Assembly (NCBI GenBank): GCA_030704615.1
Contig: CM060731.1
Coordinates: 74,400,001 to 74,464,000, forward strand
Source: Takakia lepidozioides
Taxonomy: Eukaryota > Plantae > Bryophyta
Length of the DNA: 64,000 nt
Direction of reading: 5' to 3'
Each line of letters opens with the position of its first letter. Position 1 is the stretch's first letter. Shown one piece after another: positions 1-64,000 of the stretch. The notes beneath the pieces are model-generated. The model was not told the DNA's origin. It saw only the letters and a list, made by a program, of their open reading frames with translations, and searched no databases. Position numbers and translations under genes: made by a program.

Positions 1-1240
1 CAGCCAATCCCTTACAGTGGTCTTTGTTTCATCATGAGGATCAGTTATACCTGGCTGCATATCTCTCTCAACCTTTGGGAATCTCCTGATTCCGAACAGT
101 GGTTTTTCAGCTGCTTGTAGAGGGCCCCCGACTTTCTTGTTTCCTTCTTTTTTTTATCCAAAAAGCTTTCCAGCTGCCTGTGCACACTATGAAGCAGAGG
201 GATCAACTCTGAAGTAAACAAAACCATTTGCCGCATTGTTAGGCATACCTTGGAGCACGAATCTGCAGTGTGGGTTGATAAGCAGGCTGTCTCTAGAATC
301 CATTCACGTGGGGTTGCTCATCAGCAGCATTATGTTAGAGATTATTGACTGACAGTATATAGATATATTTATAAATAAATAAAACAGGGGGACAGGCGCC
401 CTGGAAAATATATTAAGAAAAGTAGAAAAAATAACCAACTCAGGGGCCATGAAGGCTTAGAGCGGGGATACCACCTCGTGACCCAGAACCGATGAACAAA
501 AGTGATTGTTTTTGCAAAGAAAGCAGAGCTGCAGAGTAAGCAGGCGGCCAATGTGCTGCCAAAGTGCCAGAGTAGTAGTGAAGTAAGTATCTTATGCTGC
601 ACTACCAGGGGGGAGGGAACAGGAGGAGGAGATGTGTTGAGAGGCAGAAAACTGGAAGGAGCAGTGTCAGAACAATGTCCAGCAGTGGCCATCTACGAAA
701 TGCAGGAACACTAAAACTTAAGCTGCGCGTTTAACTTATAATCTCTTGCACGTCTGTGGCGCCGAGGACGCCTGCAGCCGGGGATTTCCCATTGAGGGGG
801 AACGGAGTCTTTCCATATTGTCAATAATTGTCAATATAATACGCCAAGTAATAGAAAAGGCCCGGGGGAGTTGAATGCGCCCGGCCGGTAAGCGTACGTG
901 ACCCGCAGCCGTGCCCCCCTTAGTTTGGCGCCTCAGGCGCGGTCACCGCGACGACGCCCATGTCTTGGTAGCACGCAGTCTAGAGTCCCTTTTTCTGTAT
1001 AACTAACATTAAATTCGGAACGTTTTTTGAATGTAGCAGCATGCAGCTTAGTGGTGCGAACTCTCTCACCTGAAAACTAAGGATCCAGGTTCGAAATTCA
1101 ACAGTTCTGCACCTGAGGTTTTTGCGCTGCTACTTCAAAAAATTTCGAAGTCCTGAGTGGATGCCCATCTTCATGCATAGTCATACATGTATGGAAATAC
1201 ATGAGAAATATAGGGTTGTGGGCCTGGTCTCAGGTTGAGA
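1..1240. repeat. Left arm of long inverted repeat (partner ~20355-21569)
   Basis: 1-905 is the near-exact reverse complement of ~20664-21569 (mirror ORFs 45..236/21334..21525 and 369..692/20878..21201, coordinate sum 21570). ~955-1240 matches ~20355-20630 with clearly more divergence. The arm probably continues beyond the window start. Confidence 0.93.
355..715 (-). mobile_element. 5'-truncated LINE 3' end (UTR plus AT tail) inside the inverted-repeat arm
   Basis: Resembles the 3' UTR and AT tail of the LINE at ~2090-2400 (AT run, then aaaggggg..caggggccc..aataacc..gaggcc..aggct..gggg); mirrored at ~20855-21215. Confidence 0.45.
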
Positions 1241-2080
1241 TATTGTCAAATCTCGCAAATACATGAGAAATATATGGACATGCATGTTCCCGGATAAGCT
1301 CCCAATCCGCAAAAGTAGTTACATGGTGACTATACTTGGATGACCAACTTCAAAAATAGTCATACAGGAGAAAATATATGGTCAGGCATGAATACATGAA
1401 TTGTCTTCATGCACAAGTCTTGAATGGTATATATTATAATTATGTATGACAAATATATCATACTTCAAACCATGTATTTCCATGCAGTATTAATACTTTA
1501 TCTCTATGCATAAAAATTGTGAACTCACGGGTTCAATTTACAATGGATGAGATGGTGACTATGAATCTTCATATCTATACTAATATCATTCTTTTTATTT
1601 TCAATCGTTGCAAAGTCATACATGATTTGGATGCATTGTCATATCTATTAGCATAGTCGTACATACATGATGTCATGTCTCATTCATGCACATTTCTTGT
1701 GGCATATGTATGACAATGCATCAAACTTGTCATGTATTTTCATGCATTATTAAAACTCTATTTCTATGCATACAAGTCATGAGGTCTTGGGTTCATATAA
1801 CAATGAATGAGATGATGAGTATGAGTCTTAATATCTCTACTAATAGAATTCTTTTATTCTTATTACTTGAAAAATAAAATTACATGTGTCATACATGGCA
1901 TACATGACATCTGGTATTATTTTCATGCACAGTCACACATAAGAAATCAGTTGCATTGTCATACATACATACAGACATACGATGTGATGTGTGTCCATGC
2001 AAGACTTCTGTCTGAAGACAACTGATGTATTTCCATGCATGACCATTAATTCCTCATGTACGACTATGCAAGATGAGCAT
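1165..2080. repeat. AT-rich array of short CATG/AGTCAT motifs, like the subterminal region of a non-autonomous DNA transposon
   Basis: Dense catgcat/agtcatac/gactat motifs; internal duplication ~1470-1600 vs ~1730-1860; the same motif style occurs in the CACTA element at 58950-59803. Confidence 0.5.
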
Positions 2081-2579
2081 TTAAACTTGTATATATATAT
2101 ATAAAGGGGGAGCAGGGGCCCTTTTTAATCAAATTAAATGAAACAAAGGTTCACATTAAGGTGGAAGAAATAACCACCAGGGAGGCCGTAGAGGCTCATT
2201 GAGGGGGAACTTCCCCATGACCAAGCATACTAGCTAAGAGCAAATGAAGCGGAGGAGCTGGAAAAAGATGAGTGAAGCTAGTGCATGAGGAGAGATAAAG
2301 CAAGTGAGCCTAAAGAGCAAGGCTGATAAGCAGCGATAACACTGAGAACAGTTGCCTGGTGGCAAAAGTAGTACCCAAGTCTGGAGCAAGGAGAAGTTTG
2401 AGAAAAGATTCTTGAGCTACGTGCTAAAAACGCAGCTGAGTCCCAGACTTGGCAACTCGAGGCTTCTTGTGCCTCCAGTTGAAGTCCACATCGTCCCCAT
2501 CACTAGGGGATATCCCATGAATTGGGAGTGGAGACTTTCCAGTAGTACTGCATGTTGGGAAGACAGGTTCCGAGAATGT

Positions 2580-5329
2580 CGTTTTTACCCCAGGACTGTT
2601 GAAAGTTATTGATGAGCTGCCTGCCACGTTGTTCTGAAGATCTGGAAACAGCTGCACACAACATATCCCAAGCCTTCCTTCCCTCAGTAAGCAGGTCTTG
2701 ATAAATGCAAAAAAACACAGACCTGCCCCTGGGGGCTCTCCCTTAAAAAACAAGAGCACATCTAACCTTCCAGAGGTTCCATAAGGTTAAAGCTCTTAGA
2801 CTTGCCCATTCAGGGCAAACAGATGGCACGTGAGCAGGCAAGAAATTCAAGAGCAGAAGAGAGGAGGGGGCTGGGGATGGAAAAGACTCCCAACATGAGT
2901 AAAAGTGTAACACAGCTCTCCAAACTCTAGCAGGGAAGGGGCAGTCTACCAGGCAGTGCTCGATGGACTCAGGGTGTGACATACACAAACCGCAAGTAGC
3001 ATTGTTGAATAAGGTCTTGGCATTGACAGGCAAGATTCTATGAGCCAGCTTCCACAAAAAGCCTAAGATTTTGGCATCCCTTTGTTTTTCCATATTGTTA
3101 TGGGTCTCAACAACGAGTGACCTAACTTCACCGAATAAGCAAAGAAATGGGAGTGGTGCTCATCCTTCCAGCTCCATTCCTCGGGGTCGAACTGTAAAGC
3201 AGCCAATGGGTAGCGTAGAAACCAAGTGAAACTGGAGTGCAAGGCCCATTGCAATTCCCCCCCCTACGGTGGGGCTGGGTTGGCATTTCCTTTGTCATCA
3301 AGCACCCTTATGGGGTACAGAGATGCTTGTGCAAATCCGCATAGCCTGTCAGCTGCAGGTTGCCCTCACAGTCTGAAATGAACTGAATTCCAGAGGCTAT
3401 CTGATCATTCATAGAAAGGACCAGCATGACAGTACCACCTCCATTGGTTGTTGAAGTAAGGCTAGATCAATTTACTCCATGGTATGTGACGGTGTGTAAT
3501 GGCCCTAGGGATCCACTTGGCTAAAAGAGCCTTGATCTGTGCTGCTGGATCCAAAATTGCAAACCCCCCCTTCTTTTTGGGCTGGCAGAGTTGCTCCCAA
3601 GAAAGCAGAGCCCGTCTTACCGGAGTTTGCACTGTTGCGCCCCAGATAAAATTCCGAATAAGAGCTTTTATCTCTTTCACCATGGAGGTACCTGGGTCCC
3701 ACACTGCTGCAGAGAACCAACAAGAGGCCAGTAGAACCTGGTTTGCCACTAGTGCCCGTCCAGCAATTGAGAGCATGGAGGAGCTCCAGTGGGCAAGAGA
3801 TCTTTTCAATCTGGAAAGTACGTTATGCATTCTGCTCTGTTGGGACACATTAATTCCAACCTAATGGCCCAGCAGCGTGTGGGATTCCCCTTCCTGAACC
3901 CATCGGAGGCCAATGTCTTCCCCCCAAGCAGCACAGTGAGCAGAGGAAGCTTGACTCTGCAACACCGAGAGAAGTCCCACCGACTTTCCCCAATTGATTT
4001 TCAAGCCAGAGCCAAGACAGAAAATGTGCAGGGCTTCAAGTGCATGATCAATGTTGTCACGGGATGAATTGTCCAGCATTAAGGAGGTATCATCAGCATA
4101 CATTGACAGCTTCACCATTTCCGGTAGGAAGGTAGGTAAATGAAGGCCCACAATGTCCTACCTGGCTTCAAACAAGTGCCCAAGAGAATCTGCCGCAATG
4201 AGAAAGAGGAAAGGTGCCAATGGGCACCCTTGTCTCACTGACCTAGAGATAGGGAAGGATTGGGAGATGACACCATTCACCATTACCTTACTAGAGGCAG
4301 ACTGAAGAAGGATCCTTACCCAAGACAAGAACTGACCACTTAAACCTGTTTTTTCCAAAGCAGCGAGGAGGAAGGTCCAGTCAATAGAGTCAAAAGCTTT
4401 TTCAAAATCCAACATCAAGAAAGCAAGAGGCTGATTGTTCAGATTTGCCCGGTGAAGCGCTTCATGGGCCAGCATGATGTTATCCAAGATCATACGGTCT
4501 TTAAGAAAACCGGTCTGCTCTTTTCTGATGATCTGAGGCAGCAAGGGCTGGATTCTCAAAGCAAGCGCCTTGGCTATAATCTTGTATGTAGAGTTGAGTA
4601 GGGTGATAGGTCGGTAGTTGGTTACGTTGTCCCTCTCCCCCTTTTTGTAGATGAGAGTGATAAGGCCTTCGGAGATCTGAGAGGGCATCACCTGCTTCTG
4701 GAGGATGTCGTTGGTCATACCCAGAAAGTCATCTCCAAGAGTTCCCCACAAAGATTGAAAAGCTCAATGGGCAGACCATCTGAAGAAGCCGGCTGCAATG
4801 GTGGCCATCTTCTTCAGGACAACACTTGGAATGCCAACATCATCACGCAAAGAGGGGATCAAAGTAGAAGCACGACGCTGAGCAGCTTTAGCAAAGAAAT
4901 ATTTAGACATTTTTTCCCCCTTCATCGACCAATTTACCCCTGCCTTGACCCTAATGAACTGCTCCCTGGAATGTAACAACAAAGAGAGATTCTTCTTGGT
5001 TGTTTTGTAGGAGATCATGGTTTGAGGGTTATCTCTACCTTCTTGAAGCTGGTACTGACAGACATGAAGGCATTTTGTGAGTGCCCTCTCTTTTCTGGAG
5101 GTGTCTTCGGCCTTTTTCCTAGACAATTTCTGACAGATGCCTTTCAACTTTTGCAGCTTGGATAGAAAGAGGAGAGTGGGAGAGGTGAAAGGTAGGTCAG
5201 CAGAGGACCAAACTCTTTGCAGCTCTAGAACAACCTCTGGGTCTTTGAGGAGGGAGGGGTTGAGCTTAAAGAAACCTCTACCCTTTGCTCTTGTCCCCGG
5301 GGTGTGTAAAGAGAGATTGACAATGGAGT
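2580..5329 (-). pseudogene. LINE ORF2, C-terminal part: end of endonuclease, reverse transcriptase, zf-RVT (frameshifted)
   Basis: NYRPITLLNSTYKIIAK, LDFEKAFD, RQGCPLAPFLF, MYADD, CGLC..ESIEHCLVDC and LWNLWKVRC spread across ORFs 2743-5357. Confidence 0.92.
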
Positions 5330-5852
5330 TGTCGTGCGCATACATATCGCTACACAACTACATCGCTGTCCAAACCACACCATACATATATGCACAATAA
5401 AGTAGTCTGCCACAATGATAGAAATCCATCGAACACACTGTGACACAAAACATGAAAACCAAACCATCACTCTTAGAAAATAGTAGTCGAGCCAGGGGCA
5501 CCCCAAGCTATGGGGACTCCACCCCACAACAACCTGTACCCCTACATACGCACACTCAAATCTAAACACATGCAGGAGCTCGGTCGCGCAGGCTCAACTC
5601 GAGAAAGATGAGCCGCGCGACTGCCGCTCTCGTGAAGATAAGACGGACCAGGTGTCAAACTAAACTTGACACCTGATTTAACACTTGACCTAAATCCAAG
5701 TGTTAAATACAAATAACTAGTTTTATTCTAGCTGTTTTCACACTGTGCTTATTTAACTTGACAGCTGTCGTGCGCATACATATCGCTACACAACTACATC
5801 GCTGTCCAAACCACACCATACATATATGCACAATAAAGTAGTCTGCCACAAT
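5330..5852 (-). repeat. 3' split-repeat block of copy 1: B1 (5766-5852), gc, A2 (5417-5763), B2 (5330-5416)
   Basis: The two 87-bp B copies read identical; the 347-bp A2 reads identical to 16947-17293. Confidence 0.95.
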
Positions 5853-5864
5853 CGCCCCCCTAGC
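5853..5864 (-). promoter_or_regulatory. Polypurine tract-like GCTAGGGGGGCG abutting B1
   Basis: The same sequence sits at the same position in copy 2 (42284-42295). Confidence 0.75.
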
Positions 5865-6109
5865 TGGTGGATAGGTCCCTCTACCTCCAGATAGCTACAA
5901 GATGTAATAGCCACAGCCGTACTAAGTCCTCTATCACTGTCCCTATTGTACTCAAACTCTATAGACCAAGAGGCCGGGTACAAGAGTAGCCCCATCGTTA
6001 GTCGCCATCTTGCAATCTGTGAACTTGAGCCAGGACCTCGTGTGTTCAAGGTCTCCTAGTAGCTGGGCCTTGGTTGCTTGTTAGTCTCCCATGGTTGTAT
6101 CCACTCCCA

Positions 6110-9100
6110 CTATCCAATGCATTGTGGACATAACCAATCCCCATCTGGAACCATCTCAAGAGGTGGAGTCAAGCACCCCATATGCCAACCTCTAGAGCAT
6201 CGATCACACACCAGCATGGTGGCTGCCCCTTTAGCAGACCCACACAACATGCACCTCAAACCTGCAGATACCACTGCCAGGTTTGGGTCAATCCTGCCAT
6301 CGACATTCGGAAGGTGACATGGCGCACAATTACGCACATGGTCCTTCCAAGTGATGCCATCCCGACCCTCCAAGACCAAGACGCCTGAGGGCAAGACCTC
6401 TCGAACCCTCAAAATAACACGTCCTGCAGTCACATCCAGGGTCGTAGGAGCAGTCTGCTGCAGATAGACATAGTCACCAGGGTTGAATCTCCGAACCCCA
6501 GGACGATAGCCCCCACCACGTATGGTAGCATACCTCAACGTATCACGGTGTTGTGCAATGGCAAGGTTCTCGAAAGCCATAGGCATGACTCTCTTGAACA
6601 ACTCTGCACGCTGCTCACATGCACGTGCCCACACGTCCGGATCGTCAAGGTTAAGAACTGTAGCAGCTTCTCTGCGAATGGATGTAGGCAAATCCGGCTC
6701 TCGGCCAAAGAGAAGAAAGTATGGTGAGAAAGAGGCAAGTGATGCTTGCTTGCTGAACCTGTAGCCCATGGCTAACCAGGGTAACTGAAGGTCCCAATCT
6801 CCTAGGTGTCCCTTCTGCAAGCCATACTTGCGCAAACCCCTCTTCACTGTCTGAACAACTCTCTCTGCCAAGCCATCAGCTTCAGGATGATCCCGAGAAG
6901 TGGTGCGGTGGTCTATCAAGGCCTTGTCACACAAAGCCTGAAACTCCCCCAAGAACTCTCTCCCTTGGTCCGTGAGTACCTCAGCTGGAGCACCGAATCG
7001 GCTAAGCACACAATCCAGGAATGCATACGCAGCTCCCTCACTAGCCTTATCAGGCAATGGAACCAATTCAATCCACTTGGAGAAGTGCTCCACCATCACC
7101 AACACGTACTTGTTGTGGCGCATGGTCAGTGGCAACGGCCCTGCGAAGTCAAGACTCCACCTGTAGCCCAATCCCATGATCGGAAGAGGGTGCAATTGTG
7201 GAGTAGGGGCGTTGAATGAAGCACGCACCCTGTCACACACCATGCACCTAGCCACAAATTGTTGCACCTCTGTGTGCATACCACGCCACCAATACTGCCC
7301 CTGCAGTAGACTATGAGTGCGTCGCACCCCAAAATGCCCCAACTCCTCATGGGCATGCCGCACTAACCGTGCCCGCTGTGTTGGGTGAGGCACAATCCTC
7401 ACTCGACCATCCTCCCACACTCGGAGCAGGTGTGTCCCCTCCCACCTGAACCTCTTGGCTCGTTGTAGGATCCGATCCCTCTCCTTGGCAGTCATAGTGG
7501 CTGCCGTGTCTCCACTGCGGAGGTAGTCCAACACAACTGAATCCTCATGTATATCTTTGGCGCCACCCTGCTCATTGCTGGCCTCAGGGTCCTCAGACAC
7601 TTGATCTACAGTCATCCCTGTTGTAGGTCCAACCTGGCCTTCCGCTGCCAAGATACACAGAAATGCAGATGCATGCCATCCGGGCACCATCTCCTCGTCC
7701 GTCTCACCATGCCACCGAGCTCCAGTGTCATCCTGCTGGCTCGTGCATGGATTGCGACTCAACCCATCTGCATTTCGATTGACCAAACCCGGTCGATGCA
7801 CCACCTGAAAGTCATACTCTTGAAGGATGAGTGCCCACCGTGCAAGCTTCCCCGTAAGCTTGTCTGACTCCATCAACCACTTGAGTGGTTGGTGATCCGT
7901 GACAAGGGTGAAGAGATTGCCGTATAGATAGCACCTGAAGTGTGCCACGGCCCACACTGCAGCTAAGCATTCTCCCTCATATGAGCTATACTTAGACTCT
8001 GCAGCATTGTTCGAGCGACTAGCATAAGCCACTACGAACTCTCTTCCCTCATCATCCACCTGTGTGAGCACCGCTCCAAGCCCCAGCATGCTCCAATCTG
8101 TATGCAGCTGAAAAGGACGCCCCCTGATAGGTCGTCTCAAGATGGCGCCGAGGTCAACCTCGCCTTGAGCTCTTGAAAAGCTTGTTCTTGCTCATCTTCC
8201 CACTGCCACTCCTGGTCCACCTTGGTCAGCTTGGTTAGAGCCTTTGCAATGGCACTAAATCCCTTAACAAACCGTCTGTAATAGTTTGCTAACCCCATGA
8301 AAGCTCGAACTCGGCTCACATCCGTGGGCGTGGAACCTGTGCAATGGACTCTACCTTAGTCTGCTGTACCCCCAATCCTCCAGGATATATCATGTGACCC
8401 AGATACTCAATCTGGTTGTGGAAAAACTTGCACTTGCCCGGATGTAACTTCAATCCGTGCGTCCTCAAGCGCTCAAATACCCCCTGAAGGTGTCTCTCAT
8501 GCTCCTCCACCGCAGCACTAAAGATGATGATGTCATCTATGTAGCACCGAGCAAACTCCACCCCTGCTAGAATCCTGTCCATGACTCTTTGAAACTCAGC
8601 GGGAGCGTTTTTAAGCCCAAATGGTAAGAACGCCACTGGTATAGGCAATCCTTCCCGTGCTCATTGATCCCCCAGAATGCCGTCTTTTGCTTATCCGCCT
8701 CCTTGATCGGCAACTGGTGATATCCGGATCGTAAATCCAACGTGCTAAAGACCTTGGAATGCCCAATGGCATCAAAGATCTCCTCTGGTGTTGGCATGGC
8801 ATACCTATCGGACTTGGTCTGACGATTTACAGGCCGGTAATCACCGCACATACGTCTCTCCGTCCAATTGCCATAGACATCCTTCTTAGCTGGCATCACT
8901 GTGGCTGAAGCATACTCTCCACCAGAGAGCTCCACCAAACCTGCCTCCCAGAGATCTTGAGTCCTCATCTGAATCAAAGACCTCTCCATGTCACTGTATC
9001 TATAGGGTCTCCGAAAGATTGGCGTGTCAGTGGCCAACTCAATACGGATCTCTTGACCCTTCAGTGCTCCCAAGTCCTTCAAACTGAAGGCAAAGCAATT

Positions 9101-9241
9101 CCTGTAAGCCCTCAGGAACCGCCGTATACGTCGTCTCTCTCCTCCGGTGACAATGGGTCCAATGTCAGGCTCCCAATTGTCCTCCGTAACTGCAACCTTA
9201 AGTCCAGTGGGCTTAGAGGTAGAGGACGCGTCCCGTGGTTG
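6110..9241 (-). CDS. pol: Pol: RT-RNase H-integrase (HHCC, DDE)-PHD finger; three apparent single-base frameshifts
   Basis: RMCGDYRPVN, LDLRSGYHQ, YIDD, LHTDWS..YSSYEGECLA, TDHQPL, H..GH..CxxC, LDFAGP..TDQGREF..GLAER, and C-terminal CMLC..CDRC..WHMGC..WLCPQC. Confidence 0.95.
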
Positions 9242-10520
9242 CTATGCTGCAACCTCTTGAGCAGTACCCCCTTCCTGCTCAGTCAATGACAAGGCCTCAT
9301 CCTGCCCCATCATCTCATCATTGAGAACCTCCTCATCCCGAGAAGAATCCCCAACCTCATCCATCACAGCTGCCTTCGCTGCCAACTCCCTCTGAACCTC
9401 GAGCACCTCCCACATGTGCCATGGATGTCTACACCTCGTGGTCCTCACCGGCTCGCCCCCACTCGCTGCCTGTACCGTCTCGGTAGGCAGAGAGACCATC
9501 AAGGGAAGTGCACTCCGCACTCTACGTTGCTCAGCCATAGCCAAGCTGACAATCCAGGTCAAGCAATTGAGATCCATTGCTTGCCCCAACACCTGACGAC
9601 GTGATGCCTCAGAAAGAGAAGGCACCGCCGTGGTCCCAGTGGAAAACCCCATAGCCCGCTCTCGCTCGTCGGCATTAGGCTCCACTAACTGCTGCAACTG
9701 AGCATCCCACAGGAGGCCAGGTCCACCATCCCGAAAAGCATGGGATCCTGGGAAGCTGAGCAGTGTAGGTAATGCTGCTCGTGGTTGACCCACCCTGTTG
9801 ACCACTGCCAAAGGCGAACGGTCATCGTGTCTCACACGTTGAGACTGCCTTCCTGTGTCCAAAATGCCATCCACGGTGAGGTGTGCTGGCCGCTGCACCC
9901 CATCAAATGCACGCTTGAGCAGTGCGGGTGGCATCAAGTTAGTCCACCATAGTCGTGGACGATGAGCCCGTGACCCCACTGCAGCTGCATCCAGCAACAC
10001 TGCTGACCCAAGCCACGACCGGACTTGATGCACACTGGCCATCACCCTGGCCCGAGAATCACCCATCAGTGGTACATTCTCCAAGATGTATGCTGGAGAT
10101 ACAGCTTGATGAAGCTGCAAGCAACGCAAAATCCGCACCATCTCCCAAAACAGACCCGTCCTCGAGTCTCGCAATCCATTGCCATGCCCGGCTGATGAAT
10201 GCCCTTGGCAGGGCCAACCTGCCACTATCAGATCAATGGAGCCAACCTGCTCCAAATCTTGCGCCCCCAACAAGGAAATGTCTGCTGGCAAGGCTTGTTG
10301 GTATCCACGAACTGCAGACACAGGCAACAAGTCAGGGTACTGCTGTACCAACTGAGCCACATGGCGCAGTGAGACGCGTCGTGCAGTCTCATCCCTCTCC
10401 ACATACAGGTAACGCCTTACCCGCACACCTGCCTGTAGCACAGCAGCCAATCCGGTGCTGATCCCGCCAAACAAGTCCAGAAGGCAAATGCCTTCATCCG
10501 GCCGCTGCCACACAAGAGGT
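9242..10520 (-). CDS. DNMT3-like C5 cytosine DNA methyltransferase domain within the retroelement polyprotein
   Basis: Motif I LDLFGGISTG, II YLYVE, IV DLIVAGWPCQ, VI YILENV, VIII AHRPRLWWTN, IX ERERAMGF, X RRQVLGQAM; spacing and wording parallel DNMT3 catalytic domains. Confidence 0.93.
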
Positions 10521-13257
10521 GTGGTGTCCAATGGCGACAACTGAGGTGGCCCTGGTGCAATCACCGAACTCTCCTCCTCTCCTGACGGTACAAAAGCTTC
10601 TTCCCAAGCTTGTTGCACCCGTCCATCAGCAGCTTGCTGCAAATCCTTGCTCGTACCCCACAACGGGTGTGAGCAACCATGGCAGGCAACTCCGCCGTAC
10701 CATGCATGTCATCCTGCTCTGCTGGAGGTGGCACATCCTCTGCATGGGCATTGCCTTCCAGCAACTCTCCAGGCCAACTAACGGCAGCTGTGAAGGCGGC
10801 TAGTGTTGGCATCTTGCCCCGCTGGGCAGCTGCAATACCCCCAATGAATGTCACAGGGAGCTGTGCACGGCGACCATCCCCTGACTGCCATCCAGGCCTG
10901 TAGGATGCTGACTCCTCCCAGAAATCCAGGGTGAAGCCCATGGGGTATAACACTGCCCCACCAACGAGGACATCGTAAGAGACCGCGTCTGTCACAATGG
11001 CCTTGGCTCGCATCACTGAGCCATCTACAGGATGATCCGGCTGCAGTCTAATAGCCAACTGATGTCGTGTCATGCCGCGAGCCTGCTCTGATCCTCCCAG
11101 AGATGTCTGTATCTGGAAAGGACAAGGCTCCATATCCGCCTCCATGAGGCCCAAACCTGCAATAGCAGCTCTGCCCAACATCAGTGGCTGAGCTCCTGAG
11201 TCCAACAAGACCCGCAGTGGCCGGTACTTCTTGCCTGCCGGTCCACTCAAAGTGAAAATGCCTCCCTGGTTGTCTAACAAGACAACTCCAGGTGTCACCA
11301 TGGCGCGCTCAATGGCTGGCCTAGCTGGCAGCTCCGTCAACCTGGCAGCTGCAGCTTGCCAGGGCGCTGCCGTGGCAGTCTTGACCCTCAAATCCGAGGA
11401 TCCCTCTGCCACTACACCTTCCACTAACTCCGCAGAAGATGAAGTGACCTCCCCACTCTCACAGAGTGTTGCTGCTAGTCTGAACACTGCAGCTGGTCTC
11501 ACCCCCGGCGTCGCAATCATTGTTGCCGAGAACAGTGGGGCCTGACACACAGAGGTGGCTGCCCCCAATAACACACCGGCCGCACTAGCCTTGGCAGCAG
11601 GAGTCAATGCTGCACGTGTAGCTCTCCCCAATGGCATAGTAACCTCCGCCTCGGTAACAGTCGGGCGAGAACTAGGTGCCATGGATGGCGTTGACACAGT
11701 CTCCGCCAATGTGAATGACTGAGGAAGCCTTGCCTGACGGCTTGCCTCCCCACGCTGTGGATCCAATTCCACCTCTGCACCTCGTGGCTCAGGAACTCGT
11801 GCTGCTCCTCGAGTCACGGCTGCAGCAGACTCCACCTGCTCTAGTGGTAGTGCTGCTCCGCACATAAATCCCATGCCTCCCATATCTCCTCCCTCAGGAG
11901 CAGGAGGTGGACCATCCCGCCTGGGAGCCGGTACCGCCTGAGCTATAGCCATGGCAGCGAGCCTCTGCTCTAGCTGCTGAAGCCGGTTGGCCATGCCTTG
12001 ATCAACGCCTGACCTCCGCGTCCTTGGCCATGTTGAGCTTGCCCTTGGCCTGCACCTCGTGCCCGACCACCTCGTCCTCTCTGGGCTGGTCCACCTCGCC
12101 CCCGGCCACCATTGTTCCCTTGGAACTGGCCTGGGCGCAACTCAGGATGCAAGTCATAACACTGGGCATCTCCATGCCCATATTTGCCACAATGCCCACA
12201 CTGCAACTGTGCAGGCTGTGCTTGTGCCGGCCTTCTGCCACTCTCTGGGCAATCTCTCTTGACATGGGGTCCTCCACATGTCCAACATATCACCCCTGGT
12301 TGCTGTTGGCCTGCAAAAGATGCCACGGGCCTTTGCACCTGAGGCCCCTGTAAGCTCCATGGAACTTGGGCTGGGCAACCTTGCCCCCCTGACCACGCTG
12401 TTGGGCAGTCCCTTGTGCTTGTGGGCTGACAGCTGTGCCCCGTACAGGCATGTCCTTGCCAAATCCAATTGTAACAACTCGTTCCTCCACCATGTTGAGC
12501 TCAATCCGCTCAGCCAGCAGAAACACATCTGCTAATGTGGGTTGGGCTGCTTGTAACAGGGTTGCATCTCGCACCCTTCTCTTGAGCTCCTTGTCCAGAA
12601 TTCCATACCAAAACTGGATTGCCTGAGCTTCAGTAACCCCTTGGGTCACACTTATCAAGCGCCTCATACGAGTGTACGCCTCTCGCAGGCTCTCACTGGG
12701 TTTGCGCTGGAAGTCTTGCAAACTTCGCAGCTTCTCTGTCCGTACACCTTGGTAGTTCCTCCGCAACTCCTGGAAGAACTCCACCACCGGGTTGAATCTA
12801 GGCACATGTGTTGTAGCTGTGGCAGGAGGAGTAGTAGCACCTTTGAACTGGTACCACCTGCAGAAGTACCAGCACTACCTGCTCCACTACTAGTGCTGGC
12901 AGTGGGAGCTATTGGTACTGATGCAGCTACTGGTCGCGTCATGCCTCGAGTAATGGAGATGTAGTCAGGTGACCAATACATCCTCCACTCCTCAATCTCT
13001 GCTTCATGTCCTCGCCTGAACTCGTGGTAATCGTCCATAGGCGGGCCTTCCAAATGCTGGAACAGTCCCTTCCACGCCATGAATGGGGTGAATAGATGTG
13101 GATTGCGCATCTGCTGCAAATCACACCAGCTGTCGAACTCCTGGATAAAGTCATCCAACTCGATTGTGCCCACAGCTCCAGAGTACCTACGAGGCCCCTT
13201 GGTAGCTCCATACATCTCCTCCATGTCGTCCCACAACAATGGCGAATGAAAGTGCAC
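10521..13257 (-). CDS. gag: Gag (capsid-like region, two CCHC knuckles, RGG-rich tail) plus aspartic protease; apparent frameshifts
   Basis: QRKPSESLREAYTR, CWTCGGPHVKRDC, CGHCGKYGHGDAQC, protease VLLDSGA and YDVLVG. Confidence 0.88.
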
Positions 13258-15554
13258 ACCTGTTGATGAAGCCTCCGAGCCTGTGTCTGACTCTACAGTA
13301 ATTGAGGGGGCGGTGAAGGTGGTCTGAACCGAATACCTCGTCTTGTGAACCCACTCTCACTGTTACTGCCTGTAGCCGTACTCCCCTCAAAACCCTTGGG
13401 TAACTCCGTAATGACACTCACAATGTGCACCTCCTCCAGTGACACTATAAGGCTCTAGTACTAATCTAATAGTGACACGGGTGGGCACCTGTTGCAGTCT
13501 AAGGGTCATATCCCAATGGCTCAGGGCACCTGCACCTGCATCCACCGCAAGAACTCCTATGGTTGGCTGGTCATCAACCCAGCCTCACCATAGAAGAAAC
13601 ACTGGTGGTCTTGCTGGTCATCACTCCAGCCTCACCACCGACAGCATACTCTAGGATTGACCGGTGATCAAATCCGGCCTAATCCCTATGAAAGCAAGCG
13701 CCCACACAAAACCAACATGGCGCACAGTCAAGCATGCAGGTGTTGGGGGGGATCCAAACACAAGAAATCAAAACATCAACACCCCCACACCAAAATCCAG
13801 CAGCAACGTTGATCCTGCAGAATATCCCAGCCCAAACCCCGGACTGACTGGCCTCCACCAAGAGAGGCTTTGGCAACTACAAGTACAAGGTAATGAAAAT
13901 AGTACAGAGATGGAGGGGAAGAATAGAAGCCCGCCCAAGCAAGATCTAACCCTGATCTATGCTATCAACTTCCAGACTTCTCTCAAAGTACCTCGCTCTG
14001 CTTGATGGTAAGGTGTAGGAGGTATATCTATGTCCAGAAACCTGCCACTAACCTTGTCCCAAGCTACAGTAGCTCGCTCTAACCAACCCTCCTCCTCTTT
14101 CTGCCAGGTAGAGACAAAGCAACACTCTGCTATCTCCCGCTCACTGAACACTAAAGAAAACAAAGGTAGGGTCTGATAGTCTCTCAACTCGAAAGCTTTG
14201 AGACGGTTGCGGGTGTCTTCATTGCGAATGACTGCATCGCCTTCAAACAGAACAAACTTGTCCTCGCTAATGAACCCCGCTCGTGGTTGCCTTGTGCAGA
14301 GCGTGTCCGACTGCAACACTGTCTAATTGCACAAACTTGTGCAGCTCCTGCTCCTCTGCTCCAGTACACCACGGCCTTGTGGCTGAACACCTTGGTCCCC
14401 GGTGCTGTCTTTGGCTGTGTTCCAAGCCTAGCTTTCACCCACTTTGGTATTTCACCTACAGCTGCAGAACTGCTGGCTCCAACAGAGTTCTGACTGTCCA
14501 AGGCGATATTGAGGCCCTCAATGCCAACTACAGCAGTCTGTTGTCTACTGCTAATGCCTGACTCCCAGTATGCAATCAACTCGTCCAACTGTTCTCCACT
14601 CAAATCAGTCTGAGTTCCTTGGGAAACATAAATCCTGTCCCCTTGTGTGCACAGGCTAAGAGAAGAGACCTGCCCTTCAATTACGTCCTCATTTCCCCCA
14701 GCCATGCAAGGAGTACATCCACAGGTTTGTCTCTCATATAGGCCAGCACAGGTTCTAGAAACAGGATTGTGGATATTTCGTGGCACACTCACACTCTAAA
14801 AATTCCATAGATTTTTAGCAGAGTCCCAAAAACAGAAACCAGGTCTAGATAGGTAGATTTCCCCTTTCTACAGCTATCCCCTCAAAAACTGTGTCAAACA
14901 GAGTTCATTTGACAAAGATATGACCAATTTGGCTTTACATCATTTAAATTAGATCAAAATGCCCTGTTTTTTTTTTTTTTGAAGGTTTTCAAATTTAAAA
15001 ATTTAAAGTTACCCAAACTATCTGGTAACTGGTTCCCAGTTCCCTACGTTCTTTCCTAGGTTCCCTGGCCACGTGCCCTATAATTCGCACCTTGCTCCAG
15101 TCTTCTGCATACCGAGAGTGAGAGAGAGAGAGAGAGAGGGAATTGTGGCACTCAGTAGTGTCTTGTTGTGAAAGAGAGTGGATTCCGTGATTGCTTGCAG
15201 GCTTGCGCACCAAGAGAGGGGGAGGAAAGACATGTTTATGGACATGTTTATGGACGCCATGTACAGGCGAGGGGTCACTCACAGTCTGCTCGAGGCCTTG
15301 GTGGCTAACGATAAATCACTGAGGAGGATTACCAGCGGGAAGCACTGGACTTTGTGCTGGAGCTTGCGGGTCCCCGGCCCATTCCAGTTACGGGGGAGAA
15401 AGCCCTGGCTCCTGAATCGCCCGTCTATCCCCAGCGTAGCTCGGCTCCGCCGTTCCCAAACCCGTCGTCTCCATCCTGCAGCTGAAACTCTAGCACTTTT
15501 GTGAATGTGAACTGCTTACTGCAGGGAAGTGGGTGTATGGGAGCATTCGAGTCC

Positions 15555-16195
15555 ATAGATGCAACACCGCTTGATCAGGTCATCAACGATGCAATTGACT
15601 GGAGTTTCCGTAAGCAGAATCCAGAGGACTATTGGGCGGGCCAGGTCGAATCAAGCTGTACAATGGAAGCGGAGTGGATTCTGGCTATGCATTTCCTGGG
15701 CGTTACAGATGACCCAAAGAAAGAAAAAGTCGTGCGTTGCATTCGGAGCCTGCAAAGAACTGACGGATCCTGGGACACTTATCATGAAGCTCCTGCAGGT
15801 GACCTTAGCACCACCGTCAAGTGTTATGTGGCCTTAAAAGCGTCAGGATCCCAACCCAATGAAGCATCCATGGTAGCAGCTCGAAAATGGATTTCTGAAC
15901 ATGGTGGACTTCAATCTTTACGACTTTAGCTGCTGGGCAAGGGAAACAGTCGTCCCCCTGACCATCCTTTCTGCTCGGCGCCCAGTACGTCCGCTGCCGC
16001 TCGACTTTTGTTGTCATGAGCTCCATGAACCAGAGGACATGAAACAACATCAAAGCAAGAAAACTACTCTTTCAAATCTCGCCAGACATGTCTGTGAAAG
16101 TTTATTCCTCTACTTCGGCAAGTTCCTCATATGGTATGGTAAGAGCCGTTCCAAGCCTGGCCGTGAGGTGGCCATCGTATGCTGCTTGGCCTGAA
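15555..16195 (+). pseudogene. shc: Squalene-hopene cyclase N-terminal fragment with internal deletion, captured in the retroelement leader
   Basis: QNPEDYWAGQVESSCTMEAEWILAMHFLG, QRTDGSW, GDLSTTVKCYVALK, ARKWISEHGGL then FNLYDFSCWARETVVPLTILSARRP match the SHC N-terminal consensus. Confidence 0.85.
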
Positions 16196-16932
16196 TCCTT
16201 TGGTGACAAGATTCTGACGGCACTTGTTGTGGTGTACAACCTCCTTGGGTGTACTCGTTGATGACGTTGAGCTATATATCGCCTGCTTACTGTAGGGAAT
16301 CAGGCCAGAATACGTTCGTCGTTCGTTTCTGCTGAATTGGTCAGAAGACAATTCCAAGCCCGGAACCTAGGGCGCATACAATGCAGCAACCCCAAGAACG
16401 GAAAGCGCAAAGTTCTGCTGTTGGCGAGGCTCCATAGCAACCATATACACGGAACTCCATCCTCTGCGCATTGCGAAGAGGATGCCGCTTTTCTGCTCCA
16501 TAGCCCTGCCCCTTAACCCGCTGCATGGCGCTCTTGCATGATCAAAGCAAATGATTGACAAAGAAGCTGAAGCTAAATTTTGGTCCAAGACCAACCCCGA
16601 TACAAAAATCAATTGCAACAGCAGGCTCCTCTATAGGCTTACTGGTGAAACGATCATCCAGCTTCAAGGATCATGCATAGGTGCCAACTAGCATTTGCTG
16701 CTGCATTTTTAAGTATCTCCTTGTGTACCCCAAAGCCTCTAGTGACTTGGTAGCTTCAGCGACTGCAATAACAATGGCGGCTCTGGCATCGTCATCCTCC
16801 AGGCGTTTCAGGGCACGCTGAATCTTGTGGTCACATTCAATGATATGCTTCTCAAACTAATCACTACTTATACGCAGGTAATCTTGCAAGTGCTAACCCT
16901 CAACTCCTACCTTGCACTCACAGGTAAGAGAG

Positions 16933-16946
16933 CATCTTTCTCGAGT
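16933..16946 (-). promoter_or_regulatory. Putative self-priming primer-binding site ACTCGAGAAAGATG
   Basis: Abuts A1 and is complementary to 17127-17140 inside A1; no TGG-type tRNA PBS is present. Confidence 0.75.
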
Positions 16947-17293
16947 GATAGAAATCCATCGAACACACTGTGACACAAAACATGAAAACCAAACCATCAC
17001 TCTTAGAAAATAGTAGTCGAGCCAGGGGCACCCCAAGCTATGGGGACTCCACCCCACAACAACCTGTACCCCTACATACGCACACTCAAATCTAAACACA
17101 TGCAGGAGCTCGGTCGCGCAGGCTCAACTCGAGAAAGATGAGCCGCGCGACTGCCGCTCTCGTGAAGATAAGACGGACCAGGTGTCAAACTAAACTTGAC
17201 ACCTGATTTAACACTTGACCTAAATCCAAGTGTTAAATACAAATAACTAGTTTTATTCTAGCTGTTTTCACACTGTGCTTATTTAACTTGACA
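16947..17293 (-). repeat. 5' repeat A1 of copy 1
   Basis: Begins TGTCAAG on the minus strand; reads identical to 5417-5763. Confidence 0.95.
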
Positions 17294-17297
17294 GAGT

Positions 17298-17690
17298 GGT
17301 CAAAACCAGGAGGCACTGGGGCCAAAGGGGATCTGACAGTCCAATTTAACAGGTGCTCAGAGTAATAGATTCTATCTAGACGAGCCAGGGAGAGATTTGG
17401 AGACTCCCTGTTATTAGACCATGTAAATTTCAGCTCTCCCTCAGCTGGGGTGGCGGCGTCCAGCAAACCCACCGCCATGCATAGAGAGTCCCAAGAGTCT
17501 CTTTCAGCAACAGACAAGCCATGAACATTAGAACCGAAGCGATCATTATCAAACTCCACCATGTTAAAATCCCCACCCACAATCCAATGTTGGATGTCAC
17601 CAAGCTGCAGCATTTTCAATCTTATAAGAGACCACAGCTCTATACGTTCTTTTCTCAATGTACAATGACGAGCGGAGCTGGTGGGATAGG
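17298..17690 (-). pseudogene. LINE ORF2 APE endonuclease fragment
   Basis: WIVGGDFN, FTWSNNR, ARLDRIYYS, FDH. Confidence 0.88.
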
Positions 17691-17849
17691 GGGCAAATAG
17701 GGACTCAAGCCCTAGAATCGGGGCATGAAGGCATGCACGATGGTGGGACAACCGCGATCGCGGGGTTTGATACTCATGGGAGATGGAACAACATTCTGAA
17801 TTTCAGTAGGAGGTCATGAAAATGCTTGAGTGTTATGGAATGGGTGGCT

Positions 17850-18817
17850 CTGTAGCGATAGATGGATGGATTTTGTGTTTTCCATCAACACACAAACCAC
17901 TAAAGTTTTTCACCACAGAAGTAATACCAATCACTGGTATGTATGTAATCACTAACGCGTAACCACTGGCCGAGTGGTTCCCACCACTAGCCGAGTGGTT
18001 CCAGTTACTAAATGGTCTGTAACCACTAACTCTACACCACTCTCAAAGTGGTACCAATCAATGGGGGTCTTTAACCACTCCAGATCTACGTATACTGTCC
18101 CCGTCCACGTGGAATAATATAGTTCATAATTAAATATATTTTGAAATGATAAATCTTAAATAAAAATTGAATTATTACACGTGGAGTAGCAAGTGGTTTC
18201 AATCACCTCCCATCACTCAGGTGTCTTCAACCACTCACAACCACCCCAGAAGTAGTGCCAATCACTCACGTGTACGTAACCACTCACGTGTATGTAACCA
18301 CTCACAAGTGCCCACTTGAAGAGTGGTTCCAATTACAAAAGGGTCTTAACCACTCACATTCCACCACTGTGCAAGTGGTACCAATCACTGGGGGGTCTTT
18401 AACCACTCCAGATCTACGTATACTATCCTCGTCCACGTGGAATAATATATTTTGAAATGATAAAACTTTAAAAAAAAAATTATTACCCCTGGAGTAGAAA
18501 GTGGTTTCAACCACTTCCCATCATTGAGGTGTCTTTAACCACTCATAATTTATCACTGTACCCGTCCATGTCGGATATTATCATTATTAATATAAATATT
18601 TGACCAAATGTCGAATAATAAATATAAAATTAAATATTACACGTGGATTACTCAGTGGTTGAAACCACTTCCAACCACTCCATATTTTGCCACCGTGGCA
18701 TTTCATCGGAATTAACCACTGACCAGTGGTTACCATTACTTGGAAGTGATTTATAGAGTGATAAAATACAAGAGTGGTTAAGGGGGCCAGTGGTTATTCT
18801 GCGTTTTTCTTCTAGTG
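17850..18817 (-). mobile_element. One end of a non-autonomous CACTA element inserted in the LINE
   Basis: The minus strand starts CACTAGAAGAAAAACGCAGAATAACCAC, like the TIR at 44553, followed by dense ACCACT subterminal repeats. The other TIR was not found. Confidence 0.75.
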
Positions 18818-20160
18818 AGATAGAGAGAGGGAGATGTTTGGAAAAAAGTCCGTGAGGATCTGGCCGGTGAGCTGCAGTGTGATGTCTTTTTCTTTTCCCA
18901 CACTTAGCTCCTTGGTCATGTCTTTAGTGACCCAGACTGAGCAAAAGCCTTCCCCATCCTCCGGGAAGCAAAAGTTAGTGTAATCGTCAAAGAAAGTATA
19001 GACGAGCGGGGTCACACAGATCGCTGCCCTGTCTCTCACATAAACCGATCCTTGGGCCCAGCCAATCAAAGGCCTACTTTTGAAGGAGTGCAGCTCGAGG
19101 AAGGAAATTGCCAGGCTGGTGTTGTCCAAGAGTTGCAGCTCTTCTTGCGAGAAAGGGAACGAGGCCAAAGCTTCCTTCATCCTGACTGGGTGAAGATCAT
19201 ATGGCCGGTTGGGATGAACCCATTTGGACTTGTCTTCACTTCGTTTCCTTTTTTTGGAGGACTGGCCTGCCTGAAGTCTTTCTGCATCCGATTCCAGGGA
19301 GACTTGCACTGTAGTATCTGGAGCCACCAGGTTAAATGAAGAGCCTGCTTTGTCGTTTGGCATGCACGAGGGCTTGGAGGATTCATAGCCTTTTTGTTTG
19401 CTGAGCTTTGGGCAGTTGGAGCGAATATGGCCTTCTCCATTGCAGATGACGCAGATCGTAGAGATGAGTTCTTCTTTGATTGCAACGACTATGAACGAAT
19501 CATCCAGAGTCGGCAGTTTGATCGAGGAACCAATTCGCTCAGTCTCCGGCATTAAGACAACCAACTTAGGTACTCCGCTATCTTTGGAGGAGTCATAAAT
19601 TGCAGCTTCGTTGTCAACACTCCTGATGTTGTCTTGAACCGGCTCGTAGACATTCAACGAGCCAATGAAGGTGCCGAATCTGGCGCCAATTTCTGGTAGG
19701 GAAGTCAAGTAAGTGGCAGGGAGGTAAGGAATGGTGATGACCCTGGTTTCCACATCACACCCTCTTTGTGACCCCAATCGTGGATCCAGGGGAAGAGGAA
19801 GACCTTGATCGCAGACAACTGCGTGTTGAATTTTAGAGCCAGCGCTGCTTTCTCCGATGAACTGAAAAGGGCCAAATAGAAACCTCTACCCATGGAGAGG
19901 CAATAGTGATGGGGAAGACCTCCCTCCGCTCCGAGGTGCTCCACTATCCAAGTGCGTACCGAACTCCTGGATTTAAGTTTCCCAGGGAAATAGATGAGGA
20001 TCCCTCTTTGCGTGAGTTTTTCCATCTCTGTTTTGAGTTTTCCCTTGTCCAATTGCAGAACTGGCTGACTGGTGACCATCTGGGGTATGGAGTCGTCCCA
20101 CAATGCATCCTTTGCCCTGGGAGATTGCACGTATGTGGACGGGCTTGGGCCTTTGCCCAA
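18818..20160 (-). pseudogene. LINE ORF1 (DUF4283-like region plus zinc knuckle)
   Basis: MGRGFYLALFSS..FLFPW and CVICNGEGHIRSNC; upstream of and co-oriented with ORF2. Confidence 0.8.
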
Positions 20161-20354
20161 AATGGAATCCCCCGAACCGTTGGAAGTCGGATAATTTTTA
20201 ACAATCCATTTTGCCTTCCCTCCGCTTACCGCTTACCTTTGAATTTCCAGCTTTGCAATAAACGCGGGGATGACGAGAAGCTGGAGACTCCAGCATCTTG
20301 AAGTTGCAAAATCAAACAAAAACTCTAGTATTATCTAACATCATACACTAATCG

Positions 20355-21569
20355 GTATCCGAACCTGAGACCCCACATGCATGACCATGTATGTCTGACC
20401 ATGCATGAAGATGGGCATCCACTGAACTTCTCAGGACTTCGAAATTTTTTGAAGTGGCAGCGCAACAACCTCAGTTGCAGAGCTGTTGAGATTCGATCCT
20501 GAAACCTTCGCTTTCAGGTAAACGTACCACTGGGCTGCACGCTGCTACATTAGTAATCAATCGAATTTAATGTTAGTTATACAGAAAAAGGGACTCTAGA
20601 CTGCCTGGGGCCTACCAAGACATGGGCGTCCGTTGCGCATACGCTTGCCGGGAGCATTCAACTCGGGTCACGTACGCTTACCGGCCCGGGCGCATTCAAC
20701 TCCCCCGGGCCTTTTCTATTACTTGGCGTATTATATTGACAATTATTGACAATATGGAAAGACTCCGTTCCCCCTCAATGGGAAATCCCCGGCTGCAGGC
20801 GTCCTCGGCGCCACAGACGTGCAAGAGATTATAAGTTAAACGCGCAGCTTAAGTTTTAGTGTTCCTGCATTTCGTAGATGGCCACTGCTGGACATTGTTC
20901 TGACACTGCTCCTTCCAGTTTTCTGCCTCTCAACACATCTCCTCCTCCTGTTCCCTCCCCCCTGGTAGTGCAGCATAAGATACTTACTTCACTACTACTC
21001 TGGCACTTTGGCAGCACATTGGCCGCCTGCTTACTCTGCAGCTCTGCTTTCTTTGCAAAAACAATCACTTTTGTTCATCGGTTCTGGGTCACGAGGTGGT
21101 ATCCCCGCTCTAAGCCTTCATGGCCCCTGAGTTGGTTATTTTTTCTACTTTTCTTAATATATTTTCCAGGGCGCCTGTCCCCCTGTTTTATTTATTTTTA
21201 AATATATCTATATACTGTCAGTCAATAATCTCTAACATAATGCTGCTGATGAGCAACCCCACGTGAATGGATTCTAGAGACAGCCTGCTTATCAACCCAC
21301 ACTGCAGATTCGTGCTCCAAGGTATGCCTAACAATGCGGCAAATGGTTTTGTTTACTTCAGAGTTGATCCCTCTGCTTCATAGTGTGCACAGGCAGCTGG
21401 AAAGCTTTTTGGATAAAAAAAAGCAGGAAACAAGAAAGTCGGGGGCCCTCTACAAGCAGCTGAAAAACCACTGTTCGGAATCAGGAGATTCCCAAAGGTT
21501 GAGAGAGATATGCAGCCAGGTATAACTGATCCTCATGATGAAACAAAGACCACTGTAAGGGATTGGCTG
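20355..21569. repeat. Right arm of long inverted repeat
   Basis: Reverse complement of 1-1240. Confidence 0.93.
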
Positions 21570-21839
21570 TCTCTTAACAGGTTGTAGTAGCAGGCCCTGA
21601 TTTCATATTAGAGTGGATAGTGGAAGAAGAAATGTTCCTCAGCCCCAATCCCCTGCTGTCTTCCCTGGCACAAGCTGGGTACAAGCAAACACTGCAGATT
21701 AACCCATCATCTACCAGTTTCCATCCTCAGGCTGGGATCCCAACCTGAACCTTTCCAATGCCCATAGAAGAGATGGAGAGAGTGGCGTAGACAAGCAATT
21801 GGGCTGTAAGAGATAGAGAGACACTATAGAAACGAAAGA

Positions 21840-22330
21840 GAAATGAAATGAAATGAAATGAAATGAAATGGTACTTTATGACGTCCGTGGAAATCTCAAA
21901 GAGCTTATGAGACAAAAGGGAGAAGCCAGAAAGAAGAGACAAAACCACACCCAAAAGCAGCCCAGAAGCCAAGAGAGAGATAGTATGTGCGCATGACTAT
22001 ATCATTAGAGGGTGGGGTCTCCACAAGCTAATAACCTCATCCCACCAGATTGTATGAAACTCAACCTGAAAAGAAAGCTGTGGTCGAGAAGAAAGAAAGG
22101 TAAAGGAAAGCAAGCTGGACATAACGAGAGAGAGACCAGGAAGCAAGAGACTCAAGGTAGGGTCATGGAAGAGAGCTCTCAACATTAGCCAGCAAGCTAG
22201 CCTACAAAGAAAGGGATGTAGCAAGAAATTTTCAGGAGATTTAGTATGTACAACCCAATGCCAATGTGGTTTAGAAGCACTGTGAAATGGAGTGGGCTGA
22301 ACAGATGAAAGCGAATTGATGTTTGACTCC
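21840..22330 (-). mobile_element. Probable LINE 3' remnant ending in a (GAAAT)n microsatellite (21840-21869)
   Basis: FHTIWWDEVISLW-like ORF end, pyrimidine-rich UTR on the minus strand and a simple-repeat tail. Confidence 0.35.
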
Positions 22331-23441
22331 GACCTCTGCGCTGGATTATTGAAAATATAGATCGATCGACCAGTGGACATTTGTCGTGATATGTGGACGA
22401 TCGATTGGAATGACCTGTTTGAATCTAGAGTGAGCTGGCAATGGCGGTTGTCAAAGACCCGCTTCACCAGATTACATCTGTACATTTAGCAATGCTTCTA
22501 GTTATCTGTCTCTTCTTCCCGCTGCTATGTTAGAGTGAGTTAGAGCATTCTTTGATATAGAATGAAGATGCAAGAGTGCTTGGCTCAATTCATGGTAAGC
22601 GAATATACCAAATTGCTTTGAGCATTATGACTATTGTCTACTGAACGAGCAGCAGCCTTATAAGGAAACAGGTGTACCACATTTTGCACGCGCACTTTTG
22701 ATGAATGTGTTAAGTGGCCCTCAGACCGGCAGGTAAGGCCATTCCTATAGAAGGTAGCTAACTTAGTGGCTACTCATACCATCACAAAGGTACCCATCAT
22801 GGCAGATTGGAAAGGTCAGCAACCTGGGTTTGGCAATGTACCCAAATTAATGCAGGTAAATAATTCACCAATCCAACACAAACTTGTCGGATAGTATGCA
22901 GAAAAAGAGAGGGCATGGAGTATCTACATCTGTCAATGCCTCTCTTGAACAAAAATTTCATGGTCATACCTCTGAAATGTTGGAGGTAAATGAGAAACAA
23001 CTTGCTAGCACATTTTAGCCTACCAAATAGTAACATGCAAAACTGTATCCAAATCCCGGTACGCAGTGATGTCTACAGACCAAGGAAATATTGCAGTATA
23101 ATACCAAAGACAGCCATAGTTTGTTTCAGGGGTCCCATCAAATCACCCAACTCATGGATCTATGTGCAGTTCTAGTCCAACACATTTTGGCATCCGCCAT
23201 GGGCCCAGATAGTTATCGTTGGATGCAAGTGAAAAGACTTGCATTTAGATGCATTTTCCAACTTTGATTGAATAGACTTGATGCACAGATGCAGGCTCCA
23301 TCTGCACCTTTCAAGAATATTGAAAAATTTCATCCTCTCTAGTTGAGTGTGTTGAATGAGAAATTCCATTGTACATAGACCAAGACTCTCCACGTAGAAA
23401 TGATATGCGGCAGACTCCAGGAGCTATAAAACACACTTTAA

Positions 23442-26400
23442 TCAAGAACCCCACAGGCTGCGACGAAAAGATATCGATATTTGGGTAACTTCATTGGAAT
23501 GCTGCAGCACCAGGCAGACACCTGCACAGGTTACTGTCACACTTGCCACTGCCACCATCACTCGATAGACACTGCTACCCCATGTCTGGCTACATCTTCC
23601 TTCCACTGTTCGCTTTGGTAGCAATGGCACAGACATACTCTCATAACTTGCGCTCTCAACTGAGATGTCAATATCCTTTTTCGAAGCCTTCTGCATCACA
23701 ATACCATACAATGGTAACTGCTGCTAGATGCACAATTGCATTCCATGCATAAAAAGAGTTTTCACTCAAACACGAATTTTTCTTGCATACAACATAGATT
23801 TCACAAGAGCCAGCGGTCTATCACCCCATAGATTCCAACCCCAGTAAAAAAATCGTCATGGTAAGAGCGAGTTCCCATTGACCATGAATATGGAGCCTGT
23901 TCCAAGGTGGAGTCTAAATGCCTGGTAACTGCCATAAATTGACCCTGTGGATTACACCAGACCCAAACAGCTCCCCTTCTCTAGAAACAAGAATCTCCAA
24001 AATGATTGAAACCATGTGGAACGAAATGACTAGGTTGAAGTGAAGACAATGAGACCTACCCCACTGTTGCCAGAAGAAGGTACAAGGTGACCAGCATTCA
24101 ATTCTGAGGCTACGAAGGAGAGTGCTGTCAGTCCTCTCTCCCCCTGGATATCACCCTCCCACTTGGAGTCTGTCCTGCCATGCGTCTCAAATGAACCGGC
24201 AGCTCCTAACACCTTGTGCAACACACCAGCCCTCCTGGCAGATTGCAGCACATGCTCAGCCACACAACACCATCCGCGTGCTTTTGCAAATAAAAAGAGA
24301 TGCTGTAGCCTAATAATGCAGGCCCCTTCCCCTTTGCAGGTAGCCTCTGTCAAAATCCAACCAAGATCTCCCAGCAGATCCTGCACTCGGCTGCTGCTTG
24401 TTTCAAACTCCAATGTTTCAATCTCAGCACATACCCTCCTATCTGCCACCAGTACTACAATTGCATTACTGGTCCCTCCCTCATGCTCCACCTGCCACTC
24501 AATACGAGACATTTCAGACCACAAATGAGATTGATTGGCAAAATGGAAGGGGTACAGCCAGACCTTCTTCTACTCTCTTGCTTAAGCTGCATGAAGGGAA
24601 AGAGAAAAGAACCACAAGGAGCAGAGCCATGGTTCGTTGAATCTACATCCACTGATATGGTTTTATCTCAGTCAAAAACATTTCCAGCCCACCAAAAATT
24701 GAATCTGTGCAAACCCTACAAGAAAAGAACATGAGTGTACACATTTTCTTACATGTCAGTCCCTATACACTTTTATAAACTCAAGAAGATGCTTTCTGCG
24801 ACTTCTGCAGATAGTGGATGCTAAAGCAAAGGAGATTAGTAGCAGTTCAGCAAGCCAAAAGGTGGGAAGCCACACTACCTACATCTAACACAAGCACCGC
24901 AATCATTCCACTGCACTTTCCAAGTCCCTAAGAGCTTCTTTGAGGAGAAAAACTCTAGGCTGACCATGGATGCCGACAAGTGGACCAGTGTTCTATCGTC
25001 TGGCAAAAAATCGCCACATTTCGACCTGGAAAATGGGTCAGCTACTTGTACAAAGGAATCATGTAGGTAATCTCCAAAAGATTTGCCAGAAACGCCAGTA
25101 GTTGAATATCATGAGCCTGATTTTGCCTAGACCTGTTAAAACATGACACCTGTTATATAGCCACTTTTCTAACCCTGCCAACTCAGTATTCTCGCCACAT
25201 GGGTGCTGGGTAGAATTCACATGAGGCCCCTGTGGCAATTTTGGGAAATGAAAAAAAAAACACATGTGTGGACCGTGAAGGCATATGCTGACCTCTGCAT
25301 CCACCCAACAGAGTTAGCAGCAAGTGGCAGAGTCGGTACCTCAAAATACACTGCTCCACCTGGGGAATTTTGCAGTGCGGGAATGCTGACCCGCAACTCT
25401 TCCTCTTCCTTGCTTTTACAACTGGTGCCCAAAACAGATGCTGCCACATATTTCCCTGCAGATGATACCAGCAATCTGCTCCATTCCACAATGGTAACTG
25501 GTTAAGGACTGACAAACCCCTATAATTTTCTCCCAACAATGCAGCACAGAGAACAGCAACCCTCAACACAATGCATTCATTACAAAGGGACCCATAGTTT
25601 GGGCTAGACTACTTTCATGCACCTGTGTCTTTCACACAGGAATTAACATAGTATCCAACATAACCTGTCCAAGTTGAGAAGTGAGCCTCTCATCCTAAAA
25701 GAGCACGTGATCAAGATTAAAATTTACTATGACTCTGTTCTGGACAGTTCCTACATCAAGGGTGGACCAAATTTTGCTGTTTTGCCTCTCTTTTTCCTCG
25801 ATCCATTTCTTCCCCTGTAATTTTGCCCTAATCACTGGAGTGACACAAAATGTGTGAGTGTGGTATCTCTTTTACTTGTTACCATTCTTACCATTCATGA
25901 CAGGAATTGGTTATCATACAACTGGCAGACAAACTACTTCCAAAGTACCTCACCTCGTATTTGGCAGTTGCAGGTTGCGTCCAGAAACAACGAGCTGTCC
26001 TTCCACACCAGCTTCCAAACACAGCGGTCGAATTGAATGCAGAGCTGGCACTACATCCTCTTTCTCGCCATTCTTGCTAATGATCTTCCCTGTCACCACA
26101 ATCACAGCCTTCAAGTGCCCTTCTTTCCAACAAGAGGTTCAGGATGCCACACATTTTGATGGATATTCGATCAATGCCCTGAAAGGTGTACCACAACTAG
26201 ATTCATTTTTTCCCTCAACTTCAAAATGTTGGACCCCACCCCACTGCAATGAAGCGCCTCTTCATTTGCAGCTTATTCACCACAGTTACCTGTTCAAGTA
26301 CAGACCTCAACAGATAGTGCTGCAAGAACTCACAAGGGCTTTTGCTCTTTCCTCTTAAGCTTGTTCACGGTGAAGATTTCAAGGCAAACTTAGAGAGATT

Positions 26401-29400
26401 CAACATGCAAGCTTGCATACTTGCAATGCAATTCTGTGTAGTTATGTTATTCCAGGGACACCATGGAAGGGACCAGCTGGGCAGGGGGAACGCACCATCA
26501 GTAAGGTTCACGGCGTGTGGTCCCATTCGAGCAATAAGGCATCCTTGGTCCCAGAAACCTGCCACAGTCAGTGGGCCCTGAACCAGCTTCATGACAGCAC
26601 CTGACCAATCTGCATCAAGCTGCCAATGAAACAACCATCTTAGATCACATCCTCCATAAAAAGGTTGTAAACCCCATAACAGCATTTGTCACCACAGTGC
26701 TCAATATGAGCTGAGTCATCAAATAAGCCCAATATTTACAAACCACACAGAACTTCAGAAGGCAACAGTAATCATCAAAAAGCTTCAGACCATAGAAGAG
26801 AGGTTCACGTTCACTCACCATCTCCCACATTGGCTGTGGCATTGCAATGAAAAGAGTGAGAATGGAGCATCCAGATCGTATGTAGCCTTCCAGATCCACA
26901 GGCATGTTGGACAACCACTCCAGAACCTGTACACCACACTCTCCTTGCCTTACTCCAGTTCATGTATGAGTTCTTTGGTTCTTACATAAAGAAGCACAAG
27001 AAGAGTGACACCGGACAAACATAGTGGTTCTTACATACATGCGGTTTCAAGCCATTGCACAATCTCTGCCATGAATCTCAGAGTACAGGACGCTAGTGCG
27101 AAAACACTGATGATGGTCACTCAACTTAGGTAGTCTCAGCACATCTCTCTCCACCCGGCCCAAAAGGATAAATCAAGGAAGAGAAAGAAGACCATTTCAA
27201 TAGAAAACTACACCTGCAAAAATGGAGCAGAGATTAATAAGATCTAAACCCCTCTCACGGGCTTCACCAACAGAATTCCTTTTGTCCCTGCCATCTTGTC
27301 AGACATAATAAAGCGCTTCCAGCATTTGATGATCTCCAATCACATTATCAAGATACCTTTGGGCTTTGATAAGTGTTATTCAGGAGGCTTGTCAGCAAAG
27401 TTCCAATAGCCCCCACAATGCTTGCAAAATAAAATTAGATCAAATAAATTGGTTTGAGTTTTCAACCTCGTATGAAAATGCCAAGAATTTGTCAATACCT
27501 GCTGTCTCAAATTTCGAGGGAAATCACCAGGGTTCCAGTCATACAACTTGAATGAAATGCGGCCTGTTGGACACTGAACAGACATGCACTCCTATTTAGT
27601 AAGAATCCTGTCTGAATTAAGTTTAGCACTTGATTCAATATGCTGCTCACATACATGTGTGTTCACAGAGATGACAGAAAGGGAATGTCCATTTGCCCAC
27701 TTCCAGCCTATCACTTCTGCTACCGCTATCACATGGAAAAGGAAGAATGTCAACAGGTACAACCACAAGCTCACCGGTGATGTATACGTCTGTTTGATAA
27801 CCCCCCTTGAAGTTAATGGGGACGGTTGTAGTTCTGAAGCCTGTGGCCGGCAATTGCTCCTATTGGCATTGTCCTCCAGAAGCAACGCCAGCAATGAGTC
27901 TTCATCAACACCACCTCTGCCCAACATGCCCCTCTGCTCGTCTCCAGTAACACTGTCACTCAGCCTCGCACTAGGGTCCCACCACTCGGAGGGCTTGGCA
28001 GGAGGATTCACATCCAACACACATGTGGATGAGAGAGAAGCAGCAGCAACACCTGCAGTCGCAATTTGGGTCAGCTCTAGCCAACTTCTTTCTCAAAGCC
28101 AGTGTATCTCTCAGAAAGGGCAACTCCTCAGAAGTTTCCAACAACGTACCAACCAGCTGCTGTGTATCAACCTGCATCTCCCCATCAACAACCGGCTCCT
28201 CTTCTGCACTTGTCTTGCCCTCGTCTTGTGTACCTGAAAGAAGGTGATAAGACCACAACCTCAGTCAGCTCTATTAACGGCTGCCAGAGCCACATGCAGA
28301 ACCCAACTTGAAATCAAATAGTACCATCTGCAGGGCTGGGGTTGTACATGTCATTCGTCAACGCCGTTGTGTCTTCTCCAGACTCCTGCACCTTCCTCCT
28401 ACGCCGATTGTTATGACGTTCCAACTTCCGTCGGCAACTTCGCTTGCCTTCATCGAAATCAGATAAAGCATGAAACCTGAAACAAGAATTCTTGGTTAAG
28501 AATGCTGATAAAGAAGACCTACCCACTTTCTTTTCCAGAAGCGTGTCAAATCACGCAACCATTACATAGTAGAATAGTTAGTAACTTAAAAGATGCTTGA
28601 CTGATCCTAAAAACAGACACATTGCGATTCACAATTCACAATTGTTTCAAGAGCCTGCATATGAAAGTTTGCACCAAATGGTTTACAGTATGTCGTCAAT
28701 CTCCACAGTCAAAGTTCCAACATTCTGAAATTCCAAATATGACATGCCCGAATCAATAACAGGGTTGCCTATCCTTCAGCAAACTAAGATATTAGGTGCA
28801 TTTGTGCCCAAAATGCTGTGAGGCACCCAGCACACATGGGGTTTCAATCACATCTCACAGACCTAAGAGTAAATCACAACCTTAACATCTCCGCGCTTGG
28901 GTAACCTTCTCAGGCAGCACTATGCTAACAGTGCAGTTGAAAATTAGCATGATCATCACAGATAATTGCCTCCAATCTCTCCTTTTGGTTACAATCCGTT
29001 CACTGATTTAAGTCATCTATGTTGCTACATGTTATCCAGCATCTCTACTCTGCTGTTTTATTCCAGTTGTGTACGTTGCTACATTATATTAGTTCCTCTT
29101 ACTTAATAACACTGACATAACCGCTTCCCATCGTCAACTCACTCTTGCTTTTCTCTACAACATAACGGACCCAAATAGATAGTTGGTCATGTTCTGGACC
29201 CTCATCTGCTTTTCTTCCTTAATTCTCTAACCTATTTGATGAGGCCAAGCCAGGGGTCCCAAACCACTTAATGCTACTTCATCGATGCCATCATGCGTCT
29301 AAATAAGAGAACAACAATTAACCAACCATTTCTCCATGCTGCAGTCACTGCCAACTTCATAAACTCGGCCCTGTATGCGTCAACCAATATGGTCCTGCTT

Positions 29401-30502
29401 GTCATCGAGTTATGGGCGCAGCTGATACTTCCAAACTCCCACCCAGCAATTCTTCATGAGCAGTTTCACAACAAGCTCAGAAGATCACAATGACACTTGC
29501 TCCACTTCACCTTCAGACAAGTACCACTGTCGACAGGGAGGGGTAACAACCATAGAAAAAAGCAGGCGAGGAATGAATAAAAATCACTTACTTGCCACAC
29601 TGTTGGCAATAGCGATGGGGCACGTCGGGCAGCAGAACTGTGCTCGCATTCGCACAAACTAGGCACACGCGGTGGCGCTTGTGGTAGTCCTTAAGCCGTG
29701 CAAGGTCAGTCCCACAGGTTGGCACCTGGCAACGGGCACTCACCTTGGGCCGCTTGCTGCGAGTGCGTCCTTCATCTTCATCCTCAGTATCAGTGCACGC
29801 ACATGGCACCCTGCCCGCCAAAAAGTTGGGGCAATCCAGCCGTGGATCCCTTACAGTCTCCTGCTGAAACACTGTGTAGCTTGATTGCGGCTGCACCTGA
29901 CCCTGACTAGTAATCTGAGGGCTGGCTTCTAGGTCACCCGAATCAGCCACCGATTGCCCCACTGACCGACTCGCTCCCTCATCATCCTCCTTATCAGTGC
30001 ACGCACCTGGCACCCGGCGTGCCAGAAGATTGGAGCCCTCCAGCCTTGGACTGAGTACCGTCTCCTGTACCGTGGAGCTCGATTGCATCTGCACCTTCAG
30101 CCCATCTACAGCACTTTGAGGGCTGACTTCTAGGTCACCCAAACCAGCCCACGGTTTCCCAACCGAGCGACTGCCTCCTTCATCTTCATCTTCATCCTCA
30201 TTATCTGTGCACGCGCATGGCACCCTGCCCGCCAGAAAATTGGGGCAATCCAGCCCTGGATCCCTTACTGTCTCCTTCTGAAAGACTGTGGAGCTTGATT
30301 GTGGCTGCACCTCACCCTCTACAGCACTTTGAAGGCTAGCTTCTAGGTCGCTCAAATCACCCCAGGCCTGCTCCACCAATAAACTGGGGTCCAACAAGGA
30401 GGCTGTTGCTCTGGAAGAACCAGTGCTGGAATTCACGGGGTCCCCCAACAACAGCACACTATCCCACTCCCACTCCAAGCTTGTATCTCCCGAGTGTCCC
30501 AT
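23442..30502 (-). CDS. SPL7: SQUAMOSA promoter-binding-like protein, SPL7 clade (multi-exon; some exons show frameshift or stop, so intactness is uncertain)
   Basis: SBP domain [21 protein letters not shown]|[23 protein letters not shown] with a C4 first finger (exons 30502-29592 and 28476-28325); [23 protein letters not shown]; [27 protein letters not shown] (26926-26819); [10 protein letters not shown]; [14 protein letters not shown]; C-terminal TM segment [16 protein letters not shown]; GT-AG junctions. Confidence 0.88.
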
Positions 30503-31164
30503 GGCACTCGAAACAACTTTCAAGCAGCCCCGTCCCCAGCTTTCACCCCTGCAACATCAGCAAAGCTTTGGAATACAGAAAAGACCATGTCTGCAGGCCA
30601 CGGATACTTCGGTGCAGGACACTTGTGGGCTTGGCGGGTAGGGAATGCAAAAAGGCTCATAAGTACATTGAAAGATTTCAAAGCCAGAGACAACATTCCC
30701 TAGCCCGGGACATGGACATGCATGTCCGGGGCTTTTGCTCTTGAAAAATATCCGCAGTTCTTGCACTCGCCCACTGGAAGAGAGAGAGAGAAAGACTTTT
30801 GCCAAAGCCGCCGTAACTAAGAGCCACTTCACCTTGCGGCTAGTGCCCCCTTTCAAGGCTGGGGCCTATTGGCCCAATGAAATATACTAAGCCCCTTTTA
30901 AGGGTGGGCCCTATTGGCCCAATGAAACATGTGGGGCTTGCTTGTGGGCTTTGATCTTGGGTGAGCGGGAATATTTGAGGAATCTTTCTAGCCTTGGATG
31001 GATTCTTTAGATATCCTAGGTCGGGGCCTATCTGATTTTAGCGACCAAAGGTCAGAAGCTAGTTTAGCGTAGAGCAGGAATAGAGTGCCATAGTGTCACA
31101 TCATCGTCGCCATGTCACCATAGACACATCATCGTCGTCGTCAATTTCTTTGGAACCTACCCAA

Positions 31165-31475
31165 AATGCCTGAAAAGCAGCACGGGGAAGGGATGCCTCC
31201 GCGTGCTCGAGCGCGGAGGGGTTTCACGCAATGTGGTGCTCACCAAGTGTTCAACAGAATGCCTCAACGATCTTTGATCACGTGGAATATAATGTTGACA
31301 GGATTTGCCAAGCATGGGTGTGGTAGGAATGCTTTGGAGACCTATGAGCAAATTCTGCGCAAAAGGGTGAAGCCCAAGCACATCACATTTGCAATGCGTG
31401 TGCAAGCCTGGGATCTTTGGAAAATGGGAAAGAGGTCCATGGTGACATCGTCAAAGCTGGAATTGTACCATATGT
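31165..31475 (+). pseudogene. PLS-class PPR fragment
   Basis: AHQVFNRMPQRSLITWNIMLTGFAKHGCGRNALETYEQI..VKPKHITF. Confidence 0.8.
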
Positions 31476-31477
31476 CA

Positions 31478-32490
31478 CGATGGTGGGACAACCGCAATCG
31501 CAAGGTGTGGCTTTTTCTTAATGTACGATGTGAACAAGTTTGTCCATCCTGCACATGTGGGCTCATGGCTCCTATTATTATCATGATTTGATATTCTTCC
31601 TGATTATGTTTACAAGGTTCTTGGGAGAGTCAGCTCAGTCTTAGCAGATCGTGTTTCAATCTATGCCTGCTCAGCTGCACCGTGGTGGTTCTCACAGACC
31701 AATCCGACATCACCTGACTACAGACACAAGCAGCACACACAATGGGTCTTTTTGGGTTGATGGTCAAATCCTCCATGGGTCACGCCACAAGGTCAAGGAC
31801 AATGTGGTGAGGGCACCTTCTTCTTCGACCTATTTCAGCCTGTTTTGCCCTCTCATCAGACTCGGCCCTGAGATGCATATTGAATTCTGTAAGTTAGGTG
31901 GTTGGGTAGATGGTCAACTGGAAATAGCAGCCGCAGCCGCACAAATGATAGAACAAGGCACTGCTAATGAAGACACCTTCTTCAACACATTTCACCCTGT
32001 TTTTCCCTCTTGTTAGAATCGCCCCTAAATTTCCATGTTGAATTCTGCAAGTTAGCTGGTTGAGTGAATCTGGTTTGGAGTGACTTTGACATGATACTGC
32101 CAATGTGATAACAGGAAAGTATCCAAAAACAGGTAACAGAGATGAGGAGAAGGTGTGGAATGAATACTTTGCTGACCCCACTCAATGGTGGGACAACCGA
32201 GGCAAAAGGTTGAATCCCTGTTAGATGACAGAGAGTAGCAGACGCAATTCAGCATAGGAACTAGTGTGCTTGGGTGTTTCCTAGGTTGTCATTGTCAGCT
32301 GCTAGCAGCAAGGGCAAAGATGAATGCATGATTTTGTGCAGAGGCATGGATAGCTGAAGGAGAAGGGATAGAGTGTGGGTCCAGATTCATCCAAGAGGGC
32401 CAGATTTCAAGCACTAAGATTACGTATGATTCCCTGTGGATCAATAGCTACAAGAAACCTACATGCGTAGGTGGTCAACTAAAGGCAGCA
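31478..32490 (+). pseudogene. Two intron-split OSB-type PDF (ssDNA-binding) motifs
   Basis: WWDNRNRK|GT..AG|TNPTSPDYRHK (31481-31504, then 31698 onward) and DEEKVWNEYFADPTQWWDNRGK|GT..AG|IHPRGPDFKH.ITYDSLWINSYKKP (32141-32208, 32385-32480). Confidence 0.72.
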
Positions 32491-34971
32491 GCTGCCAAAC
32501 ATAATGAACGTGATGTGGTTGGGCTTCACCCCTCCGCGCATCATTTGCTCACCACATCATGGTGCCCTCACCACATTGTCCTTGACAATTCAGTATGCAT
32601 CTTAGGGCCGAGTCTGATGAGTGGGCAAAACAAGCTGAAATAGGTTGAAGAAGAAGGTGCCAGACATACGTATTTGAATTTGCTGAAATGCTCTGAATCT
32701 GCTGAAATGCCTCCTTGGTTTAAAGTCTGTAGAGCCTCTTTCAGTCTGCCTACCTCACAAAGCATCTTCACATGCCCAGAAATGCCAGAAGAGGCATTGT
32801 GAACTCCCTCTCTTGATCCTCTTCCAGAAGCTAGGTCATGGTTGAGGTGCCAGATTTTATCAACTGTGCCGATGCGTGTGCAAGCCTGGGAGCCCTGGAA
32901 AAGGGGAAAGAGGTCCATGATGACATCGTCAAAGCTGGAATTGTACCAGATGTCATTGTGAACACTACCCTGGTGGACATGTATGCCAAATGTGGGTGCA
33001 TTAAGGATGCGAAGGGAGTTTTCAACACTGTGGCTGAACGAGATGTGGTGTCTGCATGGAACACGATGCTTGCAGGGTATCCACATCAGGGACGTGGTAT
33101 GGAGGCTTTGGAGACCTATGATCAAATGATGGGGGAAGGGGTGAAGCCCAACCACATCACGTTTCTGTGCATTTGCAATGCGTGTGCAAGCCTGACAGCT
33201 CTGGAAAAGGGCAAAGAGGTCCATGGCGACATGGTCAGAGCTGCAGTTGTACCAAATGTCATTCTGAACAATACCCTCGTGGATATGTATGAAGGGAGTG
33301 TTTGACAGTATGGTTGGACGAGATGTGGTGTCGTGGAGTGCGATGATTGCAGGATATGCACAGCAAGGGCGCGGGATGGAGGCTTTGGAGACCTATGAGC
33401 AAATGATGTGCGAAGGGGGTGAAGCCCAACCACATGACATTTGTTTACATTTGCAATGTGTGTGCAAGCCTGGCAGTCCTAGAAAAGTGCAAAGAGGTCC
33501 ATGGTGACATTATCAAATCTGGAATTGTACCCGATGTCATTCTGAACACTGCCCTGGTGGACATGTATATCAAATGCGGGTGCATCGAGGATGCAAATGG
33601 AGTGTTTGACAATACGGCTGAACGAGATGTGGTGTCGTGGATCGCAATGCTTGCAGGGGTATGCACAACAGGGGTGTGGGATGGAGGCTTTGGAGACCTA
33701 TGAGCAAATGATGTGCGAAGGGATGAAAACCAACCACATCACGTTTGTTTGTGTTTGCAATGCATGTGCAAGCCTGGGAGCTCTGGAAAAGGGGAAAGAG
33801 GTCCATGGTGACATCGTCAAAGCTGGAATTGTACCAGATGTCATCCTGAACACTGCCCTGGTGGATGTGTATGCCAAATGTGGGTGCATTAAGGATACGA
33901 AGGGAGTTAATTTTGTCAAGTTATTTTATCACTAGTGTGAAACTAGGTAGGAAATAGCTAGCTTTTACATATTGACATTTGGGATTGGCCCAAGTGTCAA
34001 TTCAGGGGTCAAGGAAGATTTAGGCCCTGGAGTGGTTATCTTCACGGCAAGCGCGGGAGGCTCATCTTTCTCGAGTTGAGCCTCGCCGCGCCTAGCTATG
34101 GCGCTGTAGTGTGGATTCCCCATGGCGTGGGGTGCACTTGGCTTGACTTGTATTTGAGTGATGAGGTTATATATACATGAGTTTATGCTTCAGCTTTGTG
34201 AGCTCGCATGAGCTTGTGCTTGTATTCTTCTTCTTTATCACTCGAGAAAGGTGAGCTCGTATCTGTGAGTGCCAGATACGAGTTAGTTGTAGCACTTGTG
34301 GTTTTTGCTTGAGAATGAGAGAAACTAGGTTGTTATGCAATGAGCACCGTGGAGCTCTTGGTTGTTAGAAGTGGAGGCGATGTGGGTTACGAGGTGGTAG
34401 ACCTTGGCATTCGATCTTCAGCTTCAGAGATTAAAGCACCATGCTGCAGGTAATTCCAGAGCACCTTGATGGTTTCAGATTGTGTACATGCATGAGCAAG
34501 CACGATTGAAAAGAGGACCAGTCAAGAGCAGGTTATAGTGGCTTTGGTGGCAAAGCTGAGAATTGGACTTGGGAATGCGAGCTTTCATTGTGTGAAGGAT
34601 TGCAAGACCAAGCAAAAGGGCTGATTTGGCTTGGGGCAAATCAGTGCACTTTGTGGAGTATGTTAAGATTGGGTTTCAATCTCGAGCTTCAGCATTGAGA
34701 GGGCTCTTGTCATGGCAAGAGTAGGGCTGGAACAGGAGCTGAGAGGTGCGACAAGGCCATGGAATGTGCACCTAGGGTTTCAGAGCTTGGAAGAAGAGCT
34801 CTTGCACCACAAGAGGAGTGTCTTGTGGCTGGAAATGTAAGCCTTAGGGTTTCAGGAGCTTGGCAAAGGCTGTGGAGTGCTTAGTCTTGTCTTAGAGAGC
34901 ATCAAGGAGCCAAGGAGCCAAGGAGCCAAGCTGATACCTCTTGTGTGAAGAGGTTGCATGTGTGGAGCATG

Positions 34972-35334
34972 TGTCAAGTTAAATAAACACAGTGTAAAAC
35001 TAACTAGAATAAAACTAGTTATTTGAATTTAACACTTGGATTTAGTTCAAGTGTTAAGTCAGGTGTCAAGTTTGAGCTTGACACCTGAACCATCTTATCT
35101 TCACGAGAGCGTCAGTCGCGCAGCTCATCTCTCTCGAGTTGAGCCTGCGCGACCGAGCTCCTTCATCGTTTAGAAGCTGAGTGTGCTTATGATGGGAGGA
35201 TAGGTTGTTGTGGGGTGGGGTCCCCATAGCTTGGGGTGCCCCTGGCTCGACTTTTATTTTAAAGAGTGATGGTGTTGGTTTTGTGTTTCTCTTGTTATTT
35301 GAGTTTAGTTCTTTCTTATCACTCGAGAGAGATG
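34972..35334 (+). mobile_element. Nested 5' repeat A plus PBS of a third element (copy-1 subfamily)
   Basis: Starts TGTCAAGTTAAATAA, aligns to the reverse complement of 16947-17293, and is followed by ACTCGAGAGAGATG. Confidence 0.85.
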
Positions 35335-35659
35335 CCTTGTGTCTTTTAGTGCGAGATACGAGTCTTAGTTAGTACTAGTGTTTTGTTTTTGTGTTTGAAG
35401 CTTCCTTAAGATGTCAGCTCAGTTGAATGAGTGGAAGATTGAGTGAAAAAAAAATTAGCAGTTGAAGGGATTACTTGTATCAATGGAGTTTCAGCACCGT
35501 AACAAGTGAGCATGTGGCGAAGGGATGAGGCAGTTTGTAACTCATTCACAGCCACCATAGCTCGGTGCAAAGAAGCCTAGAGTCCAAGAGACACAAACCC
35601 TAGCTTGGCGTGGCTAAACCCCTTGGAGAAATGGCTAAACTGCCATGAGCGGCCATGGA

Positions 35660-35775
35660 TGGGGCTGTGACGGGCTGTGACGGGCTATGATGGGCTGTGA
35701 CAGGCTATGCCCTTGTGACCTGTGTAGGGCTGTGACAGGCTGTGGCCTTTGGGGCTGTGACCCCTGTGACCTTTG
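35660..35775 (+). repeat. GGGCTGTGAC-type minisatellite
   Basis: Tandem imperfect 10-mers immediately before the truncated gag. Confidence 0.8.
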
Positions 35776-35779
35776 TAGA

Positions 35780-38700
35780 CATGGTGGAGGAACAAGTGGT
35801 CATGGTGGGATTTGCTAAGGAGATACCACGGGGTAATGGTGCTCCTAGCCAACCACTACCTCAACGTGCTCAAGGCAACAAGGGGGGCCAGGTGAAGCCC
35901 AGGGAAGGACAGAGAGGACCTCAGATGCAGGGGTCTCTCCCTTCATTTGCAGGCCAACAACGGGCAGAGGTGGTGTGTTGGACATGTGGAGGACCCCATG
36001 TCAAGAAGGATTGCCCAGAGGGAGGCAAAGGACTGGCATATGCACAGTTGTAGTGTGGGCATTGTGGCAAGCACGGGCATGGAGAGGCCCAGTGTTATGG
36101 TTTGCATCCTGAGTTGCGCCCAGGCCAGTTCCAAGGGAACAATGGTGGCCGGGGGCAAAGGTGGGGCAGCCCAGAGAGGACAAGGTGGCCAGGCATGAGG
36201 TGTAGGCCAAGGGCAAGCTCAACATGGCCAAGGACGCGAAGGTCGGGGTGTTGACCAAGGCATGGCCAACTGGCTTCAGCAGCTAGAGCAGAGGTTTGCT
36301 GCCATGGCTACAGCTCAGGTGGTACCGGCTCCAAGGCCGGATGGTCCACCTCCTGCTCCTGAGGGAGGAGATATGGGAGGCATGGGATTCATGTGCGGAG
36401 TAGCACTACCACTAGTGCAGGTGGAGTCTGCTACAGCCGTGACTCGAGGAGCAACACGAGTTCCTGAGCCACGAGGTGCAGAGGTGGAGTTGGATCCACG
36501 GCGTGGGGAGGCAAGCCGTCAGGCTAGGCTTCCTCAATCATTCACATTGGCGGAGACAGTGTCGACGCCATCCATGGCACCTAGTTCTCGCCCGACTGTT
36601 ACCGAGGCGGAGGTTACTATGCCATTGGGGAGAGCTGCACAGGCAGCACCACTACCTAGTGTTGCCAAGGCTACGGCAGCTAGTGTGCTGCTGGGAGCAG
36701 CCACATCTGTGTGTCAAGCTCCATTGTTCTCGGCTACCATGATTGCGACGTCGGGGGTAAGACCAGCTAAGGTGTTCAGGCTGGCAGCTACACTCTGTGA
36801 GAGTGGGGAGGTTACTTCATCTTCTGCGGAGATAGTGGGAGGTGTAGTGCCGGAGGGATCCTCGGATTTGAGGGTCAAGACTGCCACGGCGGCGCCATGG
36901 GAAGCTGCAGCTGCCAGGTTGATGGAGCTGCCAGCTAGGCCAGCCATTGAGCGCGCCATGGTGACACCTGGAGTTGTCATGTTAGACAACCAGGATGGCA
37001 TTTTTTGTTTGAGTGGACCGGAAGGCAAGAGATACCGGCCACTACGAGTTTTGTTGGACTCAGGAGCTCAGCCATTGATGTTGGGCAGAGCTGCTATTGT
37101 AGGCTTGGGCCTCACGGAGGCGGATATGGAGCCTTGTCCTTTCTAGATACAGACATCTCTGGGAGGATCGGAGCAGGCTCGGGGCATGACACGGCGTGAG
37201 TTGGCTATCAGACTACGGTCAGATCACCCTACAGATGGCTCAGTGATGCAAGCCAAGGCCATTGTGACAGACGCGGTCTCATACGATGTCCTGGTTGGTG
37301 GGGCAGTGTTGTACCCCATGGGCTTCACCCTGGATTTTTGGGAGGAGTCAGCTTCCTATAGGCCTGGATGGCAGTCAGGGGAGGGCGGACGTGTGCAGCT
37401 CCCTATGACGTTCATATGAAGAGTTCCGGTTGCCCAGCGAGACAAGATGCCGACACTAGCAGCATTCACAGCTTCAGTGAGTTGGCCTGTGCTTGAGGGC
37501 AACGCTCATTCAGAGAATGTGTCACCTCCGGGAGAGCAGGATGACATGTATGGTATAGCGGAGTTGCCTGCCATGATTGCTCAGACTCCATTGTGGAGCA
37601 CGAGCAAGGATTTGCAGCAGGTTGCTGATCGACGGGTGCAACAAGCCTGGGTAGAGGCTTTTGTACCATCAGGAGAGGAGGAGAGTGCGGGGATTGCACC
37701 AAGACCACCTCAGTTGTCTCCATTGGACACCGCACCTATTGTGAGTATCCGGATAAAGGCATTTGTCTTCTAGACTTGTTTGGCGGGATCAACACCGGAT
37801 TGGCTGTTGTGTTACAGGCGGGTATACGAGTTCGGCATTACCTGTGTGTGGAGAGGGATGAGACTGCACGACGCGTTTCACTTCGTCATGTTGCTCAGTT
37901 GGTGCAACAGTACCTTGAGTTGTTGCCGGTGTCTGCAGTTCGTGGATATCAGCAGGCCTTGCCAGCAGACATTTCGTTGTTGGGGACGCAGGATTTGGAG
38001 TGGGTTGGCTCCATTGATCTGGTAGTGGCAGGTTGGCCCTGCCAAGGGCATTCATCAGCCGGGCATGGCAATGGATTGCGAGACTCGAGGTCAGGTCTAT
38101 TTTGGGAGATGGTGCGGGTTTTGCGCCACTTGCAGCTTCATCAAGCTGTATCTCCAGCATACATCATGGAGAATATGCCACTGATGGATGATTCTCGGGC
38201 CAGGGTGATGGCCAGTGTGCATCAAGTCCGGTCGTGGCTTGGGTCAGCAGTGTTGCTGGATGAAGCTGCAGTGGGGTCACGGGCTCATTGTCAACGGCTA
38301 TGGTGGACTAACTTGATGCCACCCGCACTGCTCAAGCGTGGCCAACACACCTCACAGTGGATAGCATTTTGGACACAGGGAGGCAGTCTCAGCGCGTGAG
38401 GCACGATGACCGTTTGCCTTTGGCAGTGGTCAACAAGGTGGGTCAACCACGAACAACATTACCTACACTGCTCAACTTCCCAGGATCGCATGCTTTCCAA
38501 GATAGTGCACCTGGCCTCCTGTGGGATGCTCAATTGCAACAGTTAGTAGAGCCTAATGCTGACGAGTGTGAGCGGGTGATGGGTTTTACCACTGGTACCA
38601 CGGCGGTGCCGTCTCTTTCTGAGGCATCACGTCGTCAGGTGTTGGGGCAAGCAATGGATCTCAATTGCTTGACCTGGATTATCAACTTGGCTATGGCTAG

Positions 38701-41700
38701 TATACTTCCCTCGATGGTCTCTCTGCCTACCGAGACGGTACAGGCAGTGAGTGGGGGCGAGCATGAGAGGACCACGGGGTGCAGGCATCCATGGCATACG
38801 TGGGAGGTGCTCGAGGTTCAGAGGGAGTTGGCAGCCAAGGTGGCGGTGATGGATGAGGTTGGGGATTTTTCTTGGGTTGAAGAAGTCCTCGAGGATGAGA
38901 TGATGGGGCAGGATGAGGCCTTGTCATTGACTGAGCAGGTAGGGAGTACTGCTCAAGAGGTTACAACATAGCAACCACTGGACGCGTCCTCTACCTCTAA
39001 GCCACTGGACTTAAGGTTGCAGTTACGGAGGACAATTGGGAGCCTGACATTGGACCCATTGTCACCGGAGGAGAAAGACGACGTATACGGCGGTTCCTAA
39101 GGGCTTACAGGAATTGCTTTGCCTTCAGTTTGAAGGACTTGGGAGCACTGCAGGGTCAAGAGATTCGTATTGAGTTGGCCACTGACACGCCAATCTTTCG
39201 GAGACCCTATAGATATAGTGACATTGAGAGGTCTTTGATTCAGATGAGGACTCAAGATCTCTGGGAGGCTGGTTTGGTGGAGCTCTCTGGTGGAGAGTAT
39301 GCTTCAGCCACAGTGATGCCAGCCAAGAAGGATGTCTATGGCAATTGGACGGAGAGACGTATGTGCGGTGATTACCGGCCTGTAAATCATCAGACCAAGT
39401 CCGATAAATATGCCGTGCCAACACCAGAGGAGATCTTTGATGCCATCGGGCATGCTAAGGTCTTTGGCACTTTGGATTTACGATCCGGATATCATCAGTT
39501 GCCGATCAAAGAGGCGGACAAGCAGAAGACGACATCCTGGGGGATCAATGAGCACGGCAAGGATTGCCTATATCAGTGGCGGTTCTTACCATTTGGGCTT
39601 AAGAACGCTCATGCAGAGTTTCAGAGAGTCATGGATAGGATTCTAGCAGGGGTGGACTTTGCTTGGTGCTACATAGATGACATCATCATCTTTAGTGCTA
39701 CGGTGGAGGAGCATGAGAGACACCTTCAGGTGGTATTGGAGCGCTTGAGAGCGCACGGATTGAAGTTGCATCCGAGGAAGTGCAAGTTTTTCCACAACAA
39801 GATTGAGTATCTGGGTCACATGATATATCCTGGAGGATTGGGGGTACAGTAGACTAAGATAGAGGCCATTGCACAAATTCCACGCCCCACGGATGTGAGC
39901 CGAGTTTGAGCTTTCATGGGGTTGGCAAACTATTATAGACGGTTTGTCAAGGGATTTAGTGCCATTGCAAAGGCTCTAACCAAGTTGACCAAGGTGGACC
40001 AGGAGTAGCAGTGGGAAGATGAGCAGAAACGAGCTTTTCAAGAGCTCAAGGCGAGGTTGACCTCGGCGCCTATCCTGATACGACCTATCAGGGGGCGTCC
40101 CTTTCAGCTGCATATGGATTGGAGCATGTTGGGGCTTGGAGTGGTGCTCACACAGGTGGATGATGAGGGAAGAGAGTTCATAGTGGCTTATGCTAGCCAC
40201 TCGAACAACACTGCAGAGGCTAAGTATAGCTCATATGAGGGAGAGTGTTTAGCTGCAGTGTGGGTCGTGACACACTTTAGGTGGATCACCAACCACTCAA
40301 ATGGTTGATGGAGTCAGACAAGTTTACGGGGAAGCTTGCACGGTGGGAACTCATACTCCAGGAGTATAACTTTCAGGTTGTGCATTGACCGGGTTTGGTC
40401 AATCGGTAAAACAGGATGATACTGGAGCTCGGTGGCATGATGAGATGGACAAGGAGATGGTGTCGGGATGGCACGCATCTGCATTTTTGTGTATCTTGGC
40501 ATCGGGAGGTCAAGTTGGACCTACAACAGGGATGACTGTAGACGGAGTGTCTGAGGACCCTGAGGCTAGTGATGAGCCAAGTGGTACCAGAGATATACAT
40601 GAGGATTCGGCTGTGTTGGACTACCTCCGCACGGGAGACACGGCAGCCACTATGACTGCCAGGGAGAGGGATCGGATCCTGCAACGAGCCAAGAGGTTCA
40701 AGTGGGAGGGGATACATCTGCTTTGAGTGTGGGAGGATGGTCGGGTGAGGATTGTGCCTCACCCAACACAGCGTGCACGGTTAGTGCGGCATGGCCATGA
40801 GGAGTTGGGGCATTTTGGAGTGCGACGCACTCACAATTTACTGCAGGGGCAGTATTGGTGGCGTGGTATGCATACAGAGGTGCAACAGTTCGTGGCTAGG
40901 TGCATGGTGTGTGACAAAGTGCGTGCTTTATTCAACGCCTCTACATCACAGTTGTATCCTTTACCAATCATGGGATTGGGCTACAAGTGGAGTCTTGACT
41001 TCGCAGGACCGTTGCCACTGACTATGCGTCACCACAGATATGTATTGGCGATGGTGGAGCACTTTTCCAAGTGGATTGAGTTGGTTCCATTGCCTAACAA
41101 GGCTAGTGAGGGGGCTGCGTATGCATTCTTGGATCGTGTGCTTAGCCGATTCGGTGCTCCAGCTACGGTACTCACGGACCAAGGGAGAGAGTTCTTGGGG
41201 GAGTTTCAGGCTTTGTATGATAAAGCCTTGATAGACCACCGCACCACTTCTCGGAATCATCCTGAGGCCGATGGCTTGGCAGAGAGAGTTGTTCAGACGG
41301 TGAAGAGGGGTTTGCGCAAGTATGGCTTGCAGAAGGGACACCTAGGAGATTGGGATCTTCAGGTGCCTTGGTTAGCCATGGGCTACAGGTTCAGCAAACA
41401 AGCATCACTTGCCTCCTTCTCACCATATTTCCTTCTCTTTGGCCGAGAGCCGGATTTGCCTGCAGCCATTCGTAGAGACACTGCTTAAGTCCTTAACCTT
41501 GACGATCCCGACATGTGGGTACATGCATGTGGTCAGCGTATAGAGTTGTTCAAGAAAGTCATGCCCATGGCTTTTGAGAACCTTGCCATTGCACAGCACC
41601 GTGATACGTTGAGGTATGCCACTGTACGTGGTGGAGGATATTGTCCTGGGGTTCAGAGGTTTAGCCCTAGTGACTATGTTTATTTGCAGCAAACTGCTCC

Positions 41701-42037
41701 TACGACCCTAGATGTCACTGCAGGGCGTGTTATTCTAAGGGTTCGAGAGGTGTTGCCTTCAGGAGTCCTGATCTTGGAGGGTCGGGATGGCATGACTTGG
41801 AAAGACCATGTGCGTAATTGTACGCCATGTCACCTTCCCAATGTTGATGGCAGAGTTGACCCAAACTTGTCAGTGGTACCTGCAGGTTTGAGGTGCATGC
41901 TTTATGGGTCTGCCAAAGGGGCAGCCACCATGCTGGTGTGTGATCGATGCTCAAGAGGTTGGCATATGGGATGCTTGACACCACCTCTTGAGAGGGTTCC
42001 TGATGGAGATTGGTTATATCCACACTGCCTGAGATAG
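35780..42037 (+). pseudogene. Decayed gag(3' half)-PR-DNMT-RT-RH-IN-PHD of copy 2
   Basis: LLDSGA, FGGINTG, GWPCQ, IMENMP, YIDD, LDFAGP, TDQGREF and a PHD remnant; multiple CAG>TAG and CGA>TGA stops. Confidence 0.93.
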
Positions 42038-44552
42038 TGGCAGTGGACATGACTAGAGGCAGCTAACAAGACATGGGAGGCCAAGCTCATAAGAGTCAAT
42101 ACATAAGATCCCAGGCTCAAGTTCATAGGTTGCAAGACGGCGACTAACGATGGGGCAACTCTTGCACCCGGCCTCTTGATCTATCGAGTTTGAATGTAGT
42201 AGGGACAGTGGTGGAGGACTTAGTGAGGCTATGGTCACTATCACATCTTGTGGCTACCTAGACTTAGAGGGACCTAAGCACCAGCTAGGGGGGCGATTGT
42301 GTGGACTAGTGACTGCCATAGTGGGCAACATAGTGGCAGCCTAGTGACTGACTAGTTGTAGCCTAGTGGTTGGACTACTGGCTGGACAAGTGGTGGACTA
42401 GTGGTATACTAGTGTGTGGTGTGCACATGTATTGTGTGATTTTGGACAGCGATGTAGTTGTGTAGCGATATGTATGCGCACGACAGCTGTCAAGTTATTT
42501 TACCACTAGTGTGAAACTAGCTAGCTTTTACATATTGACATTTGGGATTGGCCCAAGTGTCAATCCAGGGGTCAAGGCAGATTTAGGCCCTGGAGTGGTT
42601 ATCTTCACGGCAAGCGCGGGAGACTCATCTTTCTCAAGTTGAGCCTCACCGCGCCTAGCTATGGCACCGTAGTGTGGATTTCCCATGGTGTGGGGTGCAC
42701 TTGGCTTGACTTGTATTTGAGTGATGAGGATATATGCATGAGTTTATGCTTCAGCTTTGTGAGCTCGCATGAGCTTGTGCTTGTATTCTTCTTCTTTATC
42801 ATTGTGTGGACTAGTGACTGTCATAGTGGGCAGCATAGTGGGAGCCTAGTGACTGACTAGTTGTAGCCTAGTGGTTGGACTAGTGGTTGGACTAGTGGTG
42901 GACTAGTGGTATACTAGTGTGTGGTGTGCACATGTGTTGTGTGGTTTTGGACAGTGATCGTAGTTGTGTAGCAATATGTATGCGCACGACAATTTCAACA
43001 CTATGGCTGAACGAGATGTGGTGTCGTGGATCGCGATGCTTGCAGGGGTATACACAACAGGGGTGTGGGATGGAGGCTTTGGAGACCTATGAGCAAATGA
43101 TGGGGGAAGGGGTGAAGCCCAACCACATCACGTTTGTGTGCGTTTGCAAGACGAGTACAAGCCTGGCAGCCCAGGAAAATGACAAAGAGGTGCATGGTTG
43201 CATCGCCAAAGCTCGAATTGTACTAGATGTGATTCTGAACAATACACTCGTTGACATGTATGCCAAATGTGGGAGCATTGAGGATGCGGAAGGAGTGTTC
43301 AACAGTATGGCTGAACGAGATTTGGTGTCATGGAATGCCATGCTTGCAGGATATGCACAGTGGGGGCGCGGGTCGATGGAGGCCTTGGAGACCTATGAAC
43401 ATATGATGGGGGAAGGGGTGAAGTACAACCACATCAGTATCACCTTTATGTGTGTTCTCTCTCTGCATGCAGCAACACCAGTATCACTTTTATGTGTGTT
43501 CTCTCTCTACATGCAGCCACACTGACCTTTTGAATGAAGGAAGACGCTACTTCGATTCCTTGAGTCAAGATCATGGTGTCAGTGCCCCTCCAGTAAAGTA
43601 TTTTGGTTTCATGGTGGACCTTCTGGACGCGCGGGCCAACTACATGAGGCAGTGGACTTGATTAATAAAATGCCAATCAATCCAGATGTTGTGGTGTGGA
43701 AGGCCTTGCTTGGTGCCTGCAGAATCCATGGCAATGTGGAGATGGCTGTGGCAACATTATCCTCAGGTGGGATGAACAGGATGCCCCGACTTATGTGTTG
43801 CTATATGAAACATCTATGCTACAGCTGGCAAGTGGGATAATACTGCAAAGGTGAGAAGAATGATGAAGGTCAAAGGTTAGAAAGGAGCCTGATGACAAGT
43901 TGCATCCTAGAATTAAGGAAATCCATGCTGAGCTGAGAAGATTGTATGGGCAGATGAAGGAGGCCAGGTATGTGCCTGACACACGCTCTTTATTGCATGA
44001 TATGAAGGAAATGAATTTTCTCTTTGCCACCACAGTGAGAAGCTGGCCATTGGTTTTGGGCTGATCAGCACGACTCATCAAGAATATTCGAGGGTGTAGA
44101 GACTGCCACACCTCCACCAAATTCATCTCAAAGATTGTTGGCCGAGCAATTGTTGTATGGGACGCTAACTACTTTCCATCACTTTGAAGATGGGATTTGT
44201 TCTTGTGGTGATTAGTGGTGAAAGGATGTTTTCTTGGAAAGATGCTAGTGTCTTGCTTCATTCATTGATGTGTGTAGCTACTTAGATCATCCACCATTTC
44301 CTGATAATACTGACCATCATGTACTGTTGAGTGTGCAAGATGCAAGTGTCTTACTTCATTCATTGATCTGTGTAGCTGCTCAGATCATCCACCATTTCCT
44401 GATAATGGGGTCTACCCGGCATAGGTGGGAGGTGAGCCCACAATTGCACTTGATTGAAGGGGTGATTTTTGACTGATTCTGGTGACCGTGGATGGAAATC
44501 AGGGTGCTGGTCAGAGGGGTTAGAAATGAGCTAGATGACAAGTTGCATCCCA

Positions 44553-47500
44553 CACTAGAAAGAAAACGTGGAATAACCACTACTGTCTTTTCCCACTCTA
44601 TAAACCACTAGTAACCACTTGCCAGTGGTTAATCCCAATGAAATGCCACGGTGGCATCACAGACAGTGGTTGGAAGTGGTTTCAACCACTCAGTAGTCCA
44701 CGTGTAATAATTTGTTTTCATTTATTATTTATTATTTGATAATATATTTTAGTTAATAAATATAATATTCCACGTGGACAGGTGCAGTGGTATTTAGTGA
44801 GTGGTTAAAGACACCTCAGTGATGGGAAGTGGTTGAAACCACTTGCTACTCCACGTGTAATAATTCAAATTTTATTTATGAGTTATGATTTGAAAATCTA
44901 TTTTAATTAATATAATATAATATTCCACGTGGACGGGGACAGTGCACATTGATCTTGAGTGGTTAAAGACACCTCATTGATTTGTACCACTTTGACAGTG
45001 GTAGAGAGTGGGTGGTGAAAGACACTACAGTACTTGGAACCACTATTCTAGTGGTCACTAATGAGTGGTTGCCTACACAACAGTGATTGGTACCACTTTT
45101 GTGGTGATATATAAAAAACTTTAAGTGGATTGTGCACTTGTGACAGACTTTGAAAAGCAGACAAGTGTCCAGACCATTGTAGGATGACGCTATTGAACAA
45201 ATGGTTCCAACAATAAACTTTATTCTGAATCCGAAACATATTCGTCACCCTCTGAATCACTTTCCTCAACTAGAATAGCGGTTGGTTGTACAAATGCCGT
45301 TTGAATGCAGGTAGCCAACATAGCCAGGTCTTCAGTCTCTCATGTTAGTTCTAGAATGTTATGTGGTTAAAGACACCTCAGTGATTAGTACCACTTGGAC
45401 AGTGATACATAGTGAGTGGTTAAAGACACCGCAGTGATTGGTATCACTTGGACGGTGGTAGATTGTGAGTGGTTAAAGACACCTCAGTGACTGGTACTAC
45501 TCTTGTGGTGATATATGAAAATGTTTAAGTGGTTTGTGCATCTGTGGCAGACTTTAAATAGCATACAAGTGTCCAAATCGTTGTAGGATGATGTTATTGA
45601 ACAGATGGTTCCAAACAATCAACTTTATTCTGAATCTGAATCACAGTATTCATTCTCTGAAACATTTTCCTCAACTGGAACAATGTTTGGTCCTACGAAA
45701 CTAGCTTGAAATATGGAAGCCAACATAGCCAACTCTTCTCCACTTAGAATCGTGGAACCATCTAATGACCTATGTATGGGCTGATCTGATAAGGTAGAGG
45801 GTGCCCATAGACCATCAAAATTTGTATTTTCTCCAATGTCCAAACTTCAACGATGAATTTTATATTAAGCCAGTTCCAAAAATACAAAATTTCCAAATAA
45901 TTGAACTCACTACAAGGCTTGACAGTAGTTGTTTACATTTCATTCAAATTATTATATGTCACATCTAGTAAATAAGCCTGATTTGTGAGCTGTAGCTCCT
46001 AGGTGTTTCCCTTTATTTTTTATTTAATTTAATATACTTTGGAAAAATCTATAGATTTTTTGCAAGATCCCAAAAATGAGGTGTAGGTAGGTAGCATTGT
46101 AAGCTCTGAAGCTATCCCCAAAAAACTACGTCAAACAGGTTTCATATGACCCGGATATGGCCAAACATGCATTACATAATTTAAATTTGGTCATATTAAT
46201 TAGTTCATTTTGGCCTGCCTTTATCAATTTCTACTACCACTTCATATAAAAGGTAACAATAAAGTGAAATTCACATATCTTACCACATATAAAAAGGACG
46301 TAGCAGGATTTGAGCCCCAAACCACTGGGGAAACCAAAAGTGTACTATCCAATAAAAGTTCAAAATAATTCAAAATGGATTTAGGGTTGCGGGGTTGTAT
46401 GTTGAACGAGGAGTCTTGGACTTGGTCGTTTTTCTTTGTTTGTGTCGTGGGATGATTTGCAGGTGCATAGCTAAGGTCCGAGATGGAAGCCTTGGAGACC
46501 ACCTGCGATCAAGCGATGCGTGGAGGGAAGTGTTTGATGGGCAAACGAGATGTGGTGTTCTGGAGTGCTATGATTGCAGGACATGCACAACATGGATATG
46601 GGGGATGGAGGCTTTGGAGACCTCTGAGCAAATGCACATCAGCAAGGGGTGAAGCCAGACCAAGTCACATTCATTTCTGTTGTGCCCTATCTTCATGCCA
46701 ATTTCTCCAATTTGGGTGTGCTATGGCTTGGTGGATTTGTAGCAAGTAGGTGATGAAGATATGCTAGCCTTCAGAGCCATAAAGATTTTCAAGGGGTTGT
46801 GGTCTGGCCCCCAACAGATCTGCACTTGTAGTTCAAGTTTTCGGATGCTCAGGTACTCAGATGGGCCTATCTTCTTGCCAGTTGCTCCAATTGTGGTGTG
46901 CTATGGCTTGAAACATTTCTAACAACTAGTGTGATCACATTATGGTGGCCTCCTGAGCTCTGAATTTTCTTAAGGGGTCTTGGTCTGGCCCCCACCAAAC
47001 CTGTACTTGTTGCTCAAGTTTCCCGACGTTTAGGTACTCAGATGGGCCTATCTTCTTGCCAATTGCTCCAATTGTGATGTGCTATGGCTTGAAATACTTC
47101 TCACAACTAGTGTAATCAACATATTATGGCCTTCAAAGATTTAAGGGGTTGTGGTCTGGCCCCCAACAGATCTGCACTTGTAGTTCAAGTCAACATATTA
47201 TGGCCTTCAGAGATTTAAGGGATTGTGGTCGGGCCCCCAACAGATCTGCACTTGTTGACAAGTTTCTGGACATTCAGGTACTCAAATGGGTCTATGTTGT
47301 TGCCAATTGCTCCAATTGTGGTGTGCTATGGCTTGACACATTTCTAACAACTAGTGTGATCAAGTTATATCACTGTCGTGTTATACCTGAAGGATTGTGG
47401 CAGGTTTAGGTGAATAATATCTATATTGTCAATTGTGTCTTGCCTCACCCTAACGAGGAAGAGGTCCCACCGCAAACAATGTTGGAGGATGTCGTCGGTC

Positions 47501-48622
47501 TGAATTGTCTTTGGCCAAAGAAGGACACGAAGAGGGCTTAGAATTTCGTTCGCCTGGGCGTAGACATTGCTGGCAGTGAGAAGAAGGCAGGAAATCAGTT
47601 TAGTGTTCCTAGCATGCATGCGGAGATGCCGTGTAAAAGTTAGGCTCAGACTTTTATCATGGCTGGATTTTGTTGACAGTGTTCCAACACTTACTCTTTG
47701 GGATTCTATTCTATTTTGTGGAGCTTGAATCCCAAATGGTGCTTCTTTCACTATACTAGTGGTATGTGTTCATCTAGTCATGTTCCTAATCACTTGCATA
47801 TCACTGTAATAATGATATAATTTAAAACTATGGGAGTAGCCAGATGCACACAATTGCCTCCATTACCACTCATGTAGTGGTATAAATAATCACCTATATA
47901 TTACTGTATTAGTGGTATGAATTCCTCCAGTGGTATTCCTAATCACATATACACCACTCTGTTAGTATTCATTCCAATCCATAGTTCCTACTCAAAGAGA
48001 CACCATGGATGACTCAAACAGCTCACATACCACTCTGTGGGTAATCATTCCAAAGACCTGCTGAGAGACATCATCCACTCACATAACCACGTTGTGAGTG
48101 ATATTGTATATTCTTAGTTTTCATAGCATAACTCTGTGAGTCATTTCGTGATCACTCAACAAGTGGTTTCGGAAGTCATTGAATTTTTCACTCCATCCAT
48201 TTCGTAGCGCCACCGACATAGGACATGTGTCCATGCTGAGAGTGTTGCCACGTGTCGACATAATCTCTAATATCATCCACGGACCACCGACTTACATGTG
48301 TCCATTGGAAAACGGAAGTGGTTACTTTACCACTATGACACGTCAGTTTACCACTGTGACACATCATAAGTGGTTGGTTTACCTCAGTGACACATCATTG
48401 ATACGTCACAGTGGTTAATTTACCATTGTGATACGTCAGCGAACAGGTGGACCCAGACGTAAGTGTTTTGAACTTAACCACTGGTGCCACATAATGTCTT
48501 TTATCACTCACTTGTCCTAATCCACTGGTTTTTCATCACTCTGGGGCCAGAGTGGTTTAGTGTCTTTTACCACTCAAAATGAGTGGTTAACAGAGTGGTT
48601 ATTCCGTGTTTTCCTTCTAGTG
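44553..48622. mobile_element. Non-autonomous CACTA (En/Spm) element, 4070 bp
   Basis: TIRs CACTAGAAAGAAAACGTGGAATAACCAC / GTGGTTATTCCGTGTTTTCCTTCTAGTG, 3-bp TSD CCA, ACCACT subterminal repeats, no transposase ORF. Confidence 0.92.
46690..47365 (+). repeat. ~180-bp tandem repeat (about 3.5 units) inside the CACTA element
   Basis: Recurring ggtctggcccccaacagatctgcacttg and ttgctccaattgtggtgtgctatggcttg. Confidence 0.8.
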
Positions 48623-49235
48623 CCAGAATTAAGGAAATCCATGCTGAGCTGAGAAGATTGTATGGGCAGATGAAGGAGGCGAGGTATGTGCCTGACACAC
48701 GCTCTTTATTGCATGATATGGAGGAAATGAATTTTCTCTTTGCCACCACCGTGAGAAGCTAGCCATTGGTTTTGGGCTGATCAACACGACTCATCAAAGA
48801 ATCTTCGAGTGTGTGGAGACTGCCACACCTCCACCAAATTCATCTCAAAGATTGTTGGCCGAGCAATTGTTGTATGGGACGCTAACTACTTTCCACCACT
48901 TTGAAGATGGGATTTGTTCTTGTGGTGATTAGTGGTGAAAGGATGTTTTCTTGGAAAGATGCTAGTGTCTTGCTTCATTCATTGATGTGTGTAGCTACTT
49001 AGATCATCCACCATTTCCTGAGAGTACTGACCATCATGTACTGTTGAGTGTGCAAGATGCAAGTGTCTTGCTTCATCCATCCATTCATTGTGTAGATTCA
49101 TTCATTACTCAGACCATCCACCATTTCCTAATAGTGGGGTCTACCCGGCATGGGTGGGAAATCAGCCCACAAGTGCACTTGACTGAAGGGGTGATTTTTT
49201 ACTGATTCTGGTGACAGTGGATGGAAATCAGAGTA
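48623..49235 (+). pseudogene. Tandem duplicate of the DYW domain and 3' UTR (its 5' part is at ~44515-44552, split off by the CACTA element)
   Basis: Close copy of ~43905-44505, including the same GAT TAG TGG TGA ending (48927-48938). Confidence 0.88.
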
Positions 49236-52200
49236 CTGTCCTAATTATGGGTTTGGGTGGTGGAGCTTGTCCAAAGCTTGAAGATGGAAGAGCTTGATGA
49301 GAGGGGCAGCCCTGTGCACAAGTTTGTTTAGCATCTTAAATTTGGACAAATTTGTTTGTTTCTCGTGGTGTGGCTTTGGATGGAGCCCTTGACGAACTTG
49401 CATGAATATTGTCAAAAGCTAGCGTTAACCCCCACCAAGATCCAATCCCATGATGGATACTTGAAAGTTCATATACTGAATGTAAGGGTATTTGGGTATG
49501 TTGATATTGATTGATGCGGCTTGTGAAAATTGAACATTGAAATGCAGATCCACCATTTTTCTTCTAGAAAAAAACAAAACACGGGATCTCTGCATGTAAC
49601 ACCGTGGGGATGACCCACCCCTTTTTTGTGAAAAATTGAACGTAGTTCTCATAATTTGTAGCTAGTAGTGCGGAGCAACATGGTGCCCTAGTCATATACT
49701 ATGGGTATATCCGCCCTAAAGCAGGGCTAGCCTAGTGGTTGCCTTGCCTGTGCACAACCCAGGTGATCTAGGGTTCAAAGTGTCCAGCTTCCCAACGGAA
49801 GGCACTAGGTGAGAGTAGTTGTTCGAGATGAAGAGACACCATTATAAGTTATGCTTCCTTTGGGCGTCATCCCCCTTAGTACATCCAGTGTATCCTCCAA
49901 TTAACCAGTTATTCTACTTCTGGTGATGAGGAGCCCGACCTTGCACCAAACCTAGATTCGGAAGAGCACCAATAGGGATCAACGTAGAGCCGGAACCATT
50001 GTGGTCCTACTGGGTGAGTCATACATTTTAGAAAAACTAGGGAATTGGGGTTTCAGAGCGGGTTCTGGTTCTTGGACCCTCCCTAAGAACTTTGGTGGGC
50101 TTTGGCATAACATGGCCATCTTTTGAGACCTATGTGACTAAGTGGCAAAACCTCTTTAATTCTCTCAAACTCCATAAGATCCTCGATTCAATATTAAGAG
50201 TCCTATGTTAAGAATCTTGGGTTCATTAATCAAATTGTTCGCATATGACATATGACCATACAATAAGACAATTCAATTATATCTGTAATTTCAAATCATA
50301 TCATTGAATATGCCTTCTGTCATGACAAAGATTCCAAATCCATTATGTTCAAACGTAGCAAAGAGATATTTGATCCAAGGGCATGCTCTATTACATCCTT
50401 GCTTGCTGCCATTGAACTACCTTGTACACAAATAGAGTTTAAAAAAATAAAAATAAAATCATAATTACTGCCGGAAAAACAGAAATTCCAAAAAGCCTGT
50501 CGGACCTCTTCTTCAAGATAAAATAATTATTCCGGCAGATGAGTCATATGCATGTTAGACTGACACTAAGACTCATCTTCCATGAAATACTAACTCCGCT
50601 TCTCACCTTCCAATATCACTTTGACCAATCAGTTCCATGTGAATAATTACGAAGCTAAGCACTTAGGGTATGGATGGGGAAGTAAGAGCCCATTTCCATG
50701 TAGACCCGATCCCCTCCAATGACATCATCGTTGGAATGGGTTTGACCAAGGGCCCCACCGTTAACTTGGCGATGGGTCTGTCCATGTAGCCACCCGATCT
50801 CCCAAGATGAGCCGGTTGCGTTGCTGGTATCTTTCTATAGCCAGAGTACGCAATGAAGGGAAAGCCAATAAAAGGTGAGAAGAGAGAGACCTGTTCGGCC
50901 GGTGAAAACCAACCTTCTATAGCCGGTGAAAGTCAAAGATCAGGACCCGATCTCCCAACTTTTAGCTTTTCACGGAGAGTTGGGAGATCGGACCCGAGAT
51001 AGGGTTTGGGTCTGGGTTTTGCACATAGAAGTGCCTGGCGGACGTTCAAAACCCAATCATGACATCATCTTTTGGTTAGGTTTGACTACATGGAAGGACG
51101 TTCTAAGGGCATGGGGGTGGGCCAGGGCCGGGCAGGGGAAGGACCGACAAGTGTCTAGGGCATTGGTGAGCTAGACCAAGGCATGGAATGGGGTGGGCCC
51201 ACATGTGTGGCGAGGAGTCTGGAGCCTAGGGAGGTGCAGGGCGACGACTGAGCCATAGTCATTACGACGTGACTATCAAAAATTTGCAAGTGTGGCTAGA
51301 CTACTTCTAGAACTCTAGTTCTCTTACATTTTTGGAAATATTAGTGATATGAAAGTCAATAATTACTTATTATAGGATGTAGCAAATTTGATACAGGCTT
51401 TAACAAAGGATGTGCATTTAGTGTATGTTTTATCTGGGGAAATTGTAACAAAGACTTTCATTCTTTGGACTCTTTAGGGAGTAGTAGCCAATAAAATTGT
51501 TTAATTTGAAATTACACATATATGACACCAGCCGAAGCTAGCGTAAATAAGAGCCTATTCCCCGTATAGGTACTGGCCCTTTCGGGGGTGGGCTCTATGG
51601 TAACCAAAACCAATTACTAAGCGGCAAGCTGGCCACTTTCAATCTTTCTTTTGTTGACGATAATGGCTGTTAGTGAAGTGATGGCCGTGAAATGTAATGT
51701 TCGTAATGGGGGGCGGTATATTTCCGAGGTAGTTTAAGATTTTCTTTTATGATTAGGCTGTTGTGACAGTGAGCTCCCCCTTTCACACCAGTAGTTACGA
51801 TTGTCAGAGGGGCAGTGTTCCATCCATATTGACGGAGGGCTAGAACGGGGGATGCTTCCGCGTGAGCGCGTGAGCCTAGGCGGGCTCATGCCACGTCATC
51901 AATTATTGCCACGTTGGTTGACGGGTCTGACGCCACGTCAGCCGACCTCGCCAGTGTGTCTGATGCCACATCACGTCATGCCACGTCATTTTCACAGGCA
52001 TGGCCCTATAACCGCGGACCGAACAGGCAAATGGGGGCCTATAGCCGTGGATAGCGCATTTGGCAGATAGGGAACCATGTGTGGGCGACGAGGCGAGGTG
52101 CAGAAGAGAGTTTAGGGTTTGTTGGTGAATGTTGCAGAATGATAGTGTTTGTAGAGACTGAAATGGTTGTGGATGTATTAATGTCCAGGTCATCAGTCTA

Positions 52201-52944
52201 CAATGGTCCTCAGATGATTTAATGCCATGCTAATGTGGTATTTTTACGTTGCTGTCATCAGCGTAGAATGGTTGTGGATGAGTTTATGAGGATGAAGCAG
52301 AGCCAATGTGGATGGGACACTGCTAATATGGATGAACGGGGATGAATAGTTGTGGACAAATGTGGATGAAATACCGTGAATGGATGATAGAGTGGATGAA
52401 TGTTGAGCGAGGATGTCATTCTAACATTTATGAAAACCAAGCACAACGATCAATGTCGTTTGCACAAACATTAGAAATTGTGCCTAAAATCCGTCCTGAA
52501 GCACTTGATAAGATTTAATGAATGTCTGGCATTTGGGGAAATGTAGACAGATGACATCAACGTAGAATAAGACAACACAGCAGATGTGAGAGGATATTTC
52601 ATGCTGCGACTTTGTCCGAGTGCTTACTGCAACATTATGGTGTGCAGCACGCTCTTCTTTAGCTGTCCTCTTCAGTGTCAACACATTACGAGCCATTTCA
52701 GTAGTATACTTCCTGCAACGCACCACCTGACCACGCTAAACATGGTTTGGACTCCAATGCTTATTGCGGCCCCTGCCAATGAGGTAGAAATGTGCACCTG
52801 TATGTTACGAGAGTATTGCAACTTTCATGGTTTTTCATCAGGACCATTATACAACAACATTCAAAATGATTTGGCTCTCGTTTGTGCATGAGGAGGAATT
52901 CCGGATCTTACAACATTGTGTAACAGAAATTGACAAAACGTCTA

Positions 52945-53265
52945 CCTTGTCTTCTTGTTTGACCCATAACCAATGTTAGGCATGAGGATCCCGCCTTTGA
53001 ACTTGCGCTGAAATCAAGAGTCCATACACCATCCACTAGGTGCATTGTCTTCTTGTTTGAACCATAACCAATGTTACGCATCAGGATGCTGCCCTTGAAC
53101 TTGCGTTGAACTACAAATCATCCCCTAGGTGCCTTCTATTCTTGTTTGACCCATGACCAATGTTAGGCATGAGGAGGTTGCCTTTGAACTTGCGTTGGAC
53201 CCAAGAGTCAATACATACATCATCCCCTAGGTGACTTGTCTTCTTTGTTTGACCCATAACCAACC
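52945..53265 (+). repeat. ~90-105-bp tandem repeat, about 3.5 units
   Basis: Recurring ttgtcttcttgtttgacccataaccaatgttaggcatgagg..tttgaacttgcg. Confidence 0.8.
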
Positions 53266-55509
53266 ATTTGTTGTACATTACAATCAAAGCCTACAAGCCA
53301 GGATGTAACTATCCACTGTATGAAGTGCATAGAAGCCACTGTTGTAAATGCATACACGGCACGAAAATGAGAAACCATCTTTTAACGACATTACAACGAA
53401 CATGCACAATTTTTATTACAAAGTTATGGAGGGACACAAAATGTCTAAAACTGTGAACATCTGGAGACCCCCCAAAATGATGAAATTTGCATTTCAGTCA
53501 CTAGAACTATCCCCTGAAATTTGTGCAGTATCATCGACGTAAACCCGAGCTCCGAGGTGCCTGTTGTGCTTTCGAGCACATGGGGGAGATAACATGAAAC
53601 TCTGTTGACGAGCAATGGCCTCCGCGTAGTCGGGTAGGATGTATGAACGTGGAGGGCTGCACCAGAAGTCACTGTGAATAAAAGAGACGTCGACCAAAGG
53701 AATAGCTTCCAATATCCTGCCACCAAAAGAACCACAATTGCATTAGCCACCATTAATGGGAAAGGGGGGGCCATTTTCGCGGGAGAAATCGGATGCTTAC
53801 AGAAAAACAACTTACTCACATGCGAAATCGTCGTCCAAGACTTTGTCGTCCCCTTCGTTGATTTCCACATGCACTATACCCTCCTATTGTTGGGCGGCAG
53901 GTGACGGCGCTTCAAGTTATGGAGGAGGTCATTGAAAATGTCCGCATCCCCCCCTACATACTGCCACAACCATTACCCACATCCAAATGAGAAATATATG
54001 TATTTTTTGTTCTCAACACGGCTAGAAAGTAGGACCCATCTCAATTATTATTGTACGAGAAGAAGGTCTACCTATTACAATGTTGGGCGGTTATTTATGT
54101 AAACAAAGAATAGTCGGTTCCGGTTCAAATTGAATGAGGCATTTGAAAGATCATGCGGAGGCAGTTCTTTACCATTATGGATTTTTTTAGAGAACCTACA
54201 ATTCCGGGTCTTTGACAGTATGGCACATGAGGTAATGAGGCAAAGGTGGTTATCTCAACATGTTATTAGAAAGGTTATAAAGCCCGATTTTCTCAAAGAT
54301 ACCCTGCCCCTTTCCTCCACAACCGGTTATATCTCTTCACAGACAAGTGCAGGGTTTGAAAGAGAACTCCAAAGATCAAGTTGAAAACTGAAAACTCAAC
54401 CAACACCAAATAAAAAATTCTCTCACCTTCCTCATCATAACTTGTGCTTCCAGAACAATCCATATACCATAGCAGAACGTTATTATGCCGACAAATGAAA
54501 GATCTAGTGCATCAACTACTCCATATATTCTCTGAAATGGTGGCGGCGGTTGTGGCATTTTCCAGCATTGATTAACCATACCACATACCACCTAACTGTT
54601 GTACAAATGAAATAACCTGCACAAATCCTCCGGTTATATAAACAGATATGAGTCGGTGTTCATGCAAATAACCTGAACGAGATTCAAAGCTTTTGTTGGA
54701 TCCGGGTGTGGTCTTTCAGAGTTCTTCAAATTAGGTTATGAGGCGGGGGCGGGTACTCGGCCACTTCAGAATAGTTGGTTCCTTTCAGAAGAGGGTCTTT
54801 CACAAAGTTGCCCCCGGCGGTGAAGTGCATATACAACCGGGTTGATACCTGCCGGGGCTTTGTCCTCAATTAACATAACCGCCCAACAGTGGTCTATTAG
54901 ACACACAGACCCAATGATAACCAACATATAGCAACTCAGTCGTAAGGGCACAAACAAAGTCACAATTGGTTGTGGTTCAAACCAGTGTTAGATAGATATA
55001 GAGTCATCAGAATATCAACAGTAGGATATGAACTCGGATATCAAGGTATCTGAACCCGGAACCAACTCATTTTAGGACCCAAGTTAGGTGCATAGTTCCG
55101 GCCTATATGAAAATATGAAAAGCTATCCACTTGGACACCCTTCTTAGTGCCCGGGAGAGGAGCCCTACTTTTATGCAAACATTCATTGAGGTTTGCTTAT
55201 GACCTTGGTGGGAGTCCGGTTGTTGACATTTCTTTTTCTATAGATTTGATCACATATTGGCATCCTTCCATTTGCACTTCTTTTTTGCGTGTATTGTCAT
55301 CCCCATTTTATATATGCCGGCCACGGCATAGCAGTGAGAGAGCGGAGGGCCGTGAGGTGTATGGCTTTGAAGCATTTATGGATGGAAATGATAGGGATTT
55401 AAAGTTATTGTGAAGTTGCTGGCATTGTGGATGCCCCCTCTGGTGCCGACAGTCTTAGTGGGGTCAAGATGCCTTCATTAGCAGTGTCTGATTTTATAAA
55501 TTGTGCCGA

Positions 55510-57450
55510 TGCTGCCAGTTGACCATCTACCCATGCATGTTTGTTGTAGCTATAGAGTCAATATGGAGCTTGAAGCCCGGACCTCTTGGGTGAATCTGCA
55601 CCCACACTCTATCCCTGCTCCTTCAACTATCCATGCCTCTGCACAATTCATGCATATATCATTGCCTTGCTGCTAGCAACTGATGATGACAGCCTAGATT
55701 TGTTCTTACACCCCAACCCTATTTGGAAAAATAGGTTGAAATGTGTTGAGGAAGGTGCCTTCATTAGCATCACCTCATTCTATCAATTCTGCTGCCGCTA
55801 TTGTTTCCACTTGCAACAATTGACCATCTATTCCAGCTGATTTCTTGTAGCTAATGATCCCTCAGCCTGAACCTGAACATGAATCTGGACCTCTATCCTT
55901 GGTCCCTCAGCTATCCCTGCCCGTGTACAGATCATGAATACATCCCTCATCCTTCCTGCTAGCAGCTGACAATGACGGCGTGAAGTTCTTCCAGAAAACA
56001 CCCCAACCTAGGACTTAACAGTAGTTCCAATTCTAAATTGCAATTGCTTCTCTCTGTAGTCGAACAAACACTCACCTTTTTGTCTCCATTGTCCCCCCCC
56101 TGACTGGGGTCGGAAAGTGTTCATCCCAGAGCTTCTCTTCATCTTGTTATCTGTTTTTGGGTACTTTCTTGCTGCCACATCAGCAGTAACTTGTCAAAGT
56201 CACTCCAAACTACCCCACATCCACCCAACGAGTTAACTTACAACATTCAATATGTAAATTCAGGGCTGGATCTGATGAGAGGGCAAAATAGGTTGAAATA
56301 GGTCGAAGAAGAAGGTGCCCTCACCACATTGTCCTCAAAGTTGTGTCATAACCCATGGAGGATTTGACTGACCATGCACCCAAGAGGACCTCTTGTGTGT
56401 GCAAGGTGTGTGCTACTTCCACGGGGAATTGTAGGCGATCTGGAGCTTAAAATCCGGCCATCTTGGATGAATCTGCACCCACACTGCTCCCTGCTCCTTC
56501 AGCTATCCATGCCTCTGCACAAATCATGCATACATCCTTGCCTTGATGCTAGCAGCTGACAATAACACCCTAGAATTGTTCCAGCAAACACCCCAACCCT
56601 ACTTATCACACTAGTTCCTATGCTGAATTGCGTCTGCTACTCTTTGTCATCTAGTAGGCATTCAACTTTTTGCCTCGGTTGTTCCACCATTCACTGGGGT
56701 CAACAAAGTATTCATTCCACACCTTCTCCTCATCTCTGTTATCTGTTTTGGATATTTTTCTATTGCCACATCGGCGATTACTTGTCATATCATTCCAAAC
56801 CACCACAGATCCACCCAACGAGCTAACTTACAGAATTCAATATGCATCTCAGGGCCGAGTCTAATGTGTGTGCAAGCCTGGCAGCCCTGGAGAAGGGCAA
56901 GAGGTGCATAGGGATATCATCAAAGCTGGAATTGTGCCAAATGTCAACACATTTCACCTTGTTTTACCCTCTTATCAGAATCGGCCCTAAATTTCCATGT
57001 TTCATTCTGCAAGTTAGTTGATTGAGTGAATCTAGTTTGGAGTGACTTTGACATGATACTACCAATGTGACAACAAAAAAGTATCAAAAAACAAGTAATA
57101 AGATGAGGATAAGTTTTGGAATGAATACTATTCTGCCCCAGTCAATGATGGGACAACCGAGGCAAAAAGGTGAATGCCTGTTACATTTCATAGACTAGCA
57201 GATGCATTCAGCATAGGAACTAGTGTGAGAAGCTGAGTTGGATGTTTCCTAGAATAAATCTAGGCCGTCATTGTCAGCTACTAGCAGCAAGGCAATGATG
57301 AATGCATGATTTGTGCAGAGGCATGTGTAGCCGAAGGAGCAAAGAGAGTGTGGGTCCAGGTTTATCCAAGAGGGCCAGATTTCAAGCACAAGATTACCTA
57401 TGATTCCCTGTGGATCAATAGCTACAAGAAACCTGCATGGGTAGATGGTC
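55510..57450. pseudogene. Cluster of PDF-motif exon remnants: three on minus (55510-56865) and one on plus (56945-57450) around a PPR fragment
   Basis: 56945-57450 is a direct repeat of ~31980-32480 (PRGPDFKHKITYDSLWINSYKKPAWVDG at ~57365-57450); inverted copies lie to the left; a PPR piece sits at 56865-56945. Confidence 0.72.
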
Positions 57451-58949
57451 TATTCCGTGGGACTCAATCTGTCACTTAGTCTTGCATTATGAGGATCACA
57501 ATTGTTTGACAACTTACTTGCACGAGGCCTTGACCCTTAGGCAATCCCCAGAGCAGTAGTAGCTTTGGGCTTCTTTTTTACTTTGGTTTTTTCATTTTGT
57601 ATCATAAGCTCTTTGAGCTTTCCGCAGATGTAATAAAATACCATTTGTTTCATTACATTTCAATTTCATTTTGCACTGCTGCCACGTGGTAGTCGACCAC
57701 ATAACTTGCAGTGCTACATGCCCAGTGGCAGCCGCGACTGCGGAAGTCGGCGCAACCACTGTTTTACTACTTTATATTAAGTGCTCGAAATTACTTGAAC
57801 AATCACTCATAGTGGTTCATGCTTTGAAGTTTTGGTGTTTGTAATGAGTCGACTAGTACATGCGCATGTAGTGCCATACAAGAGAACTAATCATGTCATT
57901 AGAAATACGAAAACAATGAAAGACATGCCATGAAAGTCGTGGCACCGCCATGTCGGCGTCTACATCGTCGTCCACGTCCACGTCCATATGTCACCGCGCT
58001 CCGGTGAGTCGGTCCACTTATCCGGAGGGAAAAGTCAAAGTCAGCCCAAACGACCAGACACACGGGCAGCCCGCCTGATTACGCCACGTGGTTCAATCGC
58101 AATAATCGCAATAATCGCTGAGCAGTTGTTTGCGCGTTTGCATCCTTTACCACTCCTATCATTGGATGTCCGACCCAACTTCCACGTATGTTGTAACTAG
58201 TCGTTTGTAACTTCCAGTTGATCCCGGTTTTTTTGACTTTTACGACTCAAAATGAGTCGTTACCCCAGTGGTAAATGACACGAATGCTTCTAGTGATGTA
58301 CAGATCGAGATGTATAATCTGTTAGATATTGAATTTAGTTTTGGTACATGCCTTCGGTCCCTATGTAAGATTTGACAAGCGAACATCCAAGAATCACAAG
58401 CTTGATATATACCACTATTAGGCAGAAATGTTAAGGAGGCATGTGCTCTCCCACATTCCTGACCTTGTACTTACCTTCCAAACATTCTTCGAGCATAAAC
58501 CCCGCTGGAGGCCTGATGAACCACCTCCACATTCGTTGTTTTTACAGCCTTTGGACGGCTCATCCAAATTAGAACTAGACGTTGTACATGCACTTTGTCC
58601 AGATCTTTTTTGATTTTTGGATATTGTTCTTCGTTTTTTTGATAGGTGTTGTTCTAATTTGGTTGTGTATTTTTGTTGTTAGTGGGTATGCAAGGTCGAG
58701 AATGGGGATAAAAAACATTGCACGAAGATGATGAAGGAGATGGCGTTGGACAAAGACATAAATCCAGAATATATTAGTAATAAGAGCCTCCCCGTCACAG
58801 TCATTGAGCGATGCAACAAAATGGGCGTGCTCATTGAAGTTGGTATGCAGCTGACAGACCACAAAAGCTCCGAGGCTTATATGTGGTCTAACCAAGATAC
58901 GCAATGAACTTATGATCGCGCTCTCCAAAACATGGTTTCATGTGTGGAA

Positions 58950-59803
58950 TACTACAACAGATCGCGGTATTTATGACTGTATATATGACTATTCTGCAGT
59001 CATAAACGATACATATGACTTCTATGACTGTAAGTCGTGCAGTGCAAACCAAGTGAATACAATGAGTATAGGATAGTACAGTCCGGATGACTACAGTCAG
59101 ATGAACCAAGTGATATCTCTCACTGCAATCATATAGACCATACTGCAGCCGCCGCTGCCGCGCCACATGGCGAGGCGCAATTGATTTAAAAAATTAAATT
59201 AAATAAAAAAAAACTAAAAACTAAAAACATATGTCAGACGCCGCGTCGCACCGCATTGTGCCACGTGGCATAATGCATTTTATAATAATGAAAAAACCAC
59301 GTGGCAGTTCATCTAGGGTACCACGTGCTATCTCTAGCCCGCCTACTAACCCTAGGGCTATCTTATCCATTTGATTATACTTAGAAGAGTTTGAACCTGC
59401 AACCTCTTAACTATAAGAATTATAGTTCACTACCTGTTAACCAACACACCCATTAGTCATTCATAGGATCATATGGTGTTTTAATTGTATTATACACACC
59501 AAATTACAAAATCCCCAGTAGTCATCATGACTATGTAACCTCATTCATGTACACTGCAGTAATGGAAATGACTATGAATGATGAGCTAAATCTGGTCAAT
59601 TGCCGTTGACCAGCCTTCCGCCCATTCCGGAGCCATGTAGTCATACAGACGACTACTTAGATAGTCGTTCATATGACTATAGTCGTATGAACGACTGTGG
59701 GAGGTCAATTTCATATAAAAACATGGTGCAATCATGGTCAAAGTCATGAAAAACCATGACTACCACGGTTTGGCAGTCATAACTACCGCGATCTGTTGTA
59801 GTG
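58950..59803. mobile_element. Short non-autonomous CACTA element (854 bp)
   Basis: TIRs (T)ACTACAACAGATCGCGGTA / TACCGCGATCTGTTGTAGTG, 3-bp TSD GAA, ATGACT/AGTCAT subterminal repeats. Confidence 0.88.
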
Positions 59804-60922
59804 GAAGGAACTAGGGTGACGCCTCATGGGAAGCCGCCCTTAAGTATGAGATTGACGTTCTGAACAAGTGCGGAAAGAGAGTAGAGGGTTGCTATTCCGT
59901 GAGCCTGGAGGTGTGAGCCTGTGAGCCCAGGAGCCCGTGAGCCCATCATAGGCTCACGCCACGTCATCTTTGAATTTCGAACTTACAAGGCATATTTCCG
60001 CGGGAGGCGCCTATTTCCGCGGATTGATTTACCCTTTTCAGTCATTGTAGACGACATCTTTTACATCCATCCCACCCCCGGCCCTCGTGTTATAGCAGTG
60101 ATTTGATTAGTGTGTGATTGCCAAAATGAGAGAGAATGAGTGTGTTGGTTTCATGAAGTTTTCTTACCAGTCCAAGCGTAGTAGCAGCTTACAGTGCATA
60201 TCCCCAGACCCAAAAGTTAGCCGGAGTGGAATTGAGGCTTGGACACGTGAAAATCGCCCACATGGAATAGATTGATTTAGATGTGGTGTACATACTAAGC
60301 CCTTGCATGTTTGGAAATGGATGAATGTCGTTGTGTTTGAATGAAACATTCTCCGGGATGGCCGGGATGAAATTTAATGTATGCGGTTTGACTTGACACA
60401 AACGAATGCACTTCTTATGGACGAATGTTTGTGGATGTGGATGTATAGTTGTCTGCCTAGATGAATGTGTCCACGTCGTGTGTGTATGTACGTATGTAGT
60501 TCCAGCACATGTACGCACCCAATCATGCATATGCAATCATAGAGGAAAACAATCCGATACATGCAAGCAGGTGGACAGGCAGGCAATGAGGGGAGATGGC
60601 GGACGCTACTAGGGTGGAGTCGGAAGTATCTCTAGAGGTGGATTGTTTGAGAGGATCGGATGAAAGTATGTAGGTTCCCACGCAGATACTTGAAATGTGC
60701 GGTACCGCACACTGTTTTCAGGACATCTGCGGTGCATGTTTTCTCATGTTATCGTGACGTCATGCAGATACACCACGTCAGCCAAGCGTGAGCTCAACTC
60801 CCAGGCTCATGGGGCTGGGCTCATGACCTAGCTGCCCTCAAAGTGAGTGTGCATGCATGTGATTCAGTTCTTTATATTTTTTTTAAAAAAATTTGTTTTA
60901 TAATTTTGAATATGATTTTGAT

Positions 60923-61310
60923 CCCCGTGTATTCACCCTATCATACATGGTCTCCGAATAACTAGACATAATCATGCGGTGTGGCACATTCATAAACTTC
61001 TTCTACACCGTACTGAAATTTGGTGGTTCTCACTCATTAACGCCGATACCTACCAAGGCCGACCCCTAGATCACATTGTCCCACCCTGGCTTCTCCCATG
61101 CAATTGCTAACCTCATTTTACCTGTACGTGCCCTACTAGACTATGCCCCGATATCTTGCTCGTCCAAGGCATACCCGTAAGTACCAAATGCCTCATCCCC
61201 AAAGCTCACCATACACTTTATCGAATTCACTTATTGTCATGATCGATACCCCAGCTCCTCCATTCTTGACAAATGACAGAAATATGCTCCGCTCATCCTA
61301 GCTTTAACCT
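60923..61310 (+). mobile_element. Fragment of a non-LTR retrotransposon restriction-like endonuclease (RLE) domain
   Basis: Manual translation: RITRHNHAVW..VPPWLLPC..RLCPDILLVQG..IHFIEFTYCHDRYP..K*QKYAPL (RHN, PD, E, KxxKY motifs). Confidence 0.65.
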
Positions 61311-63363
61311 ATGTAGTTTTGGACAAATGTAGTTTATGTGAGGATAGCCTCCGGTGGTTCAGTATCCGGTTATCAAACAAATCCAAGTTTATATTAATAA
61401 ATTAAAATAACCCAAACTTAAAGATCTAATGTATTGAAAATACTAATAAAAAATAGTTACAATTACTAGGGTAGAACATAGAAGAGTGCTCTCAGGAGAT
61501 TTCTATTGTAGATAATGCAAAAAATGCAAGCAGAAAATGGGCATGCATCACAAAATATGAGATTAAATATGTGTGACCTTCAAATGAAGACAGAGACAGC
61601 TCATGACTATGACCTGTCTGGTCTATGTCGAGTGAACCCGATTGTAAATGCCGGATATATGGGTGCATAACCTGCATCTTTTGGACCACTAGTTTCGGTT
61701 CTAATCAAATATACAAAACCACCGGTTCTAAACCGGATCCAGTTATCCCATCTCTTCATAGCCGACGGTTCTTAACGGAGGCGGATATTTGATTTTTTGA
61801 CCTCCGACAGATCCACATATATATATCTGGGTTGGGCTACGCGGGGGTTTGAGGCTGAATCAAATATCCGAGCAACACTGGTCATGACAAGGAGTGCAGC
61901 TGGAGAGGACACAAATGACAAATGAGCTAGAGGGGTTGTAGGGGACACGCCAGTGCTCTGATCATCGTTCCATACGGGCAAATTGCAGATAATCGGGGAA
62001 TCACGTGAAATCGTGGCTGAATAGGTCACCTCAGCACATTTACGTGCTGGAATGGGTGCGCCGCCTGATTCCCCCTACGGCTCGCCTGGCGGCTTATCCT
62101 GTAGAATCGGCAGGGGCTTGCCCATTCCATGATACGCTATGGTCAGGATGTGGTTTTTCTTACCCTGTTTGCCAGTCTATGTTTTGGCAGAATGTTCAAG
62201 TAGCTCAAGTAGGTCGCTGAATGCTGGAGTACCACTTTTTTAGGCAGTTTTTCTAAATTGACCATAACGCAAAGGAACGGTCAGGGGCCGGCCATTCTGC
62301 CCCATCAGCTGCCTGGCTGTGAATTTCTGGAGAGGCCAGGAAAAAGAGTCCTGAAATATGGCTGACATAGCTTGGGCAAGAGATAGGGAGGAGGCCACTT
62401 GAGAAACCCTAAAAACAATCTTGACAGTCACCTTCTGAGCAGCTGCACACAAGAGCTCTCACAACCCAAACTACCGGGTCATGAAGCACATTTAGCCCAA
62501 GCTCTAGGCCAGGCGCCCCACGATTGTACCAGTAGAGTCCAAGGAATCTGCTGCACACTCATGGGCACCACTAGATTGGGATCCAGCAACTGAAAAACCG
62601 CATGCGTTTAGAATTTGAGAGAGCCCTGTCACAGCCATGGTTCTGCAGCATGCATGGAAAAGACCCAGACACATTCAGATGAATTGGAAATTACAGATTC
62701 CACTGTTTGGTTTGTTTACACTTTTCAGCTAGAAAAACTTTTGAGCCATCAAAAGCTTCATGGCTAGACTCCAATGGTAAAGGTCAGGTTTAATCCTCCT
62801 TTATGCTTTGTAGAAACTGCAAGTAGTGATTGTTAAGTTCCAAACACTCAAATCTCTTGGAGCCTTGTTTCTTCTTGCACATGTGTCAAGTCGATCACCA
62901 TCTGTCTGTGTCTGTAGTAGCAGTGGCAGTGAGCCGGAGTTATTCTGTTTTTCAGTATGGCCAAAACTGTCCAATGATATTCTTGTCTCAAATTACTCCC
63001 TACCTGCTCATTGATCTCCCACACCCTCGCCCTTTCTCTGAGGTTGTAATACATCTCTTTCATTCTGTTTTCTTTGCTCTCTCAATACAGCAGTTGCAAT
63101 GTTGCTTGTGAGTCTAGTTGTGATGGAGTTGCACTGGTGCTCCTCTTTGTCAGGTGAAAGTGAACAAACACCAGGGGAAGCCTGCCCTTGGACAGGCAAC
63201 GAGCCAAAGAAAGACTTCTGATAGCAGACTGATGGAAGAGTTTTTTTCTGAGTCATTATCATATTACACCTAACTTGGAGATTTGTTATCTTGCTGATGT
63301 GGCAACCTCTCGTATCCGATAGACAGATCGGGGCTGTGATTCAAAGTAAGTCCTCACACATAC

Positions 63364-64000
63364 CTCTGCTAGCAGCCCCAAGAAAACCAGCTGCAGCCAA
63401 GTCAATGCCACAAAATCTGGTCAGATTCCAATAAGTGGATAGATGATGTAGCACTCATTGCCCATTCCCTGTCAACATTGGACATACCCTTGTGCACAGT
63501 TCCTGCACAATACTAAGTCCTCCGGGAGCTGGTTGTGTGGTTTCAGCCCACTGATGAGATAGAGAGAGAAAAAAAACTCTCTATGACATCCATTGAAGGA
63601 CCTGAGGGGAATGGGTCAAAGAAACAATGAAGAGAGAGAGAGAAAGAGAGAGAGTACACTACTGCAGGTATGTACATGAGTAGATAGTCTTAATCGAAGC
63701 TCACTCACGCTTTGTTTCCTATGTTAGAAGGAGACGGTCAGTAATATGCTGACCAAACAACCAGGATTGTGTTGCACCTGTAGACCCATAACAAGGAGCT
63801 CAGCACAGAGGACATAGCTTGGAGTTGCATTGGAAAGGGCCATTCCATAGCCCCAAGTCCGGGCTGCAGTTATCAGTGACCAGCTTGCAAAGACACCTGC
63901 AAAGAAGGATCCAACAATACAGAGGGCTCCCAGAAAACCCATCAGGCGCATGGGCCGGTCCCTGAATTGAATCCAGAAACACAGCATTGTGAGGTCGAGT
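63364..64000 (-). CDS. 3' exons of a putative GT2 polyprenol-phosphate glycosyltransferase-like (ArnC/GtrB-type) membrane protein, partial
   Basis: LDLTMLCFWIQFRDRPMRLMGFLG, TM, ..LLVMGLQ|GT (exon ends 63778), plus a 27-nt AG/GT-bounded exon LVFLGLLAE (63390-63364). Together these match the RP-TM-TM-GxQ..GLLAE tail of this family. The catalytic domain is outside the window. Confidence 0.5.

Follow-up and report, generated by a model that had tools for sequence, protein, structure and literature searches.

KnitGypsy-Dnmt3 from Klebsormidium nitens (de Mendoza et al., 2018; PMC5890265) is a Gypsy polyprotein element that carries a cytosine methyltransferase and has a DIRS-like repeat structure, and the legend to Fig. 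4 of that paper notes the DIRS-type repeats on an element with Gypsy domains, with no mechanism offered there. Both features are present in the element described here, found in the window (the whole 64,000-nt stretch of Takakia lepidozioides DNA that was analysed), and the RNase H-integrase part of this element shares 45% identity with a K. nitens protein (P0072). The comparison is one of descriptions only, and the published account of KnitGypsy-Dnmt3, as far as its legend and related passages go, contains no att site, target duplication, polypurine tract (PPT) or primer-binding site (PBS), self-priming, or short form (PMC5890265); neither PHD nor fern appears as a word in its main text. A preprint (bioRxiv 10.64898/2026.05.21.726589) mentions streptophyte Gypsy-DNMT3 elements, with nothing on repeat structure in its passages on them. 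The layout is therefore not wholly unreported, although its one mention, in that figure legend (PMC5890265), is left unexplained by the legend itself, and our literature search (with Repbase, theses, and subscription journals outside its bounds) returned no other account.

With the Tf1/Sushi-related Ty3 elements and the plant Tcn1 clade, as these are described in PMC6317226, the window element shares the Ty3 domain order, a DDE integrase, and predicted self-priming, the self-priming PBS typical of Tcn1 being present here as a complementarity. It differs from them in having a PHD finger rather than a chromodomain, a methyltransferase, a D-34-E spacing, and no equal LTR pair. By its stated procedure, the survey in PMC6317226 required paired TG/CA LTRs through LTR-FINDER, so that such elements would presumably not have been collected there. 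PAT/Ngaro elements, including SymbioDIRS-Dnmt3, share the A-coding-B-A-B order and the reproduction of the fused ends at an internal joint, whereas the window family has a DDE integrase in place of a tyrosine recombinase, 4-bp duplications, a PPT and a PBS, and an A/B joint that is probably made afresh. Lastly, palindromic LTR-LTR junctions are cleaved by the integrases of HIV-1 and foamy virus, much as we take the internal CA-spacer-TG palindrome to be cut here, and in those viruses, as described, the palindrome is the end-joined junction and its cutting restores a normal provirus (PMC1905944, PMC1180852). In the window family, by contrast, the palindrome is a templated part of the repeat and sits apart from the end-joined junction, and the product has a permuted order. 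In retroviruses, the end-joined two-LTR form is usually regarded as a dead-end side product.

Both window copies read A-PBS-gag/PR/DNMT/RT/RH/DDE-integrase/PHD-PPT-B-GC-A-B between 4-bp target duplications (Table 1), and the coordinates and repeat alignments bear out the A1-PBS-internal-PPT-B1-GC-A2-B2 layout and the duplications GAGT and ATTT given in the preliminary description. Copy 1 lies on the minus strand, on which its duplication reads ACTC, and its repeats are identical (348/348 for A1 and A2, 87/87 for B1 and B2); one A at the A/B joint can be assigned to either side, hence the lengths of 347 and 87 reported before. In copy 2, on the plus strand, identity is 96.5% for A1/A2 and 94.7% for B1/B2 (gaps excluded). 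The palindrome GACA-GC-TGTC was likewise found at the B1/A2 joint as described, and GACAGCTGTC occurs exactly twice across the window, at 5760 and 42482. Copy 1 interrupts a LINE endonuclease-RT reading region and copy 2 a repeat that we take, by recognition and with no tool match, to be PPR-like; because they sit in different split host sequences, the two copies are independent insertions, as had been claimed. A third left end within copy 2, an extra A with its own PBS, had been overlooked and is probably the left end of a nested insertion. The two window copies have an identical A/B joint, which is also the one mostly present in contigs of this organism, where the family is highly repetitive, alongside a few variants. 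Among the contigs listed, two pass from the PPT through B, break at 5766, and continue into other sequence, which hints at a B-only form in the Takakia host.

Table 1. Features of the two insertions in the window (positions counted from the first letter of the window).
Feature	Position	Strand	Remark
Target site duplication GAGT, copy 1	5326..5329	+	Element's right flank
B2, terminal B copy	5330..5416	-	Ends ...CGACA; 87 bp, identical to B1
A2 (TGTCAAG...TATC/A)	5416..5763	-	A/B joint TATC-A-TTG at 5417/5416, putatively end-joined
Att palindrome GACA-GC-TGTC	5760..5769	.	B end, 2-nt spacer (5764..5765), A start
B1	5766..5852	-	Immediately past PPT
Polypurine tract AGCTAGGGGGGCG	5853..5865	-	G run kept in relatives
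RNase H - H2C2 - DDE integrase (D,D-34-E) - PHD finger ORF	6110..8191	-	693 aa
Reverse transcriptase	8316..9241	-	Split over two frames in copy 1
C5 cytosine DNA methyltransferase ORF	9242..10708	-	Ends TAG CAA CCA, in frame with RT
Gag and aspartic protease region	10561..13356	-	Several frames in copy 1; single ORF in relative L081
Captured host squalene-hopene cyclase fragments	15486..16194	+	Antisense to element, within long leader
PBS ACTCGAGAAAGATG	16933..16946	-	Complementary to site within A; self-priming predicted
A1, left end	16946..17293	-	TGTCAAG abuts host DNA
Self-primer site in A1	17127..17141	-	A positions 153-167; likely RNA 5' end
Target site duplication GAGT, copy 1	17294..17297	+	Element's left flank
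Target site duplication ATTT, copy 2	33910..33913	+	Left
A1, copy 2	33914..34240	+	Followed by its PBS
Extra copy-1-type A within copy 2	34972..35321	+	Own PBS; 90% to copy 1 A
Internal region, copy 2	35916..42295	+	Decayed, PPT at end; 88.6% to copy 1 over 6.5 kb
Right end, copy 2	42296..42991	+	B1 42296-42485, GC 42486-42487, A2 42488-42801, B2 42801-42991
Target site duplication ATTT, copy 2	42992..42995	+	Right

The domain order gag-PR-RT-RH-IN with a DDE integrase is that of Ty3/Gypsy elements, as is the placing of the PBS after the 5' repeat and the PPT before the 3' repeat, with a short target duplication. Of the 31 aligned proteins, 27 have the D-34-E spacing, one has a spacing of 32, and three are unmatched; the best solved-structure relatives of the integrase are the Ty3 and foamy virus integrases. 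A search for a tyrosine recombinase, proposed earlier as a check, returned none among 89 window ORFs (at least 75 aa) or the 13 ORFs of the intact relative L081, and the DDE assignment stands. Where chromoviruses carry a chromodomain, there is a C-terminal PHD finger (PF00628), and the domain matches listed for the window element and L081 include no chromodomain. The TAG CAA CCA at the end of the methyltransferase ORF probably represents a read-through stop. In two methyltransferase searches, with most matches nameless, the named matches were to liverworts, Sphagnum, Cymbomonas, and one metagenome-assembled record, and none bore the name Klebsormidium; viral contigs gave no match by DNA pattern or by protein. 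The PBS is complementary to A and not to a tRNA, and PBS-A pairing recurs in every subfamily tested despite differing sequences, which makes self-priming as in Tf1 likely; the pairing is weak in some decayed copies (34 of 200 shuffles matched the observed pairing in L031, and 83 of 200 in L037). This pairing inside A, the C5 methyltransferase, and the PHD finger had all been missed in the preliminary description.

The sample of relatives comprised 80 metagenome loci, from assemblies that may be chimeric, as L007 is. After 11 duplicates were dropped by common flank (L036, L007, L027, L054, L060, L061, L064, L066, L072, L076, and L078), there were 21 distinct right ends of the form B-nn-A-B and 22 that were B-only. 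The count leaves aside L057 (internal deletion), L056 and L065 (contig-end truncation), and L011, L015, L040, and L069 (att present, B2 unresolved), the right end being unreadable in the rest. Each of the 11 distinct left ends starts with TGTC or TCTC and abuts host DNA, with B at none of them, and the five B-only copies in which both ends are visible have a plain A left end. Among relatives, none of 11 left or 43 right ends was conventional, with two equal LTRs, and neither window copy had such an end. The A...B-A-B layout, whose generality with a 4-bp duplication had earlier been proposed as a check, is therefore the rule among relatives, yet about half of the right ends are B-only (A-internal-B), a form that had not been foreseen. 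We know of no fixed-length target duplication of the DDE type in elements of DIRS order; unlike these, both window copies and nine of ten two-ended relatives have 4-bp duplications (exact in seven, three of four letters in two, absent in L055). Two candidates were set aside: a possible solo A-B in the flank of L033 has no clear duplication, and the circularity of the L081 assembly does not prove an episome, because repeat collapse would yield an identical contig.

Could these be ordinary LTR elements, their layout arising from nested insertion, post-insertion recombination, or mis-assembly? In favour of this, copy 2 is itself chimeric through nesting, the L007 contig is chimeric, and recombination between B1 and B2 could make B-only ends. 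However, three subfamilies of relatives have the same breakpoints as the two window copies, target duplications flank the outer ends, and conventional ends are missing throughout. Moreover, terminal branch lengths of B-only and long forms are equal in what are small samples (medians 0.042 vs 0.040 and 0.050 vs 0.051; three members of the subfamily 1 tree, L031, L034, and L067, carry insertions ahead of the PPT, and their branches are inflated), giving no sign of an age-dependent collapse of the long into the B-only form. For the long form this origin is refuted, and as a whole we find it scarcely credible.

At the B/A joint, all 21 right ends of the B-nn-A-B form read ACA-2 nt-TGTCA, with a spacer of exactly 2 nt (AC in 10, AT in six, GC in four, GT in one), a spectrum that would fit methylation decay of GC. 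The pattern GACA[AG][CT]TGTC occurs 23 times in 48,651 nt lying no more than 700 nt after pol, as against 0 in 530,314 nt elsewhere, and the palindrome is retained, with arms of 7-9 bp, in L040, L069, L083, and L084 at 45-54% amino-acid identity. The earlier claim that the PPT-to-PBS unit lacks TG/CA is less secure for the window alone, which can be read as AT-TG...CA, but holds at the family level, since the PPT-defined units of relatives start with AGTTG, ATACATG, or ACTTGAG and so have no conserved TG at that end. An att site in the form of a templated palindrome inside the reverse-transcription-defined LTR is thus supported, and dozens of related insertions back the proposal that 2 nt are lost there at integration.

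The A/B joint behaves differently, being off the subfamily modal length in 7 of 19 elements compared with 0 of 19 for the att joint (Fisher p = 0.008; L071 and L075 were excluded for an ambiguous anchor), and in 5 of 10 within subfamily 2. Extra letters at this joint are PBS-side letters, a PPT-side G, or fillers of 19-20 nt. The sister elements L042 and L055 have different joints, while the non-sisters L050 and L055 have joints of equal length. B1 and B2 are closer within an element than between elements (0.940 vs 0.912; 0.929 vs 0.906) and have private variants in common, with no column separating B1 and B2 as classes. Because the joint varies and B2 copies its own element's B1, each cycle probably creates the A/B joint afresh. 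Variation of this joint between copies had been named as grounds for rejecting end joining, which has it the wrong way round; in fact, the variation in related insertions supports end joining as the source of the joint. Were replication of the PAT/Ngaro kind, with an RNA spanning A2-B2 that serves as template for both joints and with the recombinase simply exchanged for a DDE integrase, the A...B-A-B order, as reported for SymbioDIRS-Dnmt3 (PMC5890265), and the one joint common to both window copies would follow. Yet the PPT lies exactly at the start of B and the self-priming PBS exactly at the end of A, the A/B variation does not track the tree, B2s have no lineage of their own, and the sole sister pair with a common rare joint (L063/L066) is a single insertion, all of which disfavour such copying and make it very improbable.

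We lean slightly toward a Ty3/Gypsy-type DDE-integrase element whose copies end at a palindrome inside the repeat, probably cut there by integrase, with the cDNA ends probably joined imprecisely beforehand in a two-LTR circle or its equivalent. Transcription would start mid-A1 and end in A2, and the RNA 5' end would pair with the PBS and prime as in Tf1. Given the positions of PPT and PBS, standard strand transfers would yield [B-GC-A]-internal-[B-GC-A], and joining of ragged cDNA ends with primer and PPT remnants would create the A/B joint, with the variation observed. Within CGACA-GC-TGTCA of the PBS-side repeat, integrase would then nick following each CA, dropping 2 nt, and insertion with a 4-bp duplication would give A-internal-B-GC-A-B, with the ends, spacer, and duplication seen here. 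Cutting of a one-repeat circular intermediate, or of both att sites of linear cDNA, would give A-internal-B, presumably a dead end because it is without the 3' repeat needed for strand transfer; therefore, only the end-joined form would propagate.

A symmetric two-LTR circle has two att sites, and a cut at the PPT-side one predicts a mirror form, A-B-nn-A...B, which none of the 11 left ends shows (p = 0.0005 against an expected half, 0.012 against a third). A bias toward the PBS-side att is therefore needed, a covalent circle is no more than plausible as the intermediate, and the earlier wording of a circle opened "at one internal" att is unsupported as stated. Unlikely, but with an appreciable chance, is a course in which integrase first cuts the left-repeat att of linear cDNA, the B piece stays in the intasome, both att ends are inserted, and host repair joins A2 to B, with no covalent circle. 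This predicts the identical layout and a ragged joint with 19-20 nt fillers, and the left repeat becoming double-stranded first might account for the missing mirror form. However, it requires a transient chromosomal break for every productive insertion, and failed repairs should leave truncated right ends, whereas no right end in which B could be recognised had PPT-B-nn-A followed by host DNA, although some loci run into unrelated DNA ahead of the PPT. More doubtful still is a jump of reverse transcriptase between cDNA ends, copying B and making the A/B joint before integrase cuts att. A fresh, imprecise joint and a B2 equal to B1 would also be expected from it, and the A common to the PBS start and B start in every subfamily (six letters in L081) may be a microhomology; against it, the L082 joint is without the common A, the fillers look more like host repair, and the missing mirror form is left unaccounted for here too.

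Returning to the end-joining scheme, we judge it an even chance that, in a Ty3 lineage widespread among green plants, the att has been shifted away from the ends of the cDNA and onto a templated palindrome within the LTR, with the end-joined two-LTR circle as sole productive intermediate and about half of insertions as one-repeat dead ends. For retroviruses, the question whether a DDE integrase can make productive use of an internal circle junction has been argued from in vitro cleavage (PMC1180852, PMC1905944). Annotation tools that rely on paired LTRs would overlook the family or set its ends wrongly, with consequences for dating based on LTRs; more speculatively, an integrase that opens a short palindrome might be put to use for inserting circular DNA. 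The window family may depend on such an internal cut, making the question testable in tractable hosts, and named relatives occur in Marchantia, Sphagnum, and Klebsormidium.

The layout noted in the preliminary description, in which the left end carries segment A1 and the right end carries B1, GC, A2, and B2, is borne out by the repeat order of the two insertions in the window, copies 1 and 2. In copy 1, A1 matches A2 at 348 of 348 positions and B1 matches B2 at 87 of 87, and hence this is a young insertion, though its coding region is split over several frames. It interrupts a LINE, and copy 2 interrupts what we take to be a PPR-like repeat. Within the window, GACAGCTGTC is found solely at the B|A joints of these two copies. 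Here, this joint, a palindrome of the form GACA-2 nt-TGTC inside the repeat, is called att, and the boundary between A2 and B2 is called the A|B joint. The two left ends of copy 2 are likely the outcome of a nested insertion followed by recombination, and the squalene-hopene cyclase fragments in copy 1 are captured gene pieces. Judging by these pieces and by the named relatives given below, the host is probably a seed-free land plant.

Features of the two copies, of related loci on metagenome contigs (L-numbers), and of other repeats in the window
Feature	Position	Strand	Description
Copy 1	window 5330–17293	−	Flanked both sides by ACTC (GAGT on +); order A1, PBS, internal, PPT, B1, GC, A2, B2
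Integrase-core ORF	window 6110–8191	−	
In-frame TAG, then CAR-YYN	window 9242–9244	−	
Squalene-hopene cyclase gene fragments	window 15486–16194	+	Antisense in long leader of copy 1; lacking in copy 2
Copy 2	window 33914–42991	+	Flanked both sides by ATTT; A1/A2 96.5% alike, B1/B2 94.7% alike
Left region of copy 2	window 33914–35385		Two left ends ~1.06 kb apart, different subfamilies, each with own PBS
Extra copy-1-type A inside copy 2	window 34972–35321		Own PBS; starts TGTCAAG; without B upstream
Inverted duplication, 1.2 kb	window 1–1203 and 20376–21569		884 bp of it 100% complementary
53-bp repeat-unit arrays	window 17891–18780 and 44574–45614		Common unit in inverted orientation
PPR-like repeat fragments	window 31200–33910, 42993–43440, 55880–57450	both	Dispersed and tandem
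Direct repeat, 600 bp	window 43909–44509 and 48625–49238		
Tandem repeat, 181 bp	window 46686–47355		
L033, possible old solo A-B unit	1017–1426		Third subfamily; without clear target duplication
L081, apparently intact element	1–9285		9,158 nt; single B-GC-A repeat; circular assembly in a cyanobacterial metagenome-assembled genome
L081, in-frame TAG, then CAR-YYN	3489–3491		

The Pfam domains identified were gag, a weak aspartic protease, a C5 DNA methyltransferase (DNMT), RT, RNase H, H2C2, the rve integrase core, and a PHD finger. Among solved structures, the integrases of Ty3 and foamy virus are the best relatives of the integrase. Its catalytic D and E are spaced by 34 (D,D-34-E) in 27 of 31 aligned proteins, against a usual value of 35. 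Between the gag-PR-DNMT and RT-RH-IN-PHD frames, the TAG with its CAR-YYN context recurs in the window, L081, L011, L015, and several more loci, and since this context resembles the leaky stop of tobacco mosaic virus, programmed read-through is likely. Neither the 89 ORFs of both window copies nor the 13 ORFs of L081 gave a tyrosine recombinase; this relative has two long open frames, and its contig ends overlap by 127 nt. Relatives that bear a name come from Riccia, Calypogeia, Marchantia, Sphagnum, Coleochaete, Closterium, Klebsormidium, Volvox, and Cymbomonas. The DDE-integrase element with split repeats is a real feature, and its anatomy is well supported. It is like Ty3 up to cDNA synthesis but lacks paired LTRs, and has the repeat order alone in common with PAT/Ngaro. 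In the literature searched, we found no account of a DDE-integrase element whose LTRs are split or permuted. For KnitGypsy-Dnmt3, an element of Klebsormidium nitens, the Fig. 4 legend of PMC5890265 gives DIRS-type repeats with Gypsy domains, and the searched sections and supplement text of that paper offer no mechanism for these repeats.

Metagenome contigs yielded 504 confirmed relatives in our scan, of which the best 80 loci (46–81% best-segment identity) were used. The cyanobacterial placement of L081 is likely eukaryotic contamination, and the family is likewise present in prokaryotic genome records at L082–L087. With 11 flank-sharing duplicates removed, 43 distinct right ends were readable among the best 80 of 504 relatives, 21 with PPT-B-nn-A-B (nn being a 2-nt spacer) and 22 with PPT-B and then host DNA (B-only). 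All but one of the 22 B-only ends stop at ACA, and none then shows a TGTCA-like start. All 11 distinct left ends begin with A immediately after host DNA, and no conventional copy was seen among these 11 left and 43 right ends. In ten two-ended copies, the target duplication is an exact 4 bp in seven, agrees at three of four letters in two, and is absent from L055. The att palindrome lies 56–192 nt downstream of the PPT G run and is kept in relatives at 45–54% identity, with perfect arms of 7–9 bp; it was not found in L085–L087, two of which end ~410–510 nt after pol. Its motif occurs 23 times immediately downstream of pol versus 0 in 530 kb elsewhere. The reading of the layout as an artefact is disfavoured and hardly credible.

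The letters after A1 are complementary to a site at about A position 145–195. This pairing is clear in 8 of 14 left ends (reached in 0–2 of 200 shuffles), weaker in six decayed ends, and holds in L081, and the paired sequences differ among subfamilies with their complementarity kept, some having TATA-like letters upstream. The pairing fits Tf1-type self-priming, as predicted for the plant Tcn1 clade (PMC6317226); such priming would make B-GC-A the LTR defined by reverse transcription and place the integration site inside it.

As for the two joints, all 21 B|A spacers measure exactly 2 nt. The A|B joint is off its subfamily modal length in 7 of 19 copies (2 of 9 and 5 of 10), as against 0 of 19 for att (Fisher p = 0.008), and the PPT|B1 boundary has no such length change in the same 19. 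Extra letters at the A|B joint are the start of the PBS, a G from the PPT, or 19–20 nt fillers. Moreover, A|B joint types do not track the tree, the sole sister pair with a common rare joint being a single insertion, and B1 and B2 within one element carry common private variants (e.g., a 4-nt insertion in L044), with no class difference between B1s and B2s at any column. Given these joint lengths, tree mismatch, and private variants, att behaves like a templated joint; B2 and the A|B joint behave like products newly made in every cycle. The preliminary description had held that A|B variation between copies would refute its proposal; the variation exists, and is the signature expected of end joining. 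Against a newly made joint, however, the A|B joint is identical in both window copies, and host contigs mainly carry this joint, with a few variants. A templated, PAT/Ngaro-like route is disfavoured as very improbable.

Reverse transcription would produce [B-GC-A]-internal-[B-GC-A]. Cleavage at the left att, with the two cDNA ends joined, would turn this into A-internal-B-GC-A-B. A-internal-B would need no more than a circle with a single repeat, or cleavage of both atts, and this form is presumably unable to regenerate the 3' repeat. B-only copies could also stem from recombination between B1 and B2, but the equal branch lengths of B-only and long forms do not point to such recombination, the samples being small. 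The core common to the readings, an internal att and an A|B joint made de novo, is very probably right. Retroviral integrases do cleave palindromic LTR-LTR junctions (PMC1905944, PMC1180852). The originally proposed opening of a circle at one internal att is not supported as stated: a symmetric closed circle would be opened at the right att equally often, giving the mirror form A-B-nn-A...B. None of the 11 left ends has this form (p = 0.0005 on an expectation of one half), and in all five complete B-only copies the left end is a plain A. A circle step is plausible, and we lean slightly towards a closed circle with a strong preference for the PBS-side att. That integrase instead cuts the PBS-side att first, with repair sealing the A|B joint after insertion, seems rather unlikely, and that RT itself makes this joint is improbable.

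Follow-up and report, generated by a model that had tools for sequence, protein, structure and literature searches.

The window, that is, the whole stretch of 64,000 nucleotides analysed here from the bryophyte Takakia lepidozioides, holds two copies of a retrotransposon that encodes a DNMT3-like C5 cytosine methyltransferase (DNMT). Copy 1 lies at 5330–17293 (−), has TGTC…GACA termini, and is flanked by the 4-bp target duplication GAGT at 5326–5329 and 17294–17297. Its domains are ordered Gag-PR-DNMT, followed by RT-RH-integrase-PHD. The gag region (12129–13224, −) gave a Retrotrans_gag match below the cut-off, shows two CCHC-like knuckles by eye, and is broken by frameshifts. The aspartic protease (10800–11330, −) carries VLLDSGA at 11211, and homologues match Asp_protease_2 here. 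The DNMT domain itself (9506–10525, −; PF00145) has intact motifs I–X, and the stop codon of the Gag-PR-DNMT frame, TAG CAA CCA at 9236–9244 (−), matches the UAG-CAR-YYA readthrough motif and shares its frame with RT. The RT, RNase H, H2C2 and rve integrase, and PHD finger fill 6110–9241 (−; Pfam RVT_1, RT_RNaseH, Integrase_H2C2, rve), with three 1-bp breaks at about 8631, 8328, and 8143. The Pfam matches and the protease motif showed that copy 1 has the Ty3/gypsy domain order with a DDE (rve) integrase, an assignment based on domain order, integrase, and termini.

Both window copies carry breaks. At the PR/DNMT break of copy 1 (10666), the extra base was found in all of the depth in three of four sequencing runs and in about 73% of it in the fourth, and the 1-bp deletions of copy 1 may be either real or long-read errors. 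The runs compared with the window appear to come from other individuals; a 2173-nt contig of run X5 differs from copy 1 by 3 letters and 3 gaps. The initial annotation had proposed one consensus Gag-PR-DNMT ORF, arguing that each copy is in frame at the junctions where the other shifts. The single ORF was confirmed independently by 24 of 187 homologues, which have GAG-PR-DNMT as one protein; at the PR/DNMT junction, however, both copies proved to be broken, at different places.

Upstream of gag, an open frame of 203 codons that matches nothing in Pfam (14184–14795, −) lies in the part of the leader that is deeply covered across the family. Further upstream, 15100–16850 is a low-copy host segment inside the copy-1 leader, and the N-terminal part of a squalene-hopene cyclase (SHC) gene is found antisense in this leader at 15486–15929 (+; PF13249, E 5e-37). 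The depth of the SHC segment was low in runs where the remaining element was deep, so that it was probably captured by a single copy or by very few. According to the available text of Li et al. 2018 (PMC6786969), this gene occurs in ferns, mosses, and liverworts, and not in seed plants or green algae.

The ends of copy 1 are split repeats. The 5' repeat A1 (16946–17293, −) is identical to A2 at 348/348 positions, and the 3' block (5330–5852, −) consists of B1 (5766–5852), the dinucleotide GC, A2 (5416–5763), and B2 (5330–5415), with the two B repeats identical over 86 bases. The polypurine tract (PPT; 5853–5866, −) stands directly before B1, not before A, so that the layout is A…PPT-B-A-B instead of plain direct LTRs with the PPT beside the 3' LTR; the repeat of about 349 bp that could be read as a plain LTR is part A only. 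The B-A junction of copy 1 forms the palindrome ACGACA-GC-TGTCA, and the conserved junction holds CG and CHG sites. Through self-comparison of 16 metagenome loci, we found one (L018) with the same full layout and the duplication AAGG, and split ends with a 4-bp target duplication were therefore present in all three complete elements (copies 1 and 2 and L018). Two further loci, L012 and L016, retain the PPT and the junction, with their ends cut short. Contigs of runs X2 and X4, from one sample, join 5325 directly to 17294 with 4 shared letters. This joint and the identical A and B repeats indicate that the copy-1 insertion is recent and that an empty site exists.

The RNA of the retrotransposon Tf1 primes itself from its own 5' end. 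In copy 1, a predicted primer-binding site (PBS; 16933–16945, −) directly after A1 is complementary over 13 nt to A positions 154–166, which would place a Tf1-like self-primer at A position 154. The bases right after the A repeat were complementary to A positions 153–167 in four of four cases, over 13, 10, 13, and 16 nt. The complementarity covaries: the inner A repeat of copy 2 carries a compensating change, and L018 uses another sequence. The primer/PBS pairing appears in the minimum-free-energy fold (z −3.8). We consider Tf1-like self-priming, with a transcript start predicted near A position 154, very likely.

The second copy lies at 33914–42991 (+), with A…B-A-B ends and the target duplication ATTT, and is 88.6% identical to copy 1 over 6.5 kb. 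Its own repeats have diverged (A, 302/327 identical; B, 179/191 identical), and it is the older insertion. The homologous decayed DNMT that had been noted in this copy was located at 37776–38656, where motif VIII reads HCQR and deletions of 4 bp and 19 bp occur; the TAG CAA CCA stop follows at about 38969. A second A repeat of the copy-1 type, with its own complementary PBS, was observed in the leader (34972–35330), and the outer repeats are only about 70% like those of copy 1; copy 2 is a nested or chimeric element.

Several other features surround the two copies. Copy 2 sits in a decayed PPR array (31200–33913 and 42992–43525) with a period of about 101 codons, and PPR repeats of this period, which we take to be of the PLS class, also occur at about 55500–57450. 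An SBP-domain gene fragment at 29588–30556 (−) contains a stretch of about 205 nt repeated three times. Two long inverted repeats (1–1203 and 20376–21569; 884 nt 100% complementary) bracket the region, and copy 1 interrupts a LINE-like element (2400–5300 and 17233–17802) with its RT at 4158–4763 and its endonuclease at 17233–17802.

The ORF at 9242–10708 (−) matched PF00145 with an E-value of 3e-13 in the profile check that the initial annotation had suggested. The full catalytic set claimed there was found in unpermuted order: motif I (LFGGI, 10474–10460), II (YVERD, 10405), IV (GWPCQG, 10219), VI (ILENVP, 10087), VIII (AHRPRLWWTN, 9967), IX (ERERAMGF, 9667), and X (RQVLGQAM, 9598). Among the aligned homologues, 128 of 131 retain the catalytic Cys and 151 of 159 the Glu of ENV. 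By sequence, the best solved matches were DNMT3A/3B (E 1e-10), ahead of DRM2 (7e-4) and HhaI (5e-4), and a bacterial restriction methylase was rejected on the far weaker HhaI-type matches. We built an AlphaFold2 model of the DNMT from a 47-row alignment (pLDDT 87, pTM 0.89), and the best fold match by Foldseek was DNA-bound DNMT3A (E 2e-19, TM 0.69/0.81).

Selection on the DNMT was evaluated by Nei-Gojobori dN/dS. The ratio was 0.36 [0.24–0.55] between copies 1 and 2 and 0.11 [0.06–0.16] between the near-intact relatives L012 and L016, so that the dN/dS check proposed earlier spoke against neutral evolution. The RT and integrase values lay below those of the DNMT in both comparisons, at 0.25 and 0.14 for the window copies and at 0.04 and 0.02 for L012 and L016. 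Four pairs of decayed metagenome copies gave DNMT ratios of 0.40, 0.53, 0.65, and 0.67, and the interval of one of them included 1 (0.67 [0.42–1.18]); pairs between the window and the metagenome had saturated dS, and their ratios were set aside. Judged from these substitution patterns, the DNMT is under purifying selection. The CpG observed/expected ratio of the element (0.50) is like that of the rest of the window (0.47), so that the sequence bears no mark of an unusual methylation regime, and neither CpG content nor the transition spectrum was diagnostic.

The DNMT frame is closed by TAG CAA CCA at the same place in copies 1 and 2. After the stop, copy 1 continues in frame into RT; in copy 2, a 1-bp break follows closely. 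The homologous stop was reached by 16 of 31 metagenome loci; four of these (L012, L013, L016, and L026) have a perfect CARYYA with differing letters (CAGTTA, CAATCA), and 12 have CAACCC, eight after TAG and four after TAA, matching 5 of 6 bases and missing the last base of CARYYA. The remaining 15 loci are broken earlier, run off the contig end, or are weak matches. In L012, the frame is open over 1369 codons ahead of the stop and over 1047 beyond it, and L016 is likewise open for 1047 codons beyond its stop. Within the 45-row clade that includes the window (SH-aLRT 99), the protein extends beyond the DNMT to RT, RH, or IN in only six rows, each an NCBI eukaryotic gene model; in one of the six (P0129), the linker that contains the stop is skipped. 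Outside this clade, DNMT and RT lie within one protein, suggesting that the stop is derived. The conserved in-frame TAG means that the DNMT is not part of one continuous Pol with RT.

UAG-CAR-YYA is the readthrough motif of tobamoviruses (Firth & Brierley 2012, PMC3542737, as far as its available text goes). The exact type I motif likewise follows the stop in both window copies and in the four perfect metagenome loci, and here it would separate Gag-PR-DNMT from RT-IN. Its position in frame with RT predicts readthrough and a capsid-level enzyme, and we consider readthrough in this context very likely. Our search found no literature on readthrough in this kind of element.

A profile search returned 491 clusters at E 1e-30 or better. 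Among 136 new representatives, 73 have at least 800 aa, and 71 of these 73 carry retroelement domains. Named relatives came from Marchantia polymorpha (21 clusters), Calypogeia fissa (5), Sphagnum (4), Riccia sorocarpa (1), and Closterium (1), and further from Klebsormidium nitens (GAQ92009), Scenedesmus sp., Hariotina reticulata, and a Chrzof1 model, which is presumably Chromochloris. Some of the Marchantia clusters represent a single locus found in several assemblies, one comprises 18 members, and most relatives are nameless. All eight DNMT motifs were intact in five of nine Marchantia models examined. Mp4g09160, MpVg00370, Mp5g06330, and Mp5g06860 are Gag-PR-DNMT ORFs of about 1,280 aa with intact motifs, annotated as hypothetical proteins. 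In a Marchantia cluster, Mp_Vg (V chromosome) names were borne by 4 of the 15 listed members (P0462, P0463, P0464, and P0467). Two homologues named as bacterial (P0020 and P0179) are likely mis-binned, and viral-contig scans with the DNMT and with the RT as queries gave no relatives.

Proteins with both DNMT and RT (102 in total) fall into two architectures. Type I, with the DNMT before RT, accounts for 16, and the named ones are from streptophytes; GAQ92009 has the order PR-DNMT-RT-RH-INT and 45% identity. Type II, with the DNMT between RNase H and integrase, accounts for 86, and the named ones are from chlorophytes. The type II elements (RT-RH-DNMT-INT-PHD) are very diverse, comprising P0345 (Scenedesmus KAF8056149), P0275 (Hariotina), and 84 more, and no description of this architecture was found in the literature searched.

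Phylogenetic analysis placed the window DNMT together with sequences from Calypogeia, Sphagnum, and Marchantia, in a group of 23 rows (SH-aLRT 100). Along with the PPR repeats, the SBP domain, and the SHC fragment, this grouping points to a seed-free land plant, probably a bryophyte, as the host. In 50-row trees (16 type I proteins, 4 DNA-derived rows, and 30 randomly drawn type II proteins, without a DNMT-free outgroup), RT and DNMT each split types I and II by one branch (SH 95 and 86), and the window and Klebsormidium rows fell on the same side. A quickly searched 114-row DNMT tree did not resolve type I as one group. Host DNMT3s were represented in the DNMT tree by one fish sequence (P0304, on a long branch), with no plant host DNMT3 or DRM. 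A single ancient capture of the DNMT is likely. The Klebsormidium-like order, the split repeats, and the grouping with retrotransposon DNMTs, including those of chlorophytes, suggest that the window DNMT is most likely an old inherited lineage and not a fresh capture from a land-plant host. The earlier proposal that such elements extend to an embryophyte thus stood as regards a multi-copy family with a selected DNMT between PR and RT, and fell as regards fresh host capture. We are confident that the element is of the KnitGypsy-Dnmt3 kind and, jointly, that its DNMT is selected.

In public runs X1, X6, and X7, the DNMT interval was covered in 30 of 30 bins, and one contig (depth 3.4) skips part of it; this coverage shows presence only, because contigs drop rare variants. 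In three runs from a single sample, the element body had about 1000 times the summed contig depth of the low-copy leader, which hints at a high copy number of the element, the depth ratio not being a count. Run X5, guessed to be RNA, had no cover at 9670–10272 and no bridging contig, which has no bearing on expression.

We propose the following replication cycle. The RNA would start near A position 154, and most ribosomes would stop after the DNMT, with a minority reading through UAG-CAR-YYA into RT-RH-IN-PHD; the methyltransferase would consequently be made at capsid level. The protease would free the DNMT inside the particle, where the RNA would prime itself from its 5' end and reverse transcription would give a linear BA…BA cDNA. 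With the PPT in front of B and the PBS behind A, the true LTR would be B+A. As the ends of this cDNA lack TGTC/GACA sites, it would be end-joined into a two-LTR circle, creating the A-B joint found at the 3' end of the element, and cleavage of the internal CA-GC-TG palindrome by the DDE integrase would yield A…B-A-B with a 4-bp duplication. Retroviral integrases and IS3-family transposases cleave circle junctions. We regard integration through the circle junction as probable; the A-B-A…B products that this model predicts were found in none of the three elements, and it gives no reason for a cut at just one of the two junctions. A new copy would arrive pre-methylated and could pass as host heterochromatin or limit itself.

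On balance, we slightly favour the reading that this is a land-plant element of the KnitGypsy-Dnmt3 kind whose DNMT is likely packed, likely freed by the protease, and likely methylates its own new cDNA. A capsid-level DNMT fits cDNA methylation inside the particle, the role proposed for SymbioDIRS-Dnmt3, and for activity on the element's own cDNA, judged by itself, we see the chances as about even; against it stands the KnitGypsy DNMT, the only relative assayed, which was inactive in yeast. Alternatively, the DNMT could act in the nucleus with the PHD-integrase complex and, once integration is complete, methylate the inserted copy or its target site instead of particle cDNA. A PHD finger on the integrase suggests chromatin targeting, and chlorophyte elements have the DNMT directly before the integrase and after RT (86 of 102), but the bryophyte DNMT is upstream of the readthrough stop and would be made at Gag level, presumably far above what one integration complex needs, so we judge a nuclear role unlikely. 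The conserved catalytic set for DNA C5 methylation and the fold match to DNA-bound DNMT3A likewise argue against retention for a non-canonical job, such as nucleic-acid binding in the particle, RNA methylation, or marking one of two identical B-A junctions to confine integrase cleavage to the other. This possibility draws on the co-occurrence of DNMT and split repeats in Klebsormidium and in the three complete elements, on the CG and CHG sites of the junction, and on the KnitGypsy DNMT, which failed to methylate yeast DNA, a result called inconclusive by its authors in the available text (PMC5890265); junction gating is purely hypothetical, and we hold such a job to be rather improbable.

A recent capture of the DNMT from the host genome, with the domain carried along neutrally as a passenger, is very improbable. 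The leader of copy 1 does hold another host fragment, and one decayed pair has a dN/dS near 1, but the SHC fragment, unlike the DNMT, is antisense and of low depth, the ratios are 0.11–0.36 in clean pairs, the DNMT is in frame with Gag-PR in liverworts, mosses, and algae alike, and the two architectures separate in the DNMT tree as they do in the RT tree. Returning to the favoured reading of a packed DNMT acting on its own cDNA, we tentatively suggest a wider scheme, for which we claim only limited confidence: the DNMT3/PHD-integrase lineage may predate the chlorophyte–streptophyte split, have moved the DNMT between two positions, and have acquired a leaky stop in bryophytes, and it may prime itself, cut the palindrome of a two-LTR circle with an integrase of retroviral type, methylate new copies, and perhaps choose the junction, with intact Marchantia copies as a concealed, mobile source of de novo methylation among land plants.

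The question of why retrotransposons carry their own silencing enzyme dates from 2018, and DNMT3-type cargo has been published from dinoflagellates and Klebsormidium. The intact-looking Marchantia ORFs would move this question into a plant with genetics and methylomes, and bryophyte DNMT3 counts and interpretations of knock-outs may be confounded by transposon-borne copies. The combination of a DDE integrase, split repeats, self-priming, and readthrough would make an unusual replication cycle, each step of which is testable. DNMT capture itself is already published; the bryophyte spread, including the Marchantia ORFs, the readthrough stop, the self-primed split-repeat cycle, and the chlorophyte architecture appear to be new. 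No description of the element in bryophytes was found in the literature searched, which included few subscription papers, and supplements of the 2018 paper and the preprint could list land-plant copies; the available text of PMC11982613, PMC10952607, PMC6317226, PMC9033089, PMC9940879, and PMC6673714 describes no bryophyte copies, and that of PMC12344493 and bioRxiv 10.64898/2026.05.21.726589 mentions such elements in "streptophytes" with no land plants named.

The closest known system is KnitGypsy-Dnmt3 of K. nitens, whose capture is attributed to the K. nitens lineage in the available text of de Mendoza et al. 2018 (PMC5890265), whereas the relatives found here span bryophytes, Closterium, and chlorophytes. 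The two share Gypsy domains, an unpermuted Dnmt3-related DNMT between PR and RT, and purifying selection, and the Fig. 4c legend of that paper, the text from which this likeness is taken, describes DIRS-like repeats with Gypsy domains, comparable to the A…B-A-B ends here. The window element differs in its embryophyte host and in the TAG-CARYYA that closes its Gag-PR-DNMT frame; in GAQ92009 and the ENA relatives P0267–P0269 and P0272, unlike in the window, the DNMT runs into RT in one protein. The accessible part of the 2018 paper makes no mention of a PHD, self-priming, or readthrough for KnitGypsy-Dnmt3. Sequence after the 5' repeat complementary to a site inside the repeat is shared with Tf1 and the Tcn1 chromoviruses, self-priming having been predicted for plant Tcn1 elements (Neumann 2019, PMC6317226, available text; for these elements see also Novikova 2010, PMC2864245, available text), whereas the window element carries a DNMT, ends in split repeats, and has a PHD in place of a chromodomain. 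No tyrosine recombinase was found among the 13 element ORFs scanned against Pfam, a set that excludes the short leader ORFs, and with a DDE (rve) integrase present in place of the recombinase of PAT/Ngaro, DIRS membership was rejected. PAT/Ngaro retrotransposons use a tyrosine recombinase and have split direct repeats in the layout A…B-A-B. The window element shares this layout, which implies a circular intermediate, and differs in its H2C2 and rve DDE integrase, TG…CA ends, and 4-bp target duplications. SymbioDIRS-Dnmt3, which methylates CG de novo in yeast (PMC5890265, available text), and the EpiLTRs, whose DNMTs are DNMT4-related and accompanied by DAM and chromodomains (bioRxiv 10.64898/2026.05.21.726589, available text), resemble the present element in carrying a retroelement-borne cytosine methyltransferase, and belong to different element classes.
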